NCBI GenBank assembly: GCA_964057225.1
Contig: OZ059896.1
Coordinates: 13,082,001-13,146,000 of the forward strand
DNA: 64,000 nt
Direction: 5' to 3'
Source of the DNA: Auanema rhodensis
Lineage: Eukaryota > Animalia > Nematoda
How positions within the stretch are numbered: position 1 is the stretch's first letter; the number at the start of each line of letters is the position of its first letter. The notes beneath the pieces are model-generated. The model saw nothing but the letters and a program-made list of their open reading frames with translations, ran no database searches and was not told the DNA's origin. Both the position numbers and the translations under genes were made by a program. Below are positions 1-64,000 of this stretch, piece by piece.

Positions 1-3000
1 TAATATGGACATGGGGAATCTAATTTTGAAAACCGCATCTCTTTATCTTTAACGGGAAGCGAGTTATATATCATGTGCACATCACGTGTACAATTAATTC
101 GCATAAATTAAAGTTCACGTAAATTTCAAAGTCATGGTTACCATGCACCAATATGAATACAAATTTGTTATTAGACTAATATGGACATGAGGAATCTAAT
201 TTTGAGAACCGCATCTCTTTTATCTTTAACGGGAAGCGAGTTACATACCATGTGCACATCACGTGTACAATTAATTAGCATAAATTAAAGTTCACGTAAA
301 GTTCAAAGTCATGGTTACCATGCACCAATATCAATAAAAATTTGTTCTTAGACTAATATGGACATGGGTAATCTATTTTTGAAAACCGCATCTCTTTATC
401 TTTAACGGGAAGCGAGTTACATACCATGTGCACATCACGTGTACAATTAATTCGCATAAATTAAAGTTCACGTAAATTTCAAAGTCATGGTTACCATGCA
501 CCAATATCAATAAAACTTTGTTCTCAGACTAATATGGACATGGGTAATCTAATTTTGAGAACTGCATCTCTTTATCTTTCACGTAAAGCGAGTTACATAC
601 CAAGTGCAAATCACGTGTACAATTAATTAGCATAAATTAAAGTTCACGTAAATTTCAAAGTCATGGTTACCATGCACCAATATGAATACAAATTTGTTAT
701 TAGACTAATATGGACATGAGGAATCTAATTTTGAGAACCGCATCTCTTTTATCTTTAACGGGAAGCGAGTTACATACCATGTGCACATCACGTGTACAAT
801 TAATTAGCATAAATTAAAGTTCACGTAAAGTTCAAAGTCATGGTTACCATGAACCAATATCGATTAAAATTTGTTATTAGACTAATATGGACATGGGTAA
901 TCTAATTTTGAGAACTGCATCTATTTATCTTTCACGGGAAGCGAGTTACATACCATGTGCACATCACGTGTACAATTAATTAGCATATATTAAAGTTCAC
1001 GTAAATTTCAAAGTCATGGTTACCATGCACCAATGTGAATACAAATTTGTTATTAGACTAAAATGGACATGAGGAATCTAATTTTGAGAACCGCATCTCT
1101 TTATCTTTCACGTAAAGCGAGTTACATACCAAGTGCAAATCACGTGTACAATTAATTAGCATAAATTAAAGTTCACGTAAATTTCAAAGTCATGGTTACC
1201 ATGCACCAATGTGAATACAAATTTGTTATTAGACTAAAATGGACATGAGGAATCTAATTTTGAGAACCGCATCTCTTTATCTTTCACGTAAAGCGAGTTA
1301 CATACCAAGTGCAAATCACGTGTACAATTAATTAGCATAAATTAAAGTTCACGTAAATTTCAAAGTCATGGTTACCATGCACCAATATCAATAAAATTTT
1401 GTTCTTAGACTAATATGGACATGGGTAATCTAATTTTGAAAACCGTATTTCTTTATCTTTCACGGGAAGCGAGACATACCATGTGCACATCACGTGTACA
1501 ATTAATTAGCATAAATTAAAGTTCACGTAAATTTCAAAGTCATGGTTACCATGCACCAATATCAATAAAACTTTGTTCTCAGACTAATATGGACATGGGT
1601 AATCTAATTTTGAAAACCGCATTTCTTTGTCTTTCACGGGAAGCGAGTCACATACCATGTGCACATCACGTGTACAATTAATTAGCATAAATTAAAGTTC
1701 ACGTAAAGTTCAAAGTCATGGTTACCATGAACCAATATCGATTAAAATTTGTTATTAGACTAATATGGACATGGGTAATCTAATTTTGAGAACTGCATCT
1801 ATTTATCTTTCACGGGAAGCGAGTTACATACCATGTGCACATCACGTGTACAATTAATTAGCATATATTAAAGTTCACGTAAATTTCAAAGTCATGGTTA
1901 CCATGCACCAATGTGAATACAAATTTGTTATTAGACTAAAATGGACATGAGGAATCTAATTTTGAGAACCGCATCTCTTTATCTTTCACGTAAAGCAAGT
2001 TACATACCAAGTGCAAATCACGTGTACAATTAATTAGCATAAATTAAAGTTCACGTAAATTTCAAAGCCATGGTTACCATGCACCAATGTGAATACAAAT
2101 TTGTTATTAGACTAAAATGGACATGAGGAATCTAATTTTGAGAACCGCATCTCTTTATCTTTCACGTAAAGCGAGTTACATACCAAGTGCAAATCACGTG
2201 TACAATTAATTAGCATAAATTAAAGTTCACGTAAATTTCAAAGTCATGGTTACCATGCACCAATATCAATAAAACTTTGTTCTCAGACTAATATGGACAT
2301 GGGTAATCTAATTTTGAAAACCGCATCTCTTTATCTTTCACGGGAAGCGAGTCACATACCATGTGCACATCACGTGTACAATTAATTAGCATAAATTAAA
2401 GTTCACGTAAATTTCAAAGTCATGGTTACCATGCACCAATATCAATAAAAATTTGTTCTTAGATTAATATGGACATGGGTAATCTAATTTTGAAAACCGC
2501 ATTTCTTTGTCTTTCACGGGAAGCGAGTCACATACCATGTGCACATCACGTGTACAATTAATTAGCATAAATTAAAGTTCACGTAAAGTTCAAAGTCATG
2601 GTTACCATGCACCAATATCAATAAAAATTTGTTCTTAGACTAATATGGACATGGGTAATCTAATTTTGAAAACCGCATTTCTTTATCTTTCACGGGAAGC
2701 GAGTTACATACCATGTGCACATCACGTGTACAATTAATTAGCATAAATTAAAGTTCACGTTAATTTCAAAGTCATGGTTACCATGCACCAATATCAATAA
2801 AAATTTGTTCTTAGATTAATATGGACATGGGGAATCTAATTTTGAAAACCGCATCTCTTTATCTTTAACGGGAAGCGAGTTATATATCATGTGCACATCA
2901 CGTGTACAATTAATTCGCATAAATTAAAGTTCACGTAAATTTCAAAGTCATGGTTACCATGCACCAATATCAATAAAAATTTGTTCTTAGATTAATATGG

Positions 3001-6000
3001 ACATGGGTAATCTAATTTTGAAAACCGCATTTCTTTGTCTTTCACGGGAAGCGAGTCACATACCATGCACACATCACGTGTACAATTAATTAGCATAAAT
3101 TAAAGTTCACGTAAAGTTCAAAGTCATGGTTACCATGCACCAATATCAATAAAAATTTGTTCTTAGACTAATATGGACATGGGTAATCTAATTTTGAAAA
3201 CCGCATTTCTTTATCTTTCACGGGAAGCGAGTTACATACCATGTGCACATCACGTGTACAATTAATTAGCATAAATTAAAGTTCACGTTAATTTCAAAGT
3301 CATGGTTACCATGCACCAATATCAATAAAAATTTGTTCTTAGATTAATATGGACATGGGGAATCTAATTTTGAAAACCGCATCTCTTTATCTTTAACGGG
3401 AAGCGAGTTATATATCATGTGCACATCACGTGTACAATTAATTCGCATAAATTAAAGTTCACGTAAATTTCAAAGTCATGGTTACCATGCACCAATGTGA
3501 ATACAAATTTGTTATTAGACTAAAATGGACATGAGGAATCTAATTTTGAGAACCGCATCTCTTTATCTTTCACGTAAAGCGAGTTACATACCAAGTGCAC
3601 ATCACGTGTACAATTAATTAGCATAAATTAAAGTTCACGTAAATTTCAAAGTCATGGTTACCATGCACCAATATGAATACAAATTTGTTATTAGACTAAT
3701 ATGGACATGAGGAATCTAATTTTGAGAACCGCATCTCTTTTATCTTTAACGGGAAGCGAGTTACATACCATGTGCACATCACGTGTACAATTAATTAGCA
3801 TAAATTAAAGTTCACGTAAAGTTCAAAGTCATGGTTACCATGAACCAATATCGATTAAAATTTGTTATTAGACTAATATGGACATGGGTAATCTAATTTT
3901 GAGAACTGCATCTATTTATCTTTCACGGGAAGCGAGTTACATACCATGTGCACATCACGTGTACAATTAATTAGCATATATTAAAGTTCACGTAAATTTC
4001 AAAGTCATGGTTACCATGCACCAATGTGAATACAAATTTGTTATTAGACTAAAATGGACATGAGGAATCTAATTTTGAGAACCGCATCTCTTTATCTTTC
4101 ACGTAAAGCGAGTTACATACCAAGTGCAAATCACGTGTACAATTAATTAGCATAAATTAAAGTTCACGTAAATTTCAAAGTCATGGTTACCATGCACCAA
4201 TGTGAATACAAATTTGTTATTAGACTAAAATGGACATGAGGAATCTAATTTTGAGAACCGCATCTCTTTATCTTTCACGTAAAGCGAGTTACATACCAAG
4301 TGCAAATCACGTGTACAATTAATTAGCATAAATTAAAGTTCACGTAAATTTCAAAGTCATGGTTACCATGCACCAATATCAATAAAATTTTGTTCTTAGA
4401 CTAATATGGACATGGGTAATCTAATTTTGAAAACCGCATTTCTTTATCTTTCACGGGAAGCGAGACATACCATGTGCACATCACGTGTACAATTAATTAG
4501 CATAAATTAAAGTTCACGTAAATTTCAAAGTCATGGTTACCATGCACCAATATCAATAAAACTTTGTTCTCAGACTAATATGGACATGGGTAATCTAATT
4601 TTGAGAACTGCATGTATTTATCTTTCACGGGAAGCGAGTTACATACCATGTGCACATCACGTATACAATTAATTAGCATAAATTAAAGTTCACGTAAAGT
4701 TCAAAGTCATGGTTACCATGAACCAATATCGATTAAAATTTGTTATTAGACTAATATGGACATGGGTAATCTAATTTTGAGAACTGCATCTATTTATCTT
4801 TCACGGGAAGCGAGTTACATACCATGTGCACATCACGTGTACAATTAGTTAGCATATATTAAAGTTCACGTAAATTTCAAAGTCATGGTTACCATGCACC
4901 AATGTGAATACAAATTTGTTATTAGACTAAAATGGACATGAGGAATCTAATTTTGAGAACCGCATCTCTTTATCTTTCACGTAAAGCAAGTTACATACCA
5001 AGTGCAAATCACGTGTACAATTAATTAGCATAAATTAAAGTTCACGTAAATTTCAAAGTCATGGTTACCATGCACCAATATCAATAAAAATTTCTTATTA
5101 GACTAAAATGGACATGAGGAATCTAATTTTGAGAACCGCATTTCTTAATCTTTCACGTGAAGCGAGTTACATACCAAGTGCACATCACGTGTACATTTAA
5201 TTAGCATAAATTAAAGTTCACGTAAAGTTCAAAGTCTTGGTTACCATGCACCAATATCAATAAAACTTTGTTCTCAGACTAATATGGACATGGGTAATCT
5301 AATTTTGAAAACCGCATTTCTTTGTCTTTCACGGGAAGCGAGTTACATACCATGTGCACATCACGTATACAATTAATTAGCATAAATTAAAGTTCACGTA
5401 AAGTTCAAAGTCATGGTTACCATGAACCAATATCGATTAAAATTTGTTATTAGACTAATATGGACATGGGTAATCTAATTTTGAGAACTGCATCTATTTA
5501 TCTTTCACGGGAAGCGAGTTACATACCATGTGCACATCACGTATACAATTAATTAGCATAAATTAAAGTTCACGTAAAGTTCAAAGTCATGGTTACCATG
5601 AACCAATATCGATTAAAATTTGTTATTAGACTAATATGGACATGGGTAATCTAATTTTGAGAACTGCATCTATTTATCTTTCACGGGAAGCGAGTTACAT
5701 ACCATGTGCACATCACGTGTACAATTAATTAGCATATATTAAAGTTCACGTAAATTTCAAAGTCATGGTTACCATGCACCAATGTGAATACAAATTTGTT
5801 ATTAGACTAAAATGGACATGAGGAATCTAATTTTGAGAACCGCATCTCTTTATCTTTCACGTAAAGCAAGTTACATACCAAGTGCAAATCACGTGTACAA
5901 TTAATTAGCATAAATTAAAGTTCACGTAAATTTCAAAGTCATGGTTACCATGCACCAATATCAATAAAATTTTGTTCTTAGACTAATATGGACATGGGTA

Positions 6001-8799
6001 ATCTAATTTTGAAAACCGCATTTCTTTATCTTTCACGGGAAGCGAGACATACCATGTGCACATCACGTGTACAATTAATTAGCATAAATTAAAGTTCACG
6101 TAAATTTCAAAGTCATGGTTACCATGCACCAATATCAATAAAACTTTGTTCTCAGACTAATATAGACATGAGGAATCTAATTTTGAAAATCGCATCTCTT
6201 TATCTTTAACGGGAAGCGAGTTACATACCATGTGCACATCACGTGTACAATTAATTAGCATAAATTAAAGTTCACGTAAAATTCAAAGTCATGGTTACCA
6301 TGCACCAATATCGATTAAAATTTGTTATTAGACTAATATGGACATGGGTAATCTAATTTTGAAAACCGCATTTCTTTGTCTTTCACGGGAAGCGAGTCAC
6401 ATACCATGTGCACATCACGTGTACAATTAATTAGCATAAATTAAAGTTCACGTAAATTTCAAAGTCATGGTTACCATGCACCAATATCAATAAAAATTTG
6501 TTCTTAGACTAATATGGACATGGGTAATCTAATTTTGAGAACTGCATCTATTTATCTTTCACGGGAAGCGAGTTACATACCATGTGCACATCACGTGTAC
6601 AATTAATTAGCATAAATTAAAGTTCACGTAAAATTCAAAGTCATGGTTACCATGCACCAATATCAATAAAATTTTGTTCTTAGACTAATATGGACATGGG
6701 GAATCTAATTTTGAAAACCGCATCTCTTTATCTTTCACGTGAAGCGAGTTACATACCAAGTGCACATCACGTGTACATTTAATTAGCTTAATTAAAGTTC
6801 ACGTAAAGTTCAAAGTCATGGTTACCATGCACCAATATCAATAAAAATTTGTTCTTAGACTAATATGGACATGGGTAATCTAATTTTGAGAACTGCATCT
6901 ATTTATCTTTCACGGGAAGCGAGTTACATACCATGTGCACATCACGTGTACAATTAATTAGCATATATTAAAGTTCACGTAAATTTCAAAGTCATGGTTA
7001 CCATGCACCAATGTGAATACAAATTTGTTATTAGACTAAAATGGACATGAGGAATCTAATTTTGAGAACCGCATCTCTTTATCTTTCACGTAAAGCGAGT
7101 TACATACCAAGTGCACATCACGTGTACAATTAATTAGCATAAATTAAAGTTCACGTAAATTTCAGAGTCATGGTTACCATGCACCAATGTGAATACAAAT
7201 TTCTTATTAGACTAAAATGGACATGAGGAATCTAATTTTGAGAACCGCATTTCTTTATCTTTCACGGGAAGCGAGTTGCATACCATGTGCACATTACGTG
7301 TACATTCAATTAGCATAAATTAAAGTTCACGCAAATTTCAAAGTCATGGTTACCATGCACCAATATCAATAAAAATTTCTTATTAGACTAAAATGGACAT
7401 GAGGAATCTAATTTTGAGAACCGCATTTCTTAATCTTTCACGTGAAGCGAGTTACATACCAAGTGCACATCACGTGTACATTTAATTAGCATAAATTAAA
7501 GTTCACGTAAAGTTCAAAGTCTTGGTTACCATGCACCAATATCAATAAAAATTTGTTCTTAGACTAATATGGACATGGGTAATCTAATTTTGAAAACCGC
7601 ATCTCTTTATCTTTAACAGGAAGCGAGTTACATACCATGTGCACATCACGTGTACAATTAATTAGCATAAATTAAAGTTCACGTTAATTTCAAAGTCATG
7701 GTTACCATGCACCAATATCAATAAAAATTTGTTCTCAGACCAATATGGACATGGGTAATCTAATTTTGAAAACCGCATCTCTTTATCTTTAACGAGAAGC
7801 GAGTCACATACCATGTGCACATCACGTGTACATTCAATTAGCATAAATTAAAGTTCACGCAAATTTCAAAGTCATGGTTACCATGCACCAATATCAATAA
7901 AAATTTCTTATTAGACTAAAATGGACATGAGGAATCTAATTTTGAGAACCGCATTTCTTTATCTTTCACGGGAAGCGAGTTACATACCATGTGCACATTA
8001 CGTGTACAATTAATTAGCATAAATTAAAGTTCACGTAAACTTCAAAGTCATGGTTACCATGCACCAATATCAATAAAAATTTGTTCTCAGACTAATATGG
8101 ACATGGGTAATCTAATTTTGAGAACTGCATCTATTTATCTTTCACGGGAAGCGAGTTATATATCATGTGCACATCACGTGTACAATTAATTAGCTTAATT
8201 AAAGTTCACGTAAAGTTCAAAGTCTTGGTTACCATGCACCAATATCAATAAAAATTTGTACTTAGACTAATATGGACATGGGGAATCTAATTTTGAGAAC
8301 CGCATTTCTTAATCTTTCACGTGAAGCGAGTTACATACCAAGTGCACATCACGTGTACATTTAATTAGCTTAATTAAAGTTCACGTAAACTTCAAAGTCA
8401 TGGTTACCAGGCACCAATATCAATAAAAATTTGTTCTCAGACTAATATGGACATGGGTAATCTAATTTTGAGAACTGCATCTATTTATCTTTCACGGGAA
8501 GCGAGTTATATATCATGTGCACATCACGTGTACAATTAATTAGCTTAATTAAAGTTCACGTAAAGTTCAAAGTCATGGTTACCAGGCACCAATATCAATA
8601 AAAATTTGTTCTCAGACTAATATGGACATGGGGAATCTAATTTTGAGAACCGCATTTCTTAATCTTTCACGTGAAGCGAGTTACATACCAAGTGCACATC
8701 ACGTGTACATTTAATTAGCTTAATTAAAGTTCACGTAAACTTCAAAGTCATGGTTACCAGGCACCAATATCAATAAAAATTTGTTCTCAGACTAATATG

Positions 8800-11700
8800 G
8801 ACATGGGTAATCTAATTTTGAAAACCGCATCTCTTTATCTTTAACGAGAAGCGAGTCACATACCATGTGCACATCACGTGTACATTCAATTAGCATAAAT
8901 TAAAGTTCACGTAAAGTTCAAAGTCATGGTTACCATGCACCAATATCAATAAAACTTTGTTATTAGACTAAAATGGACATGAGGAATCTAATTTTGAGAA
9001 CCGCATCTCTTTATCTTTCACGGGAAGCGAGTCACATACCATGTGCACATCACGTGTACAATTAATTAGCATAAATTAAAGTTCACGTAAAGTTCAAAGT
9101 CATGGTTACCATGCACCAATATCAATAAAATTTTGTTCTTAGACTAATATGGACATGGGTAATCTAATTTTGAAAATCGCATTTCTTTATCTTTCACGGG
9201 AAGCGAGTTACATACCAAGTGCACATCACGTGTACAATTAATTAGCATAAATTAAAGTTCACGTAAAGTTCAAAGTCATGGTTACCATGCACCAATATCA
9301 ATAAAAATTCGTTCTTAGACTAATATGGACATGGGTAATCTATTTTTGAAAACCGCATCTCTTTATCTTTAACGGGAAGCGAGTTACATACCATGTGCAC
9401 ATCGCGTGTACAATTAATTAGCATAAATTAAAGTTCACGTAAAGTTCAAAGTCTTGGTTACCATGAACCAATATCGATTAAAATTTGTTATTAGACTAAT
9501 ATGGACATGGGTAATCTAATTTTGAGAACTGCATCTATTTATCTTTCACGGGAAGCGAGTTACATACCATGTGCACATCACGTGTACAATTAATTAGCAT
9601 ATATTAAAGTTCACGTAAATTTCAAAGTCATGGTTACCATGCACCAATGTGAATACAAATTTGTTATTAGACTAAAATGGACATGAGGAATCTAATTTTG
9701 AGAACCGCATCTCTTTATCTTTCACGTAAAGCGAGTTACATACCAAGTGCAAATCACGTGTACAATTAATTAGCATAAATTAAAGTTCACGTAAATTTCA
9801 AAGTCATGGTTACCATGCACCAATATCAATAAAATTTTGTTCTTAGACTAATATGGACATGGGTAATCTAATTTTGAAAACCGCATTTCTTTATCTTTCA
9901 CGGGAAGCGAGACATACCATGTGCACATCACGTGTACAATTAATTAGCATAAATTAAAGTTCACGTAAATTTCAAAGTCATGGTTACCATGCACCAATAT
10001 CAATAAAACTTTGTTCTCAGACTAATATGGACATGGGTAATCTAATTTTGAAAACCGCATCTCTTTATCTTTCACGGGAAGCGAGTCACATACCATGTGC
10101 ACATCACGTGTACAATTAATTAGCATAAATTAAAGTTCACGTAAATTTCAAAGTCATGGTTACCATGCACCAATATCGATAAAAATTTGTTCTTAGATTA
10201 ATATGGACATGGGTAATCTAATTTTGAAAACCGCATTTCTTTGTCTTTCACGGGAAGCGAGTCACATACCATGTGCACATCACGTGTACAATTAATTAGC
10301 ATAAATTAAAGTTCACGTAAAGTTCAAAGTCATGGTTACCATGCACCAATGTGAATACAAATTTGTTATTAGACTAAAATGGACATGGGGAATCTAATTT
10401 TGAGAACCGCATTTCTTAATCTTTCACGTGAAGCGAGTTACATACCAAGTGCACATCACGTGTACATTTAATTAGCTTAATTAAAGTTCACGTAAACTTC
10501 AAAGTCATGGTTACCAGGCACCAATATCAATAAAAATTTGTTCTCAGACTAATATGGACATGGGTAATCTAATTTTGAAAACCGCATTTCTTTGTCTTTC
10601 ACGGGAAGCGAGTCACATACCATGTGCACATCACGTGTACAATTAATTAGCTTAATTAAAGTTCACGTAAAGTTCAAAGTCTTGGTTACCATGCACCAAT
10701 ATCAATAAAAATTTGTACTTAGACTAATATGGACATGGGGAATCTAATTTTGAGAACCGCATTTCTTAATCTTTCACGTGAAGCGAGTTACATACCAAGT
10801 GCACATCACGTGTACATTTAATTAGCTTAATTAAAGTTCACGTAAACTTCAAAGTCATGGTTACCAGGCACCAATATCAATAAAAATTTGTTCTCAGACT
10901 AATATGGACATGGGTAATCTAATTTTGAGAACTGCATCTATTTATCTTTCACGGGAAGCGAGTTATATATCATGTGCACATCACGTGTACAATTAATTAG
11001 CTTAATTAAAGTTCACGTAAAGTTCAAAGTCTTGGTTACCATGCACCAATATCAATAAAAATTTGTACTTAGACTAATATGGACATGGGGAATCTAATTT
11101 TGGAAACCGCATCTCTTTATCTTTCACGGGAAGCGAGTTATATATCATGTGCACATCACGTGTACAATTAATTAGCTTAATTAAAGTTCACGTAAACTTC
11201 AAAGTCATGGTTACCAGGCACCAATATCAATAAAAATTTGTTCTCAGACTAATATGGACATGGGTAATCTAATTTTGAAAACCGCATCTCTTTATCTTTA
11301 ACGAGAAGCGAGTCACATACCATGTGCACATCACGTGTACATTCAATTAGCATAAATTAAAGTTCACGTAAAGTTCAAAGTCATGGTTACCATGCACCAA
11401 TATCAATAAAACTTTGTTATTAGACTAAAATGGACATGAGGAATCTAATTTTGAGAACCGCATCTCTTTATCTTTCACGGGAAGCGAGTCACATACCATG
11501 TGCACATCACGTGTACAATTAATTAGCATAAATTAAAGTTCACGTAAAGTTCAAAGTCATGGTTACCATGCACCAATATCAATAAAATTTTGTTCTTAGA
11601 CTAATATGGACATGGGTAATCTAATTTTGAAAATCGCATTTCTTTATCTTTCACGGGAAGCGAGTTACATACCAAGTGCACATCACGTGTACAATTAATT

Positions 11701-14700
11701 AGCATAAATTAAAGTTCACGTAAAGTTCAAAGTCATGGTTACCATGCACCAATATCAATAAAAATTCGTTCTTAGACTAATATGGACATGGGTAATCTAT
11801 TTTTGAAAACCGCATCTCTTTATCTTTAACGGGAAGCGAGTTACATACCATGTGCACATCGCGTGTACAATTAATTAGCATAAATTAAAGTTCACGTAAA
11901 GTTCAAAGTCTTGGTTACCATGAACCAATATCGATTAAAATTTGTTATTAGACTAATATGGACATGGGTAATCTAATTTTGAGAACTGCATCTATTTATC
12001 TTTCACGGGAAGCGAGTTACATACCATGTGCACATCACGTGTACAATTAATTAGCATATATTAAAGTTCACGTAAATTTCAAAGTCATGGTTACCATGCA
12101 CCAATGTGAATACAAATTTGTTATTAGACTAAAATGGACATGAGGAATCTAATTTTGAGAACCGCATCTCTTTATCTTTCACGTAAAGCGAGTTACATAC
12201 CAAGTGCAAATCACGTGTACAATTAATTAGCATAAATTAAAGTTCACGTAAATTTCAAAGTCATGGTTACCATGCACCAATATCAATAAAATTTTGTTCT
12301 TAGACTAATATGGACATGGGTAATCTAATTTTGAAAACCGCATTTCTTTATCTTTCACGGGAAGCGAGACATACCATGTGCACATCACGTGTACAATTAA
12401 TTAGCATAAATTAAAGTTCACGTAAATTTCAAAGTCATGGTTACCATGCACCAATATCAATAAAACTTTGTTCTCAGACTAATATGGACATGGGTAATCT
12501 AATTTTGAAAACCGCATCTCTTTATCTTTCACGGGAAGCGAGTCACATACCATGTGCACATCACGTGTACAATTAATTAGCATAAATTAAAGTTCACGTA
12601 AATTTCAAAGTCATGGTTACCATGCACCAATATCGATAAAAATTTGTTCTTAGATTAATATGGACATGGGTAATCTAATTTTGAAAACCGCATTTCTTTA
12701 TCTTTCACGGGAAGCGAGACATACCATGTGCACATCACGTGTACAATTAATTAGCATAAATTAAAGTTCACGTAAATTTCAAAGTCATGGTTACCATGCA
12801 CCAATATCAATAAAACTTTGTTCTCAGACTAATATGGACATGGGTAATCTAATTTTGAAAACCGCATCTCTTTATCTTTCACGGGAAGCGAGTCACATAC
12901 CATGTGCACATCACGTGTACAATTAATTAGCATAAATTAAAGTTCACGTAAATTTCAAAGTCATGGTTACCATGCACCAATATCGATAAAAATTTGTTCT
13001 TAGATTAATATGGACATGGGTAATCTAATTTTGAAAACCGCATTTCTTTGTCTTTCACGGGAAGCGAGTCACATACCATGTGCACATCACGTGTACAATT
13101 AATTAGCATAAATTAAAGTTCACGTAAAGTTCAAAGTCATGGTTACCATGCACCAATGTGAATACAAATTTGTTATTAGACTAAAATGGACATGGGGAAT
13201 CTAATTTTGAGAACCGCATTTCTTAATCTTTCACGTGAAGCGAGTTACATACCAAGTGCACATCACGTGTACATTTAATTAGCTTAATTAAAGTTCACGT
13301 AAACTTCAAAGTCATGGTTACCAGGCACCAATATCAATAAAAATTTGTTCTCAGACTAATATGGACATGGGTAATCTAATTTTGAAAACCGCATTTCTTT
13401 GTCTTTCACGGGAAGCGAGTCACATACCATGTGCACATCACGTGTACAATTAATTAGCTTAATTAAAGTTCACGTAAAGTTCAAAGTCTTGGTTACCATG
13501 CACCAATATCAATAAAAATTTGTACTTAGACTAATATGGACATGGGGAATCTAATTTTGAGAACCGCATTTCTTAATCTTTCACGTGAAGCGAGTTACAT
13601 ACCAAGTGCACATCACGTGTACATTTAATTAGCTTAATTAAAGTTCACGTAAACTTCAAAGTCATGGTTACCAGGCACCAATATCAATAAAAATTTGTTC
13701 TCAGACTAATATGGACATGGGTAATCTAATTTTGAGAACTGCATCTATTTATCTTTCACGGGAAGCGAGTTATATATCATGTGCACATCACGTGTACAAT
13801 TAATTAGCTTAATTAAAGTTCACGTAAAGTTCAAAGTCTTGGTTACCATGCACCAATATCAATAAAAATTTGTACTTAGACTAATATGGACATGGGTAAT
13901 CTAATTTTGAAAATCGCATTTCTTTATCTTTCACGGGAAGCGAGTTACATACCAAGTGCACATCACGTGTACAATTAATTAGCATAAATTAAAGTTCACG
14001 TAAAGTTCAAAGTCATGGTTACCATGCACCAATATCAATAAAAATTCGTTCTTAGACTAATATGGACATGGGTAATCTAATTTTGAGAACTGCATCTATT
14101 TATCTTTCACGGGAAGCGAGTTATATATCATGTGCACATCACGTGTACAATTAATTAGCTTAATTAAAGTTCACGTAAACTTCAAAGTCATGGTTACCAG
14201 GCACCAATATCAATAAAAATTTGTTCTCAGACTAATATGGACATGGGTAATCTAATTTTGAGAACTGCATCTATTTATCTTTCACGGGAAGCGAGTTATA
14301 TATCATGTGCACATCACGTGTACATTTAATTAGCTTAATTAAAGTTCACGTAAACTTCAAAGTCATGGTTACCAGGCACCAATATCAATAAAAATTTGTT
14401 CTCAGACTAATATGGACATGGGTAATCTAATTTTGAGAACTGCATCTATTTATCTTTCACGGGAAGCGAGTTATATATCATGTGCACATCACGTGTACAA
14501 TTAATTAGCTTAATTAAAGTTCACGTAAAGTTCAAAGTCTTGGTTACCATGCACCAATATCAATAAAATTTTGTTCTTAGACTAATATGGACATGGGTAA
14601 TCTAATTTTGAAAATCGCATTTCTTTATCTTTCACGGGAAGCGAGTTACATACCAAGTGCACATCACGTGTACAATTAATTAGCATAAATTAAAGTTCAC

Positions 14701-17700
14701 GTAAAGTTCAAAGTCATGGTTACCATGCACCAATATCAATAAAAATTCGTTCTTAGACTAATATGGACATGGGTAATCTATTTTTGAAAACCGCATCTCT
14801 TTATCTTTAACGGGAAGCGAGTTACATACCATGTGCACATCGCGTGTACAATTAATTAGCATAAATTAAAGTTCACGTAAAGTTCAAAGTCTTGGTTACC
14901 ATGAACCAATATCGATTAAAATTTGTTATTAGACTAATATGGACATGGGTAATCTAATTTTGAGAACTGCATCTATTTATCTTTCACGGGAAGCGAGTTA
15001 CATACCATGTGCACATCACGTGTACAATTAATTAGCATATATTAAAGTTCACGTAAATTTCAAAGTCATGGTTACCATGCACCAATGTGAATACAAATTT
15101 GTTATTAGACTAAAATGGACATGAGGAATCTAATTTTGAGAACCGCATCTCTTTATCTTTCACGTAAAGCGAGTTACATACCAAGTGCAAATCACGTGTA
15201 CAATTAATTAGCATAAATTAAAGTTCACGTAAATTTCAAAGTCATGGTTACCATGCACCAATATCAATAAAATTTTGTTCTTAGACTAATATGGACATGG
15301 GTAATCTAATTTTGAAAACCGCATTTCTTTATCTTTCACGGGAAGCGAGACATACCATGTGCACATCACGTGTACAATTAATTAGCATAAATTAAAGTTC
15401 ACGTAAATTTCAAAGTCATGGTTACCATGCACCAATATCAATAAAACTTTGTTCTCAGACTAATATGGACATGGGTAATCTAATTTTGAAAACCGCATCT
15501 CTTTATCTTTCACGGGAAGCGAGTCACATACCATGTGCACATCACGTGTACAATTAATTAGCATAAATTAAAGTTCACGTAAATTTCAAAGTCATGGTTA
15601 CCATGCACCAATATCGATAAAAATTTGTTCTTAGATTAATATGGACATGGGTAATCTAATTTTGAAAACCGCATTTCTTTATCTTTCACGGGAAGCGAGA
15701 CATACCATGTGCACATCACGTGTACAATTAATTAGCATAAATTAAAGTTCACGTAAATTTCAAAGTCATGGTTACCATGCACCAATATCAATAAAACTTT
15801 GTTCTCAGACTAATATGGACATGGGTAATCTAATTTTGAAAACCGCATCTCTTTATCTTTCACGGGAAGCGAGTCACATACCATGTGCACATCACGTGTA
15901 CAATTAATTAGCATAAATTAAAGTTCACGTAAATTTCAAAGTCATGGTTACCATGCACCAATATCGATAAAAATTTGTTCTTAGATTAATATGGACATGG
16001 GTAATCTAATTTTGAAAACCGCATTTCTTTGTCTTTCACGGGAAGCGAGTCACATACCATGTGCACATCACGTGTACAATTAATTAGCATAAATTAAAGT
16101 TCACGTAAAGTTCAAAGTCATGGTTACCATGCACCAATGTGAATACAAATTTGTTATTAGACTAAAATGGACATGGGGAATCTAATTTTGAGAACCGCAT
16201 TTCTTAATCTTTCACGTGAAGCGAGTTACATACCAAGTGCACATCACGTGTACATTTAATTAGCTTAATTAAAGTTCACGTAAACTTCAAAGTCATGGTT
16301 ACCAGGCACCAATATCAATAAAAATTTGTTCTCAGACTAATATGGACATGGGTAATCTAATTTTGAAAACCGCATTTCTTTGTCTTTCACGGGAAGCGAG
16401 TCACATACCATGTGCACATCACGTGTACAATTAATTAGCTTAATTAAAGTTCACGTAAAGTTCAAAGTCTTGGTTACCATGCACCAATATCAATAAAAAT
16501 TTGTACTTAGACTAATATGGACATGGGGAATCTAATTTTGAGAACCGCATTTCTTAATCTTTCACGTGAAGCGAGTTACATACCAAGTGCACATCACGTG
16601 TACATTTAATTAGCTTAATTAAAGTTCACGTAAACTTCAAAGTCATGGTTACCAGGCACCAATATCAATAAAAATTTGTTCTCAGACTAATATGGACATG
16701 GGTAATCTAATTTTGAGAACTGCATCTATTTATCTTTCACGGGAAGCGAGTTATATATCATGTGCACATCACGTGTACAATTAATTAGCTTAATTAAAGT
16801 TCACGTAAAGTTCAAAGTCTTGGTTACCATGCACCAATATCAATAAAAATTTGTACTTAGACTAATATGGACATGGGGAATCTAATTTTGGAAACCGCAT
16901 CTCTTTATCTTTCACGGGAAGCGAGTTATATATCATGTGCACATCACGTGTACAATTAATTAGCTTAATTAAAGTTCACGTAAACTTCAAAGTCATGGTT
17001 ACCAGGCACCAATATCAATAAAAATTTGTTCTCAGACTAATATGGACATGGGTAATCTAATTTTGAAAACCGCATCTCTTTATCTTTAACGAGAAGCGAG
17101 TCACATACCATGTGCACATCACGTGTACATTCAATTAGCATAAATTAAAGTTCACGTAAAGTTCAAAGTCATGGTTACCATGCACCAATATCAATAAAAC
17201 TTTGTTATTAGACTAAAATGGACATGAGGAATCTAATTTTGAGAACCGCATCTCTTTATCTTTCACGGGAAGCGAGTCACATACCATGTGCACATCACGT
17301 GTACAATTAATTAGCATAAATTAAAGTTCACGTAAAGTTCAAAGTCATGGTTACCATGCACCAATATCAATAAAATTTTGTTCTTAGACTAATATGGACA
17401 TGGGTAATCTAATTTTGAAAATCGCATTTCTTTATCTTTCACGGGAAGCGAGTTACATACCAAGTGCACATCACGTGTACAATTAATTAGCATAAATTAA
17501 AGTTCACGTAAAGTTCAAAGTCATGGTTACCATGCACCAATATCAATAAAAATTCGTTCTTAGACTAATATGGACATGGGTAATCTATTTTTGAAAACCG
17601 CATCTCTTTATCTTTAACGGGAAGCGAGTTACATACCATGTGCACATCGCGTGTACAATTAATTAGCATAAATTAAAGTTCACGTAAAGTTCAAAGTCTT

Positions 17701-18600
17701 GGTTACCATGAACCAATATCGATTAAAATTTGTTATTAGACTAATATGGACATGGGTAATCTAATTTTGAGAACTGCATCTATTTATCTTTCACGGGAAG
17801 CGAGTTACATACCATGTGCACATCACGTGTACAATTAATTAGCATATATTAAAGTTCACGTAAATTTCAAAGTCATGGTTACCATGCACCAATGTGAATA
17901 CAAATTTGTTATTAGACTAAAATGGACATGAGGAATCTAATTTTGAGAACCGCATCTCTTTATCTTTCACGTAAAGCGAGTTACATACCAAGTGCAAATC
18001 ACGTGTACAATTAATTAGCATAAATTAAAGTTCACGTAAATTTCAAAGTCATGGTTACCATGCACCAATATCAATAAAATTTTGTTCTTAGACTAATATG
18101 GACATGGGTAATCTAATTTTGAAAACCGCATTTCTTTATCTTTCACGGGAAGCGAGACATACCATGTGCACATCACGTGTACAATTAATTAGCATAAATT
18201 AAAGTTCACGTAAATTTCAAAGTCATGGTTACCATGCACCAATATCAATAAAACTTTGTTCTCAGACTAATATGGACATGGGTAATCTAATTTTGAAAAC
18301 CGCATCTCTTTATCTTTCACGGGAAGCGAGTCACATACCATGTGCACATCACGTGTACAATTAATTAGCATAAATTAAAGTTCACGTAAATTTCAAAGTC
18401 ATGGTTACCATGCACCAATATCGATAAAAATTTGTTCTTAGATTAATATGGACATGGGTAATCTAATTTTGAAAACCGCATTTCTTTGTCTTTCACGGGA
18501 AGCGAGTCACATACCATGTGCACATCACGTGTACAATTAATTAGCATAAATTAAAGTTCACGTAAAGTTCAAAGTCATGGTTACCATGCACCAATATCAA
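8800..18600 (+). repeat. Variable 14-17-monomer HOR block (~4 units; ends approximate)
   Basis: Diagnostic CACATCGCGTGT variant at 9404, 11861, 14842 and 17649 (spacings 2457, 2981, 2807 bp). AAAATTCGTT recurs with the same spacings. Confidence 0.8.
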
Positions 18601-20149
18601 TAAAAATTTGTTCTTAGACTAATATGGACATGGGTAATCTAATTTTGAAAACCGCATTCCTTTATCTTTCACGGGAAGCGAGTTACATACCATGTGCACA
18701 TCACGTGTACAATTAATTAGCATAAATTAAAGTTCACGTTAATTTCAAAGTCATGGTTACCATGCACCAATATCGATAAAAATTTGTTCTTAGATTAATA
18801 TGGACATGGGTAATCTAATTTTGAAAACCGCATTTCTTTATCTTTCACGGGAAGCGAGTCACATACCATGTGCACATCACGTGTACAATTAATTAGCATA
18901 AATTAAAGTTCACGTAAAGTTCAAAGTCATGGTTACCATGTATCAATAAAAATTTGTTATTAGACTAATATAGACATGAGGAATCTAACTTTGAAAATCG
19001 CATCTCTTTATCTTTAACGGGAAGCGAGTTACATACCATGTGCACATCACGTGTACAATTAATTAGCATAAATTAAAGTTCACGTAAATTTCAAAGTCAT
19101 GGTTACCATGCACCAATATCAATAAAACTTTGTTCTCAGACTAATATGGACATGGGTAATCTAATTTTGATAACCGCATCTCTTTATCTTTCACGGGAAG
19201 CGAGTCACATACCATGTGCACATCACGTGTACAATTAATTAGCATAAATTAAAGTTCACGTAAAGTTCAAAGTCATGGTTACCATGCACCAATATCAATA
19301 AAAATTTGTTCTTAGATTAATATGGACATGGGTAATCTAATTTTGAAAACCGCATTTCTTTGTCTTTCACGGGAAGCGAGTCACATACCATGTGCACATC
19401 ACGTGTACAATTAATTAGCATAAATTAAAGTTCACGTAAAGTTCAAAGTCATGGTTACCATGCACCAATATCGATAAGAATTTGTTCTTAGATTAATATG
19501 GACATGGGTAATCTAATTTTGAAAACCACATTTCTTTATCTTTCACGGGAAGCGAGTCACATACCATGTGCACATCACGTGTACAATTAATTAGCATAAA
19601 TTAAAGTTCACGTTAATTTCAAATTCATGGTTACCATGCACCAATATCGATAAAAATTTGTTCTTAGATTAATATGGACATGGATAATCTAATTTTGAAA
19701 ACCGCATTTCTTTATCTTTCACGGGAAGCGAGTTACATACCATGTGCACATCACGTGTACAATTAATTAGCAAAAATTAAAGTTCACGTAAATTTCAAAG
19801 TCATGGTTACCATGTATCAATAAAAATTTGTTATTAGACTAATATAGACATGAGGAATCTAATTTTGAAAACCGCATCTCTTTATCTTTAACGGGAAGCG
19901 AGTTACATACCATGTGCACATCACGTGTACAATTAATTAGCATAAATTAAAGTTCACGTTAATTTCAAAGTCATGGTTACCATGCACCAATATCGATAAA
20001 AAATTGTTCTTAGATTAATATGGACATGGGTAATCTAATTTTGAAAATCGCATCTCTTTATCTTTAACGGGAAGCGAGTTACATACCATGTGCACATCAC
20101 GTGTACAATTAACTAGCATAAATTAAAGTTCACGTTAATTTCAAAGTCA

Positions 20150-23100
20150 TGGTTACCATGCACCAATATCAATAAAATTTTGTTCTTAGACTAATATGGA
20201 CATGGGTAATCTAATTTTGAAAACCGCATTACTTTATCTTTCACGGGAAGCGAGTTACATACCATGTGCACATCACGTGTACAATTAATTACCATAAATT
20301 AAAGTTCACGTAAATTTCAAAGTCATGGTTACCATGCACCAATATCAATAAAACTTTGTTCTCAGACTAATATGGACATGGGTAATCTAATTTTGAAAAC
20401 CGCATATCTTTATCTTTCACGGGAAGCGAGTTACATACCATGTGCACATCACGTGTACAATTAATTAGCATAAATTAAAGTTCACGTAAATTTCAAAGTC
20501 ATGGTTACCATGCACCAATATCAATAAAACTTTGTTCTCAGACTAATATGGACATGGGTAATCTAATTTTGAGAACTGCATCTATTTATCTTTCACGGGA
20601 AGCGAGTTATATATCATGTGCACATCACGTGTACAATTAATTAGCTTAATTAAAGTTCACGTAAAGTTCAAAGTCTTGGTTACCATGCACCAATATCAAT
20701 AAAAATTTGTACTTAGACTAATATGGACATGGGGAATCTAATTTTGAAAACCGCATCTCTTTATCTTTCACGTGAAGCGAGTTACATACCATGTGCACAT
20801 CACGTGTACAATTAATTAGCATAAATTAAAGTTCACGTAAAGTTCAAAGTCATGGTTACCATGCACCAATATCAATAAAAATTTGTTCTTAGACTAATAT
20901 GGACATGGGTAATCTATTTTTGAAAACCGCATCTCTTTATCTTTAACGGGAAGCGAGTTACATACCATGTGCACATCACGTGTACAATTAATTCGCATAA
21001 ATTAAAGTTCACGTAAATTTCAAAGTCATGGTTACCATGCACCAATATCAATAAAACTTTGTTCTCAGACTAATATGGACATGGGTAATCTAATTTTGAG
21101 AACTGCATCTCTTTATCTTTCACGTAAAGCGAGTTACATACCAAGTGCAAATCACGTGTACAATTAATTAGCATAAATTAAAGTTCACGTAAATTTCAAA
21201 GTCATGGTTACCATGCACCAATATCAATAAAATTTTGTTCTTAGACTAATATGGACATGGGTAATCTAATTTTGAAAACCGCATTACTTTATCTTTCACG
21301 GGAAGCGAGTTACATACCATGTGCACATCACGTGTACAATTAATTACCATAAATTAAAGTTCACGTAAATTTCAAAGTCATGGTTACCATGCACCAATAT
21401 CAATAAAACTTTGTTCTCAGACTAATATGGACATGGGTAATCTAATTTTGAAAACCGCATATCTTTATCTTTCACGGGAAGCGAGTTACATACCATGTGC
21501 ACATCACGTGTACAATTAATTAGCATAAATTAAAGTTCACGTAAATTTCAAAGTCATGGTTACCATGCACCAATATCAATAAAACTTTGTTCTCAGACTA
21601 ATATGGACATGGGTAATCTAATTTTGAGAACTGCATCTATTTATCTTTCACGGGAAGCGAGTTATATATCATGTGCACATCACGTGTACAATTAATTAGC
21701 TTAATTAAAGTTCACGTAAAGTTCAAAGTCTTGGTTACCATGCACCAATATCAATAAAAATTTGTACTTAGACTAATATGGACATGGGGAATCTAATTTT
21801 GAAAACCGCATCTCTTTATCTTTCACGTGAAGCGAGTTACATACCATGTGCACATCACGTGTACAATTAATTAGCATAAATTAAAGTTCACGTAAAGTTC
21901 AAAGTCATGGTTACCATGCACCAATATCAATAAAAATTTGTTCTTAGACTAATATGGACATGGGTAATCTATTTTTGAAAACCGCATCTCTTTATCTTTA
22001 ACGGGAAGCGAGTTACATACCATGTGCACATCACGTGTACAATTAATTCGCATAAATTAAAGTTCACGTAAATTTCAAAGTCATGGTTACCATGCACCAA
22101 TATCAATAAAACTTTGTTCTCAGACTAATATGGACATGGGTAATCTAATTTTGAGAACTGCATCTCTTTATCTTTCACGTAAAGCGAGTTACATACCAAG
22201 TGCAAATCACGTGTACAATTAATTAGCATAAATTAAAGTTCACGTAAATTTCAAAGTCATGGTTACCATGCACCAATATGAATACAAATTTGTTATTAGA
22301 CTAATATGGACATGAGGAATCTAATTTTGAGAACCGCATCTCTTTTATCTTTAACGGGAAGCGAGTTACATACCATGTGCACATCACGTGTACAATTAAT
22401 TAGCATAAATTAAAGTTCACGTAAATTTCAAAGTCTTGGTTACCATGCACCAATATCAATAAAAATTTGTACTTAGACTAATATGGACATGGAGAATCTA
22501 ATTTTGAAAACCGCATCTCTTTATCTTTCACGTGAAGCGAGTTACATACCAAGTGCACATCACGTGTACATTTAATTAGCTTAATTAAAGTTCACGTAAA
22601 GTTCAAAGTCTTGGTTACCATGCACCAATAAGAATACAAATTTGTTCTTAGACTAATATGGACATGGGTAATCTATTTTTGAAAACCGCATCTCTTTATC
22701 TTTAACGGGAAGCGAGTTACATACCATGTGCACATCACGTGTACAATTAATTCGCATAAATTAAAGTTCACGTAAATTTCAAAGTCTTGGTTACCATGCA
22801 CCAATATCAATAAAAATTTGTACTTAGACTAATATGGACATGGGGAATCTAATTTTGAAAACCGCATCTCTTTATCTTTCACGTGAAGCGAGTTACATAC
22901 CAAGTGCACATCACGTGTACATTTAATTAGCTTAATTAAAGTTCACGTAAATTTCAAAGTCATGGTTACCATGCACCAATATGAATACAAATTTGTTCTT
23001 AGACTAATATGGACATGGGTAATCTATTTTTGAAAACCGCATCTCTTTATCTTTCACGTGAAGCGAGTTACATACCAAGTGCACATCACGTGTACATTTA

Positions 23101-25200
23101 ATTAGCTTAATTAAAGTTCACGTAAAGTTCAAAGTCTTGGTTACCATGCACCAATATCAATAAAAATTTGTACTTAGACTAATATGGACATGGGGAATCT
23201 AATTTTGAAAACCTCATCTCTTTATCTTTAACGGGAAGCGAGTTATATATCATGTGCACATCACGTGTACAATTAATTCGCATAAATTAAAGTTCACGTA
23301 AATTTCAAAGTCATGGTTACCATGCACCAATATGAATACAAATTTGTTATTAGACTAATATGGACATGAGGAATCTAATTTTGAGAACCGCATCTCTTTT
23401 ATCTTTAACGGGAAGCGAGTTACATACCATGTGCACATCACGTGTACAATTAATTAGCATAAATTAAAGTTCACGTAAAGTTCAAAGTCATGGTTACCAT
23501 GCACCAATATCAATAAAAATTTGTTCTTAGACTAATATGGACATGGGTAATCTATTTTTGAAAACCGCATCTCTTTATCTTTAACGGGAAGCGAGTTACA
23601 TACCATGTGCACATCACGTGTACAATTAATTCGCATAAATTAAAGTTCACGTAAATTTCAAAGTCATGGTTACCATGCACCAATATCAATAAAACTTTGT
23701 TCTCAGACTAATATGGACATGGGTAATCTAATTTTGAGAACTGCATCTCTTTATCTTTCACGTAAAGCGAGTTACATACCAAGTGCAAATCACGTGTACA
23801 ATTAATTAGCATAAATTAAAGTTCACGTAAATTTCAAAGTCATGGTTACCATGCACCAATATGAATACAAATTTGTTATTAGACTAATATGGACATGAGG
23901 AATCTAATTTTGAGAACCGCATCTCTTTTATCTTTAACGGGAAGCGAGTTACATACCATGTGCACATCACGTGTACAATTAATTAGCATAAATTAAAGTT
24001 CACGTAAATTTCAAAGTCTTGGTTACCATGCACCAATATCAATAAAAATTTGTACTTAGACTAATATGGACATGGAGAATCTAATTTTGAAAACCGCATC
24101 TCTTTATCTTTCACGTGAAGCGAGTTACATACCAAGTGCACATCACGTGTACATTTAATTAGCTTAATTAAAGTTCACGTAAAGTTCAAAGTCTTGGTTA
24201 CCATGCACCAATATGAATACAAATTTGTTCTTAGACTAATATGGACATGGGTAATCTATTTTTGAAAACCGCATCTCTTTATCTTTAACGGGAAGCGAGT
24301 TACATACCATGTGCACATCACGTGTACAATTAATTCGCATAAATTAAAGTTCACGTAAATTTCAAAGTCTTGGTTACCATGCACCAATATCAATAAAAAT
24401 TTGTACTTAGACTAATATGGACATGGGGAATCTAATTTTGAAAACCGCATCTCTTTATCTTTCACGTGAAGCGAGTTACATACCAAGTGCACATCACGTG
24501 TACATTTAATTAGCTTAATTAAAGTTCACGTAAATTTCAAAGTCATGGTTACCATGCACCAATATGAATACAAATTTGTTCTTAGACTAATATGGACATG
24601 GGTAATCTATTTTTGAAAACCGCATCTCTTTATCTTTCACGTGAAGCGAGTTACATACCAAGTGCACATCACGTGTACATTTAATTAGCTTAATTAAAGT
24701 TCACGTAAAGTTCAAAGTCTTGGTTACCATGCACCAATATCAATAAAAATTTGTACTTAGACTAATATGGACATGGGGAATCTAATTTTGAAAACCTCAT
24801 CTCTTTATCTTTAACGGGAAGCGAGTTATATATCATGTGCACATCACGTGTACAATTAATTCGCATAAATTAAAGTTCACGTAAATTTCAAAGTCATGGT
24901 TACCATGCACCAATATGAATACAAATTTGTTATTAGACTAATATGGACATGAGGAATCTAATTTTGAGAACCGCATCTCTTTTATCTTTAACGGGAAGCG
25001 AGTTACATACCATGTGCACATCACGTGTACAATTAATTAGCATAAATTAAAGTTCACGTAAAGTTCAAAGTCATGGTTACCATGCACCAATATCAATAAA
25101 AATTTGTTCTTAGACTAATATGGACATGGGTAATCTATTTTTGAAAACCGCATCTCTTTATCTTTAACGGGAAGCGAGTTACATACCATGTGCACATCAC
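20150..25200 (+). repeat. 6-mer and 9-mer tandem duplications (ends approximate)
   Basis: GCATTACTTT variant at 20231 and 21286 (1055 bp). GGAGAATCT at 22491/24074 and ACCTCATC at 23211/24794 (1583 bp). Confidence 0.8.
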
Positions 25201-27399
25201 GTGTACAATTAATTCGCATAAATTAAAGTTCACGTAAAGTTCAAAGTCATGGTTACCATGCACCAATATCAATAAAACTTTGTTCTCAGACTAATATGGA
25301 CATGGGTAATCTAATTTTGAGAACTGCATCTCTTTATCTTTCACGTAAAGCGAGTTACATACCAAGTGCAAATCACGTGTACAATTAATTAGCATAAATT
25401 AAAGTTCACGTAAATTTCAAAGTCATGGTTACCATGCACCAATATGAATACAAATTTGTTATTAGACTAATATGGACATGAGGAATCTAATTTTGAGAAC
25501 CGCATCTCTTTTATCTTTAACGGGAAGCGAGTTACATACCATGTGCACATCACGTGTACAATTAATTAGCATAAATTAAAGTTCACGTAAAGTTCAAAGT
25601 CATGGTTACCATGAACCAATATCGATTAAAATTTGTTATTAGACTAATATGGACATGAGGAATCTAATTTTGAGAACCGCATCTCTTTTATCTTTAACGG
25701 GAAGCGAGTTACATACCATGTGCACATCACGTGTACAATTAATTAGCATAAATTAAAGTTCACGTAAAGTTCAAAGTCATGGTTACCATGCACCAATATC
25801 AATAAAACTTTGTTCTCAGACTAATATGGACATGGGTAATCTAATTTTGAGAACTGCATCTCTTTATCTTTCACGTAAAGCGAGTTACATACCAAGTGCA
25901 AATCACGTGTACAATTAATTAGCATAAATTAAAGTTCACGTAAATTTCAAAGTCATGGTTACCATGCACCAATATGAATACAAATTTGTTATTAGACTAA
26001 TATGGACATGAGGAATCTAATTTTGAGAACCGCATCTCTTTTATCTTTCACGTAAAGCGAGTTACATACCAAGTGCAAATCACGTGTACAATTAATTAGC
26101 ATAAATTAAAGTTCACGTAAATTTCAAAGTCATGGTTACCATGCACCAATATGAATACAAATTTGTTATTAGACTAATATGGACATGAGGAATCTAATTT
26201 TGAGAACCGCATCTCTTTTATCTTTAACGGGAAGCGAGTTACATACCATGTGCACATCACGTGTACAATTAATTAGCATAAATTAAAGTTCACGTAAAGT
26301 TCAAAGTCATGGTTACCATGAACCAATATCGATTAAAATTTGTTATTAGACTAATATGGACATGGGTAATCTAATTTTGAGAACTGCATCTATTTATCTT
26401 TCACGGGAAGCGAGTTACATACCATGTGCACATCACGTGTACAATTAATTAGCATATATTAAAGTTCACGTAAATTTCAAAGTCATGGTTACCATGCACC
26501 AATGTGAATACAAATTTGTTATTAGACTAAAATGGACATGAGGAATCTAATTTTGAAAACCGCATCTCTTTATCTTTCACGGGAAGCGAGTCACATACCA
26601 TGTGCACATCACGTGTACAATTAATTAGCATAAATTAAAGTTCACGTAAATTTCAAAGTCATGGTTACCATGCACCAATATCAATAAAAATTTGTTCTTA
26701 GATTAATATGGACATGGGTAATCTAATTTTGAAAACCGCATTTCTTTGTCTTTCACGGGAAGCGAGTCACATACCATGTGCACATCACGTGTACAATTAA
26801 TTAGCATAAATTAAAGTTCACGTAAAGTTCAAAGTCATGGTTACCATGCACCAATATCAATAAAAATTTGTTCTTAGACTAATATGGACATGGGTAATCT
26901 AATTTTGAAAACCGCATTTCTTTATCTTTCACGGGAAGCGAGTTACATACCATGTGCACATCACGTGTACAATTAATTAGCATAAATTAAAGTTCACGTT
27001 AATTTCAAAGTCATGGTTACCATGCACCAATATCGATAAAAATTTGTTCTTAGATTAATATGGACATGGGTAATCTAATTTTGAAAACCGCATTTCTTTA
27101 TCTTTCACGGGAAGCGAGTCACATACCATGTGCACATCACGTGTACAATTAATTAGCATAAATTAAAGTTCACGTAAAGTTCAAAGTCATGGTTACCATG
27201 TATCAATAAAAATTTGTTATTAGACTAATATAGACATGAGGAATCTAACTTTGAAAATCGCATCTCTTTATCTTTAACGGGAAGCGAGTTACATACCATG
27301 TGCACATCACGTGTACAATTAATTAGCATAAATTAAAGTTCACGTAAATTTCAAAGTCATGGTTACCATGCACCAATATCAATAAAACTTTGTTCTCAG

Positions 27400-30300
27400 A
27401 CTAATATGGACATGGGTAATCTAATTTTGATAACCGCATCTCTTTATCTTTCACGGGAAGCGAGTCACATACCATGTGCACATCACGTGTACAATTAATT
27501 AGCATAAATTAAAGTTCACGTAAAGTTCAAAGTCATGGTTACCATGCACCAATATCAATAAAAATTTGTTCTTAGATTAATATGGACATGGGTAATCTAA
27601 TTTTGAAAACCGCATTTCTTTGTCTTTCACGGGAAGCGAGTCACATACCATGTGCACATCACGTGTACAATTAATTAGCATAAATTAAAGTTCACGTAAA
27701 GTTCAAAGTCATGGTTACCATGCACCAATATCGATAAAAATTTGTTCTTAGATTAATATCGACATGGGTAATCTAATTTTGAAAACCACATTTCTTTATC
27801 TTTCACGGGAAGCGAGTCACATACCATGTGCACATCACGTGTACAATTAATTAGCATAAATTAAAGTTCACGTTAATTTCAAAGTCATGGTTACCATGCA
27901 CCAATATCGATAAAAATTTGTTCTTAGATTAATATGGACATGGGTAATCTAATTTTGAAAACCGCATTTCTTTATCTTTCACGGGAAGCGAGTTACATAC
28001 CATGTGCACATCACGTGTACAATTAATTAGCAAAAATTAAAGTTCACGTAAATTTCAAAGTCATGGTTACCATGTATCAATAAAAATTTGTTATTAGACT
28101 AATATAGACATGAGGAATCTAATTTTGAAAATCGCATCTCTTTATCTTTAACGGGAAGCGAGTTACATACCATGTGCACATCACGTGTACAATTAATTAG
28201 CATAAATTAAAGTTCACGTTAATTTCAAAGTCATGGTTACCATGCACCAATATCGATAAAAATTTGTACTTAGACTAATATGGACATGGGGAATCTAATT
28301 TTGATAACCGCATCTCTTTATCTTTCACGGGAAGCGAGTCACATACCATGTGCACATCACGTGTACAATTAATTAGCATAAATTAAAGTTCACGTAAAGT
28401 TCAAAGTCATGGTTACCATGCACCAATATCAATAAAAATTTGTTCTTAGATTAATATGGACATGGGTAATCTAATTTTGAAAACCGCATTTCTTTGTCTT
28501 TCACGGGAAGCGAGTCACATACCATGTGCACATCACGTGTACAATTAATTAGCATAAATTAAAGTTCACGTAAAGTTCAAAGTCATGGTTACCATGCACC
28601 AATATCGATAAAAATTTGTTCTTAGATTAATATGGACATGGGTAATCTAATTTTGAAAACCACATTTCTTTATCTTTCACGGGAAGCGAGTCACATACCA
28701 TGTGCACATCACGTGTACAATTAATTAGCATAAATTAAAGTTCACGTTAATTTCAAAGTCATGGTTACCATGCACCAATATCGATAAAAATTTGTTCTTA
28801 GATTAATATGGACATGGGTAATCTAATTTTGAAAACCGCATTTCTTTATCTTTCACGGGAAGCGAGTTACATACCATGTGCACATCACGTGTACAATTAA
28901 TTAGCAAAAATTAAAGTTCACGTAAATTTCAAAGTCATGGTTACCATGTATCAATAAAAATTTGTTATTAGACTAATATAGACATGAGGAATCTAATTTT
29001 GAAAATCGCATCTCTTTATCTTTAACGGGAAGCGAGTTACATACCATGTGCACATCACGTGTACAATTAATTAGCATAAATTAAAGTTCACGTTAATTTC
29101 AAAGTCATGGTTACCATGCACCAATATCGATAAAAATTTGTACTTAGACTAATATGGACATGGGGAATCTAATTTTGAAAACCGCATCTCTTTATCTTTA
29201 ACGGGAAGCGAGTTATATATCATGTGCACATCACGTGTACAATTAATTCGCATAAATTAAAGTTCACGTAAATTTCAAAGTCATGGTTACCATGCACCAA
29301 TATGAATACAAATTTGTTATTAGACTAATATGGACATGAGGAATCTAATTTTGAGAACCGCATCTCTTTTATTTTTAACGGGAAGCGAGTTACATACCAT
29401 GTGCACATCACGTGTCAAATTAATTAGCATAAATTAAAGTTCACGTAAATTTCAAAGTCATGGTTACCATGCACCAATATCAATAAAAATTTGTTCTTAG
29501 ACTAATATGGACATGGGTAATCTATTTTTGAAAACCGCATCTCTTTATCTTTAACGGGAAGCGAGTTACATACCATGTGCACATCACGTGTACAATTAAT
29601 TCGCATAAATTAAAGTTCACGTAAATTTCAAAGTCATGGTTACCATGCACCAATATCAATAAAACTTTGTTCTCAGACTAATATGGACATGGGTAATCTA
29701 ATTTTGAGAACTGCATCTCTTTATCTTTCACGTAAAGCGAGTTACATACCAAGTGCAAATCACGTGTACAATTAATTAGCATAAATTAAAGTTCACGTAA
29801 ATTTCAAAGTCATGGTTACCATGCACCAATATGAATACAAATTTGTTATTAGACTAATATGGACATGAGGAATCTAATTTTGAGAACCGCATCTCTTTTA
29901 TCTTTAACGGGAAGCGAGTTACATACCATGTGCACATCACGTGTACAATTAATTAGCATAAATTAAAGTTCACGTAAAGTTCAAAGTCATGGTTACCATG
30001 AACCAATATCGATTAAAATTTGTTATTAGACTAATATGGACATGGGTAATCTAATTTTGAGAACTGCATCTATTTATCTTTCACGGGAAGCGAGTTACAT
30101 ACCATGTGCACATCACGTGTACAATTAATAAGCATATATTAAAGTTCACGTAAATTTCAAAGTCATGGTTACCATGCACCAATGTGAATACAAATTTGTT
30201 ATTAGACTAAAATGGACATGAGGAATCTAATTTTGAGAACCGCATCTCTTTATCTTTCACGTAAAGCAAGTTACATACCAAGTGCAAATCACGTGTACAA

Positions 30301-33300
30301 TTAATTAGCATAAATTAAAGTTCACGTAAATTTCAAAGTCATGGTTACCATGCACCAATATCAATAAAATTTTGTTCTTAGACTAATATGGACATGGGTA
30401 ATCTAATTTTGAAAACCGCATTTCTTTATCTTTCACGGGAAGCGAGTCACATACCATGTGCACATCACGTGTACAATTAATTAGCATAAATTAAAGTTCA
30501 CGTAAAGTTCAAAGTCATGGTTACCATGTATCAATAAAAATTTGTTATTAGACTAATATAGACATGAGGAATCTAACTTTGAAAATCGCATCTCTTTATC
30601 TTTAACGGGAAGCGAGTTACATACCATGTGCACATCACGTGTACAATTAATTAGCATAAATTAAAGTTCACGTAAATTTCAAAGTCATGGTTACCATGCA
30701 CCAATATCAATAAAACTTTGTTCTCAGACTAATATGGACATGGGTAATCTAATTTTGATAACCGCATCTCTTTATCTTTCACGGGAAGCGAGTCACATAC
30801 CATGGGCACATCACGTGTACAATTAATTAGCATAAATTAAAGTTCACGTAAAGTTTAAAGTCATGGTTACCATGCACCAATATCAATAAAAATTTGTTCT
30901 TAGATTAATATGGACATGGGTAATCTAATTTTGAAAACCGCATTTCTTTGTCTTTCACGGGAAGCGAGTCACATACCATGTGCACATCACGTGTACAATT
31001 AATTAGCATAAATTAAAGTTCACGTAAAGTTCAAAGTCATGGTTACCATGCACCAATATCGATAAAAATTTGTTCTTAGATTAATATGGACATGGGTAAT
31101 CTAATTTTGAAAACCACATTTCTTTATCTTTCACGGGAAGCGAGTCACATACCATGTGCACATCACGTGTACAATTAATTAGCATAAATTAAAGTTCACG
31201 TTAATTTCAAAGTCATGGTTACCATGCACCAATATCGATAAAAATTTGTTCTTAGATTACTATGGACATGGGTAATCTAATTTTGAAAACCGCATTTCTT
31301 TATCTTTCACGGGAAGCGAGTTACATACCATGTGCACATCACGTGTACAATTAAATAGCAAAAATTAAAGTTCACGTAAATTTCAAAGTCATGGTTACCA
31401 TGTATCAATAAAAATTTGTTATTAGACTAATATAGACATGAGGAATCTAATTTTGAAAATCGCATCTCTTTATCTTTAACGGGAAGCGAGTTACATACCA
31501 TGTGCACATCACGTGTACAATTAATTAGCATAAATTAAAGTTCACGTTAATTTCAAAGTCATGGTTAACATGCACCAATATCGATAAAAATTTGTACTTA
31601 GACTAATATGGACATGGGGAATCTAATTTTGATAACCGCATCTCTCTATCTTTCACGGGAAGCGAGTCACATACCATGTGCACATCACGTGTACAATTAA
31701 TTAGCATAAATTAAAGTTCACGTAAAGTTCAAAGTCATGGTTACCATGCACCAATATCAATAAAAATTTGTTCTTAGATTAATATGGACATGGGTAATCT
31801 AATTTTGAAAACCGCATTTCTTTGTCTTTCACGGGAAGCGAGTCACATACCATGTGCACATCACGTGTACAATTAATTAGCATAAATTAAAGTTCACGTA
31901 AAGTTCAAAGTCATGGTTACCATGCACCAATATCGATAAAAATTTGTTCTTAGATTAATATGGACATGGGTAATCTAATTTTGAAAACCACATTTTTTTA
32001 TCTTTCACGGGAAGCGAGTCACATACCATGTGCACATCACGTGTACAATTAATTAGCATAAATTAAAGTTCACGTTAATTTCAAAGTCATGGTTACCATG
32101 CACCAATATCGATAAAAATTTGTTCTTAGATTAATATGGACATGGGTAATCTAATTTTGAAAACCGCATTTCTTTATCTTTCACGGGAAGCGAGTTACAT
32201 ACCATGTGCACATCACGTGTACAATTAATTAGCAAAAATTAAAGTTCACGTAAATTTCAAAGTCATGGTTACCATGTATCAATAAAAAATTGTTATTAGA
32301 CTAATATAGACATGAGGAATCTAATTTTGAAAATCGCATCTCTTTATCTTTAACGGGAAGCGAGTTACATACCATGTGCACATCACGTGTACAATTAATT
32401 AGCATAAATTAAAGTTCACGTTAATTTCAAAGTCATGGTTACCATGCACCAATATCGATAAAAATTTGTTCTTAGATTAATATGGACATGGGTAATCTAA
32501 TTTTGAAAACCACATTTTTTTATCTTTCACGGGAAGCGAGTCACATACCATGTGCACATCACGTGTACAATTAATTAGCATAAATTAAAGTTCACGTTAA
32601 TTTCAAAGTCATGGTTACCATGCACCAATATCGATAAAAATTTGTTCTTAGATTAATATGGACATGGGTAATCTAATTTTGAAAACCGCATTTCTTTATC
32701 TTTCACGGGAAGCGAGTTACATACCATGTGCACATCACGTGTACAATTAATTAGCAAAAATTAAAGTTCACGTAAATTTCAAAGTCATGGTTACCATGTA
32801 TCAATAAAAAATTGTTATTAGACTAATATAGACATGAGGAATCTAATTTTGAAAATCGCATCTCTTTATCTTTAACGGGAAGCGAGTTACATACCATGTG
32901 CACATCACGTGTACAATTAATTAGCATAAATTAAAGTTCACGTTAATTTCAAAGTCATGGTTACCATGCACCAATATCGATAAAAATTTGTACTTAGACT
33001 AATATGGACATGGGGAATCTAATTTTGATAACCGCATCTCTTTATCTTTCACGGGAAGCGAGTCACATACCATGTGCACATCACGTGTACAATTAATTAG
33101 CATAAATTAAAGTTCACGTAAAGTTCAAAGTCATGGTTACCATGCACCAATATCAATAAAAATTTGTTCTTAGATTAATATGGACATGGGTAATCTAATT
33201 TTGAAAACCGCATTTCTTTGTCTTTCACGGGAAGCGAGTCACATACCATGTGCACATCACGTGTACAATTAATTAGCATAAATTAAAGTTCACGTAAAGT

Positions 33301-34200
33301 TGAAAGTCATGGTTACCATGCACCAATATCGATAAAAATTTGTTCTTAGATTAATATGGACATGGGTAATCTAATTTTGAAAACCACATTTCTTTATCTT
33401 TCACGGGAAGCGAGTCACATACCATGTGCACATCACGTGTACAATTAATTAGCATAAATTAAAGTTCACGTTAATTTCAAAGTCATGGTTACCATGCACC
33501 AATATCGATAAAAATTTGTTCTTAGATTAATATGGACATGGGTAATCTAATTTTGAAAACCGCATTTCTTTATCTTTCACGGGAAGCGAGTTACATACCA
33601 TGTGCACATCACGTGTACAATTAATTAGCAAAAATTAAAGTTCACGTAAATTTCAAAGTCATGGTTACCATGTATCAATAAAAATTTGTTATTAGACTAA
33701 TATAGACATGAGGAATCTAATTTTGAAAATCGCATCTCTTTATCTTTAACGGGAAGCGAGTTACATACCATGTGCACATCACGTGTACAATTAATTAGCA
33801 TAAATTAAAGTTCACGTTAATTTCAAAGTCATGGTTACCATGCACCAATATCGATAAAAATTTGTACTTAGACTAATATGGACATGGGGAATCTAATTTT
33901 GAAAACCGCATCTCTTTATCTTTAACGGGAAGCGAGTTATATATCATGTGCACATCACGTGTACAATTAATTCGCATAAATTAAAGTTCACGTAAATTTC
34001 AAAGTCATGGTTACCATGTATCAATAAAAATTTGTTATTAGACTAATATAGACATGAGGAATCTAATTTTGAAAATCGCATCTCTTTATCTTTAACGGGA
34101 AGCGAGTTACATACCATGTGCACATCACGTGTACAATTAATTAGCATAAATTAAAGTTCACGTTAATTTCAAAGTCATGGTTACCATGCACCAATATCGA
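27400..34200 (+). repeat. 874-bp 5-mer HOR containing a 170-bp deleted monomer (interrupted; ends approximate)
   Basis: AGCAAAAATTAA variant at 28031/28905, 31359/32233 and 32755/33629. Each pair is 874 bp apart (5x176-6). Confidence 0.8.
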
Positions 34201-35953
34201 TAAAAATTTGTACTTAGACTAATATGGACATGGGGAATCTAATTTTGAAAACCGCATCTCTTTATCTTTAACGGGAAGCGAGTTATATATCATGTGCACA
34301 TCACGTGTACAATTAATTCGCATAAATTAAAGTTCACGTAAATTTCAAAGTCATGGTTACCATGCACCAATATGAATACAAATTTGTTATTAGACTAATA
34401 TGGACATGAGGAATCTAATTTTGAGAACCGCATCTCTTTTATCTTTAACGGGAAGCGAGTTACATACCATGTGCACATCACGTGTACAATTAATTAGCAT
34501 AAATTAAAGTTCACGTAAAGTTCAAAGTCATGGTTACCATGCACCAATATCAATAAAAATTTGTTCTTAGACTAATATGGACATGGGTAATCTATTTTTG
34601 AAAACCGCATCTCTTTATCTTTAACGGGAAGCGAGTTACATACCATGTGCACATCACGTGTACAATTAATTCGCATAAATTAAAGTTCACGTAAATTTCA
34701 AAGTCATGGTTACCATGCACCAATATCAATAAAACTTTGTTCTCAGACTAATATGGACATGGGTAATCTAATTTTGAGAACTGCATCTCTTTATCTTTCA
34801 CGTAAAGCGAGTTACATACCAAGTGCAAATCACGTGTACAATTAATTAGCATAAATTAAAGTTCACGTAAATTTCAAAGTCATGGTTACCATGCACCAAT
34901 ATGAATACAAATTTGTTATTAGACTAATATGGACATGAGGAATCTAATTTTGAGAACCGCATCTCTTTTATCTTTAACGGGAAGCGAGTTACATACCATG
35001 TGCAAATCACGTGTACAATTAATTAGCATAAATTAAAGTTCACGTAAATTTCAAAGTCATGGTTACCATGCACCAATATCAATAAAATTTTGTTCTTAGA
35101 CTAATATGGACATGGGTAATCTAATTTTGAAAACCGCATTTCTTTATCTTTCACGGGAAGCGAGACATACCATGTGCACATCACGTGTACAATTAATTAG
35201 CATAAATTAAAGTTCACGTAAATTTCAAAGTCATGGTTACCATGCACCAATATCAATAAAATTTTGTTCTTAGACTAATATGGACATGGGTAATCTAATT
35301 TTGAAAACCGCATTTCTTTATCTTTCACGGGAAGCGAGACATACCATGTGCACATCACGTGTACAATTAATTAGCATAAATTAAAGTTCACGTAAATTTC
35401 AAAGTCATGGTTACCATGCACCAATATCAATAAAACTTTGTTCTCAGACTAATATGGACATGGGTAATCTAATTTTGAAAACCGCATCTCTTTATCTTTC
35501 ACGGGAAGCGAGTCACATACCATGTGCACATCACGTGTACAATTAATTAGCATAAATTAAAGTTCACGTAAATTTCAAAGTCATGGTTACCATGCACCAA
35601 TATCAATAAAAATTTGTTCTTAGATTAATATGGACATGGGTAATCTAATTTTGAAAACCGCATTTCTTTGTCTTTCGCGGGAAGCGAGTCACATACCATG
35701 TGCACATCACGTGTACAATTAATTAGCATAAATTAAAGTTCACGTAAAGTTCAAAGTCATGGTTACCATGCACCAATATCAATAAAAATTTGTTCTTAGA
35801 CTAATATGGACATGGGTAATCTAATTTTGAAAACCGCATTTCTTTATCTTTCACGGGAAGCGAGTTACATACCATGTGCACATCACGTGTACAATTAATT
35901 AGCATAAATTAAAGTTCACGTTAATTTCAAAGTCATGGTTACCATGCACCAAT

Positions 35954-37068
35954 CTATTCTTGATAAGTTTACCAAGAGAATGTGAAAGTTTTTTACGACG
36001 AGATTCATCATGATGATGATAAGAACAACTGAGTTTTTTTATATGAGATGAGAGTTTTAAAATATCTCGGTCAATCTTCTTTTTTCTTCTTTCTTGTTTT
36101 TTGGGAACGCAGCTATCAATGACCGAGTGAAGAATGTGAACAAGTTTAGAGTAAGAATCTAAAGGAGTGAGACCGGAGAGATGATTAGCGAAATCAATTT
36201 TGGCTAGTCTATGATTGATGAGATTGTAGTCAGCAGCTTGAAAATTGCGATCAGAAAACATAGGTAATGCTACCGGAGACAAAGTATTAGAAGAGCTGAT
36301 TGTATTAGCTAACTGAAAAGAGTCTGAAACAATTTGGAAAACCACAGAATGGTGATCCGAGGAGCCGAGGGGGGAAGAACGGGATATGTTGTCTACACTG
36401 GATATGTTATCAGTGATAACATAATCAAGAATGTTCTTGCCTCTGGTAGGGAACTTTACCAACTGATGAGAACAGCTATCGTTGAGAAATTGAAGAATAG
36501 ATCTACTAGAGGAGCATGGTTGAGAGCAAATACCAAGGTCCCAGTTGATTTTAGGAAAATTTAGATCGCCCGTTAGGAAGAACGATCGTTTGGAAATTTG
36601 TTTACGTAGATCAGAAAGAAACGAAATGAAATCTGAATGAGAAGCTGTTGGAGGACGATAACAAAGTGAGAAAACAGCATTAAGTGAAGGTATGAGTAAG
36701 TTAATGAATTGTATAGAAGATTGAGGAGAAGAACAGGAAAGAAGAAAAGGTTTGATATGACTTTTAATATAGAGGACAACACCACCACCACGTGAGAGAC
36801 ACCTATCGGCTCTAAAAATAGTGTAAGTATCTTTACATGGGAGTAGGTGGGTATCGAACTCAGGAAAAAGCCATGATTCTGATATTGCAATTATATCAGG
36901 AGTGGATAAAGAAATAACGTGGGATAGTATATGAAGTTTGTTAAGAATAGAACGTGCATTAAAACACTGAAATGAGAGGCTGGTAGGATGTGAGACAGGG
37001 GGGGTTGAAGACGTGACAGTGTTAACGAAAGGACATTTTGTCAGACGTGAGACGTTGAGATGTATTGT
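35954..37068 (-). pseudogene. LINE ORF2 N-terminus: apurinic/apyrimidinic-like endonuclease (APE) plus linker, truncated before reverse transcriptase
   Basis: The frame of track ORF 35899..36462 stays open a further 202 codons upstream, to a TGA at 37071-37069. Manual translation: ...SFQCFNARSILNKL...PDIIAISESWL...IFRADRCLSRGGGVVLYIK...CYRPP...FLTGDLNFPKINW...QLVKFPTRGKNILDYVIT...PLGSSDHHSV. These are the canonical APE motifs (N, E, GGGV, YRPP, GD.N, D, SDH). The last ~17 aa of the track ORF are satellite read-through. Confidence 0.93.
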
Positions 37069-37201
37069 TCATGCTAACAGATCTGGTATTTTGATCTGTG
37101 GTTAATTTTGCGGATCGTGGTGGATTTTTGCGACGTCTTGGGCTAACAGAAGAACGCTTGTCTTTTGACGTGCGGTTCTGTCTTTCCTTCGACCGGCTCA
37201 T
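37022..37201 (-). CDS. 59-aa basic Arg/Ser-rich ORF between ORF1 and ORF2; probably the frameshifted C-terminus of ORF1
   Basis: ATG at 37201-37199 overlaps the ORF1 stop (ATGA). Reads MSRSKERQNRTSKDKRSSVSPRRRKNPPRSAKLTTDQNTRSVSMNNTSQRLTSDKMSFR*. One extra base in the G5 run at 37218-37222 would fuse it to ORF1. Confidence 0.5.
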   Translation of the reverse strand: MSRSKERQNRTSKDKRSSVSPRRRKNPPRSAKLTTDQNTRSVSMNNTSQRLTSDKMSFR

Positions 37202-38085
37202 TCTACCAGATTTACAAGGGGGCTAGAAAAAAGAGTTGGGGATGTGAGAGTTTGAGAATGGAGTGTTGGTAATGGAACGTTGTGAATAGATGGTATTTTA
37301 GGAGTTTGATTACAAGAAGAAGTAGGAGCTATTTGAGGGTTTGGAGGATCGGCTGGATTGCGGGAAATTTCAATAAGTCGAAGATCTCGTACCAAAAAGA
37401 CAGACTTAGTGTTGTTTTTGTTTTTTTCTTTTGCTTCCTCGCGAAGGTTGTTTTCCAGTTGAATTTCAGAAGGAAGATAGTCGCGACGTACAAAAGTTTT
37501 AGATAAAGATTCGAAACATTTAGTCTTATTTGCTTTGATAGATGTTATGATCTTATCCCGCAATTCAACCGATGGACAAGTAATAATGAGTGGGCCTGGG
37601 GATTTAGATTTAAGGATGCAACGTGTAATGGTTATTTGGTTAGTGTTAAGGAGAGTTGACAAAGTAGTGTCGTTGGATTTCTCAATGACCAGTTTCAGTA
37701 AAGAAGAAGGGTCAGAAGGTAAATCCGGGCAAGAGACTGGTACACGGAACCAGAGGGCTCTCTTACAACGATAATCGTACTTTGTCTCCTCTGATCTAAT
37801 TTTTTGGATTTGGCATGCAACATTGGAAGAAGAAAGAAGAGGTGAGTTATGGGTGGTGTTAGGAATAGTGCAAGAGAGTTGAGTTAACTTCTGCTCCAAC
37901 TTATCGAGACGCGATTTGAAATTGGTTTCGATGAGTTTTATGCGTGAGTCATGCGATGCAACTGCGGTTTTGATACTACTGAGCTCGTGTCTTATTTGTA
38001 CTGAAAGTTCAGCAAAAGAGTTATGTAAAGAATCGGAAAGTGATTCGAGGGCAGTAGTAAGAAACTCGTTAGTTACGTGAGACAT
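37198..38085 (-). CDS. LINE ORF1 protein (N-terminal coiled coil, RRM-like region, C-terminal domain)
   Basis: 295-aa ATG-initiated ORF directly upstream of the APE frame. Heptad-rich N-terminus (LSSIKTAVASHDSRIKLIETNFKSRLDKLEQKL). Motifs PGPLIITCPSVELRDKII and FVRRDYLPSEIQLENNLREEAKEKN...FLVRDLRL resemble ORF1 of invertebrate (notably nematode) CR1-type LINEs, recognised from memory. Pro/Ser/Thr-rich tail. Confidence 0.85.
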   Translation of the reverse strand: MSHVTNEFLTTALESLSDSLHNSFAELSVQIRHELSSIKTAVASHDSRIKLIETNFKSRLDKLEQKLTQLSCTIPNTTHNSPLLSSSNVACQIQKIRSEETKYDYRCKRALWFRVPVSCPDLPSDPSSLLKLVIEKSNDTTLSTLLNTNQITITRCILKSKSPGPLIITCPSVELRDKIITSIKANKTKCFESLSKTFVRRDYLPSEIQLENNLREEAKEKNKNNTKSVFLVRDLRLIEISRNPADPPNPQIAPTSSCNQTPKIPSIHNVPLPTLHSQTLTSPTLFSSPLVNLVE

Positions 38086-38256
38086 AGTTAAGTAATAGAA
38101 GGTAAAAAGAATGAAATAAGAGACAAGTAAGGAGAGAAAAAAAAAGAAGAGTTTTGGAAAAAAGAAAGATAGAAATGGGAAAAAAGAGCGTACCTTGAAA
38201 AACCAGTCCGGCGTTAGTATTAAACTGAGAGTACGAGTAGGAGCCGACCAACCAGG
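38086..38256 (-). promoter_or_regulatory. LINE 5' UTR unique part with long polypyrimidine tract
   Basis: Lies between the tandem repeats and the ORF1 ATG. The sense strand is mostly T/C over ~38090-38190. Confidence 0.65.
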
Positions 38257-38631
38257 ATGAGGTCAAATCGCGGAATGAGGTCAAATCGCGGAATGAGGTT
38301 AAATCGCGGAATGAGGTTAAATCGCGGAATGAGGTCAAATCGCGGAATGAGGTCAAATCGCGGAATGAGGTCAAATCGCGGAATGAGGTCAAATCGCGGA
38401 ATGAGGTCAAATCGCGGAATGAATCGCGGAATGAGAGGTCAAATCGCGGAATGAGAGGTCAAATCGCGGAATGAGGTCAAATCGCGGAATGAGGTCAAAT
38501 CGCGGAATGAGAGGTCAAATCGCGGAATGAGAGGTCAAATCGGGGAATGAGGTCAAATCGCGGAATGAGAGGTCAAATCGCGGAATATGAGGTCAAATCG
38601 CGGAATGAGGTCAAATCGCGGAATGAGAGGT
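38257..38631 (-). repeat. 18-20-bp minisatellite (ATGAGGTCAAATCGCGGA on +), ~20 copies, at the 5' end of the LINE
   Basis: Units start at 38257, 38275, 38293 and so on. Variants have +GA or +AT (20 bp), one 12-bp deleted unit (38419), GGTTAAAT and TCGGGGA. Confidence 0.97.
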
Positions 38632-39166
38632 GACACGTGATGTGCACATGGTATGTAACTCGCTTCCCGTTAAAGATAAAGAGATGCGGTTTTCAAAATT
38701 AGATTACCCATGTCCATATTAGTCTAAGAACAAATTTTCATTGATATTGGTGCATGGTAACCATGACTTTGAAATTTACGTGAACTTTAATTTATGCTAA
38801 TTAATTGCACACGTGATGTGCACATGGTATGTAACTCGCTTCCCGTTAAAGATAAAGAGATGCGGTTCTCAAAATTAGTTTACCCATGTTCATATTAGTC
38901 TGAGAACAAATTTTTATTGATATTGGTTCATGGTAACCATGACTTTGAAATTTACGTGAACTTTAATTTATGCTAATTAATTGTACACGTGATGTGCACA
39001 TGGTATGTAACTCGCTTCCCGTTAAAGATAAAGAGATGCGGTTTTCAAAATTAGATTACCCATGTCCATATTAGTCTAAGTACAAATTTTTATTGATATT
39101 GGTTCATGGTAACCATGACTTTGAAATTTACGTGAACTTTAATTTATGCTAATTAATTGTACACGT

Positions 39167-39337
39167 TTGAACGGGTTTATTGTTCGAATCACAGGTTATA
39201 ATCGGAAAACAAGGCTAATAAATCGGGAAAATTGCAGATATTCAAAAGAACCTTACAATACAAACATACTTGTAATAATTGACTAAATATATGTACAAGA
39301 AACAGGTTCAGCATATTTCCTTTTACAATGATATAAA
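39167..39337 (-). mobile_element. 171-bp insert copy 1 (probable 5'-truncated LINE 3' UTR), ACGT TSD
   Basis: TGTAC-ACGT|TTGAACGGGTTTATTG...GATATAAA|ACGT-GATGTG. The - strand is T-rich and ends AATAAA-CCCGTTCAA. Private variant AAGGCTAATA. Confidence 0.75.
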
Positions 39338-42300
39338 ACGTGATGTGCACATGGTATGTAACTCGCTTCCCGTGAAAGAGAAAGAAATGCGGTTCTCCAA
39401 ATTAGATTCCTCATGTCCATTTTAGTCTAATAAGAAATTTTTATTGATATTGGTGCATGGTAACCATGACTTTGAAATTTACGTGAACTTTAATTTATGC
39501 TAATTAATTGTACACGTGATGTGCACATGGTATGTAACTCGCTTCCCGTGAGAGATAAAGAGATTCAGTTCTCGAAATTAGATTACCCATGTCCATATTA
39601 GTCTAAGTACAAAGTTTTATTGATATTGGTGCATGGTAACCATGACTTTGGAATTTACGTGAACTTTAATTTATGCTAATTAATTGTACACGTGATGTGC
39701 ACATGGTATGTAACTCGCTTCCCGTGAGAGATAAAGAGATTCAGTTCTCGAAATTAGATTCCTCATGTCCATTTTAGTCTAATAACAAATTTTTATTGAT
39801 ACATGGTAACCATGACTTTGAAATTAACGTGAATTTTAATTTATGCTAATTAATTGTACACGTGATGTGCACATGGTATGTAACTCGCTTCCCGTGAGAG
39901 ATAAAGAGATTCAGTTCTCGAAATTAGATTACCCATGTCCATATTAGTCTAAGAACAAATTTTCATTGATATTGGTGCATGGTAACCATGACTTTGAAAT
40001 TTACGTGAACTTTAATTTATGCTAATTAAATGTACACGTAATGTGCACATGGTATGTAACTCGCTTCCCGTGAAAGATAAAAGAAATGCGGTTCTCAAAA
40101 TCAGATTCCTCATGTCCATTTTAGTCTAATAACAAATTTTTATTGATACATGGTAACCATGACTTTGAAATTAACGTGAACTTTAATTTATGCTAATTAA
40201 TTGTACACGTGATGTGCACATGGTATGTAACTCGCTTCCCGTTAAAGATAAAGAGATGCGGTTCTCAAAATTAGTTTACCCATGTTCATATTAGTCTGAG
40301 AACAAATTTTTATTGATATTGGTGCATGGTAATATGACTTTGAAATTTACGTGAACTTTAATTTATGCTAATTAATTGTACACGTAATGTGCACATGGTA
40401 TGTAACTCGCTTCCCGTGAAGGATATAGAAATGCGGTTTTCAAAATTAGATTCCTCATGTCCATATTAGTCTAAGAAGAAATTTTAATCGATATTGGTTC
40501 ATGGTAACCATGACTTTGAATTTTACGTGAACTTTAATTTATGCTAATTAATTGTACACGTGATGTGCACATGGTATGTAACTCGCTTCCCGTTAAAGAT
40601 AAAGAGATGCGGTTTTCAAAATTAGATTCCTCATGTCCATATTAGTCTAAGAACAAATTTTAATCGATATTGGTTCATGGTAACCATGACTTTGAAATTT
40701 ACGTGAACTTTAATTTATGCTAATTAATTGTACACGTGATGTGCACATGGTATGTAACTCGCTTCCCGTGAGAGATAAAGAGATTCAGTTCTCGAAATTA
40801 GATTACCCATGTCCATATTAGTCTAAGTACAAAGTTTTATTGATATTGGTGCATGGTAACCATGACTTTGAAATTTACGTGAACTTTAATTTATGCTAAT
40901 TAATTGTACACGTGATGTGCACATGGTATGTAACTCGCTTCCCGTTAAAGATAAAGAGATGCGGTTTTCAAAATTAGATTACCCATGTCCATATTAGTCT
41001 GAAAACAAATTTTTATTGATATTGGTTCATGGTAACCATGACTTTGAAATTTACGTGAACTTTAATTCATGCTAATTAATTGTACACGTGATGTGCACAT
41101 GGTATGTAACTCGCTTCCCGTTAAAGATAAAGAGATGCGGTTTTCAAAATTAGATTACCCATGTCCATATTAGTCTAAGAACAAATTTTCATTGATATTG
41201 GTGCATGGTAACCATGACTTTGAATTTTACGTGAACTTTAATTTATGCTAATTAATTGCACACGTGATGTGCACATGGTATGTAACTCGCTTCCCGTTAA
41301 AGATAAAGAGATGCGGTTCTCAAAATTAGTTTACCCATGTTCATATTAGTCTGAGAACAAATTTTTATTGATATTGGTTCATGGTAACCATGACTTTGAA
41401 ATTTACGTGAACTTTAATTCATGCTAATTAATTGTACACGTGATGTGCACATGGTATGTAACTCGCTTCCCGTGAAAGATAAAAGAAATGCGGTTCTCAA
41501 AATCAGATTCCTCATGTCCATTTTAGTCTAATAACAAATTTTTATTGATACATGGTAACCATGACTTTGAAATTAACGTGAACTTTAATTTATGCTAATT
41601 AATTGTACACGTGATGTGCACATGGTATGTAACTCGCTTCCCGTTAAAGATAAAGAGATGCGGTTTTCAAAATTAGATTACCCATGTCCATATTAGTGTG
41701 AGAACAAAGTTTTATTGATATTGGTGCATGGTAATATGACTTTGAAATTTACGTGAACTTTAATTTATGCTAATTAATTGTACATGTAATGTGCACATGG
41801 TATGTAACTCGCTTCCCGTGAAGGATATAGAAATGCGGTTTTCAAAATTAGATTCCTCATGTCCATATTAGTCTAAGAACAAATTTTAATCGATATTGGT
41901 TCATGGTAACCATGACTTTGAATTTTACGTGAACTTTAATTTATGCTAATTAATTGTACACGTGATGTGCACATGGTATGTAACTCGCTTCCCGTTAAAG
42001 ATAAAGAGATGCGGTTTTCAAAATTAGATTACCCATGTCCATATTAGTCTGAAAACAAATTTTTATTGATATTGGTTCATGGTAACCATGACTTTGAAAT
42101 TTACGTGAACTTTAATTCATGCTAATTAATTGTACACGTGATGTGCACATGGTATGTAACTCGCTTCCCGTTAAAGATAAAGAGATGCGGTTCTCAAAAT
42201 TAGTTTACCCATGTTCATATTAGTCTAAGAACAAATTTTAATCGATATTGGTTCATGGTAACCATGACTTTGAAATTTACGTGAACTTTAATTTATGCTA

Positions 42301-45300
42301 ATTAATTGCACACGTGATGTGCACATGGTATGTAACTCGCTTCCCGTGAGAGATAAAGAGATTCAGTTCTCGAAATTAGATTACCCATGTCCATATTAGT
42401 CTAATTACAAAGTTTTATTGATATTGGTGCATGGTAACCATGACTTTGAAATTTACGTGAACTTTAATTTATGCTAATTAATTGTACACGTGATGTGCAC
42501 ATGGTATGTAACTCGCTTCCCGTTAAAGATAAAGAGATGCGGTTTTCAAAATTAGATTCCTCATGTCCATATTAGTCTAAGAACAAATTTTAATCGATAT
42601 TGGTTCATGGTAACCATGACTTTGAATTTTACGTGAACTTTAATTTATGCTAATTAATTGTACACGTGATGTGCACATGGTATGTAACTCGCTTCCCGTT
42701 AAAGATAAAGAGATGCGGTTTTCAAAATTAGATTCCTCATGTCCATATTAGTCTAAGAACAAATTTTAATCGATATTGGTTCATGGTAACCATGACTTTG
42801 AAATTTACGTGAACTTTAATTTATGCTAATTAATTGTACACGTGATGTGCACATGGTATGTAACTCGCTTCCCGTTAAAGATAAAGAGATGCGGTTTTCA
42901 AAATTAGATTCCTCATGTCCATATTAGTCTAAGAACAAATTTTAATCGATATTGGTTCATGGTAACCATGACTTTGAAATTTACGTGAACTTTAATTTAT
43001 GCTAATTAATTGTACACGTGATGTGCACATGGTATGTAACTCGCTTCTCGTGAGAGATAAAGAGATTCAGTTCTCGAAATTAGATTCCTCATGTCCATTT
43101 TAGTCTAATAACAAATTTTTATTGATACATGGTAACCATGACTTTGAAATTAACGTGAATTTTAATTTATGCTAATTAATTGTACACGTGATGTGCACAT
43201 GGTATGTAACTCGCTTCCCGTTAAAGATAAAGAGATGCGGTTCTCAAAATTAGTTTACCCATGTTCATATTAGTCTGAGAACAAATTTTTATTGATATTG
43301 GTGCATGGTAATATGACTTTGAAATTTACGTGAACTTTAATTTATGCTAATTAATTGTACACGTAATGTGCACATGGTATGTAACTCGCTTCCCGTGAAG
43401 GATATAGAAATGCGGTTTTCAAAATTAGATTCCTCATGTCCATATTAGTCTAAGAACAAATTTTAATCGATATTGGTTCATGGTAACCATGACTTTGAAT
43501 TTTACGTGAACTTTAATTTATGCTAATTAATTGTACACGTGATGTGCACATGGTATGTAACTCGCTTCCCGTTAAAGATAAAGAGATGCGGTTTTCAAAA
43601 TTAGATTCCTCATGTCCATATTAGTCTAAGAACAAATTTTAATCGATATTGGTTCATGGTAACCATGACTTTGAAATTTACGTGAACTTTAATTTATGCT
43701 AATTAATTGTACACGTGATGTGCACATGGTATGTAACTCGCTTCCCGTGAGAGATAAAGAGATTCAGTTCTCGAAATTAGATTACCCATGTCCATATTAG
43801 TCTAAGTACAAAGTTTTATTGATATTGGTGCATGGTAACCATGACTTTGAAATTTACGTGAACTTTAATTTATGCTAATTAATTGTACACGTGATGTGCA
43901 CATGGTATGTAACTCGCTTCCCGTTAAAGATAAAGAGATGCGGTTTTCAAAATTAGATTACCCATGTCCATATTAGTCTGAAAACAAATTTTTATTGATA
44001 TTGGTTCATGGTAACCATGACTTTGAAATTTACGTGAACTTTAATTCATGCTAATTAATTGTACACGTGATGTGCACATGGTATGTAACTCGCTTCCCGT
44101 TAAAGATAAAGAGATGCGGTTTTCAAAATTAGATTACCCATGTCCATATTAGTCTAAGAACAAATTTTCATTGATATTGGTGCATGGTAACCATGACTTT
44201 GAATTTTACGTGAACTTTAATTTATGCTAATTAATTGCACACGTGATGTGCACATGGTATGTAACTCGCTTCCCGTTAAAGATAAAGAGATGCGGTTCTC
44301 AAAATTAGTTTACCCATGTTCATATTAGTCTGAGAACAAATTTTTATTGATATTGGTTCATGGTAACCATGACTTTGAAATTTACGTGAACTTTAATTCA
44401 TGCTAATTAATTGTACACGTGATGTGCACATGGTATGTAACTCGCTTCCCGTTAAAGATAAAGAGATGCGGTTTTCAAAATTAGATTACCCATGTCCATA
44501 TTAGTCTAAGAACAAATTTTAATCGATATTGGTTCATGGTAACCATGACTTTGAAATTTACGTGAACTTTAATTTATGCTAATTAAATGTACACGTAATG
44601 TGCACATGGTATGTAACTCGCTTCCCGTGAAAGATAAAAGAAATGCGGTTCTCAAAATCAGATTCCTCATGTCCATTTTAGTCTAATAACAAATTTTTAT
44701 TGATACATGGTAACCATGACTTTGAAATTAACGTGAACTTTAATTTATGCTAATTAATTGTACACGTGATGTGCACATGGTATGTAACTCGCTTCCCGTT
44801 AAAGATAAAGAGATGCGGTTTTCAAAATTAGATTACCCATGTCCATATTAGTGTGAGAACAAAGTTTTATTGATATTGGTGCATGGTAATATGACTTTGA
44901 AATTTACGTGAACTTTAATTTATGCTAATTAATTGTACATGTAATGTGCACATGGTATGTAACTCGCTTCCCGTGAAGGATATAGAAATGCGGTTTTCAA
45001 AATTAGATTCCTCATGTCCATATTAGTCTAAGAACAAATTTTAATCGATATTGGTTCATGGTAACCATGACTTTGAATTTTACGTGAACTTTAATTTATG
45101 CTAATTAATTGTACACGTGATGTGCACATGGTATGTAACTCGCTTCCCGTTAAAGATAAAGAGATGCGGTTTTCAAAATTAGATTACCCATGTCCATATT
45201 AGTCTGAAAACAAATTTTTATTGATATTGGTTCATGGTAACCATGACTTTGAAATTTACGTGAACTTTAATTCATGCTAATTAATTGTACACGTGATGTG

Positions 45301-47576
45301 CACATGGTATGTAACTCGCTTCCCGTTAAAGATAAAGAGATGCGGTTCTCAAAATTAGTTTACCCATGTTCATATTAGTCTAAGAACAAATTTTAATCGA
45401 TATTGGTTCATGGTAACCATGACTTTGAAATTTACGTGAACTTTAATTTATGCTAATTAATTGCACACGTGATGTGCACATGGTATGTAACTCGCTTCCC
45501 GTGAGAGATAAAGAGATTCAGTTCTCGAAATTAGATTACCCATGTCCATATTAGTCTAATTACAAAGTTTTATTGATATTGGTGCATGGTAACCATGACT
45601 TTGAAATTTACGTGAACTTTAATTTATGCTAATTAATTGTACACGTGATGTGCACATGGTATGTAACTCGCTTCCCGTTAAAGATAAAGAGATGCGGTTT
45701 TCAAAATTAGATTCCTCATGTCCATATTAGTCTAAGAACAAATTTTAATCGATATTGGTTCATGGTAACCATGACTTTGAAATTTACGTGAACTTTAATT
45801 TATGCTAATTAATTGTACACGTGATGTGCACATGGTATGTAACTCGCTTCCCGTTAAAGATAAAGAGATGCGGTTTTCAAAATTAGATTCCTCATGTCCA
45901 TATTAGTCTAAGAACAAATTTTAATCGATATTGGTTCATGGTAACCATGACTTTGAAATTTACGTGAACTTTAATTCATGCTAATTAATTGTACACGTGA
46001 TGTGCACATGGTATGTAACTCGCTTCCCGTGAGAGATAAAGAGATTCAGTTCTCGAAATTAGATTACCCATGTCCATATTAGTCTAATTACAAAGTTTTA
46101 TTGATATTGGTGCATGGTAACCATGACTTTGAAATTTACGTGAACTTTAATTTATGCTAATTAATTGTACACGTGATGTGCACATGGTATGTAACTCGCT
46201 TCCCGTTAAAGATAAAGAGATGCGGTTTTCAAAATTAGATTCCTCATGTCCATATTAGTCTAAGAACAAATTTTAATCGATATTGGTTCATGGTAACCAT
46301 GACTTTGAAATTTACGTGAACTTTAATTTATGCTAATTAATTGTACACGTGATGTGCACATGGTATGTAACTCGCTTCCCGTTAAAGATAAAGAGATGCG
46401 GTTTTCAAAATTAGATTCCTCATGTCCATATTAGTCTAAGAACAAATTTTAATCGATATTGGTTCATGGTAACCATGACTTTGAAATTTACGTGAACTTT
46501 AATTTATGCTAATTAATTGTACACGTGATGTGCACATGGTATGTAACTCGCTTCTCGTGAGAGATAAAGAGATTCAGTTCTCGAAATTAGATTCCTCATG
46601 TCCATTTTAGTCTAATAACAAATTTTTATTGATACATGGTAACCATGACTTTGAAATTAACGTGAATTTTAATTTATGCTAATTAATTGTACACGTGATG
46701 TGCACATGGTATGTAACTCGCTTCCCGTTAAAGATAAAGAGATGCGGTTTTCAAAATTAGATTACCCATGTCCATATTAGTCTGAAAACAAAGTTTTATT
46801 GATATTGGTGCATGGTAACCATGACTTTGAAATTTACGTGAACTTTAATTTATGCTAATTAATTGTACACGTGATGTGCACATGGTATGTAACTCGCTTC
46901 CCGTTAAAGATAAAGAGATGCGGTTTTCAAAATTAGATTACCCATGTCCATATTAGTCTGAAAACAAATTTTTATTGATATTGGTTCATGGTAACCATGA
47001 CTTTGAAATTTACGTGAACTTTAATTCATGCTAATTAATTGTACACGTGATGTGCACATGGTATGTAACTCGCTTCCCGTTAAAGATAAAGAGATGCGGT
47101 TTTCAAAATTAGATTACCCATGTCCATATTAGTCTAAGAACAAATTTTCATTGATATTGGTGCATGGTAACCATGACTTTGAAATTTACGTGAACTTTAA
47201 TTTATGCTAATTAATTGCACACGTGATGTGCACATGGTATGTAACTCGCTTCCCGTTAAAGATAAAGAGATGCGGTTCTCAAAATTAGTTTACCCATGTT
47301 CATATTAGTCTGAGAACAAATTTTTATTGATATTGGTTCATGGTAACCATGACTTTGAAATTTACGTGAACTTTAATTTATGCTAATTAATTGTACACGT
47401 GATGTGCACATGGTATGTAACTCGCTTCCCGTTAAAGATAAAGAGATGCGGTTTTCAAAATTAGATTACCCATGTCCATATTAGTCTAAGTACAAATTTT
47501 TATTGATATTGGTTCATGGTAACCATGACTTTGAAATTTACGTGAACTTTAATTTATGCTAATTAATTGTACACGT

Positions 47577-47747
47577 TTGAACGGGTTTATTGTTCGAATC
47601 ACAGGTTATAATCGGAAAACAAGGTTAATAAATCGGGAAAATTGCAGATATTCAAAAGAACCTTACAATACAAACATACTTGTAATAATTGACTAAATAT
47701 ATGTACAAGAAACAGGTTCAGCATATTTCCTTTTACAATGATATAAA
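47577..47747 (-). mobile_element. 171-bp insert copy 2
   Basis: Same sequence and ACGT flanks as copy 1. Confidence 0.75.
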
Positions 47748-48455
47748 ACGTGATGTGCACATGGTATGTAACTCGCTTCCCGTGAAAGAGAAAGAAATGC
47801 GGTTCTCCAAATTAGATTACCCATGTCCATATTAGTCTAAGAACAAATTTTCATTGATATTGGTGCATGGTAACCATGACTTTGAAATTTACGTGAACTT
47901 TAATTCATGCTAATTAATTGTACACGTGATGTGCACATGGTATGTAACTCGCTTCCCGTTAAAGATAAAGAGATGCGGTTTTCAAAATTAGATTACCCAT
48001 GTCCATATTAGTCTAAGAACAAATTTTCATTGATATTGGTGCATGGTAACCATGACTTTGAAATTTACGTGAACTTTAATTTATGCTAATTAATTGCACA
48101 CGTGATGTGCACATGGTATGTAACTCGCTTCCCGTTAAAGATAAAGAGATGCGGTTCTCAAAATTAGTTTACCCATGTTCATATTAGTCTGAGAACAAAT
48201 TTTTATTGATATTGGTTCATGGTAACCATGACTTTGAAATTTACGTGAACTTTAATTTATGCTAATTAATTGTACACGTGATGTGCACATGGTATGTAAC
48301 TCGCTTCCCTTGAGAGATAAAGAGATTCAGTTCTCGAAATTAGATTACCCATGTCCATATTAGTCTAAGTACAAAGTTTTATTGATATTGGTGCATGGTA
48401 ACCATGACTTTGGAATTTACGTGAACTTTAATTTATGCTAATTAATTGTACACGT

Positions 48456-48626
48456 TTGAACGGGTTTATTGTTCGAATCACAGGTTATAATCGGAAAACA
48501 AGGTTAATAAATCGGGAAAATTGCAGATATTCAAAAGAACCTTACAATACAAACATACTTGTAAAAATTGACTAAATATATGTACAAGAAACAGGTTCAG
48601 CATATTTCCTTTTACAATGATATAAA
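48456..48626 (-). mobile_element. 171-bp insert copy 3
   Basis: Same junctions; private variant GTAAAAATTG. Confidence 0.75.
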
Positions 48627-51251
48627 ACGTGATGTGCACATGGTATGTAACTCGCTTCCCGTGAAAGATAAAGAAATGCGGTTTTCAAAATTAGATTCCT
48701 CATGTCCATTTTAGTCTAATAACAAATTTTTATTGATACATGGTAACCATGACTTTGAAATTAACGTGAATTTTAATTTATGCTAATTAATTGTACACGT
48801 GATGTGCACATGGTATGTAACTCGCTTCCCGTTAAAGATAAAGAGATGCGGTTTTCAAAATTAGATTACCCATGTCCATATTAGTCTGAAAACAAATTTT
48901 TATTGATATTGGTTCATGGTAACCATGACTTTGAAATTTACGTGAACTTTAATTCATGCTAATTAATTGTACACGTGATGTGCACATGGTATGTAACTCG
49001 CTTCCCGTTAAAGATAAAGAGATGCGGTTTTCAAAATTAGATTACCCATGTCCATATTAGTCTGAAAACAAATTTTTATTGATATTGGTTCATGGTAACC
49101 ATGACTTTGAAATTTACGTGAACTTTAATTTATGCTAATTAAATGTACACGTAATGTGCACATGGTATGTAACTCGCTTCCCGTGAAGGATATAGAAATG
49201 CGGTTTTCAAAATTAGATTCCTCTTGTCCATTTTAGTCTAATAACAAATTTTTATTGATACATGGTAACCATGACTTTGAAATTAACGTGAACTTTAATT
49301 TATGCTAATTAATTGTACACGTGATGTGCACATGGTATGTAACTCGCTTCCCGTTAAAGATAAAGAGATGCGGTTTTCAAAATTAGATTACCCATGTCCA
49401 TATTAGTGTGAGAACAAAGTTTTATTGATATTGGTGCATGGTAATATGACTTTGAAATTTACGTGAACTTTAATTTATGCTAATTAATTGTACACCTAAT
49501 GTGCACATGGTATGTAACTCGCTTCCCGTGAAGGATATAGAAATGCGGTTTTCAAAATTAGATTCCTCTTGTCCATATTAGTCTAAGAACAAATTTTAAT
49601 CGATATTGGTTCATGGTAACCATGACTTTGAATTTTACGTGAACTTTAATTTATGCTAATTAATTGTACACGTGATGTGCACATGGTATGTAACTCGCTT
49701 CCCGTTAAAGATAAAGAGATGCGGTTTTCAAAATTAGATTCCTCATGTCCATATTAGTCTAAGAACAAATTTTAATCGATATTGGTTCATGGTAACCATG
49801 ACTTTGAAATTAACGTGAATTTTAATTTATGCTAATTAATTGTACACGTGATGTGCACATGGTATGTAACTCGCTTCCCGTGAGAGATAAAGAGATTCAG
49901 TTCTCGAAATTAGATTACCCATGTCCATATTAGTCTAAGTACAAAGTTTTATTGATATTGGTGCATGGTAACCATGACTTTGAAATTTACGTGAACTTTA
50001 ATTTATGCTAATTAATTGTACACGTGATGTGCACATGGTATGTAACTCGCTTCCCGTTAAAGATAAAGAGATGCGGTTTTCAAAATTAGATTACCCATGT
50101 CCATATTAGTCTGAAATCAAATTTTTATTGATATTGGTTCATGGTAACCATGACTTTGAAATTTACGTGAACTTTAATTCATGCTAATTAATTGTACACG
50201 TGATGTGCACATGGTATGTAACTCGCTTCCCGTTAAAGATAAAGAGATGCGGTTTTCAAAATTAGATTCCTCATGTCCATATTAGTCTAAGAACAAATTT
50301 TAATCGATATTGGTTCATGGTAACCATGACTTTGAAATTTACGTGAACTTTAATTTATGCTAATTAATTGTACACGTGATGTGCACATGGTATGTAACTC
50401 GCTTCCCGTGAGAGATAAAGAGATTCAGTTCTCGAAATTAGATTCCTCATGTCCATTTTAGTCTAATAACAAATTTTTATTGATACATGGTAACCATGAC
50501 TTTGAAATTAACGTGAATTTTAATTTATGCTAATTAATTGTACACGTGATGTGCACATGGTATGTAACTCGCTTCCCGTGAGAGATAAAGAGATTCAGTT
50601 CTCGAAATTAGATTACCCATGTCCATATTAGTCTGAAAACAAATTTTTATTGATATTGGTTCATGGTAACCATGACTTTGAAATTTACGTGAACTTTAAT
50701 TTATGCTAATAAATTGTACACGTGATGTGCACATGGTATGTAACTCGCTTCCCGTTAAAGATAAAGAGATGCGGTTTTCAAAATTAGATTACCCATGTCC
50801 ATATTAGTCTGAAAACAAATTTTTATTGATATTGGTTCATGGTAACCATGACTTTGAAATTTACGTGAACTTTAATTCATGCTAATTAATTGTACACGTG
50901 ATGTGCACATGGTATGTAACTCGCTTCCCGTTAAAGATAAAGAGATGCGGTTTTCAAAATTAGATTACCCATGTCCATATTAGTCTAAGAACAAATTTTC
51001 ATTGATATTGGTGCATGGTAACCATGACTTTGAAATTTACGTGAACTTTAATTTATGCTAATTAATTGTACACGTGATGTGCACATGGTATGTAACTCGC
51101 TTCCCGTCAAAGATAAAGAGATGCGGTTTTCAAAATTAGATTACCCATGTCCATATTAGTCTAAGTACAAATTTTTATTGATATTGGTTCATGGTAACCA
51201 TGACTTTGAAATTTACGTGAACTTTAATTTATGCTAATTAATTGTACACGT

Positions 51252-51422
51252 TTGAACGGGTTTATTGTTCGAATCACAGGTTATAATCGGAAAACAAGGT
51301 TAATAAATCGGGAAAATTGCAGATATTCAAAAGAACCTTACAATACAAACATACTTGTAATAATTGACTAAATATATGTACAAGAAACAGGTTCAGCATA
51401 TTTCCTTTTACAATGATATAAA
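51252..51422 (-). mobile_element. 171-bp insert copy 4
   Basis: Same sequence and junctions. Confidence 0.75.
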
Positions 51423-51778
51423 ACGTGATGTGCACATGGTATGTAACTCGCTTCCCGTGAAAGAGAAAGAAATGCGGTTCTCCAAATTAGATTCCTCATG
51501 TCCATTTTAGTCTAATAAGAAATTTTTATTGATATTGGTGCATGGTAACCATGACTTTGAAATTTACGTGAACTTTAATTTATGCTAATTAATTGTACAC
51601 GTGATGTGCACATGGTATGTAACTCGCTTCCCGTGAGAGATAAAGAGATTCAGTTCTCGAAATTAGATTACCCATGTCCATATTAGTCTAAGTACAAAGT
51701 TTTATTGATATTGGTGCATGGTAACCATGACTTTGGAATTTACGTGAACTTTAATTTATGCTAATTAATTGTACACGT

Positions 51779-51949
51779 TTGAACGGGTTTATTGTTCGAA
51801 TCACAGGTTATAATCGGAAAACAAGGTTAATAAATCGGGAAAATTGCAGATATTCAAAAGAACCTTACAATACAAACATACTTGTAATAATTGACTAAAT
51901 ATATGTACAAGAAACAGGTTCAGCATATTTCCTTTTACAATGATATAAA
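51779..51949 (-). mobile_element. 171-bp insert copy 5
   Basis: Same sequence and junctions; 527 bp after copy 4. Confidence 0.75.
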
Positions 51950-53349
51950 ACGTGATGTGCACATGGTATGTAACTCGCTTCCCGTGAAAGATAAAGAAAT
52001 GCGGTTTTCAAAATTAGATTCCTCATGTCCATTTTAGTCTAATAACAAATTTTTATTGATACATGGTAACCATGACTTTGAAATTAACGTGAATTTTAAT
52101 TTATGCTAATTAATTGTACACGTGATGTGCACATGGTATGTAACTCGCTTCCCGTTAAAGATAAAGAGATGCGGTTTTCAAAATTAGATTCCTCATGTCC
52201 ATATTAGTCTAAGAACAAATTTTAATCAATATTGGTTCATGGTAACCATGACTTTGAAATTTACGTGAACTTTAATTTATGCTAATTAATTGTACACGTG
52301 ATGTGCACATGGTATGTAACTCGCTTCCCGTGAGAGATAAAGAGATTCAGTTCTCGAAATTAGATTCCTCATGTCCATTTTAGTCTAATAACAAATTTTT
52401 ATTGATACATGGTAACCATGACTTTGAAATTAACGGGAATTTTAATTTATGCTAATTAATTGTACACGTGATGTGCACATGGTATGTAACTCGCTTCCCG
52501 TGAGAGATAAAGAGATTCAGTTCTCGAAATTAGATTACCCATGTCCATATTAGTCTAAGTACAAAGTTTTATTGATATTGGTGCATGGTAACCATGACTT
52601 TGAAATTTACGTGAACTTTAATTTATGCTAATAAATTGTACACGTGATGTGCACATGGTATGTAACTCGCTTCCCGTTAAAGATAAAGAGATGCGGTTTT
52701 CAAAATTAGATTACCCATGTCCATATTAGTCTGAAAACAAATTTTTATTGATATTGGTTCATGGTAACCATGACTTTGAAATTTACGTGAACTTTAATTC
52801 ATGCTAATTAATTGTACACGTGATGTGCACATGGTATGTAACTCGCTTCCCGTTAAAGATAAAGAGATGCGGTTTTCAAAATTAGATTACCCATGTCCAT
52901 ATTAGTCTAAGAACAAATTTTCATTGATATTGGTGCATGGTAACCATGACTTTGAAATTTACGTGAACTTTAATTTATGCTAATTAATTGCACACGTGAT
53001 GTGCACATGGTATGTAACTCGCTTCCCGTTAAAGATAAAGAGATGCGGTTCTCAAAATTAGTTTACCCATGTTCATATTAGTCTGAGAACAAATTCTTAT
53101 TGATATTGGTTCATGGTAACCATGACTTTGAAATTTACGTGAACTTTAATTTATGCTAATTAATTGTACACGTGATGTGCACATGGTATGTAACTCGCTT
53201 CCCGTTAAAGATAAAGAGATGCGGTTTTCAAAATTAGATTACCCATGTCCATATTAGTCTAAGTACAAATTTTTATTGATATTGGTTCATGGTAACCATG
53301 ACTTTGAAATTTACGTGAACTTTAATTTATGCTAATTAATTGTACACGT

Positions 53350-53520
53350 TTGAACGGGTTTATTGTTCGAATCACAGGTTATAATCGGAAAACAAGGTTA
53401 ATAAATCGGGAAAATTGCAGATATTCAAAAGAACCTTACAATACAAACATACTTGTAATAATTGACTAAATATATGTACAAGAAACAGGTTCAGCATATT
53501 TCCTTTTACAATGATATAAA
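53350..53520 (-). mobile_element. 171-bp insert copy 6
   Basis: Same sequence and junctions. Confidence 0.75.
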
Positions 53521-53876
53521 ACGTGATGTGCACATGGTATGTAACTCGCTTCCCGTGAAAGAGAAAGAAATGCGGTTCTCCAAATTAGATTCCTCATGTC
53601 CATTTTAGTCTAATAAGAAATTTTTATTGATATTGGTGCATGGTAACCATGACTTTGAAATTTACGTGAACTTTAATTTATGCTAATTAATTGTACACGT
53701 GATGTGCACATGGTATGTAACTCGCTTCCCGTGAGAGATAAAGAGATTCAGTTCTCGAAATTAGATTACCCATGTCCATATTAGTCTAAGTACAAAGTTT
53801 TATTGATATTGGTGCATGGTAACCATGACTTTGGAATTTACGTGAACTTTAATTTATGCTAATTAATTGTACACGT

Positions 53877-54047
53877 TTGAACGGGTTTATTGTTCGAATC
53901 ACAGGTTATAATCGGAAAACAAGGTTAATAAATCGGGAAAATTGCAGATATTCAAAAGAACCTTACAATACAAACATACTTGTAATAATTGACTAAATAT
54001 ATGTACAAGAAACAGGTTCAGCATATTTCCTTTTACAATGATATAAA
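53877..54047 (-). mobile_element. 171-bp insert copy 7
   Basis: Same sequence and junctions; 527 bp after copy 6. Confidence 0.75.
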
Positions 54048-54403
54048 ACGTGATGTGCACATGGTATGTAACTCGCTTCCCGTGAAAGAGAAAGAAATGC
54101 GGTTCTCCAAATTAGATTCCTCATGTCCATTTTAGTCTAATAAGAAATTTTTATTGATATTGGTGCATGGTAACCATGACTTTGAAATTTACGTGAACTT
54201 TAATTTATGCTAATTAATTGTACACGTGATGTGCACATGGTATGTAACTCGCTTCCCGTGAGAGATAAAGAGATTCAGTTCTCGAAATTAGATTACCCAT
54301 GTCCATATTAGTCTAAGTACAAAGTTTTATTGATATTGGTGCATGGTAACCATGACTTTGGAATTTACGTGAACTTTAATTTATGCTAATTAATTGTACA
54401 CGT

Positions 54404-54574
54404 TTGAACGGGTTTATTGTTCGAATCACAGGTTATAATCGGAAAACAAGGTTAATAAATCGGGAAAATTGCAGATATTCAAATGAACCTTACAATACAA
54501 ACATACTTGTAATAATTGACTAAATATATGTACAAGAAACAGGTTCAGCATATTTCCTTTTACAATGATATAAA
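54404..54574 (-). mobile_element. 171-bp insert copy 8
   Basis: Same junctions; private variant TTCAAATGAACC; 527 bp after copy 7. Confidence 0.75.
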
Positions 54575-55439
54575 ACGTGATGTGCACATGGTATGTAACT
54601 CGCTTCCCGTGAAAGATAAAGAAATGCGGTTTTCAAAATTAGATTCCTCATGTCCATTTTAGTCTAATAACAAATTTTTATTGATACATGGTAACCATGA
54701 CTTTGAAATTAACGTGAATTTTAATTTATGCTAATTAATTGTACACGTGATGTGCACATGGTATGTAACTCGCTACCCGTTAAAGATAAAGAGATGCGGT
54801 TTTCAAAATTAGATTACCCATGTCCATATTAGTCTGAAAACAAATTTTTATTGATATTGGTTCATGGTAACCATGACTTTGAAATTTACGTGAACTTTAA
54901 TTCATGCTAATTAATTGTACACGTGATGTGCACATGGTATGTAACTCGCTTCCCGTTAAAGATAAAGAGATGCGGTTTTCAAAATTAGATTCCTCATGTC
55001 CATATTAGTCTAAGAACAAATTTTTATTGATATTGGTTCATGGTAACCATGACTTTGAAATTTACGTGAACTTTAATTTATGCTAATTAAATGTACACGT
55101 AATGTGCACATGGTATGTAACTCGCTTCCCGTGAAAGATAAAGAAATGCGGTTCTCAAAATTAGTTTACCCATGTGCATATTAGTCTGAGAACAAATTTT
55201 TATTGATACATGGTAACCATGACTTTGAAATTAACGTGAACTTTAATTTATGCTAATTAATTGTACACGTGATGTGCACATGGTATGTAACTCGCTTCCC
55301 GTTAAAGATAAAGAGATGCGGTTTTCAAAATTAGATTACCCATGTCCATATTAGTGTGAGAACAAAGTTTTATTGATATTGGTGCATGGTAACCATGACT
55401 TTGAACTTTAATTTAACTTAACTTTAATTTATGCTAATT

Positions 55440-58400
55440 AATTGTACACGTGATGTGCACATGGTATGTAACTCGCTTCCCGTGAAAGATAAAGAAATGC
55501 GGTTCTCAAAATTAGATTCCTCATGTCCATTTTAGTCTAAGTACAAATTTTTATTGATATTGGTTCATGGTAACCATGACTTTGAAATTTACGTGAACTT
55601 TAATTTATGCTAATTAAATGTACACGTGATGTGCACATGGTATGTAACTCGCTTCCCGTGAAAGATAAAGAAATGCAGTTCTCAAAATTAGATTACCCAT
55701 GTCCATATTAGTCTGAAAACAAATTTTTATTGATATTGGTGCATGGTAATCATGACTTTGAAATTTACGTGAACTTTAATTTATGCTAATTAATTGCACA
55801 CGTGATGTGCACATGGTATGTAACTCGCTTCCCGTGAAAGATAAAGAGATGCGGTTCTCAAAATTAGATTACCCATGTCCATATTAGTCTGAAAACAAAT
55901 TTTTATTGATATTGGTGCATGGTAATCATGACTTTGAAATTTACGTGAACTTTAATTTATGCTAATTAATTGTACACGTGATGTGCACATGGTATGTAAC
56001 TCGCTTCCCGTTAAAGATAAAGAGATGCGGTTTTCAAAATTAGATTACCCATGTCCATATTAGTCAAAGAACAAATTTTAATCGATATTGGTTCATGGTA
56101 ACCATGACTTTGAAATTTACGTGAACTTTAATTTATGCTAATTAATTTTACACGTGATGTGCACATGGTATGTAACTCGCTTCCCGTGAAAGATAAAGAA
56201 ATGCGGTTCTCAAAATTAGATTCCTCATGTCCATATTAGTCTAAGAACAAATTTTTATTGATATTGGTTCATGGTAACCATGACTTTGAAATTTAAGTGA
56301 ACTTTAATTTATGCCAATTAATTGTACACGTAATGTGCACATGGTATGTAACTCGCTTCCCGTGAAAGATAAAGAGATGCGGTTCTCAAAATTAGATTAC
56401 CCATGTCCATATTAGTCTGAAAACAAATTTTTATTGATATTGGTGCATGGTAATCATGACTTTGAAATTTACGTGAACTTTAATTTATGCTAATTAAATG
56501 TACACGTAATGTGCACATGGTATGTAACTCGCTTCCCGTGAAAGATAAAGAAATGCGGTTCTCAAAATTAGATTCCTCATGTCCATATTAGTCTAATAAC
56601 AAATTTTAATCGATATTGGTTCATGGTAACCATGAGTTTGAAATTTACGTGAACTTTAATTTATGCTAATTAATTGTACACGTGATGTGCACATGGTATG
56701 TAACTCGCTTCCCGTTAAAGATAAAGAGATGCGGTTTTCAAAATTAGATTACCCATGTCCATATTAGTCAAAGAACAAATTTTTATTGATATTGGTTCAT
56801 GGTAACCATGACTTTGAAATTTACGTGACCTTTAATTTATGCTAATTAATTGTACACGTGATGTGCACATGGTATGTAACTCGCTTCCCGTGAAAGATAA
56901 AGAAATGCGGTTCTCAAAATTAGATTCCTCATGTCCATATTAGTCTAAGAACAAATTTTAATCGATATTGGTTCATGGTAACCATGACTTTGAAATTTAC
57001 GTGAACTTTAATTTATGCTAATTAATTGTACACGTGATGTGCACATGGTATGTAACTCGCTTCCCGTGAAAGATAAAGAGATGCGGTTCTCAAAATTAGA
57101 TTACCCATGTCCATATTAGTCTGAAAACAAATTTTTATTGATATTGGTGCATGGTAATCATGACTTTGAAATTTACGTGAACTTTAATTTATGCTAATTA
57201 AATGTACACGTAATGTGCACATGGTATGTAACTCGCTTCCCGTGAAAGATAAAGAAATGCGGTTCTCAAAATTAGATTCCTCATGTCTATATTAGTCTAA
57301 GAACAAATTTTAATCGATATTGGTTCATGGTAACCATGAGTTTGAAATTTACGTGAACTTTAATTTATGCTAATTAATTGTACACGTGATGTGCACATGG
57401 TATGTAACTCGCTTCCCGTGAAAGATAAAGAAATGCGGTTCTCAAAATTAGATTCCTCATGTCCATATTAGTCTAAGAACAAATTTTAATCGATATTGGT
57501 TCATGGTAACCATGACTTTGAAATTTACGTGAACTTTAATTTATGCTAATTAATTGTACACGTGATGTGCACATGGTATGTAACTCGCTTCCCGTGAAAG
57601 ATAAAGAAATGCGGTTCTCAAAATTAGATTCCTCATGTCCATTTTAGTCTAAGAACAAATTTTAATCGATATTGGTTCATGGTAACCATGACTTTGAAAT
57701 TTACGTGAACTTTAATTTATGCTAATTAATTGTACACGTGATGTGCACATGGTATGTAACTCGCTTCCCGTGAAAGATAAAGAAATGCAGTTCTCAAAAT
57801 TAGATTACCCATGTCCATATTAGTCTGAAAACAAATTTTTATTGATATTGGTGCATGGTAATCATGACTTTGAAATTTACGTGAACTTTAATTTATGCTA
57901 ATTAATTGCACACGTGATGTGCACATGGTATGTAACTCGCTTCCCGTGAAAGATAAAGAGATGCGGTTCTCAAAATTAGATTACCCATGTCCATATTAGT
58001 CTGAAAACAAATTTTTATTGATATTGGTGCATGGTAATCATGACTTTGAAATTTACGTGAACTTTAATTTATGCTAATTAATTGTACACGTGATGTGCAC
58101 ATGGTATGTAACTCGCTTCCCGTTAAAGATAAAGAGATGCGGTTTTCAAAATTAGATTACCCATGTCCATATTAGTCAAAGAACAAATTTTAATCGATAT
58201 TGGTTCATGGTAACCATGACTTTGAAATTTACGTGAACTTTAATTTATGCTAATTAATTTTACACGTGATGTGCACATGGTATGTAACTCGCTTCCCGTG
58301 AAAGATAAAGAAATGCGGTTCTCAAAATTAGATTCCTCATGTCCATATTAGTCTAAGAACAAATTTTTATTGATATTGGTTCATGGTAACCATGACTTTG

Positions 58401-61400
58401 AAATTTAAGTGAACTTTAATTTATGCCAATTAATTGTACACGTAATGTGCACATGGTATGTAACTCGCTTCCCGTGAAAGATAAAGAAATGCGGTTCTCA
58501 AAATTAGATTCCTCATGTCCATATTAGTCTAAGAACAAATTTTAATCGATATTGGTTCATGGTAACCATGACTTTGAAATTTACGTGAACTTTAATTTAT
58601 GCTAATTAATTGTACACGTGATGTGCACATGGTATGTAACTCGCTTCCCGTGAAAGATAAAGAGATGCGGTTCTCAAAATTAGATTACCCATGTCCATAT
58701 TAGTCTGAAAACAAATTTTTATTGATATTGGTGCATGGTAATCATGACTTTGAAATTTACGTGAACTTTAATTTATGCTAATTAAATGTACACGTAATGT
58801 GCACATGGTATGTAACTCGCTTCCCGTGAAAGATAAAGAAATGCGGTTCTCAAAATTAGATTCCTCATGTCCATATTAGTCTAATAACAAATTTTAATCG
58901 ATATTGGTTCATGGTAACCATGAGTTTGAAATTTACGTGAACTTTAATTTATGCTAATTAATTGTACACGTGATGTGCACATGGTATGTAACTCGCTTCC
59001 CGTTAAAGATAAAGAGATGCGGTTTTCAAAATTAGATTACCCATGTCCATATTAGTCAAAGAACAAATTTTTATTGATATTGGTTCATGGTAACCATGAC
59101 TTTGAAATTTACGTGACCTTTAATTTATGCTAATTAATTGTACACGTGATGTGCACATGGTATGTAACTCGCTTCCCGTGAAAGATAAAGAAATGCGGTT
59201 CTCAAAATTAGATTCCTCATGTCCATATTAGTCTAAGAACAAATTTTAATCGATATTGGTTCATGGTAACCATGACTTTGAAATTTACGTGAACTTTAAT
59301 TTATGCTAATTAATTGTACACGTGATGTGCACATGGTATGTAACTCGCTTCCCGTGAAAGATAAAGAGATGCGGTTCTCAAAATTAGATTACCCATGTCC
59401 ATATTAGTCTGAAAACAAATTTTTATTGATATTGGTGCATGGTAATCATGACTTTGAAATTTACGTGAACTTTAATTTATGCTAATTAAATGTACACGTA
59501 ATGTGCACATGGTATGTAACTCGCTTCCCGTGAAAGATAAAGAAATGCGGTTCTCAAAATTAGATTCCTCATGTCTATATTAGTCTAAGAACAAATTTTA
59601 ATCGATATTGGTTCATGGTAACCATGAGTTTGAAATTTACGTGAACTTTAATTTATGCTAATTAATTGTACACGTGATGTGCACATGGTATGTAACTCGC
59701 TTCCCGTTAAAGATAAAGAAATGCGGTTCTCAAAATTAGATTCCTCATGTCCATATTAGTCTAAGAACAAATTTTAATCGATATTGGTTCATGGTAACCA
59801 TGAGTTTGAAATTTACGTGAACTTTAATTTATGCTAATTAATTGTACACGTGATGTGCACATGGTATGTAACTCGCTTCCCGTTAAAGATAAAGAGATGC
59901 GGTTTTCAAAATTTGATTACCCATGTCCATATTAGTCAAAGAACAAATTTTTATTGATATTGGTTCATGGTAACCATGACTTTGAAATTTACGTGACCTT
60001 TAATTTATGCTAATTAATTGTACACGTGATGTGCACATGGTATGTAACTCGCTTCCCGTGAAAGATAAAGAGATGCGGTTCTCAAAATTAGATTCCTCAT
60101 GTCCATATTAGTCTAAGAACAAATTTTAATCGATATTGGTTCATGGTAACCATGACTTTGAAATTTACGTGAACTTTAATTTATGCTAATTAATTGTACA
60201 CGTGATGTGCACATGGTATGTAACTCGCTTCCCGTGAAAGATAAAGAGATGCGGTTTTCAAAATTAGATTCCTCATGTCCATATTAGTCTAAGAACAAAT
60301 TTTAATCGATATTGGTTCATGGTAACCATGACTTTGAAATTTACGTGAACTTTAATTTATGCTAATTAATTGTACACGTGATGTGCACATGGTATGTAAC
60401 TCGCTTCCCGTGAAAGATAAAGAAATGCGGTTCTCAAAATTAGATTCCTCATGTCCATATTAGTCTAAGAACAAATTTTAATCGATATTGGTTAATGGTA
60501 ACCATGACTTTGAAATTTACGTGAACTTTAATTTATGCTAATTAATTTTACACGTGATGTGCACATGGTATGTAACTCGCTTCCCGTTAAAGATAAAGAG
60601 ATGCGGTTTTCAAAATTAGATTACCCATGTCCATATTAGTCAAACAACAAATTTTTATTGATATTGGTTCATGGTAACCATGACTTTGAAATTTACGTGA
60701 ACTTTAATTTATGCTAATTAATTGTACACGTGATGTGCACATGGTATGTAACTCGCTTCCCGTTAAAGATAAAGAGATGCGGTTTTCAAAATTAGATTAC
60801 CCATGTCCATATTAGTCAAAGAACAAATTTTTATTGATATTGGTTCATGGTAACCATGACTTTGAAATTTACGTGACCTTTAATTTATGCTAATTAATTG
60901 TACACGTGATGTGCACATGGTATGTAACTCGCTTCCCGTGAAAGATAAAGAAATGCGGTTCTCAAAATTAGATTCCTCATGTCCATATTAGTCTAAGAAC
61001 AAATTTTAATCGATATTGGTTCATGGTAACCATGACTTTGAAATTTACGTGAACTTTAATTTATGCTAATTAATTGTACACGTGATGTGCACATGGTATG
61101 TAACTCGCTTCCCGTGAAAGATAAAGAGATGCGGTTCTCAAAATTAGATTACCCATGTCCATATTAGTCTGAAAACAAATTTTTATTGATATTGGTGCAT
61201 GGTAATCATGACTTTGAAATTTACGTGAACTTTAATTTATGCTAATTAAATGTACACGTAATGTGCACATGGTATGTAACTCGCTTCCCGTGAAAGATAA
61301 AGAAATGCGGTTCTCAAAATTAGATTCCTCATGTCTATATTAGTCTAAGAACAAATTTTAATCGATATTGGTTCATGGTAACCATGAGTTTGAAATTTAC

Positions 61401-64000
61401 GTGAACTTTAATTTATGCTAATTAATTGTACACGTGATGTGCACATGGTATGTAACTCGCTTCCCGTGAAAGATAAAGAAATGCGGTTCTCAAAATTAGA
61501 TTCCTCATGTCCATATTAGTCTAAGAACAAATTTTAATCGATATTGGTTCATGGTAACCATGACTTTGAAATTTACGTGAACTTTAATTTATGCTAATTA
61601 ATTGTACACGTGATGTGCACATGGTATGTAACTCGCTTCCCGTGAAAGATAAAGAAATGCGGTTCTCAAAATTAGATTCCTCATGTCCATTTTAGTCTAA
61701 GAACAAATTTTAATCGATATTGGTTCATGGTAACCATGACTTTGAAATTTACGTGAACTTTAATTTATGCTAATTAATTGTACACGTGATGTGCACATGG
61801 TATGTAACTCGCTTCCCGTGAAAGATAAAGAAATGCAGTTCTCAAAATTAGATTACCCATGTCCATATTAGTCTGAAAACAAATTTTTATTGATATTGGT
61901 GCATGGTAATCATGACTTTGAAATTTACGTGAACTTTAATTTATGCTAATTAATTGCACACGTGATGTGCACATGGTATGTAACTCGCTTCCCGTGAAAG
62001 ATAAAGAGATGCGGTTCTCAAAATTAGATTACCCATGTCCATATTAGTCTGAAAACAAATTTTTATTGATATTGGTGCATGGTAATCATGACTTTGAAAT
62101 TTACGTGAACTTTAATTTATGCTAATTAATTGTACACGTGATGTGCACATGGTATGTAACTCGCTTCCCGTTAAAGATAAAGAGATGCGGTTTTCAAAAT
62201 TAGATTACCCATGTCCATATTAGTCAAAGAACAAATTTTAATCGATATTGGTTCATGGTAACCATGACTTTGAAATTTACGTGAACTTTAATTTATGCTA
62301 ATTAATTTTACACGTGATGTGCACATGGTATGTAACTCGCTTCCCGTGAAAGATAAAGAAATGCGGTTCTCAAAATTAGATTCCTCATGTCCATATTAGT
62401 CTAAGAACAAATTTTTATTGATATTGGTTCATGGTAACCATGACTTTGAAATTTAAGTGAACTTTAATTTATGCCAATTAATTGTACACGTAATGTGCAC
62501 ATGGTATGTAACTCGCTTCCCGTGAAAGATAAAGAAATGCGGTTCTCAAAATTAGATTCCTCATGTCCATATTAGTCTAAGAACAAATTTTAATCGATAT
62601 TGGTTCATGGTAACCATGACTTTGAAATTTACGTGAACTTTAATTTATGCTAATTAATTGTACACGTGATGTGCACATGGTATGTAACTCGCTTCCCGTG
62701 AAAGATAAAGAGATGCGGTTCTCAAAATTAGATTACCCATGTCCATATTAGTCTGAAAACAAATTTTTATTGATATTGGTGCATGGTAATCATGACTTTG
62801 AAATTTACGTGAACTTTAATTTATGCTAATTAAATGTACACGTAATGTGCACATGGTATGTAACTCGCTTCCCGTGAAAGATAAAGAAATGCGGTTCTCA
62901 AAATTAGATTCCTCATGTCCATATTAGTCTAATAACAAATTTTAATCGATATTGGTTCATGGTAACCATGAGTTTGAAATTTACGTGAACTTTAATTTAT
63001 GCTAATTAATTGTACACGTGATGTGCACATGGTATGTAACTCGCTTCCCGTTAAAGATAAAGAGATGCGGTTTTCAAAATTAGATTACCCATGTCCATAT
63101 TAGTCAAAGAACAAATTTTTATTGATATTGGTTCATGGTAACCATGACTTTGAAATTTACGTGACCTTTAATTTATGCTAATTAATTGTACACGTGATGT
63201 GCACATGGTATGTAACTCGCTTCCCGTGAAAGATAAAGAAATGCGGTTCTCAAAATTAGATTCCTCATGTCCATATTAGTCTAAGAACAAATTTTAATCG
63301 ATATTGGTTCATGGTAACCATGACTTTGAAATTTACGTGAACTTTAATTTATGCTAATTAATTGTACACGTGATGTGCACATGGTATGTAACTCGCTTCC
63401 CGTGAAAGATAAAGAGATGCGGTTCTCAAAATTAGATTACCCATGTCCATATTAGTCTGAAAACAAATTTTTATTGATATTGGTGCATGGTAATCATGAC
63501 TTTGAAATTTACGTGAACTTTAATTTATGCTAATTAAATGTACACGTAATGTGCACATGGTATGTAACTCGCTTCCCGTGAAAGATAAAGAAATGCGGTT
63601 CTCAAAATTAGATTCCTCATGTCTATATTAGTCTAAGAACAAATTTTAATCGATATTGGTTCATGGTAACCATGAGTTTGAAATTTACGTGAACTTTAAT
63701 TTATGCTAATTAATTGTACACGTGATGTGCACATGGTATGTAACTCGCTTCCCGTTAAAGATAAAGAAATGCGGTTCTCAAAATTAGATTCCTCATGTCC
63801 ATATTAGTCTAAGAACAAATTTTAATCGATATTGGTTCATGGTAACCATGAGTTTGAAATTTACGTGAACTTTAATTTATGCTAATTAATTGTACACGTG
63901 ATGTGCACATGGTATGTAACTCGCTTCCCGTTAAAGATAAAGAGATGCGGTTTTCAAAATTTGATTACCCATGTCCATATTAGTCAAAGAACAAATTTTT
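55440..64000 (-). repeat. Distal length-homogeneous domain with 12-mer and 23-mer repeats
   Basis: ATTTAAGTGA at 56291, 58403, 62451 and AAATGCAGTT at 55671, 57783, 61831. Spacings are 2112 (12x176) and 4048 (23x176) exactly. Confidence 0.85.

Follow-up and report, generated by a model that had tools for sequence, protein, structure and literature searches.

Two foreign pieces of DNA meet a 176-bp satellite at almost the same position of its monomer. The 5' junctions of a large LINE fragment and of a 171-bp insert lie 2 bp apart in the monomer, with the same polarity and in the same array orientation. An earlier note on this DNA had read the pair as two insertions of a satellite-targeting, CR1-like LINE, and the coordinates and junctions on which it drew were all reproduced in our analysis (Table 1). 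We consider it an even call whether a single APE-type LINE lineage inserted twice at this monomer spot, in two separate target-primed events, and the prospects that this lineage is a site-preferring, satellite-resident LINE are likewise evenly balanced. The junctions, the ACGT duplication, the intact fold of the endonuclease and the amplification of the insert are shown by the data; we infer that both pieces belong to one family, where the nick falls, and that this satellite site is preferred over the rest of the genome.

Table 1 Positions of the satellite arrays, the large LINE fragment and the 171-bp insert (slashes mark junctions here and in the text)
Feature	Position	Strand	Remarks
Satellite array, orientation A	1..35953	+	~205 monomers; Tandem Repeats Finder
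Break point between LINE (inside ORF2) and satellite in the opposite orientation (...CACCAAT/)	35953..35954	.	
Non-LTR retrotransposon fragment, 2679 bp	35954..38632	-	Unique in the window
AP-type endonuclease domain, open frame	36283..37005	-	Pfam PF14529 + PF03372
UCC_UUU_CGU_UAA, end of the frame following ORF1	37022..37033	-	
ORF1, 295 aa in this copy, N-terminal coiled-coil-like part	37198..38085	-	
5' UTR tandem array, ~20 units of 18-20 bp, sense TCCGCGATTTGACCTCAT	38257..38627	-	Tandem Repeats Finder
Satellite array, read as orientation B on the + strand and as orientation A in element sense	38633..64000	-	Tandem Repeats Finder and anchor spacing
Target site beside the 5' end of the large LINE, sense ...CACATCACGTGT/	38633..38644	-	
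ACGT, target-site duplication, 4 bp	39163..39166 and 39338..39341	.	
Foreign insert, 171 bp, read as the 5'-truncated 3' end of a retroelement	39167..39337	-	
AATAAA, 9 nt before the insert 3' end in minus sense	39176..39181	-	
Seven further insert copies, each start +170	47577, 48456, 51252, 51779, 53350, 53877, 54404 (47577..54574)	-	98.8-99.4% identical

A homogeneous satellite array that changes strand

The window, by which we mean the whole 64,000-nt stretch of DNA analysed, is occupied throughout by the 176-bp satellite (~350 monomers; Tandem Repeats Finder), and random pairs of monomers are 94-95% identical. Monomer spacing was measured from anchors, for which a conserved 17-mer was used. 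In the left array (positions 1-35953) all anchors lie 170-177 bp apart and nothing foreign is inserted; in the right array they lie 170-181 bp apart, except for eight spacings of 351 bp. The ~350 monomers (61 kb of array) are interrupted by the 2679-bp block and eight copies of the 171-bp insert only; that no other type of interruption occurs in these 61 kb is an observation that counts in its own right.

The strand of the array flips at 35953/38633, that is, across the 2679-bp element, and 2 of the 176 positions distinguish the consensus monomer of the left array from that of the right. An inverted duplication or fold-back as the source of the strand switch was ruled out, since identity between the left and right arrays is not above background. 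The arrays show no mirror symmetry, and the join at the element is therefore not a fold-back artefact. A search for 20-mers of the satellite in published papers gave no match. The "176 bp satellite" of Bradysia (PMC12051294) was rejected as the same satellite, because the 20-mers of the window's satellite are absent from that paper.

The large fragment encodes an APE-type endonuclease

The LINE fragment extends from the 5' end of the element to ~130 codons beyond the endonuclease domain, without a reverse transcriptase and without a 3' end. The reverse transcriptase domain is missing from the window's copy in that the element stops at 35954, inside ORF2, which marks a truncated copy and says nothing against a reverse transcriptase in the LINE family. 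Within ORF1, the window copy is one base short in a run of G (37215-37219) compared with contigs of four public runs. Relatives of ORF1 were found neither by exact look-up nor by homologue search, and Pfam returned no zinc-knuckle, esterase or PHD family match for it. The endonuclease frame that follows has no AUG and is open in +1 across the UCC_UUU_CGU_UAA at the end of the preceding frame. Logan contigs of the four public runs match the LINE fragment at ~99%; contigs ~10% diverged from the window's copy were also found in all four, consistent with a second LINE subfamily. Runs of three organisms contain the element.

That the large piece is an APE-type LINE, as had been claimed, is supported by an endonuclease domain that is open, retains its conserved residues and has a confident predicted fold. 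The domain matches PF14529 (E-value 8.5e-10) and PF03372 (2.9e-6) in Pfam, and the near-invariant columns of 40 relatives are kept (E43, D147, N149, D194 and S216-D217-H218). Its predicted structure (AF2 mean pLDDT 92.4) finds its best PDB match in the human L1 endonuclease (E 4.6e-12, TM 0.73), with TRAS1 at rank 24. Similarly, when the domain and its relatives were combined into a profile, the L1 endonuclease was matched at 3e-14, against 2e-4 for TRAS1; a PDB search with the single endonuclease sequence gave no match. Among 1.8 billion representative proteins, the closest relatives are only 33-36% identical and almost none is named. Many of them are ORF2-sized (890-950 aa), and the few named ones come from fish, sea urchin and crab. 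With best relatives so distant and unnamed, no clade is assignable.

Judged from these sequence comparisons, the large piece is an APE-type LINE and not obviously a member of the R1 clade, because its profile and fold are nearer to the L1 endonuclease than to TRAS1 and its relatives are ORF2-sized and distant. Features of R1-type endonucleases and ORF1 proteins were not found, the TRAS1 match being weak and ORF1 having no zinc-knuckle, in what is a crude comparison made without the reverse transcriptase. A CR1-like clade is plausible from protein size and Pfam type, for a window that holds no reverse transcriptase.

Junctions of the large element

In element sense, the 5' junction of the large LINE reads CGAGTTACATACCATGTGCACATCACGTGT/CACCTCTCATTCCGCG at 38633/38632, also written ...CATGTGCACATCACGTGT/CACCTCTCATTCCGCG. 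The other end reads ...ATCAAGAATAG/ATTGGTGCATGGTAACC in the same sense and meets the satellite at an unrelated position, ~70 bp from CACGTG in the monomer. The LINE thus breaks off within ORF2, where opposite-strand satellite begins, so that it has no 3' junction and its priming site is not visible. Target-primed reverse transcription begins at the 3' end, and 3'-truncated copies are not normally produced. The 3' half of the large copy was probably removed by a later inversion or other rearrangement, or by an assembly misjoin. Furthermore, with inverted satellite meeting this other end at a position unrelated to the target site, the 5' junction could itself have arisen by rearrangement and not by a second-strand cut. 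The contigs of the four public runs are short, and no listed one bridges 35953/35954 or 38632/38633.

The 171-bp insert behaves as the 3' end of a longer retroelement

The insert is bordered on both sides by ACGT, which is single in the intact monomer. Its junctions in minus sense are ...GTGCACATCACGT/TTTATATC...CCCGTTCAA/ACGTGTACAATT, also written ...GTGCACATCACGT/TTTATATCATTG...AACAATAAACCCGTTCAA/ACGTGTACAATT; the satellite before the 5' junction, in element sense, is ...CACATCACGT/. The insert ends in ...AATAAACCCGTTCAA, without poly(A) and without a microsatellite, and is a candidate member of this LINE family. No similarity of the insert to the large LINE was found.

The insert behaves as the 5'-truncated 3' end of a longer retroelement. 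Positions 39169-39333 form the last 165 letters (670-834) of an 834-bp contig in run X1, on the minus strand. The alignment stops 4 bp inside the 5' boundary of the insert, so that 669 further letters upstream are unaligned to the window among the matches listed, from which other pieces of the contig could be missing. The depth of this contig, 54.8, resembles the 35-56 found for the LINE body in X1, and the contig fits an insert that belongs to a longer parent element. The minus polarity assigned to the insert in the earlier note is supported by the AATAAA near its end and by the context of the X1 contig.

Several other origins of the insert were considered and rejected. As a diverged monomer, its local alignment score to the monomer lies within that of shuffles; as a known RNA family, it leaves Rfam blank up to an E-value of 10, tRNA included; and as a structured RNA, its fold z-scores are ~0 on both strands. 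A copy of the insertion site within the last 171 nt of the element was likewise discarded, the best match (13/17, its length chosen post hoc) being equalled by 7 of 300 shuffles. Exact patterns of the insert 3' end and of the satellite core gave no match in metagenome and prokaryote genome collections. On the plus strand of the insert, GTTCGAATC resembles a pol III B box when read by eye.

One insertion multiplied within the array

The insert is present eight times in the window. All eight copies have a common 171-bp truncation point and the same duplication, with 0-2 base differences, and are spaced at 879 bp (insert plus four monomers) or 527 bp (insert plus two monomers). The monomers that flank the copies fall into two classes per side, with 100% identity within a class against ~95% for random monomers. 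The sparing reading of these sequences is that a single insertion was multiplied as the array underwent unequal exchange, because independent truncated insertions would not have one common truncation point. With the eight copies counted as one amplified event, the claim of two independent events in the window stands.

Target-site preference and its alternatives

As regards site specificity, the insert provides a single 3' junction, and the large LINE a single 5' junction at a distance of 2 bp. The probability of such a coincidence had been put at 1-2%, and our calculation agrees, (5/176)/2 being 1.4% given uniform position and orientation. If the endonuclease only prefers TC^ACGT, the chance becomes ~50%. 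TCACGT has two sites per monomer in this orientation, ATCACGTGTAC and GTTCACGTAAA, and a short-motif preference therefore explains the coincidence nearly as well. The window shows that one target site of the monomer is preferred, and stops short of showing specificity for the satellite; a satellite-targeting LINE agrees with the two events but is not proved by them. The earlier interpretation as a satellite-site LINE is supported in part: the APE-type element, the polarity of the insert and the geometry of the nick all fit.

The alternative that survives best is a short target preference, for a motif of 4-6 nt such as TC^ACGT, with no satellite specificity and in a family that also inserts elsewhere in the genome. 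In a homogeneous satellite, such a preference would make the same one or two positions per monomer the only good sites. Both TCACGT and ACGT occur at two monomer positions, with motif sites present in both senses, so two hits at one position would be unsurprising. It is well established that most APE LINE clades have only short preferences. In addition, nearly all reported sequence-specific LINE families belong to the RLE, Tx1 and R1 groups (PMC4640811). The second TCACGT site, however, is unused in ~350 monomers, and we regard this alternative as unlikely, if still deserving of weight.

Distinctly improbable, in our judgement, is a 171-bp piece that has nothing to do with the large LINE and derives from a different retroposon, from a SINE-like element or from filler DNA taken up at a break. 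The common position would in that case reflect a fragile or protein-bound CACGTG palindrome that collects breaks and joins. Such an origin would agree with the lack of common sequence between the two pieces, with the position of the LINE's other end at the strand switch, hence a past breakage of the array, and with the B-box-like stretch noted above. It would also agree with runs X2 and X4, in which no contig covers the insert and both hold the LINE body, a hole that by itself proves nothing. On the other hand, the clean duplication of 4 bp, the position of the AATAAA and the longer X1 contig fit a 5'-truncated retroelement, and the Rfam search found nothing tRNA-like in the insert, nor any other RNA family.

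The least credible proposal, that a late rearrangement or an error of assembly created the surroundings of the large element, so that the CACGTGT junction is no insertion and a single real event is left, draws on a satellite strand that flips exactly at a 3'-truncated element and on junctions that no listed contig bridges, but the arrays lack the mirror symmetry of a fold-back palindrome, and a complete-looking 5' tandem array meets the satellite at most 2 bp from the site of the other event, where a random misjoin would place it with a chance of ~1.4%.

A model of target-primed insertion into the monomer

Two insertions of one LINE lineage at a common monomer site could have proceeded as follows. 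The endonuclease would nick the bottom strand at 5'-ACGT^GATG-3', opposite TC^ACGT of the first of the two monomer sites as read in element sense. Reverse transcription, primed by the ...CACGT-3' end thus set free, would then start from the tail-less 3' end of the RNA, ...AAUAAACCCGUUCAA, and the predicted 3' junction of the family is ...TTCAA/ACGTGTAC. The top strand would be cut 4-6 nt downstream of the first nick, after ACGT for the small copy and, if the first nick is common to both, after ACGTGT for the large one. This geometry, with a bottom-strand nick at TC^ACGT and a variable top cut, had been put forward in the earlier note; it fits the 4-bp duplication, and follows from reading the ACGT duplication through the standard target-primed model.

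The event that left the insert would have halted after 171 nt, with duplication of ACGT, and unequal exchange would have multiplied it to at least eight copies. The large event would have run to full length, its 5' tandem array joined after CACGTGT, and the large copy would later have lost its 3' half at the satellite strand switch, through inversion, another rearrangement or an assembly misjoin. As ACGT is self-complementary and AATAAA lies 9 nt from the end of the insert, a transcript running on by a few bases into the target downstream could pair with the ...CACGT-3' primer, and such pairing would give precise tail-less junctions. Junctions of this precise, tail-less kind are described for R1-type elements.

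A stronger version of the model is a CR1-like LINE outside R1 and Tx1 that is truly specific for ATC^ACGTGT of the 176-bp monomer, that uses the arrays as a safe harbour and whose fragments, amplified together with the satellite, become part of new higher-order repeats. We give this version slightly less than even credence.

Relation to known site-specific retrotransposons

Known targets of sequence-specific LINEs include rRNA, snRNA and tRNA genes, spliced-leader exons, transposons, microsatellites and telomeric repeats (PMC4640811). The R1 clade (R1 itself, TRAS1 and SART1 in telomeric repeats, and Waldo and Mino in microsatellites) is likewise APE-type and targets multicopy tandem repeats. 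The candidate described here would resemble its members in a fixed insertion position and orientation, in precise tail-less ends and in a variable 5' junction. It differs in its target, which would be a single site within a complex satellite monomer of 176 bp, in the profile of its endonuclease, which is nearer to L1 than to TRAS1, and in an ORF1 without a zinc-knuckle match.

Elements of the Tx1 clade (Tx1L, Keno, Mutsu, Kibi and Koshi) also encode an APE and are specific for repeated sequences (PMC4640811). The nearest relatives of the endonuclease in the window, in contrast, are ORF2 proteins of ~890-950 aa. L1/Tx1-type ORF2 proteins are longer than this. The PF14529-type endonuclease and the ORF2 relatives of ~900 aa are shared with CR1/L2-type elements, as would be the absence of a poly(A) tail if the insert is the 3' end of this LINE. 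Unlike the present candidate, however, CR1 is not known as sequence-specific, as PMC4640811 lists the RLE, Tx1 and R1 groups; a 3' microsatellite tail and an esterase or PHD match in ORF1 are also absent here.

Two further elements have been associated with satellites. Cp1 of Chironomus pallidivittatus, a SINE-like element, is described as site-specific in centromeric tandem repeats (Liao et al. 1998, as cited in PMC4210444). Cp1 is a pol III SINE-like element, whereas the candidate here is an autonomous LINE in a different satellite. The target of Cp1 in the midge is reportedly a 155-bp repeat. YURE of Ciona, a non-LTR element, has a weak preference for a U2-derived satellite (PMC4640811); unlike the APE-type LINE of the window, it has a restriction-like endonuclease, and its preference comes from U2 snRNA gene targeting. 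In the literature covered, which takes in only a minority of subscription papers, we met no autonomous APE LINE reported to be specific for a single site within a complex satellite monomer.

Sequence-specific APE LINEs are natural examples of retargetable, RNA-templated site-specific insertion, and nearly all known cases fall in the R1 and Tx1 clades. If the satellite-site reading is true, the LINE would represent an independent origin of specificity, a third case beyond R1 and Tx1 in which to ask how an AP-type endonuclease gains a long recognition site, the more so as this one would lie in a complex satellite monomer whose core is a palindrome. The mutual shaping of mobile element and satellite would be illustrated as well: the 171-bp fragment together with its 4-bp duplication (175 bp) makes a pseudo-monomer, which seeds a repeat unit of 527 bp.

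LINE copies in public sequencing runs

The body of the LINE, a minus-strand non-LTR retrotransposon fragment (35954-38286), has matches of approximately 99% identity in four public sequencing runs (X1, X2, X4 and X6) labelled as three different organisms. Contigs approximately 10% diverged from the window's LINE body are also present in all four of these runs, from which we infer that a second subfamily of the element exists.

Reading frames and 5′ array

Near the end of ORF1, the LINE copy in the window carries five G residues at 37215-37219 (plus strand) as opposed to six in the contigs. In three of the four runs, every contig has the six-G form; in the remaining run, contigs of this form make up about half of the depth. 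In the window's copy, ORF1 stops at 37198 (minus strand), and the frame downstream of this stop is closed by UCC_UUU_CGU_UAA (37022-37033, minus strand), through which the AUG-less endonuclease frame stays open in +1. The 5′ tandem array, in which 18-bp units are interspersed with 20-bp variants holding an additional GA/TC, directly adjoins the satellite and may represent a repeated internal promoter.

Coordinates of features in the LINE and the satellite arrays
Feature	Position	Strand
ORF1-end region with G run and UCC_UUU_CGU_UAA	37022-37221	-
LINE 5′ tandem array, about 20 units of 18 bp	38257-38627	-
527-bp unit, two neighbouring insert copies	51252, 51779	
527-bp unit, three successive insert copies	53350, 53877, 54404	

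Satellite arrays and target site

The satellite switches strand exactly across the LINE fragment (35953/35954 and 38632/38633), and comparison of the two flanking arrays showed that they are not mirror copies of each other. Every monomer contains the target ATCACGTG (for example, 35527-35537), which is an E-box and also fits RTCACRTG, the budding yeast consensus for the centromere element CDEI. A host protein at this site could tether the LINE, instead of or besides the endonuclease.

The foreign 171-bp insert and its 4-bp duplication total 175 bp, close to one monomer, and the phase of the array is therefore nearly preserved. Together with two monomers, the insert forms a new 527-bp repeat unit (51252-54574). 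Separately, a 170-bp deletion form of the monomer is present repeatedly in each of the two arrays (18866-34114 and 39690-55267), frequently at a spacing of 874 bp (for example, 27126, 28000 and 28874), which indicates a five-monomer higher-order repeat.

Follow-up and report, generated by a model that had tools for sequence, protein, structure and literature searches.

A foreign fragment of near-monomer length in a satellite array

Does a satellite array select the length of the units that it amplifies? The window (the whole stretch of 64,000 nucleotides that was analysed) raises this question with a foreign insert of 171 bp which, together with a 4-bp ACGT target-site duplication (TSD), adds 175 bp to an array of 176-bp monomers. 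If the array accepted only register-keeping units, the locus would provide direct sequence evidence for selection on length or chromatin spacing instead of sequence, and whether satellites are selected on length or on sequence is a long-open question. The 176-bp monomer lies within the nucleosomal range, as in nucleosome-length satellites, which is where the idea behind the original prediction came from. The satellite is probably part of the DNA eliminated from Auanema rhodense somatic cells (matching preprint 10.64898/2026.08.27.747507). The features of the window are as follows; for the insert copies, minus denotes the LINE sense strand, which is the minus strand of the window.

1..35953, minus strand: left satellite arm, same satellite in opposite orientation
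35954..38632, minus strand: 5′ part of a LINE from the parent family, at 99% identity to the 4.68-kb copy found in L044
38633..64000, plus strand: right satellite arm, 176-bp monomer, host to eight insert copies
39163-39166 and 39338-39341: ACGT flanking insert copy 1
39167..39337, minus strand: insert copy 1, with 167 nt of LINE 3′ tail at 39167-39333 and four extra nucleotides at 39334-39337
47577..47747, minus strand: insert copy 2, monomer context C*Q
48456..48626, minus strand: insert copy 3, monomer context E*R, R being a 170-bp D/F chimera
51252..51422, minus strand: insert copy 4, context C*D, opening the first copy of a 2098-bp duplicated block
51779..51949, minus strand: insert copy 5, context E*R, 527 bp beyond copy 4
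53350..53520, minus strand: insert copy 6, context C*D, 2098 bp beyond copy 4
53877..54047, minus strand: insert copy 7, context E*D, 527 bp beyond copy 6
54404..54574, minus strand: insert copy 8, context E*R, 527 bp beyond copy 7, its second ACGT ending at 54578

The insert-free monomers of the right arm comprise 109 of 176 bp, 10 of 170 bp, three of 171 bp, five of 175 bp and one of 181 bp. The 19 of 128 monomers that depart from 176 bp recur as shared variants, and one 6-bp deletion is common to the 170- and 171-bp monomers. The length of 176 bp given for the monomer in the original prediction is therefore the main one (109 of 128) but not a strict one, as variants range from 170 to 181 bp. 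Near 55.1 kb the monomer types change, and the insert-bearing domain of this arm ends there.

An exact-word search of the window returned eight insert matches of 171 bp each, all on the plus strand. Their ends were identical in all eight copies when compared with 30 nt of flank per side, and each copy differed from the majority sequence by zero or one substitution. The distance between phase anchors across each window insert was 351 bp (176 + 175), and both this distance and the junctions agree with the predicted sum of 171 bp plus a 4-bp ACGT TSD, close to 176 bp. The predicted lack of visible similarity to the monomer was borne out as well: the local alignment score of insert against monomer was 15 (shuffle mean 15.3), and blastn-short gave matches no longer than 7-nt words. 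The eight copies with identical ends and about one substitution each hold for the window, but the genome-wide total is 10. The two additional copies lie beyond the window to its left, at C4:13064299 and C4:13066052, in the arm of opposite orientation, and one of them adds 174 bp; the part of the left arm within the window (1..35953) contains zero copies. All 10 are confined to C4:13.064-13.137 Mb (73 kb, one array complex) and have the same 5′ junction, including the four extra nucleotides.

Origin of the insert

By sequence comparison, the insert is a heavily 5′-truncated copy of a LINE, a non-LTR retrotransposon that is specific for one site of the satellite. In line with the predicted truncation, positions 1–167 of the insert match the tails of longer copies at 95–97% identity, and every other genomic match runs beyond insert position 167 into the longer element, with the same ACACGT junction start. 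In a genome pattern scan, 45 of 45 LINE 3′ junctions were located directly after ACACGT in the 176-bp satellite, and a reversed pattern used as the control gave 0 matches. Inserts of 140, 171, 199, 775, 1040, 1579, 1619, 3934, 4154 and 4682 bp share one 3′ junction, and the 5′ ends in the LINE family vary from 35 to 4682 nt. The 4-bp ACGT was present on both sides in nine of 11 measured events, with a small target deletion in the other two. The 3′ end of the LINE reads ...CCCGTTCAA and has no poly-A.

The 4.68-kb copy of the LINE encodes RVT_1 (E 5e-34), and the central copy of the window encodes Exo_endo_phos_2 (E 8.5e-10). The LINE at 35954..38632 carries an 18-mer tandem array at its 5′ end, ORF1 and an APE endonuclease domain, and breaks off at the satellite strand switch. 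Among solved structures, LINE-1 ORF2p gave the best relatives, and these PDB matches reflect general similarity of LINE reverse transcriptases only. The parent LINE had inserted into arrays of six or more large contigs (C1, C3-C7).

Added length and copy number

The original prediction explained the near-match of 175 and 176 bp by a constraint, under which foreign units are kept or amplified only if they preserve a nucleosome-sized register of 176 bp and selection acts on length, not on sequence. The 10 copies reached by the insert adding 175 bp are in favor of this reading, as is a second, single-copy insertion of 1583 bp (9 × 176 − 1). Both events (two of 11) lie exactly 1 bp under a multiple of 176, and the probability that at least two of 11 fall within ±1 is 0.014 when the discovery case is included. 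Without the discovery case, however, one of 10 events differs from a multiple of 176 by 1 bp at most (P = 0.16), and at least one of 11 events would be expected there with a probability of 0.17. Across the 11 measured events, the residues mod 176 appear to be evenly distributed (Rayleigh p = 0.78), and the in-register 1583-bp insert stayed single.

Amplification was not restricted to units in register. C7 has another truncation product of the same LINE, which adds 203 bp (176 + 27) and is present in 16 copies. After subtraction of 203, the spacing is a whole multiple of 176 in all 11 successive intervals of one arm; the blocks align over 1.2–5.6 kb at ~99% identity, compared to 81% for adjacent monomers there, and the flanking monomers show no compensating change. 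Because this fragment of the same LINE was copied more often elsewhere, the match of 175 to 176 bp looks coincidental. Inserts adding 779, 3938 and 4594 bp are present in two copies each. With residues mod 176 of +27 (203), +75 (779), +66 (3938) and +18 (4594), four amplified events fall outside the register and account for 22 copies, against 10 for the fifth, which keeps it. The insert length itself drifts, to 174 bp in one left-arm copy and to 184 versus 203 bp on C7. Native monomers also vary in length, and those of 170, 171, 175 and 181 bp were amplified too; therefore, there is no long-range grid of 176 bp.

The claim that the array tolerates or amplifies only units in the 176-bp register does not survive the 16 copies of the 203-bp insert, a unit that also argues against foreign units having to keep a nucleosomal length. 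The original prediction had named the equal amplification of inserts of arbitrary length as the observation that would speak against it, and units of 203, 779, 3938 and 4594 bp were found multiplied; by this measure, the strong form of the constraint is refuted. The census that it suggested, of added length mod 176 versus copy number, was run in part and within this genome, and its uniform residues argue against the length idea as well. Taken together, we consider it very unlikely that length governs which units are kept or amplified.

The census consists of 11 measured events and leaves out at least seven insertions of >1.66 kb; main-family insertions outside it are located at C1:331875, C1:5105887, C3:23992741, C4:454061, C6:426454, C97:50193 and C94:496. 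The copy numbers come from a single satellite assembly, and part of the events were located through junction coordinates from pattern scans. Most events escaped a strict 5′-junction pattern; the 4594-bp pair and a probable 4724-bp event came from two less strict ones, and a 14-nt junction pattern performed no better than its control. Two sets of candidates were rejected. A pair on C1 with an apparent 6863 bp (39 × 176 − 1) proved to be plain satellite with point variants, its 3′ junction reading like a 1-nt monomer insertion, and ‘ATGT’ junctions were set aside as monomers with a 1-bp deletion.

Fragments about one monomer long were multiplied to 10 copies (175 bp) and 16 copies (203 bp), against a maximum of two for longer inserts. 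As the two most amplified inserts are both of this size, a soft preference for short units is possible. Recombination, or the chromatin of a germline-restricted satellite, might favor inserts that let flanking monomers pair in phase; we regard such a soft effect of register or size as very unlikely.

Spread of the insert by recombination

The arrangement of the copies shows how they arose: all stem, as far as their shared junctions and flanks tell, from one insertion spread by array recombination (unequal crossing-over), because they form a 527-bp tandem unit and a 2098-bp duplication, adjoin chimeric monomers and carry a common flank haplotype linked to the insert. This part of the original prediction was upheld, the shared 5′ junction included. 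Written as monomer types, the array contains a tandem of [insert-D-E] of 527 bp plus the 2098-bp duplication. Copy spacings of 527 and 879 bp equal 175 bp plus two and four monomers, respectively, and the remaining spacings in the window fit once the 170-bp monomers are included. The flanks of the copies are identical across 356–534 nt, and the monomers adjoining the insert are chimeric (R of D and F, Q of D and an L-like type). All eight monomers after the insert begin with the first 52 nt of D with zero or one mismatch, and across 38.6-55.1 kb the monomers without an insert all have three or more mismatches to these 52 nt. With spacings of whole monomers plus insert, flanks closer to each other than neighboring monomers are, and crossover chimeras, the unit is an ordinary composite satellite unit. 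What remains of value is a clean, datable case of unequal crossing-over spreading a foreign fragment through an array, with visible crossover chimeras and transfer between arms of opposite orientation.

The copies could instead be separate site-specific insertions of a SINE-like element, the 171-nt tail being a short non-autonomous RNA copied in trans. Such insertions would yield the same junctions and the same duplications in each copy, and the fragment is the extreme 3′ tail of the LINE, the part that reverse transcriptases of such LINEs usually recognise. However, the copies are not dispersed over many arrays with independent flanks: 10 of 10 lie in a single array within 73 kb, although arrays on at least six large contigs contain the parent LINE, and the copies are arranged in tandem blocks of 527 and 2098 bp. 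The 52 nt after every copy share one haplotype that is absent from the insert-free monomers of the domain, with chimeras farther out, and the tail RNA has no special predicted stability (z 0.09). Re-insertion of this kind is highly improbable. There is likewise very little probability that mis-assembly of the satellite multiplied one real insert into several apparent copies: long near-identical arrays assemble poorly and the 3938-bp insertion is present on two small unplaced contigs (C95 and C101) with identical junctions, but the insert copies occur in four different flank contexts and carry substitutions of their own, the flanks of the two copies in the opposite arm have diverged, and the matching paper reports a build from PacBio HiFi reads (10.64898/2026.08.27.747507).

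The locus is very probably explained by one truncated LINE insertion and its passive spread with the monomers, the near-match of 175 and 176 bp being a coincidence. By analogy to established target-primed reverse transcription, the LINE would nick a monomer after ACACGT, within the palindrome CACGTG, and reverse transcription would be primed on the LINE 3′ end. Synthesis would halt after 167 nt, four extra nucleotides would join at the 5′ junction and the 4-bp ACGT duplication would close the insertion, adding 175 bp in total. The fragment was then carried passively by unequal crossing-over and block duplication among flanking monomers, and exchange between the two arms of opposite orientation also moved it, giving 10 copies in one array complex on C4. 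As the register of exchange would be fixed by the homology of satellite monomers, not by the length lying between, the near-match of 175 to 176 bp is most likely a coincidence among many truncated insertions.

Relation to known satellite units and LINEs

Composite satellite units have been described elsewhere; the 500-bp repeat of Arabidopsis is proposed to have arisen when a foreign insert was combined with a portion of the 180-bp pAL1 repeat (review PMC8122249). As in such units, a non-satellite fragment sits here at a fixed place and was multiplied with the monomers by recombination, at spacings of k monomers plus insert. Unlike them, copy numbers are low (10 and 16) and the unit has not overrun the array, and the donor LINE is identified, with long copies still present. 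The insert also resembles ordinary 5′-truncated (dead on arrival) LINE copies in sharing its 3′ end with copies whose 5′ ends vary, and in its TSD and the extra nucleotides at its 5′ junction, but it was amplified by the host array instead of being left single.

The site-specific LINE is more notable biology than the composite unit, and it supplies natural tags for tracing array dynamics. Target-specific LINEs of the APE type are represented in insects by R1, in rDNA, and by TRAS/SART, in telomeric repeats. By its features, the LINE described here resembles these, with 3′ junctions at one nucleotide of a tandem repeat, and it appears to share with them a short fixed duplication, variable 5′ truncation and the lack of a poly-A tail. 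Its target, in contrast to theirs, is a 176-bp satellite of a nematode.

Insert copies in the satellite arms

A single 176-bp satellite fills the window (G000:C4:13082001–13146000; C4 is this contig in the assembly G000, 180.9 Mb in total) as two arms, as resolved by Tandem Repeats Finder. The arms are separated by 2.7 kb of non-satellite sequence, with mirror-image GC and AT skews on either side of the window centre. In the germline assembly of Auanema rhodense, ~61% of the genome, chiefly large tandem-repeat blocks, is lost from somatic cells (bioRxiv 10.64898/2026.08.27.747507).

Satellite arms and insert copies (window positions)
1–35953, one orientation: left arm of the 176-bp satellite
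38633–64000, opposite orientation to the left arm: right arm of the 176-bp satellite
39167, 47577, 48456, 51252, 51779, 53350, 53877 and 54404, + strand: starts of insert copies (exact-word search)

The original prediction described eight nearly identical copies of a foreign 171-bp insert that, with an ACGT duplication, lengthens the array by 175 bp. Exact words from the insert were found eight times, all on the + strand; extended by 30 nt to the left and right, all eight copies had identical ends, and each carried at most one substitution relative to the majority sequence. The duplicated ACGT lies at 39163–39166 and again directly after the insert, and the phase-anchor distance across each insert is 351, so 175 bp is added. 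The insert bears no similarity to the monomer, as predicted (local score 15 versus 15.3 ± 2.4 for shuffles). The count of eight holds within the window but not genome-wide, where a 5′-junction pattern scan gave exactly ten copies. The two extra copies (C4:13064299 and C4:13066052), in an opposite-orientation arm left of the window, have the same site and relative orientation as those in the window, and one adds 174 bp.

The satellite monomer is itself variable in length, correcting a strict 176-bp picture. Right-arm monomers measured 176 bp (n = 109), 170 bp (n = 10), 171 bp (n = 3), 175 bp (n = 5) and 181 bp (n = 1). The 170- and 171-bp monomers have one 6-bp deletion in common and the 175-bp monomers one 1-bp deletion, so these variants were amplified too. 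Another satellite strand switch, from + to −, lies 1.6 kb past the window end (L041:1565–1566; C4:13147565), at a junction without inserted sequence.

Origin of the insert from a site-specific LINE

A whole-genome search with the insert as query returned ~30 further matches, each beginning at insert position 1 immediately after ACACGT in the 176-bp satellite. Most do not stop at position 167 but continue as a longer element, of which the insert is accordingly the end piece, read on the opposite strand. This bears out its proposed origin as a LINE fragment: 167 nt of the insert match the tail of an element with reverse transcriptase and endonuclease domains, and the remaining 4 nt are extra nucleotides at the 5′ junction, the whole being bounded on both sides by ACGT. 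The longest measured parent copy (4,682 bp, locus L044) carries an 18-nt repeat array at its 5′ end, a 354-aa ORF1 and a 753-aa ORF with a reverse transcriptase domain (RVT_1, E = 5e-34). The central 2.7 kb of the window matches the 5′ 2.4 kb of this copy at 99% identity and includes an APE-type endonuclease domain in open frame (Exo_endo_phos_2, E = 8.5e-10; Exo_endo_phos, E = 2.9e-6); among solved proteins, LINE-1 ORF2p is the closest. The element ends in ...CCCGTTCAA without a poly-A tail, and a 3′-junction pattern scan found 45 sites, with 0 for the control pattern. The parent element is thus an APE-type LINE with a single insertion nucleotide in the satellite. ACGT was duplicated in nine of 11 measured events of differing length, and the other two showed small target deletions. 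Given the palindrome CACGTG and the 4-bp duplication, the two strands are probably nicked symmetrically, each after CACGT.

The strand switch within the window (35954–38632) coincides with a parent-family copy that keeps the 5′ 18-mer array, ORF1 and endonuclease domain and is broken off within ORF2 at the start of the left arm; its APE-domain frame has no ATG, GTG or TTG ahead of the domain. A 6.2-kb LINE left of the window (L039:7367 to L040:3578; C4:13075367–13081578), ~65% identical to the parent family, occupies a different monomer position with a 6-bp AAATTA duplication, and has a 5′ tandem array of its own and a tail end like that of the parent family. On another contig, ~55 monomers (G000:C6:16604377–16727531) carry TT in place of AC just 5′ of ACGTGATG; as judged from coordinates, these were rejected as insertions and represent a local satellite subvariant, with spacings that are multiples of 176.

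Probable spread of one insertion by recombination

Monomers of the right arm, delimited at the insertion site, were assigned to lettered types at ≤2 edits. With the insert written as an asterisk, four contexts were found: C*D, C*Q, E*R and E*D. Insert, D and E form a tandem run with a period of 527 bp, and two inserts are carried in a 2,098-bp duplication. Monomer R (170 bp), which follows three copies, starts like D and is identical to F from approximately position 57, while the first 67 nt of Q are identical to D and the remainder is L-like. R and Q are the hybrids expected of unequal crossovers within the insert-adjoining monomer. The first 52 nt of D were matched with zero or one mismatch in all eight monomers after an insert; every insert-free monomer between 38.6 and 55.1 kb had at least three. 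The flanks of the copy at 39167 are identical to those of copies 8–14 kb distant over 534 nt on the left and 356 nt on the right, and all ten copies are confined to 73 kb. The repeated units, hybrid monomers, tied haplotype, identical flanks and confinement support one insertion spread by array recombination, as originally proposed. The same confinement, together with the hybrids and single flank haplotype beside the insert, argues against a SINE-like tail RNA that re-inserted many times; folding of the tail RNA predicted no unusual stability (z = 0.09).

The right arm comprises two domains that differ in monomer types (38633–55100 and 55100–64000). The insert-adjoining haplotype at the start of D is closer to the distal domain (one mismatch) than to the domain in which the copies now lie.

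Insert length and satellite register

The near match of 175 to 176 bp had been read as a length constraint on the array, and a plot of insert length (mod 176) against copy number had been proposed as a check. We ran it as a census of 11 measured events of the parent family, defined from sequence and junction coordinates, with copy numbers counted in one assembly; at least seven insertions of >1.66 kb and ~25 junctions of other tail variants lie outside it.

Measured insertion events (added length, copies, residue mod 176)
175 bp, 10 copies, −1
203 bp, 16 copies, +27
144 bp, 1 copy, −32
779 bp, 2 copies, +75
1,036 bp, 1 copy, −20
1,583 bp, 1 copy, −1
1,623 bp, 1 copy, +39
3,938 bp, 2 copies, +66
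4,158 bp, 1 copy, −66
4,594 bp, 2 copies, +18
4,678 bp, 1 copy, −74

Of the five amplified events only one keeps the register, with 10 copies; the other four lie outside it and carry 22. The residues of all 11 events are evenly spread around the circle (Rayleigh p = 0.78). At least one of 11 events would land no more than 1 bp from a multiple of 176 by chance with P = 0.17; with the prompting case removed, one of ten does so, the unamplified 1,583-bp insert (P = 0.16). Counting both in-register cases gives a post hoc P = 0.014, the basis of a residual soft-register reading.

The 203-bp event on contig C7 is decisive against the length idea.

16 copies of the 203-bp unit, L031–L037 (G000:C7:478001–634000), to either side of another strand switch, L035:4001–4004

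The unit holds the final 35 nt of the LINE tail, whose end-proximal 20-nt segment is present as nine repeats. The copies differ by zero or one substitution, and one variant, 94 nt from the strand switch, is 19 bp shorter. All 11 intervals along one arm leave a whole multiple of 176 once 203 is subtracted; the 27-bp shift is therefore uncompensated. Neighbouring insert-bearing blocks align without gaps over 1.2–5.6 kb at ~99% identity, against only 81% for adjacent monomers. The insert's length as a sign of register constraint is thus not supported; the array amplifies whatever sits between recombining monomers. The feature is a fresh instance of a known arrangement, a transposon fragment within a composite satellite unit, and is chiefly of use as a marker of array dynamics.

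Four AGA|ACGTGATG junctions at G000:C4:2668341–2672761, spaced by 1,351, 1,703 and 1,351 bp (each 119 mod 176), look like another amplified out-of-register interruption, as judged from the coordinates of one junction side. The 1,583-bp event is a single-copy truncated insertion of 1,579 bp in locus L020 (C4:23237498–23239076); the 1,583 bp it adds equal 9 × 176 − 1, a residue shared with the 175-bp unit.
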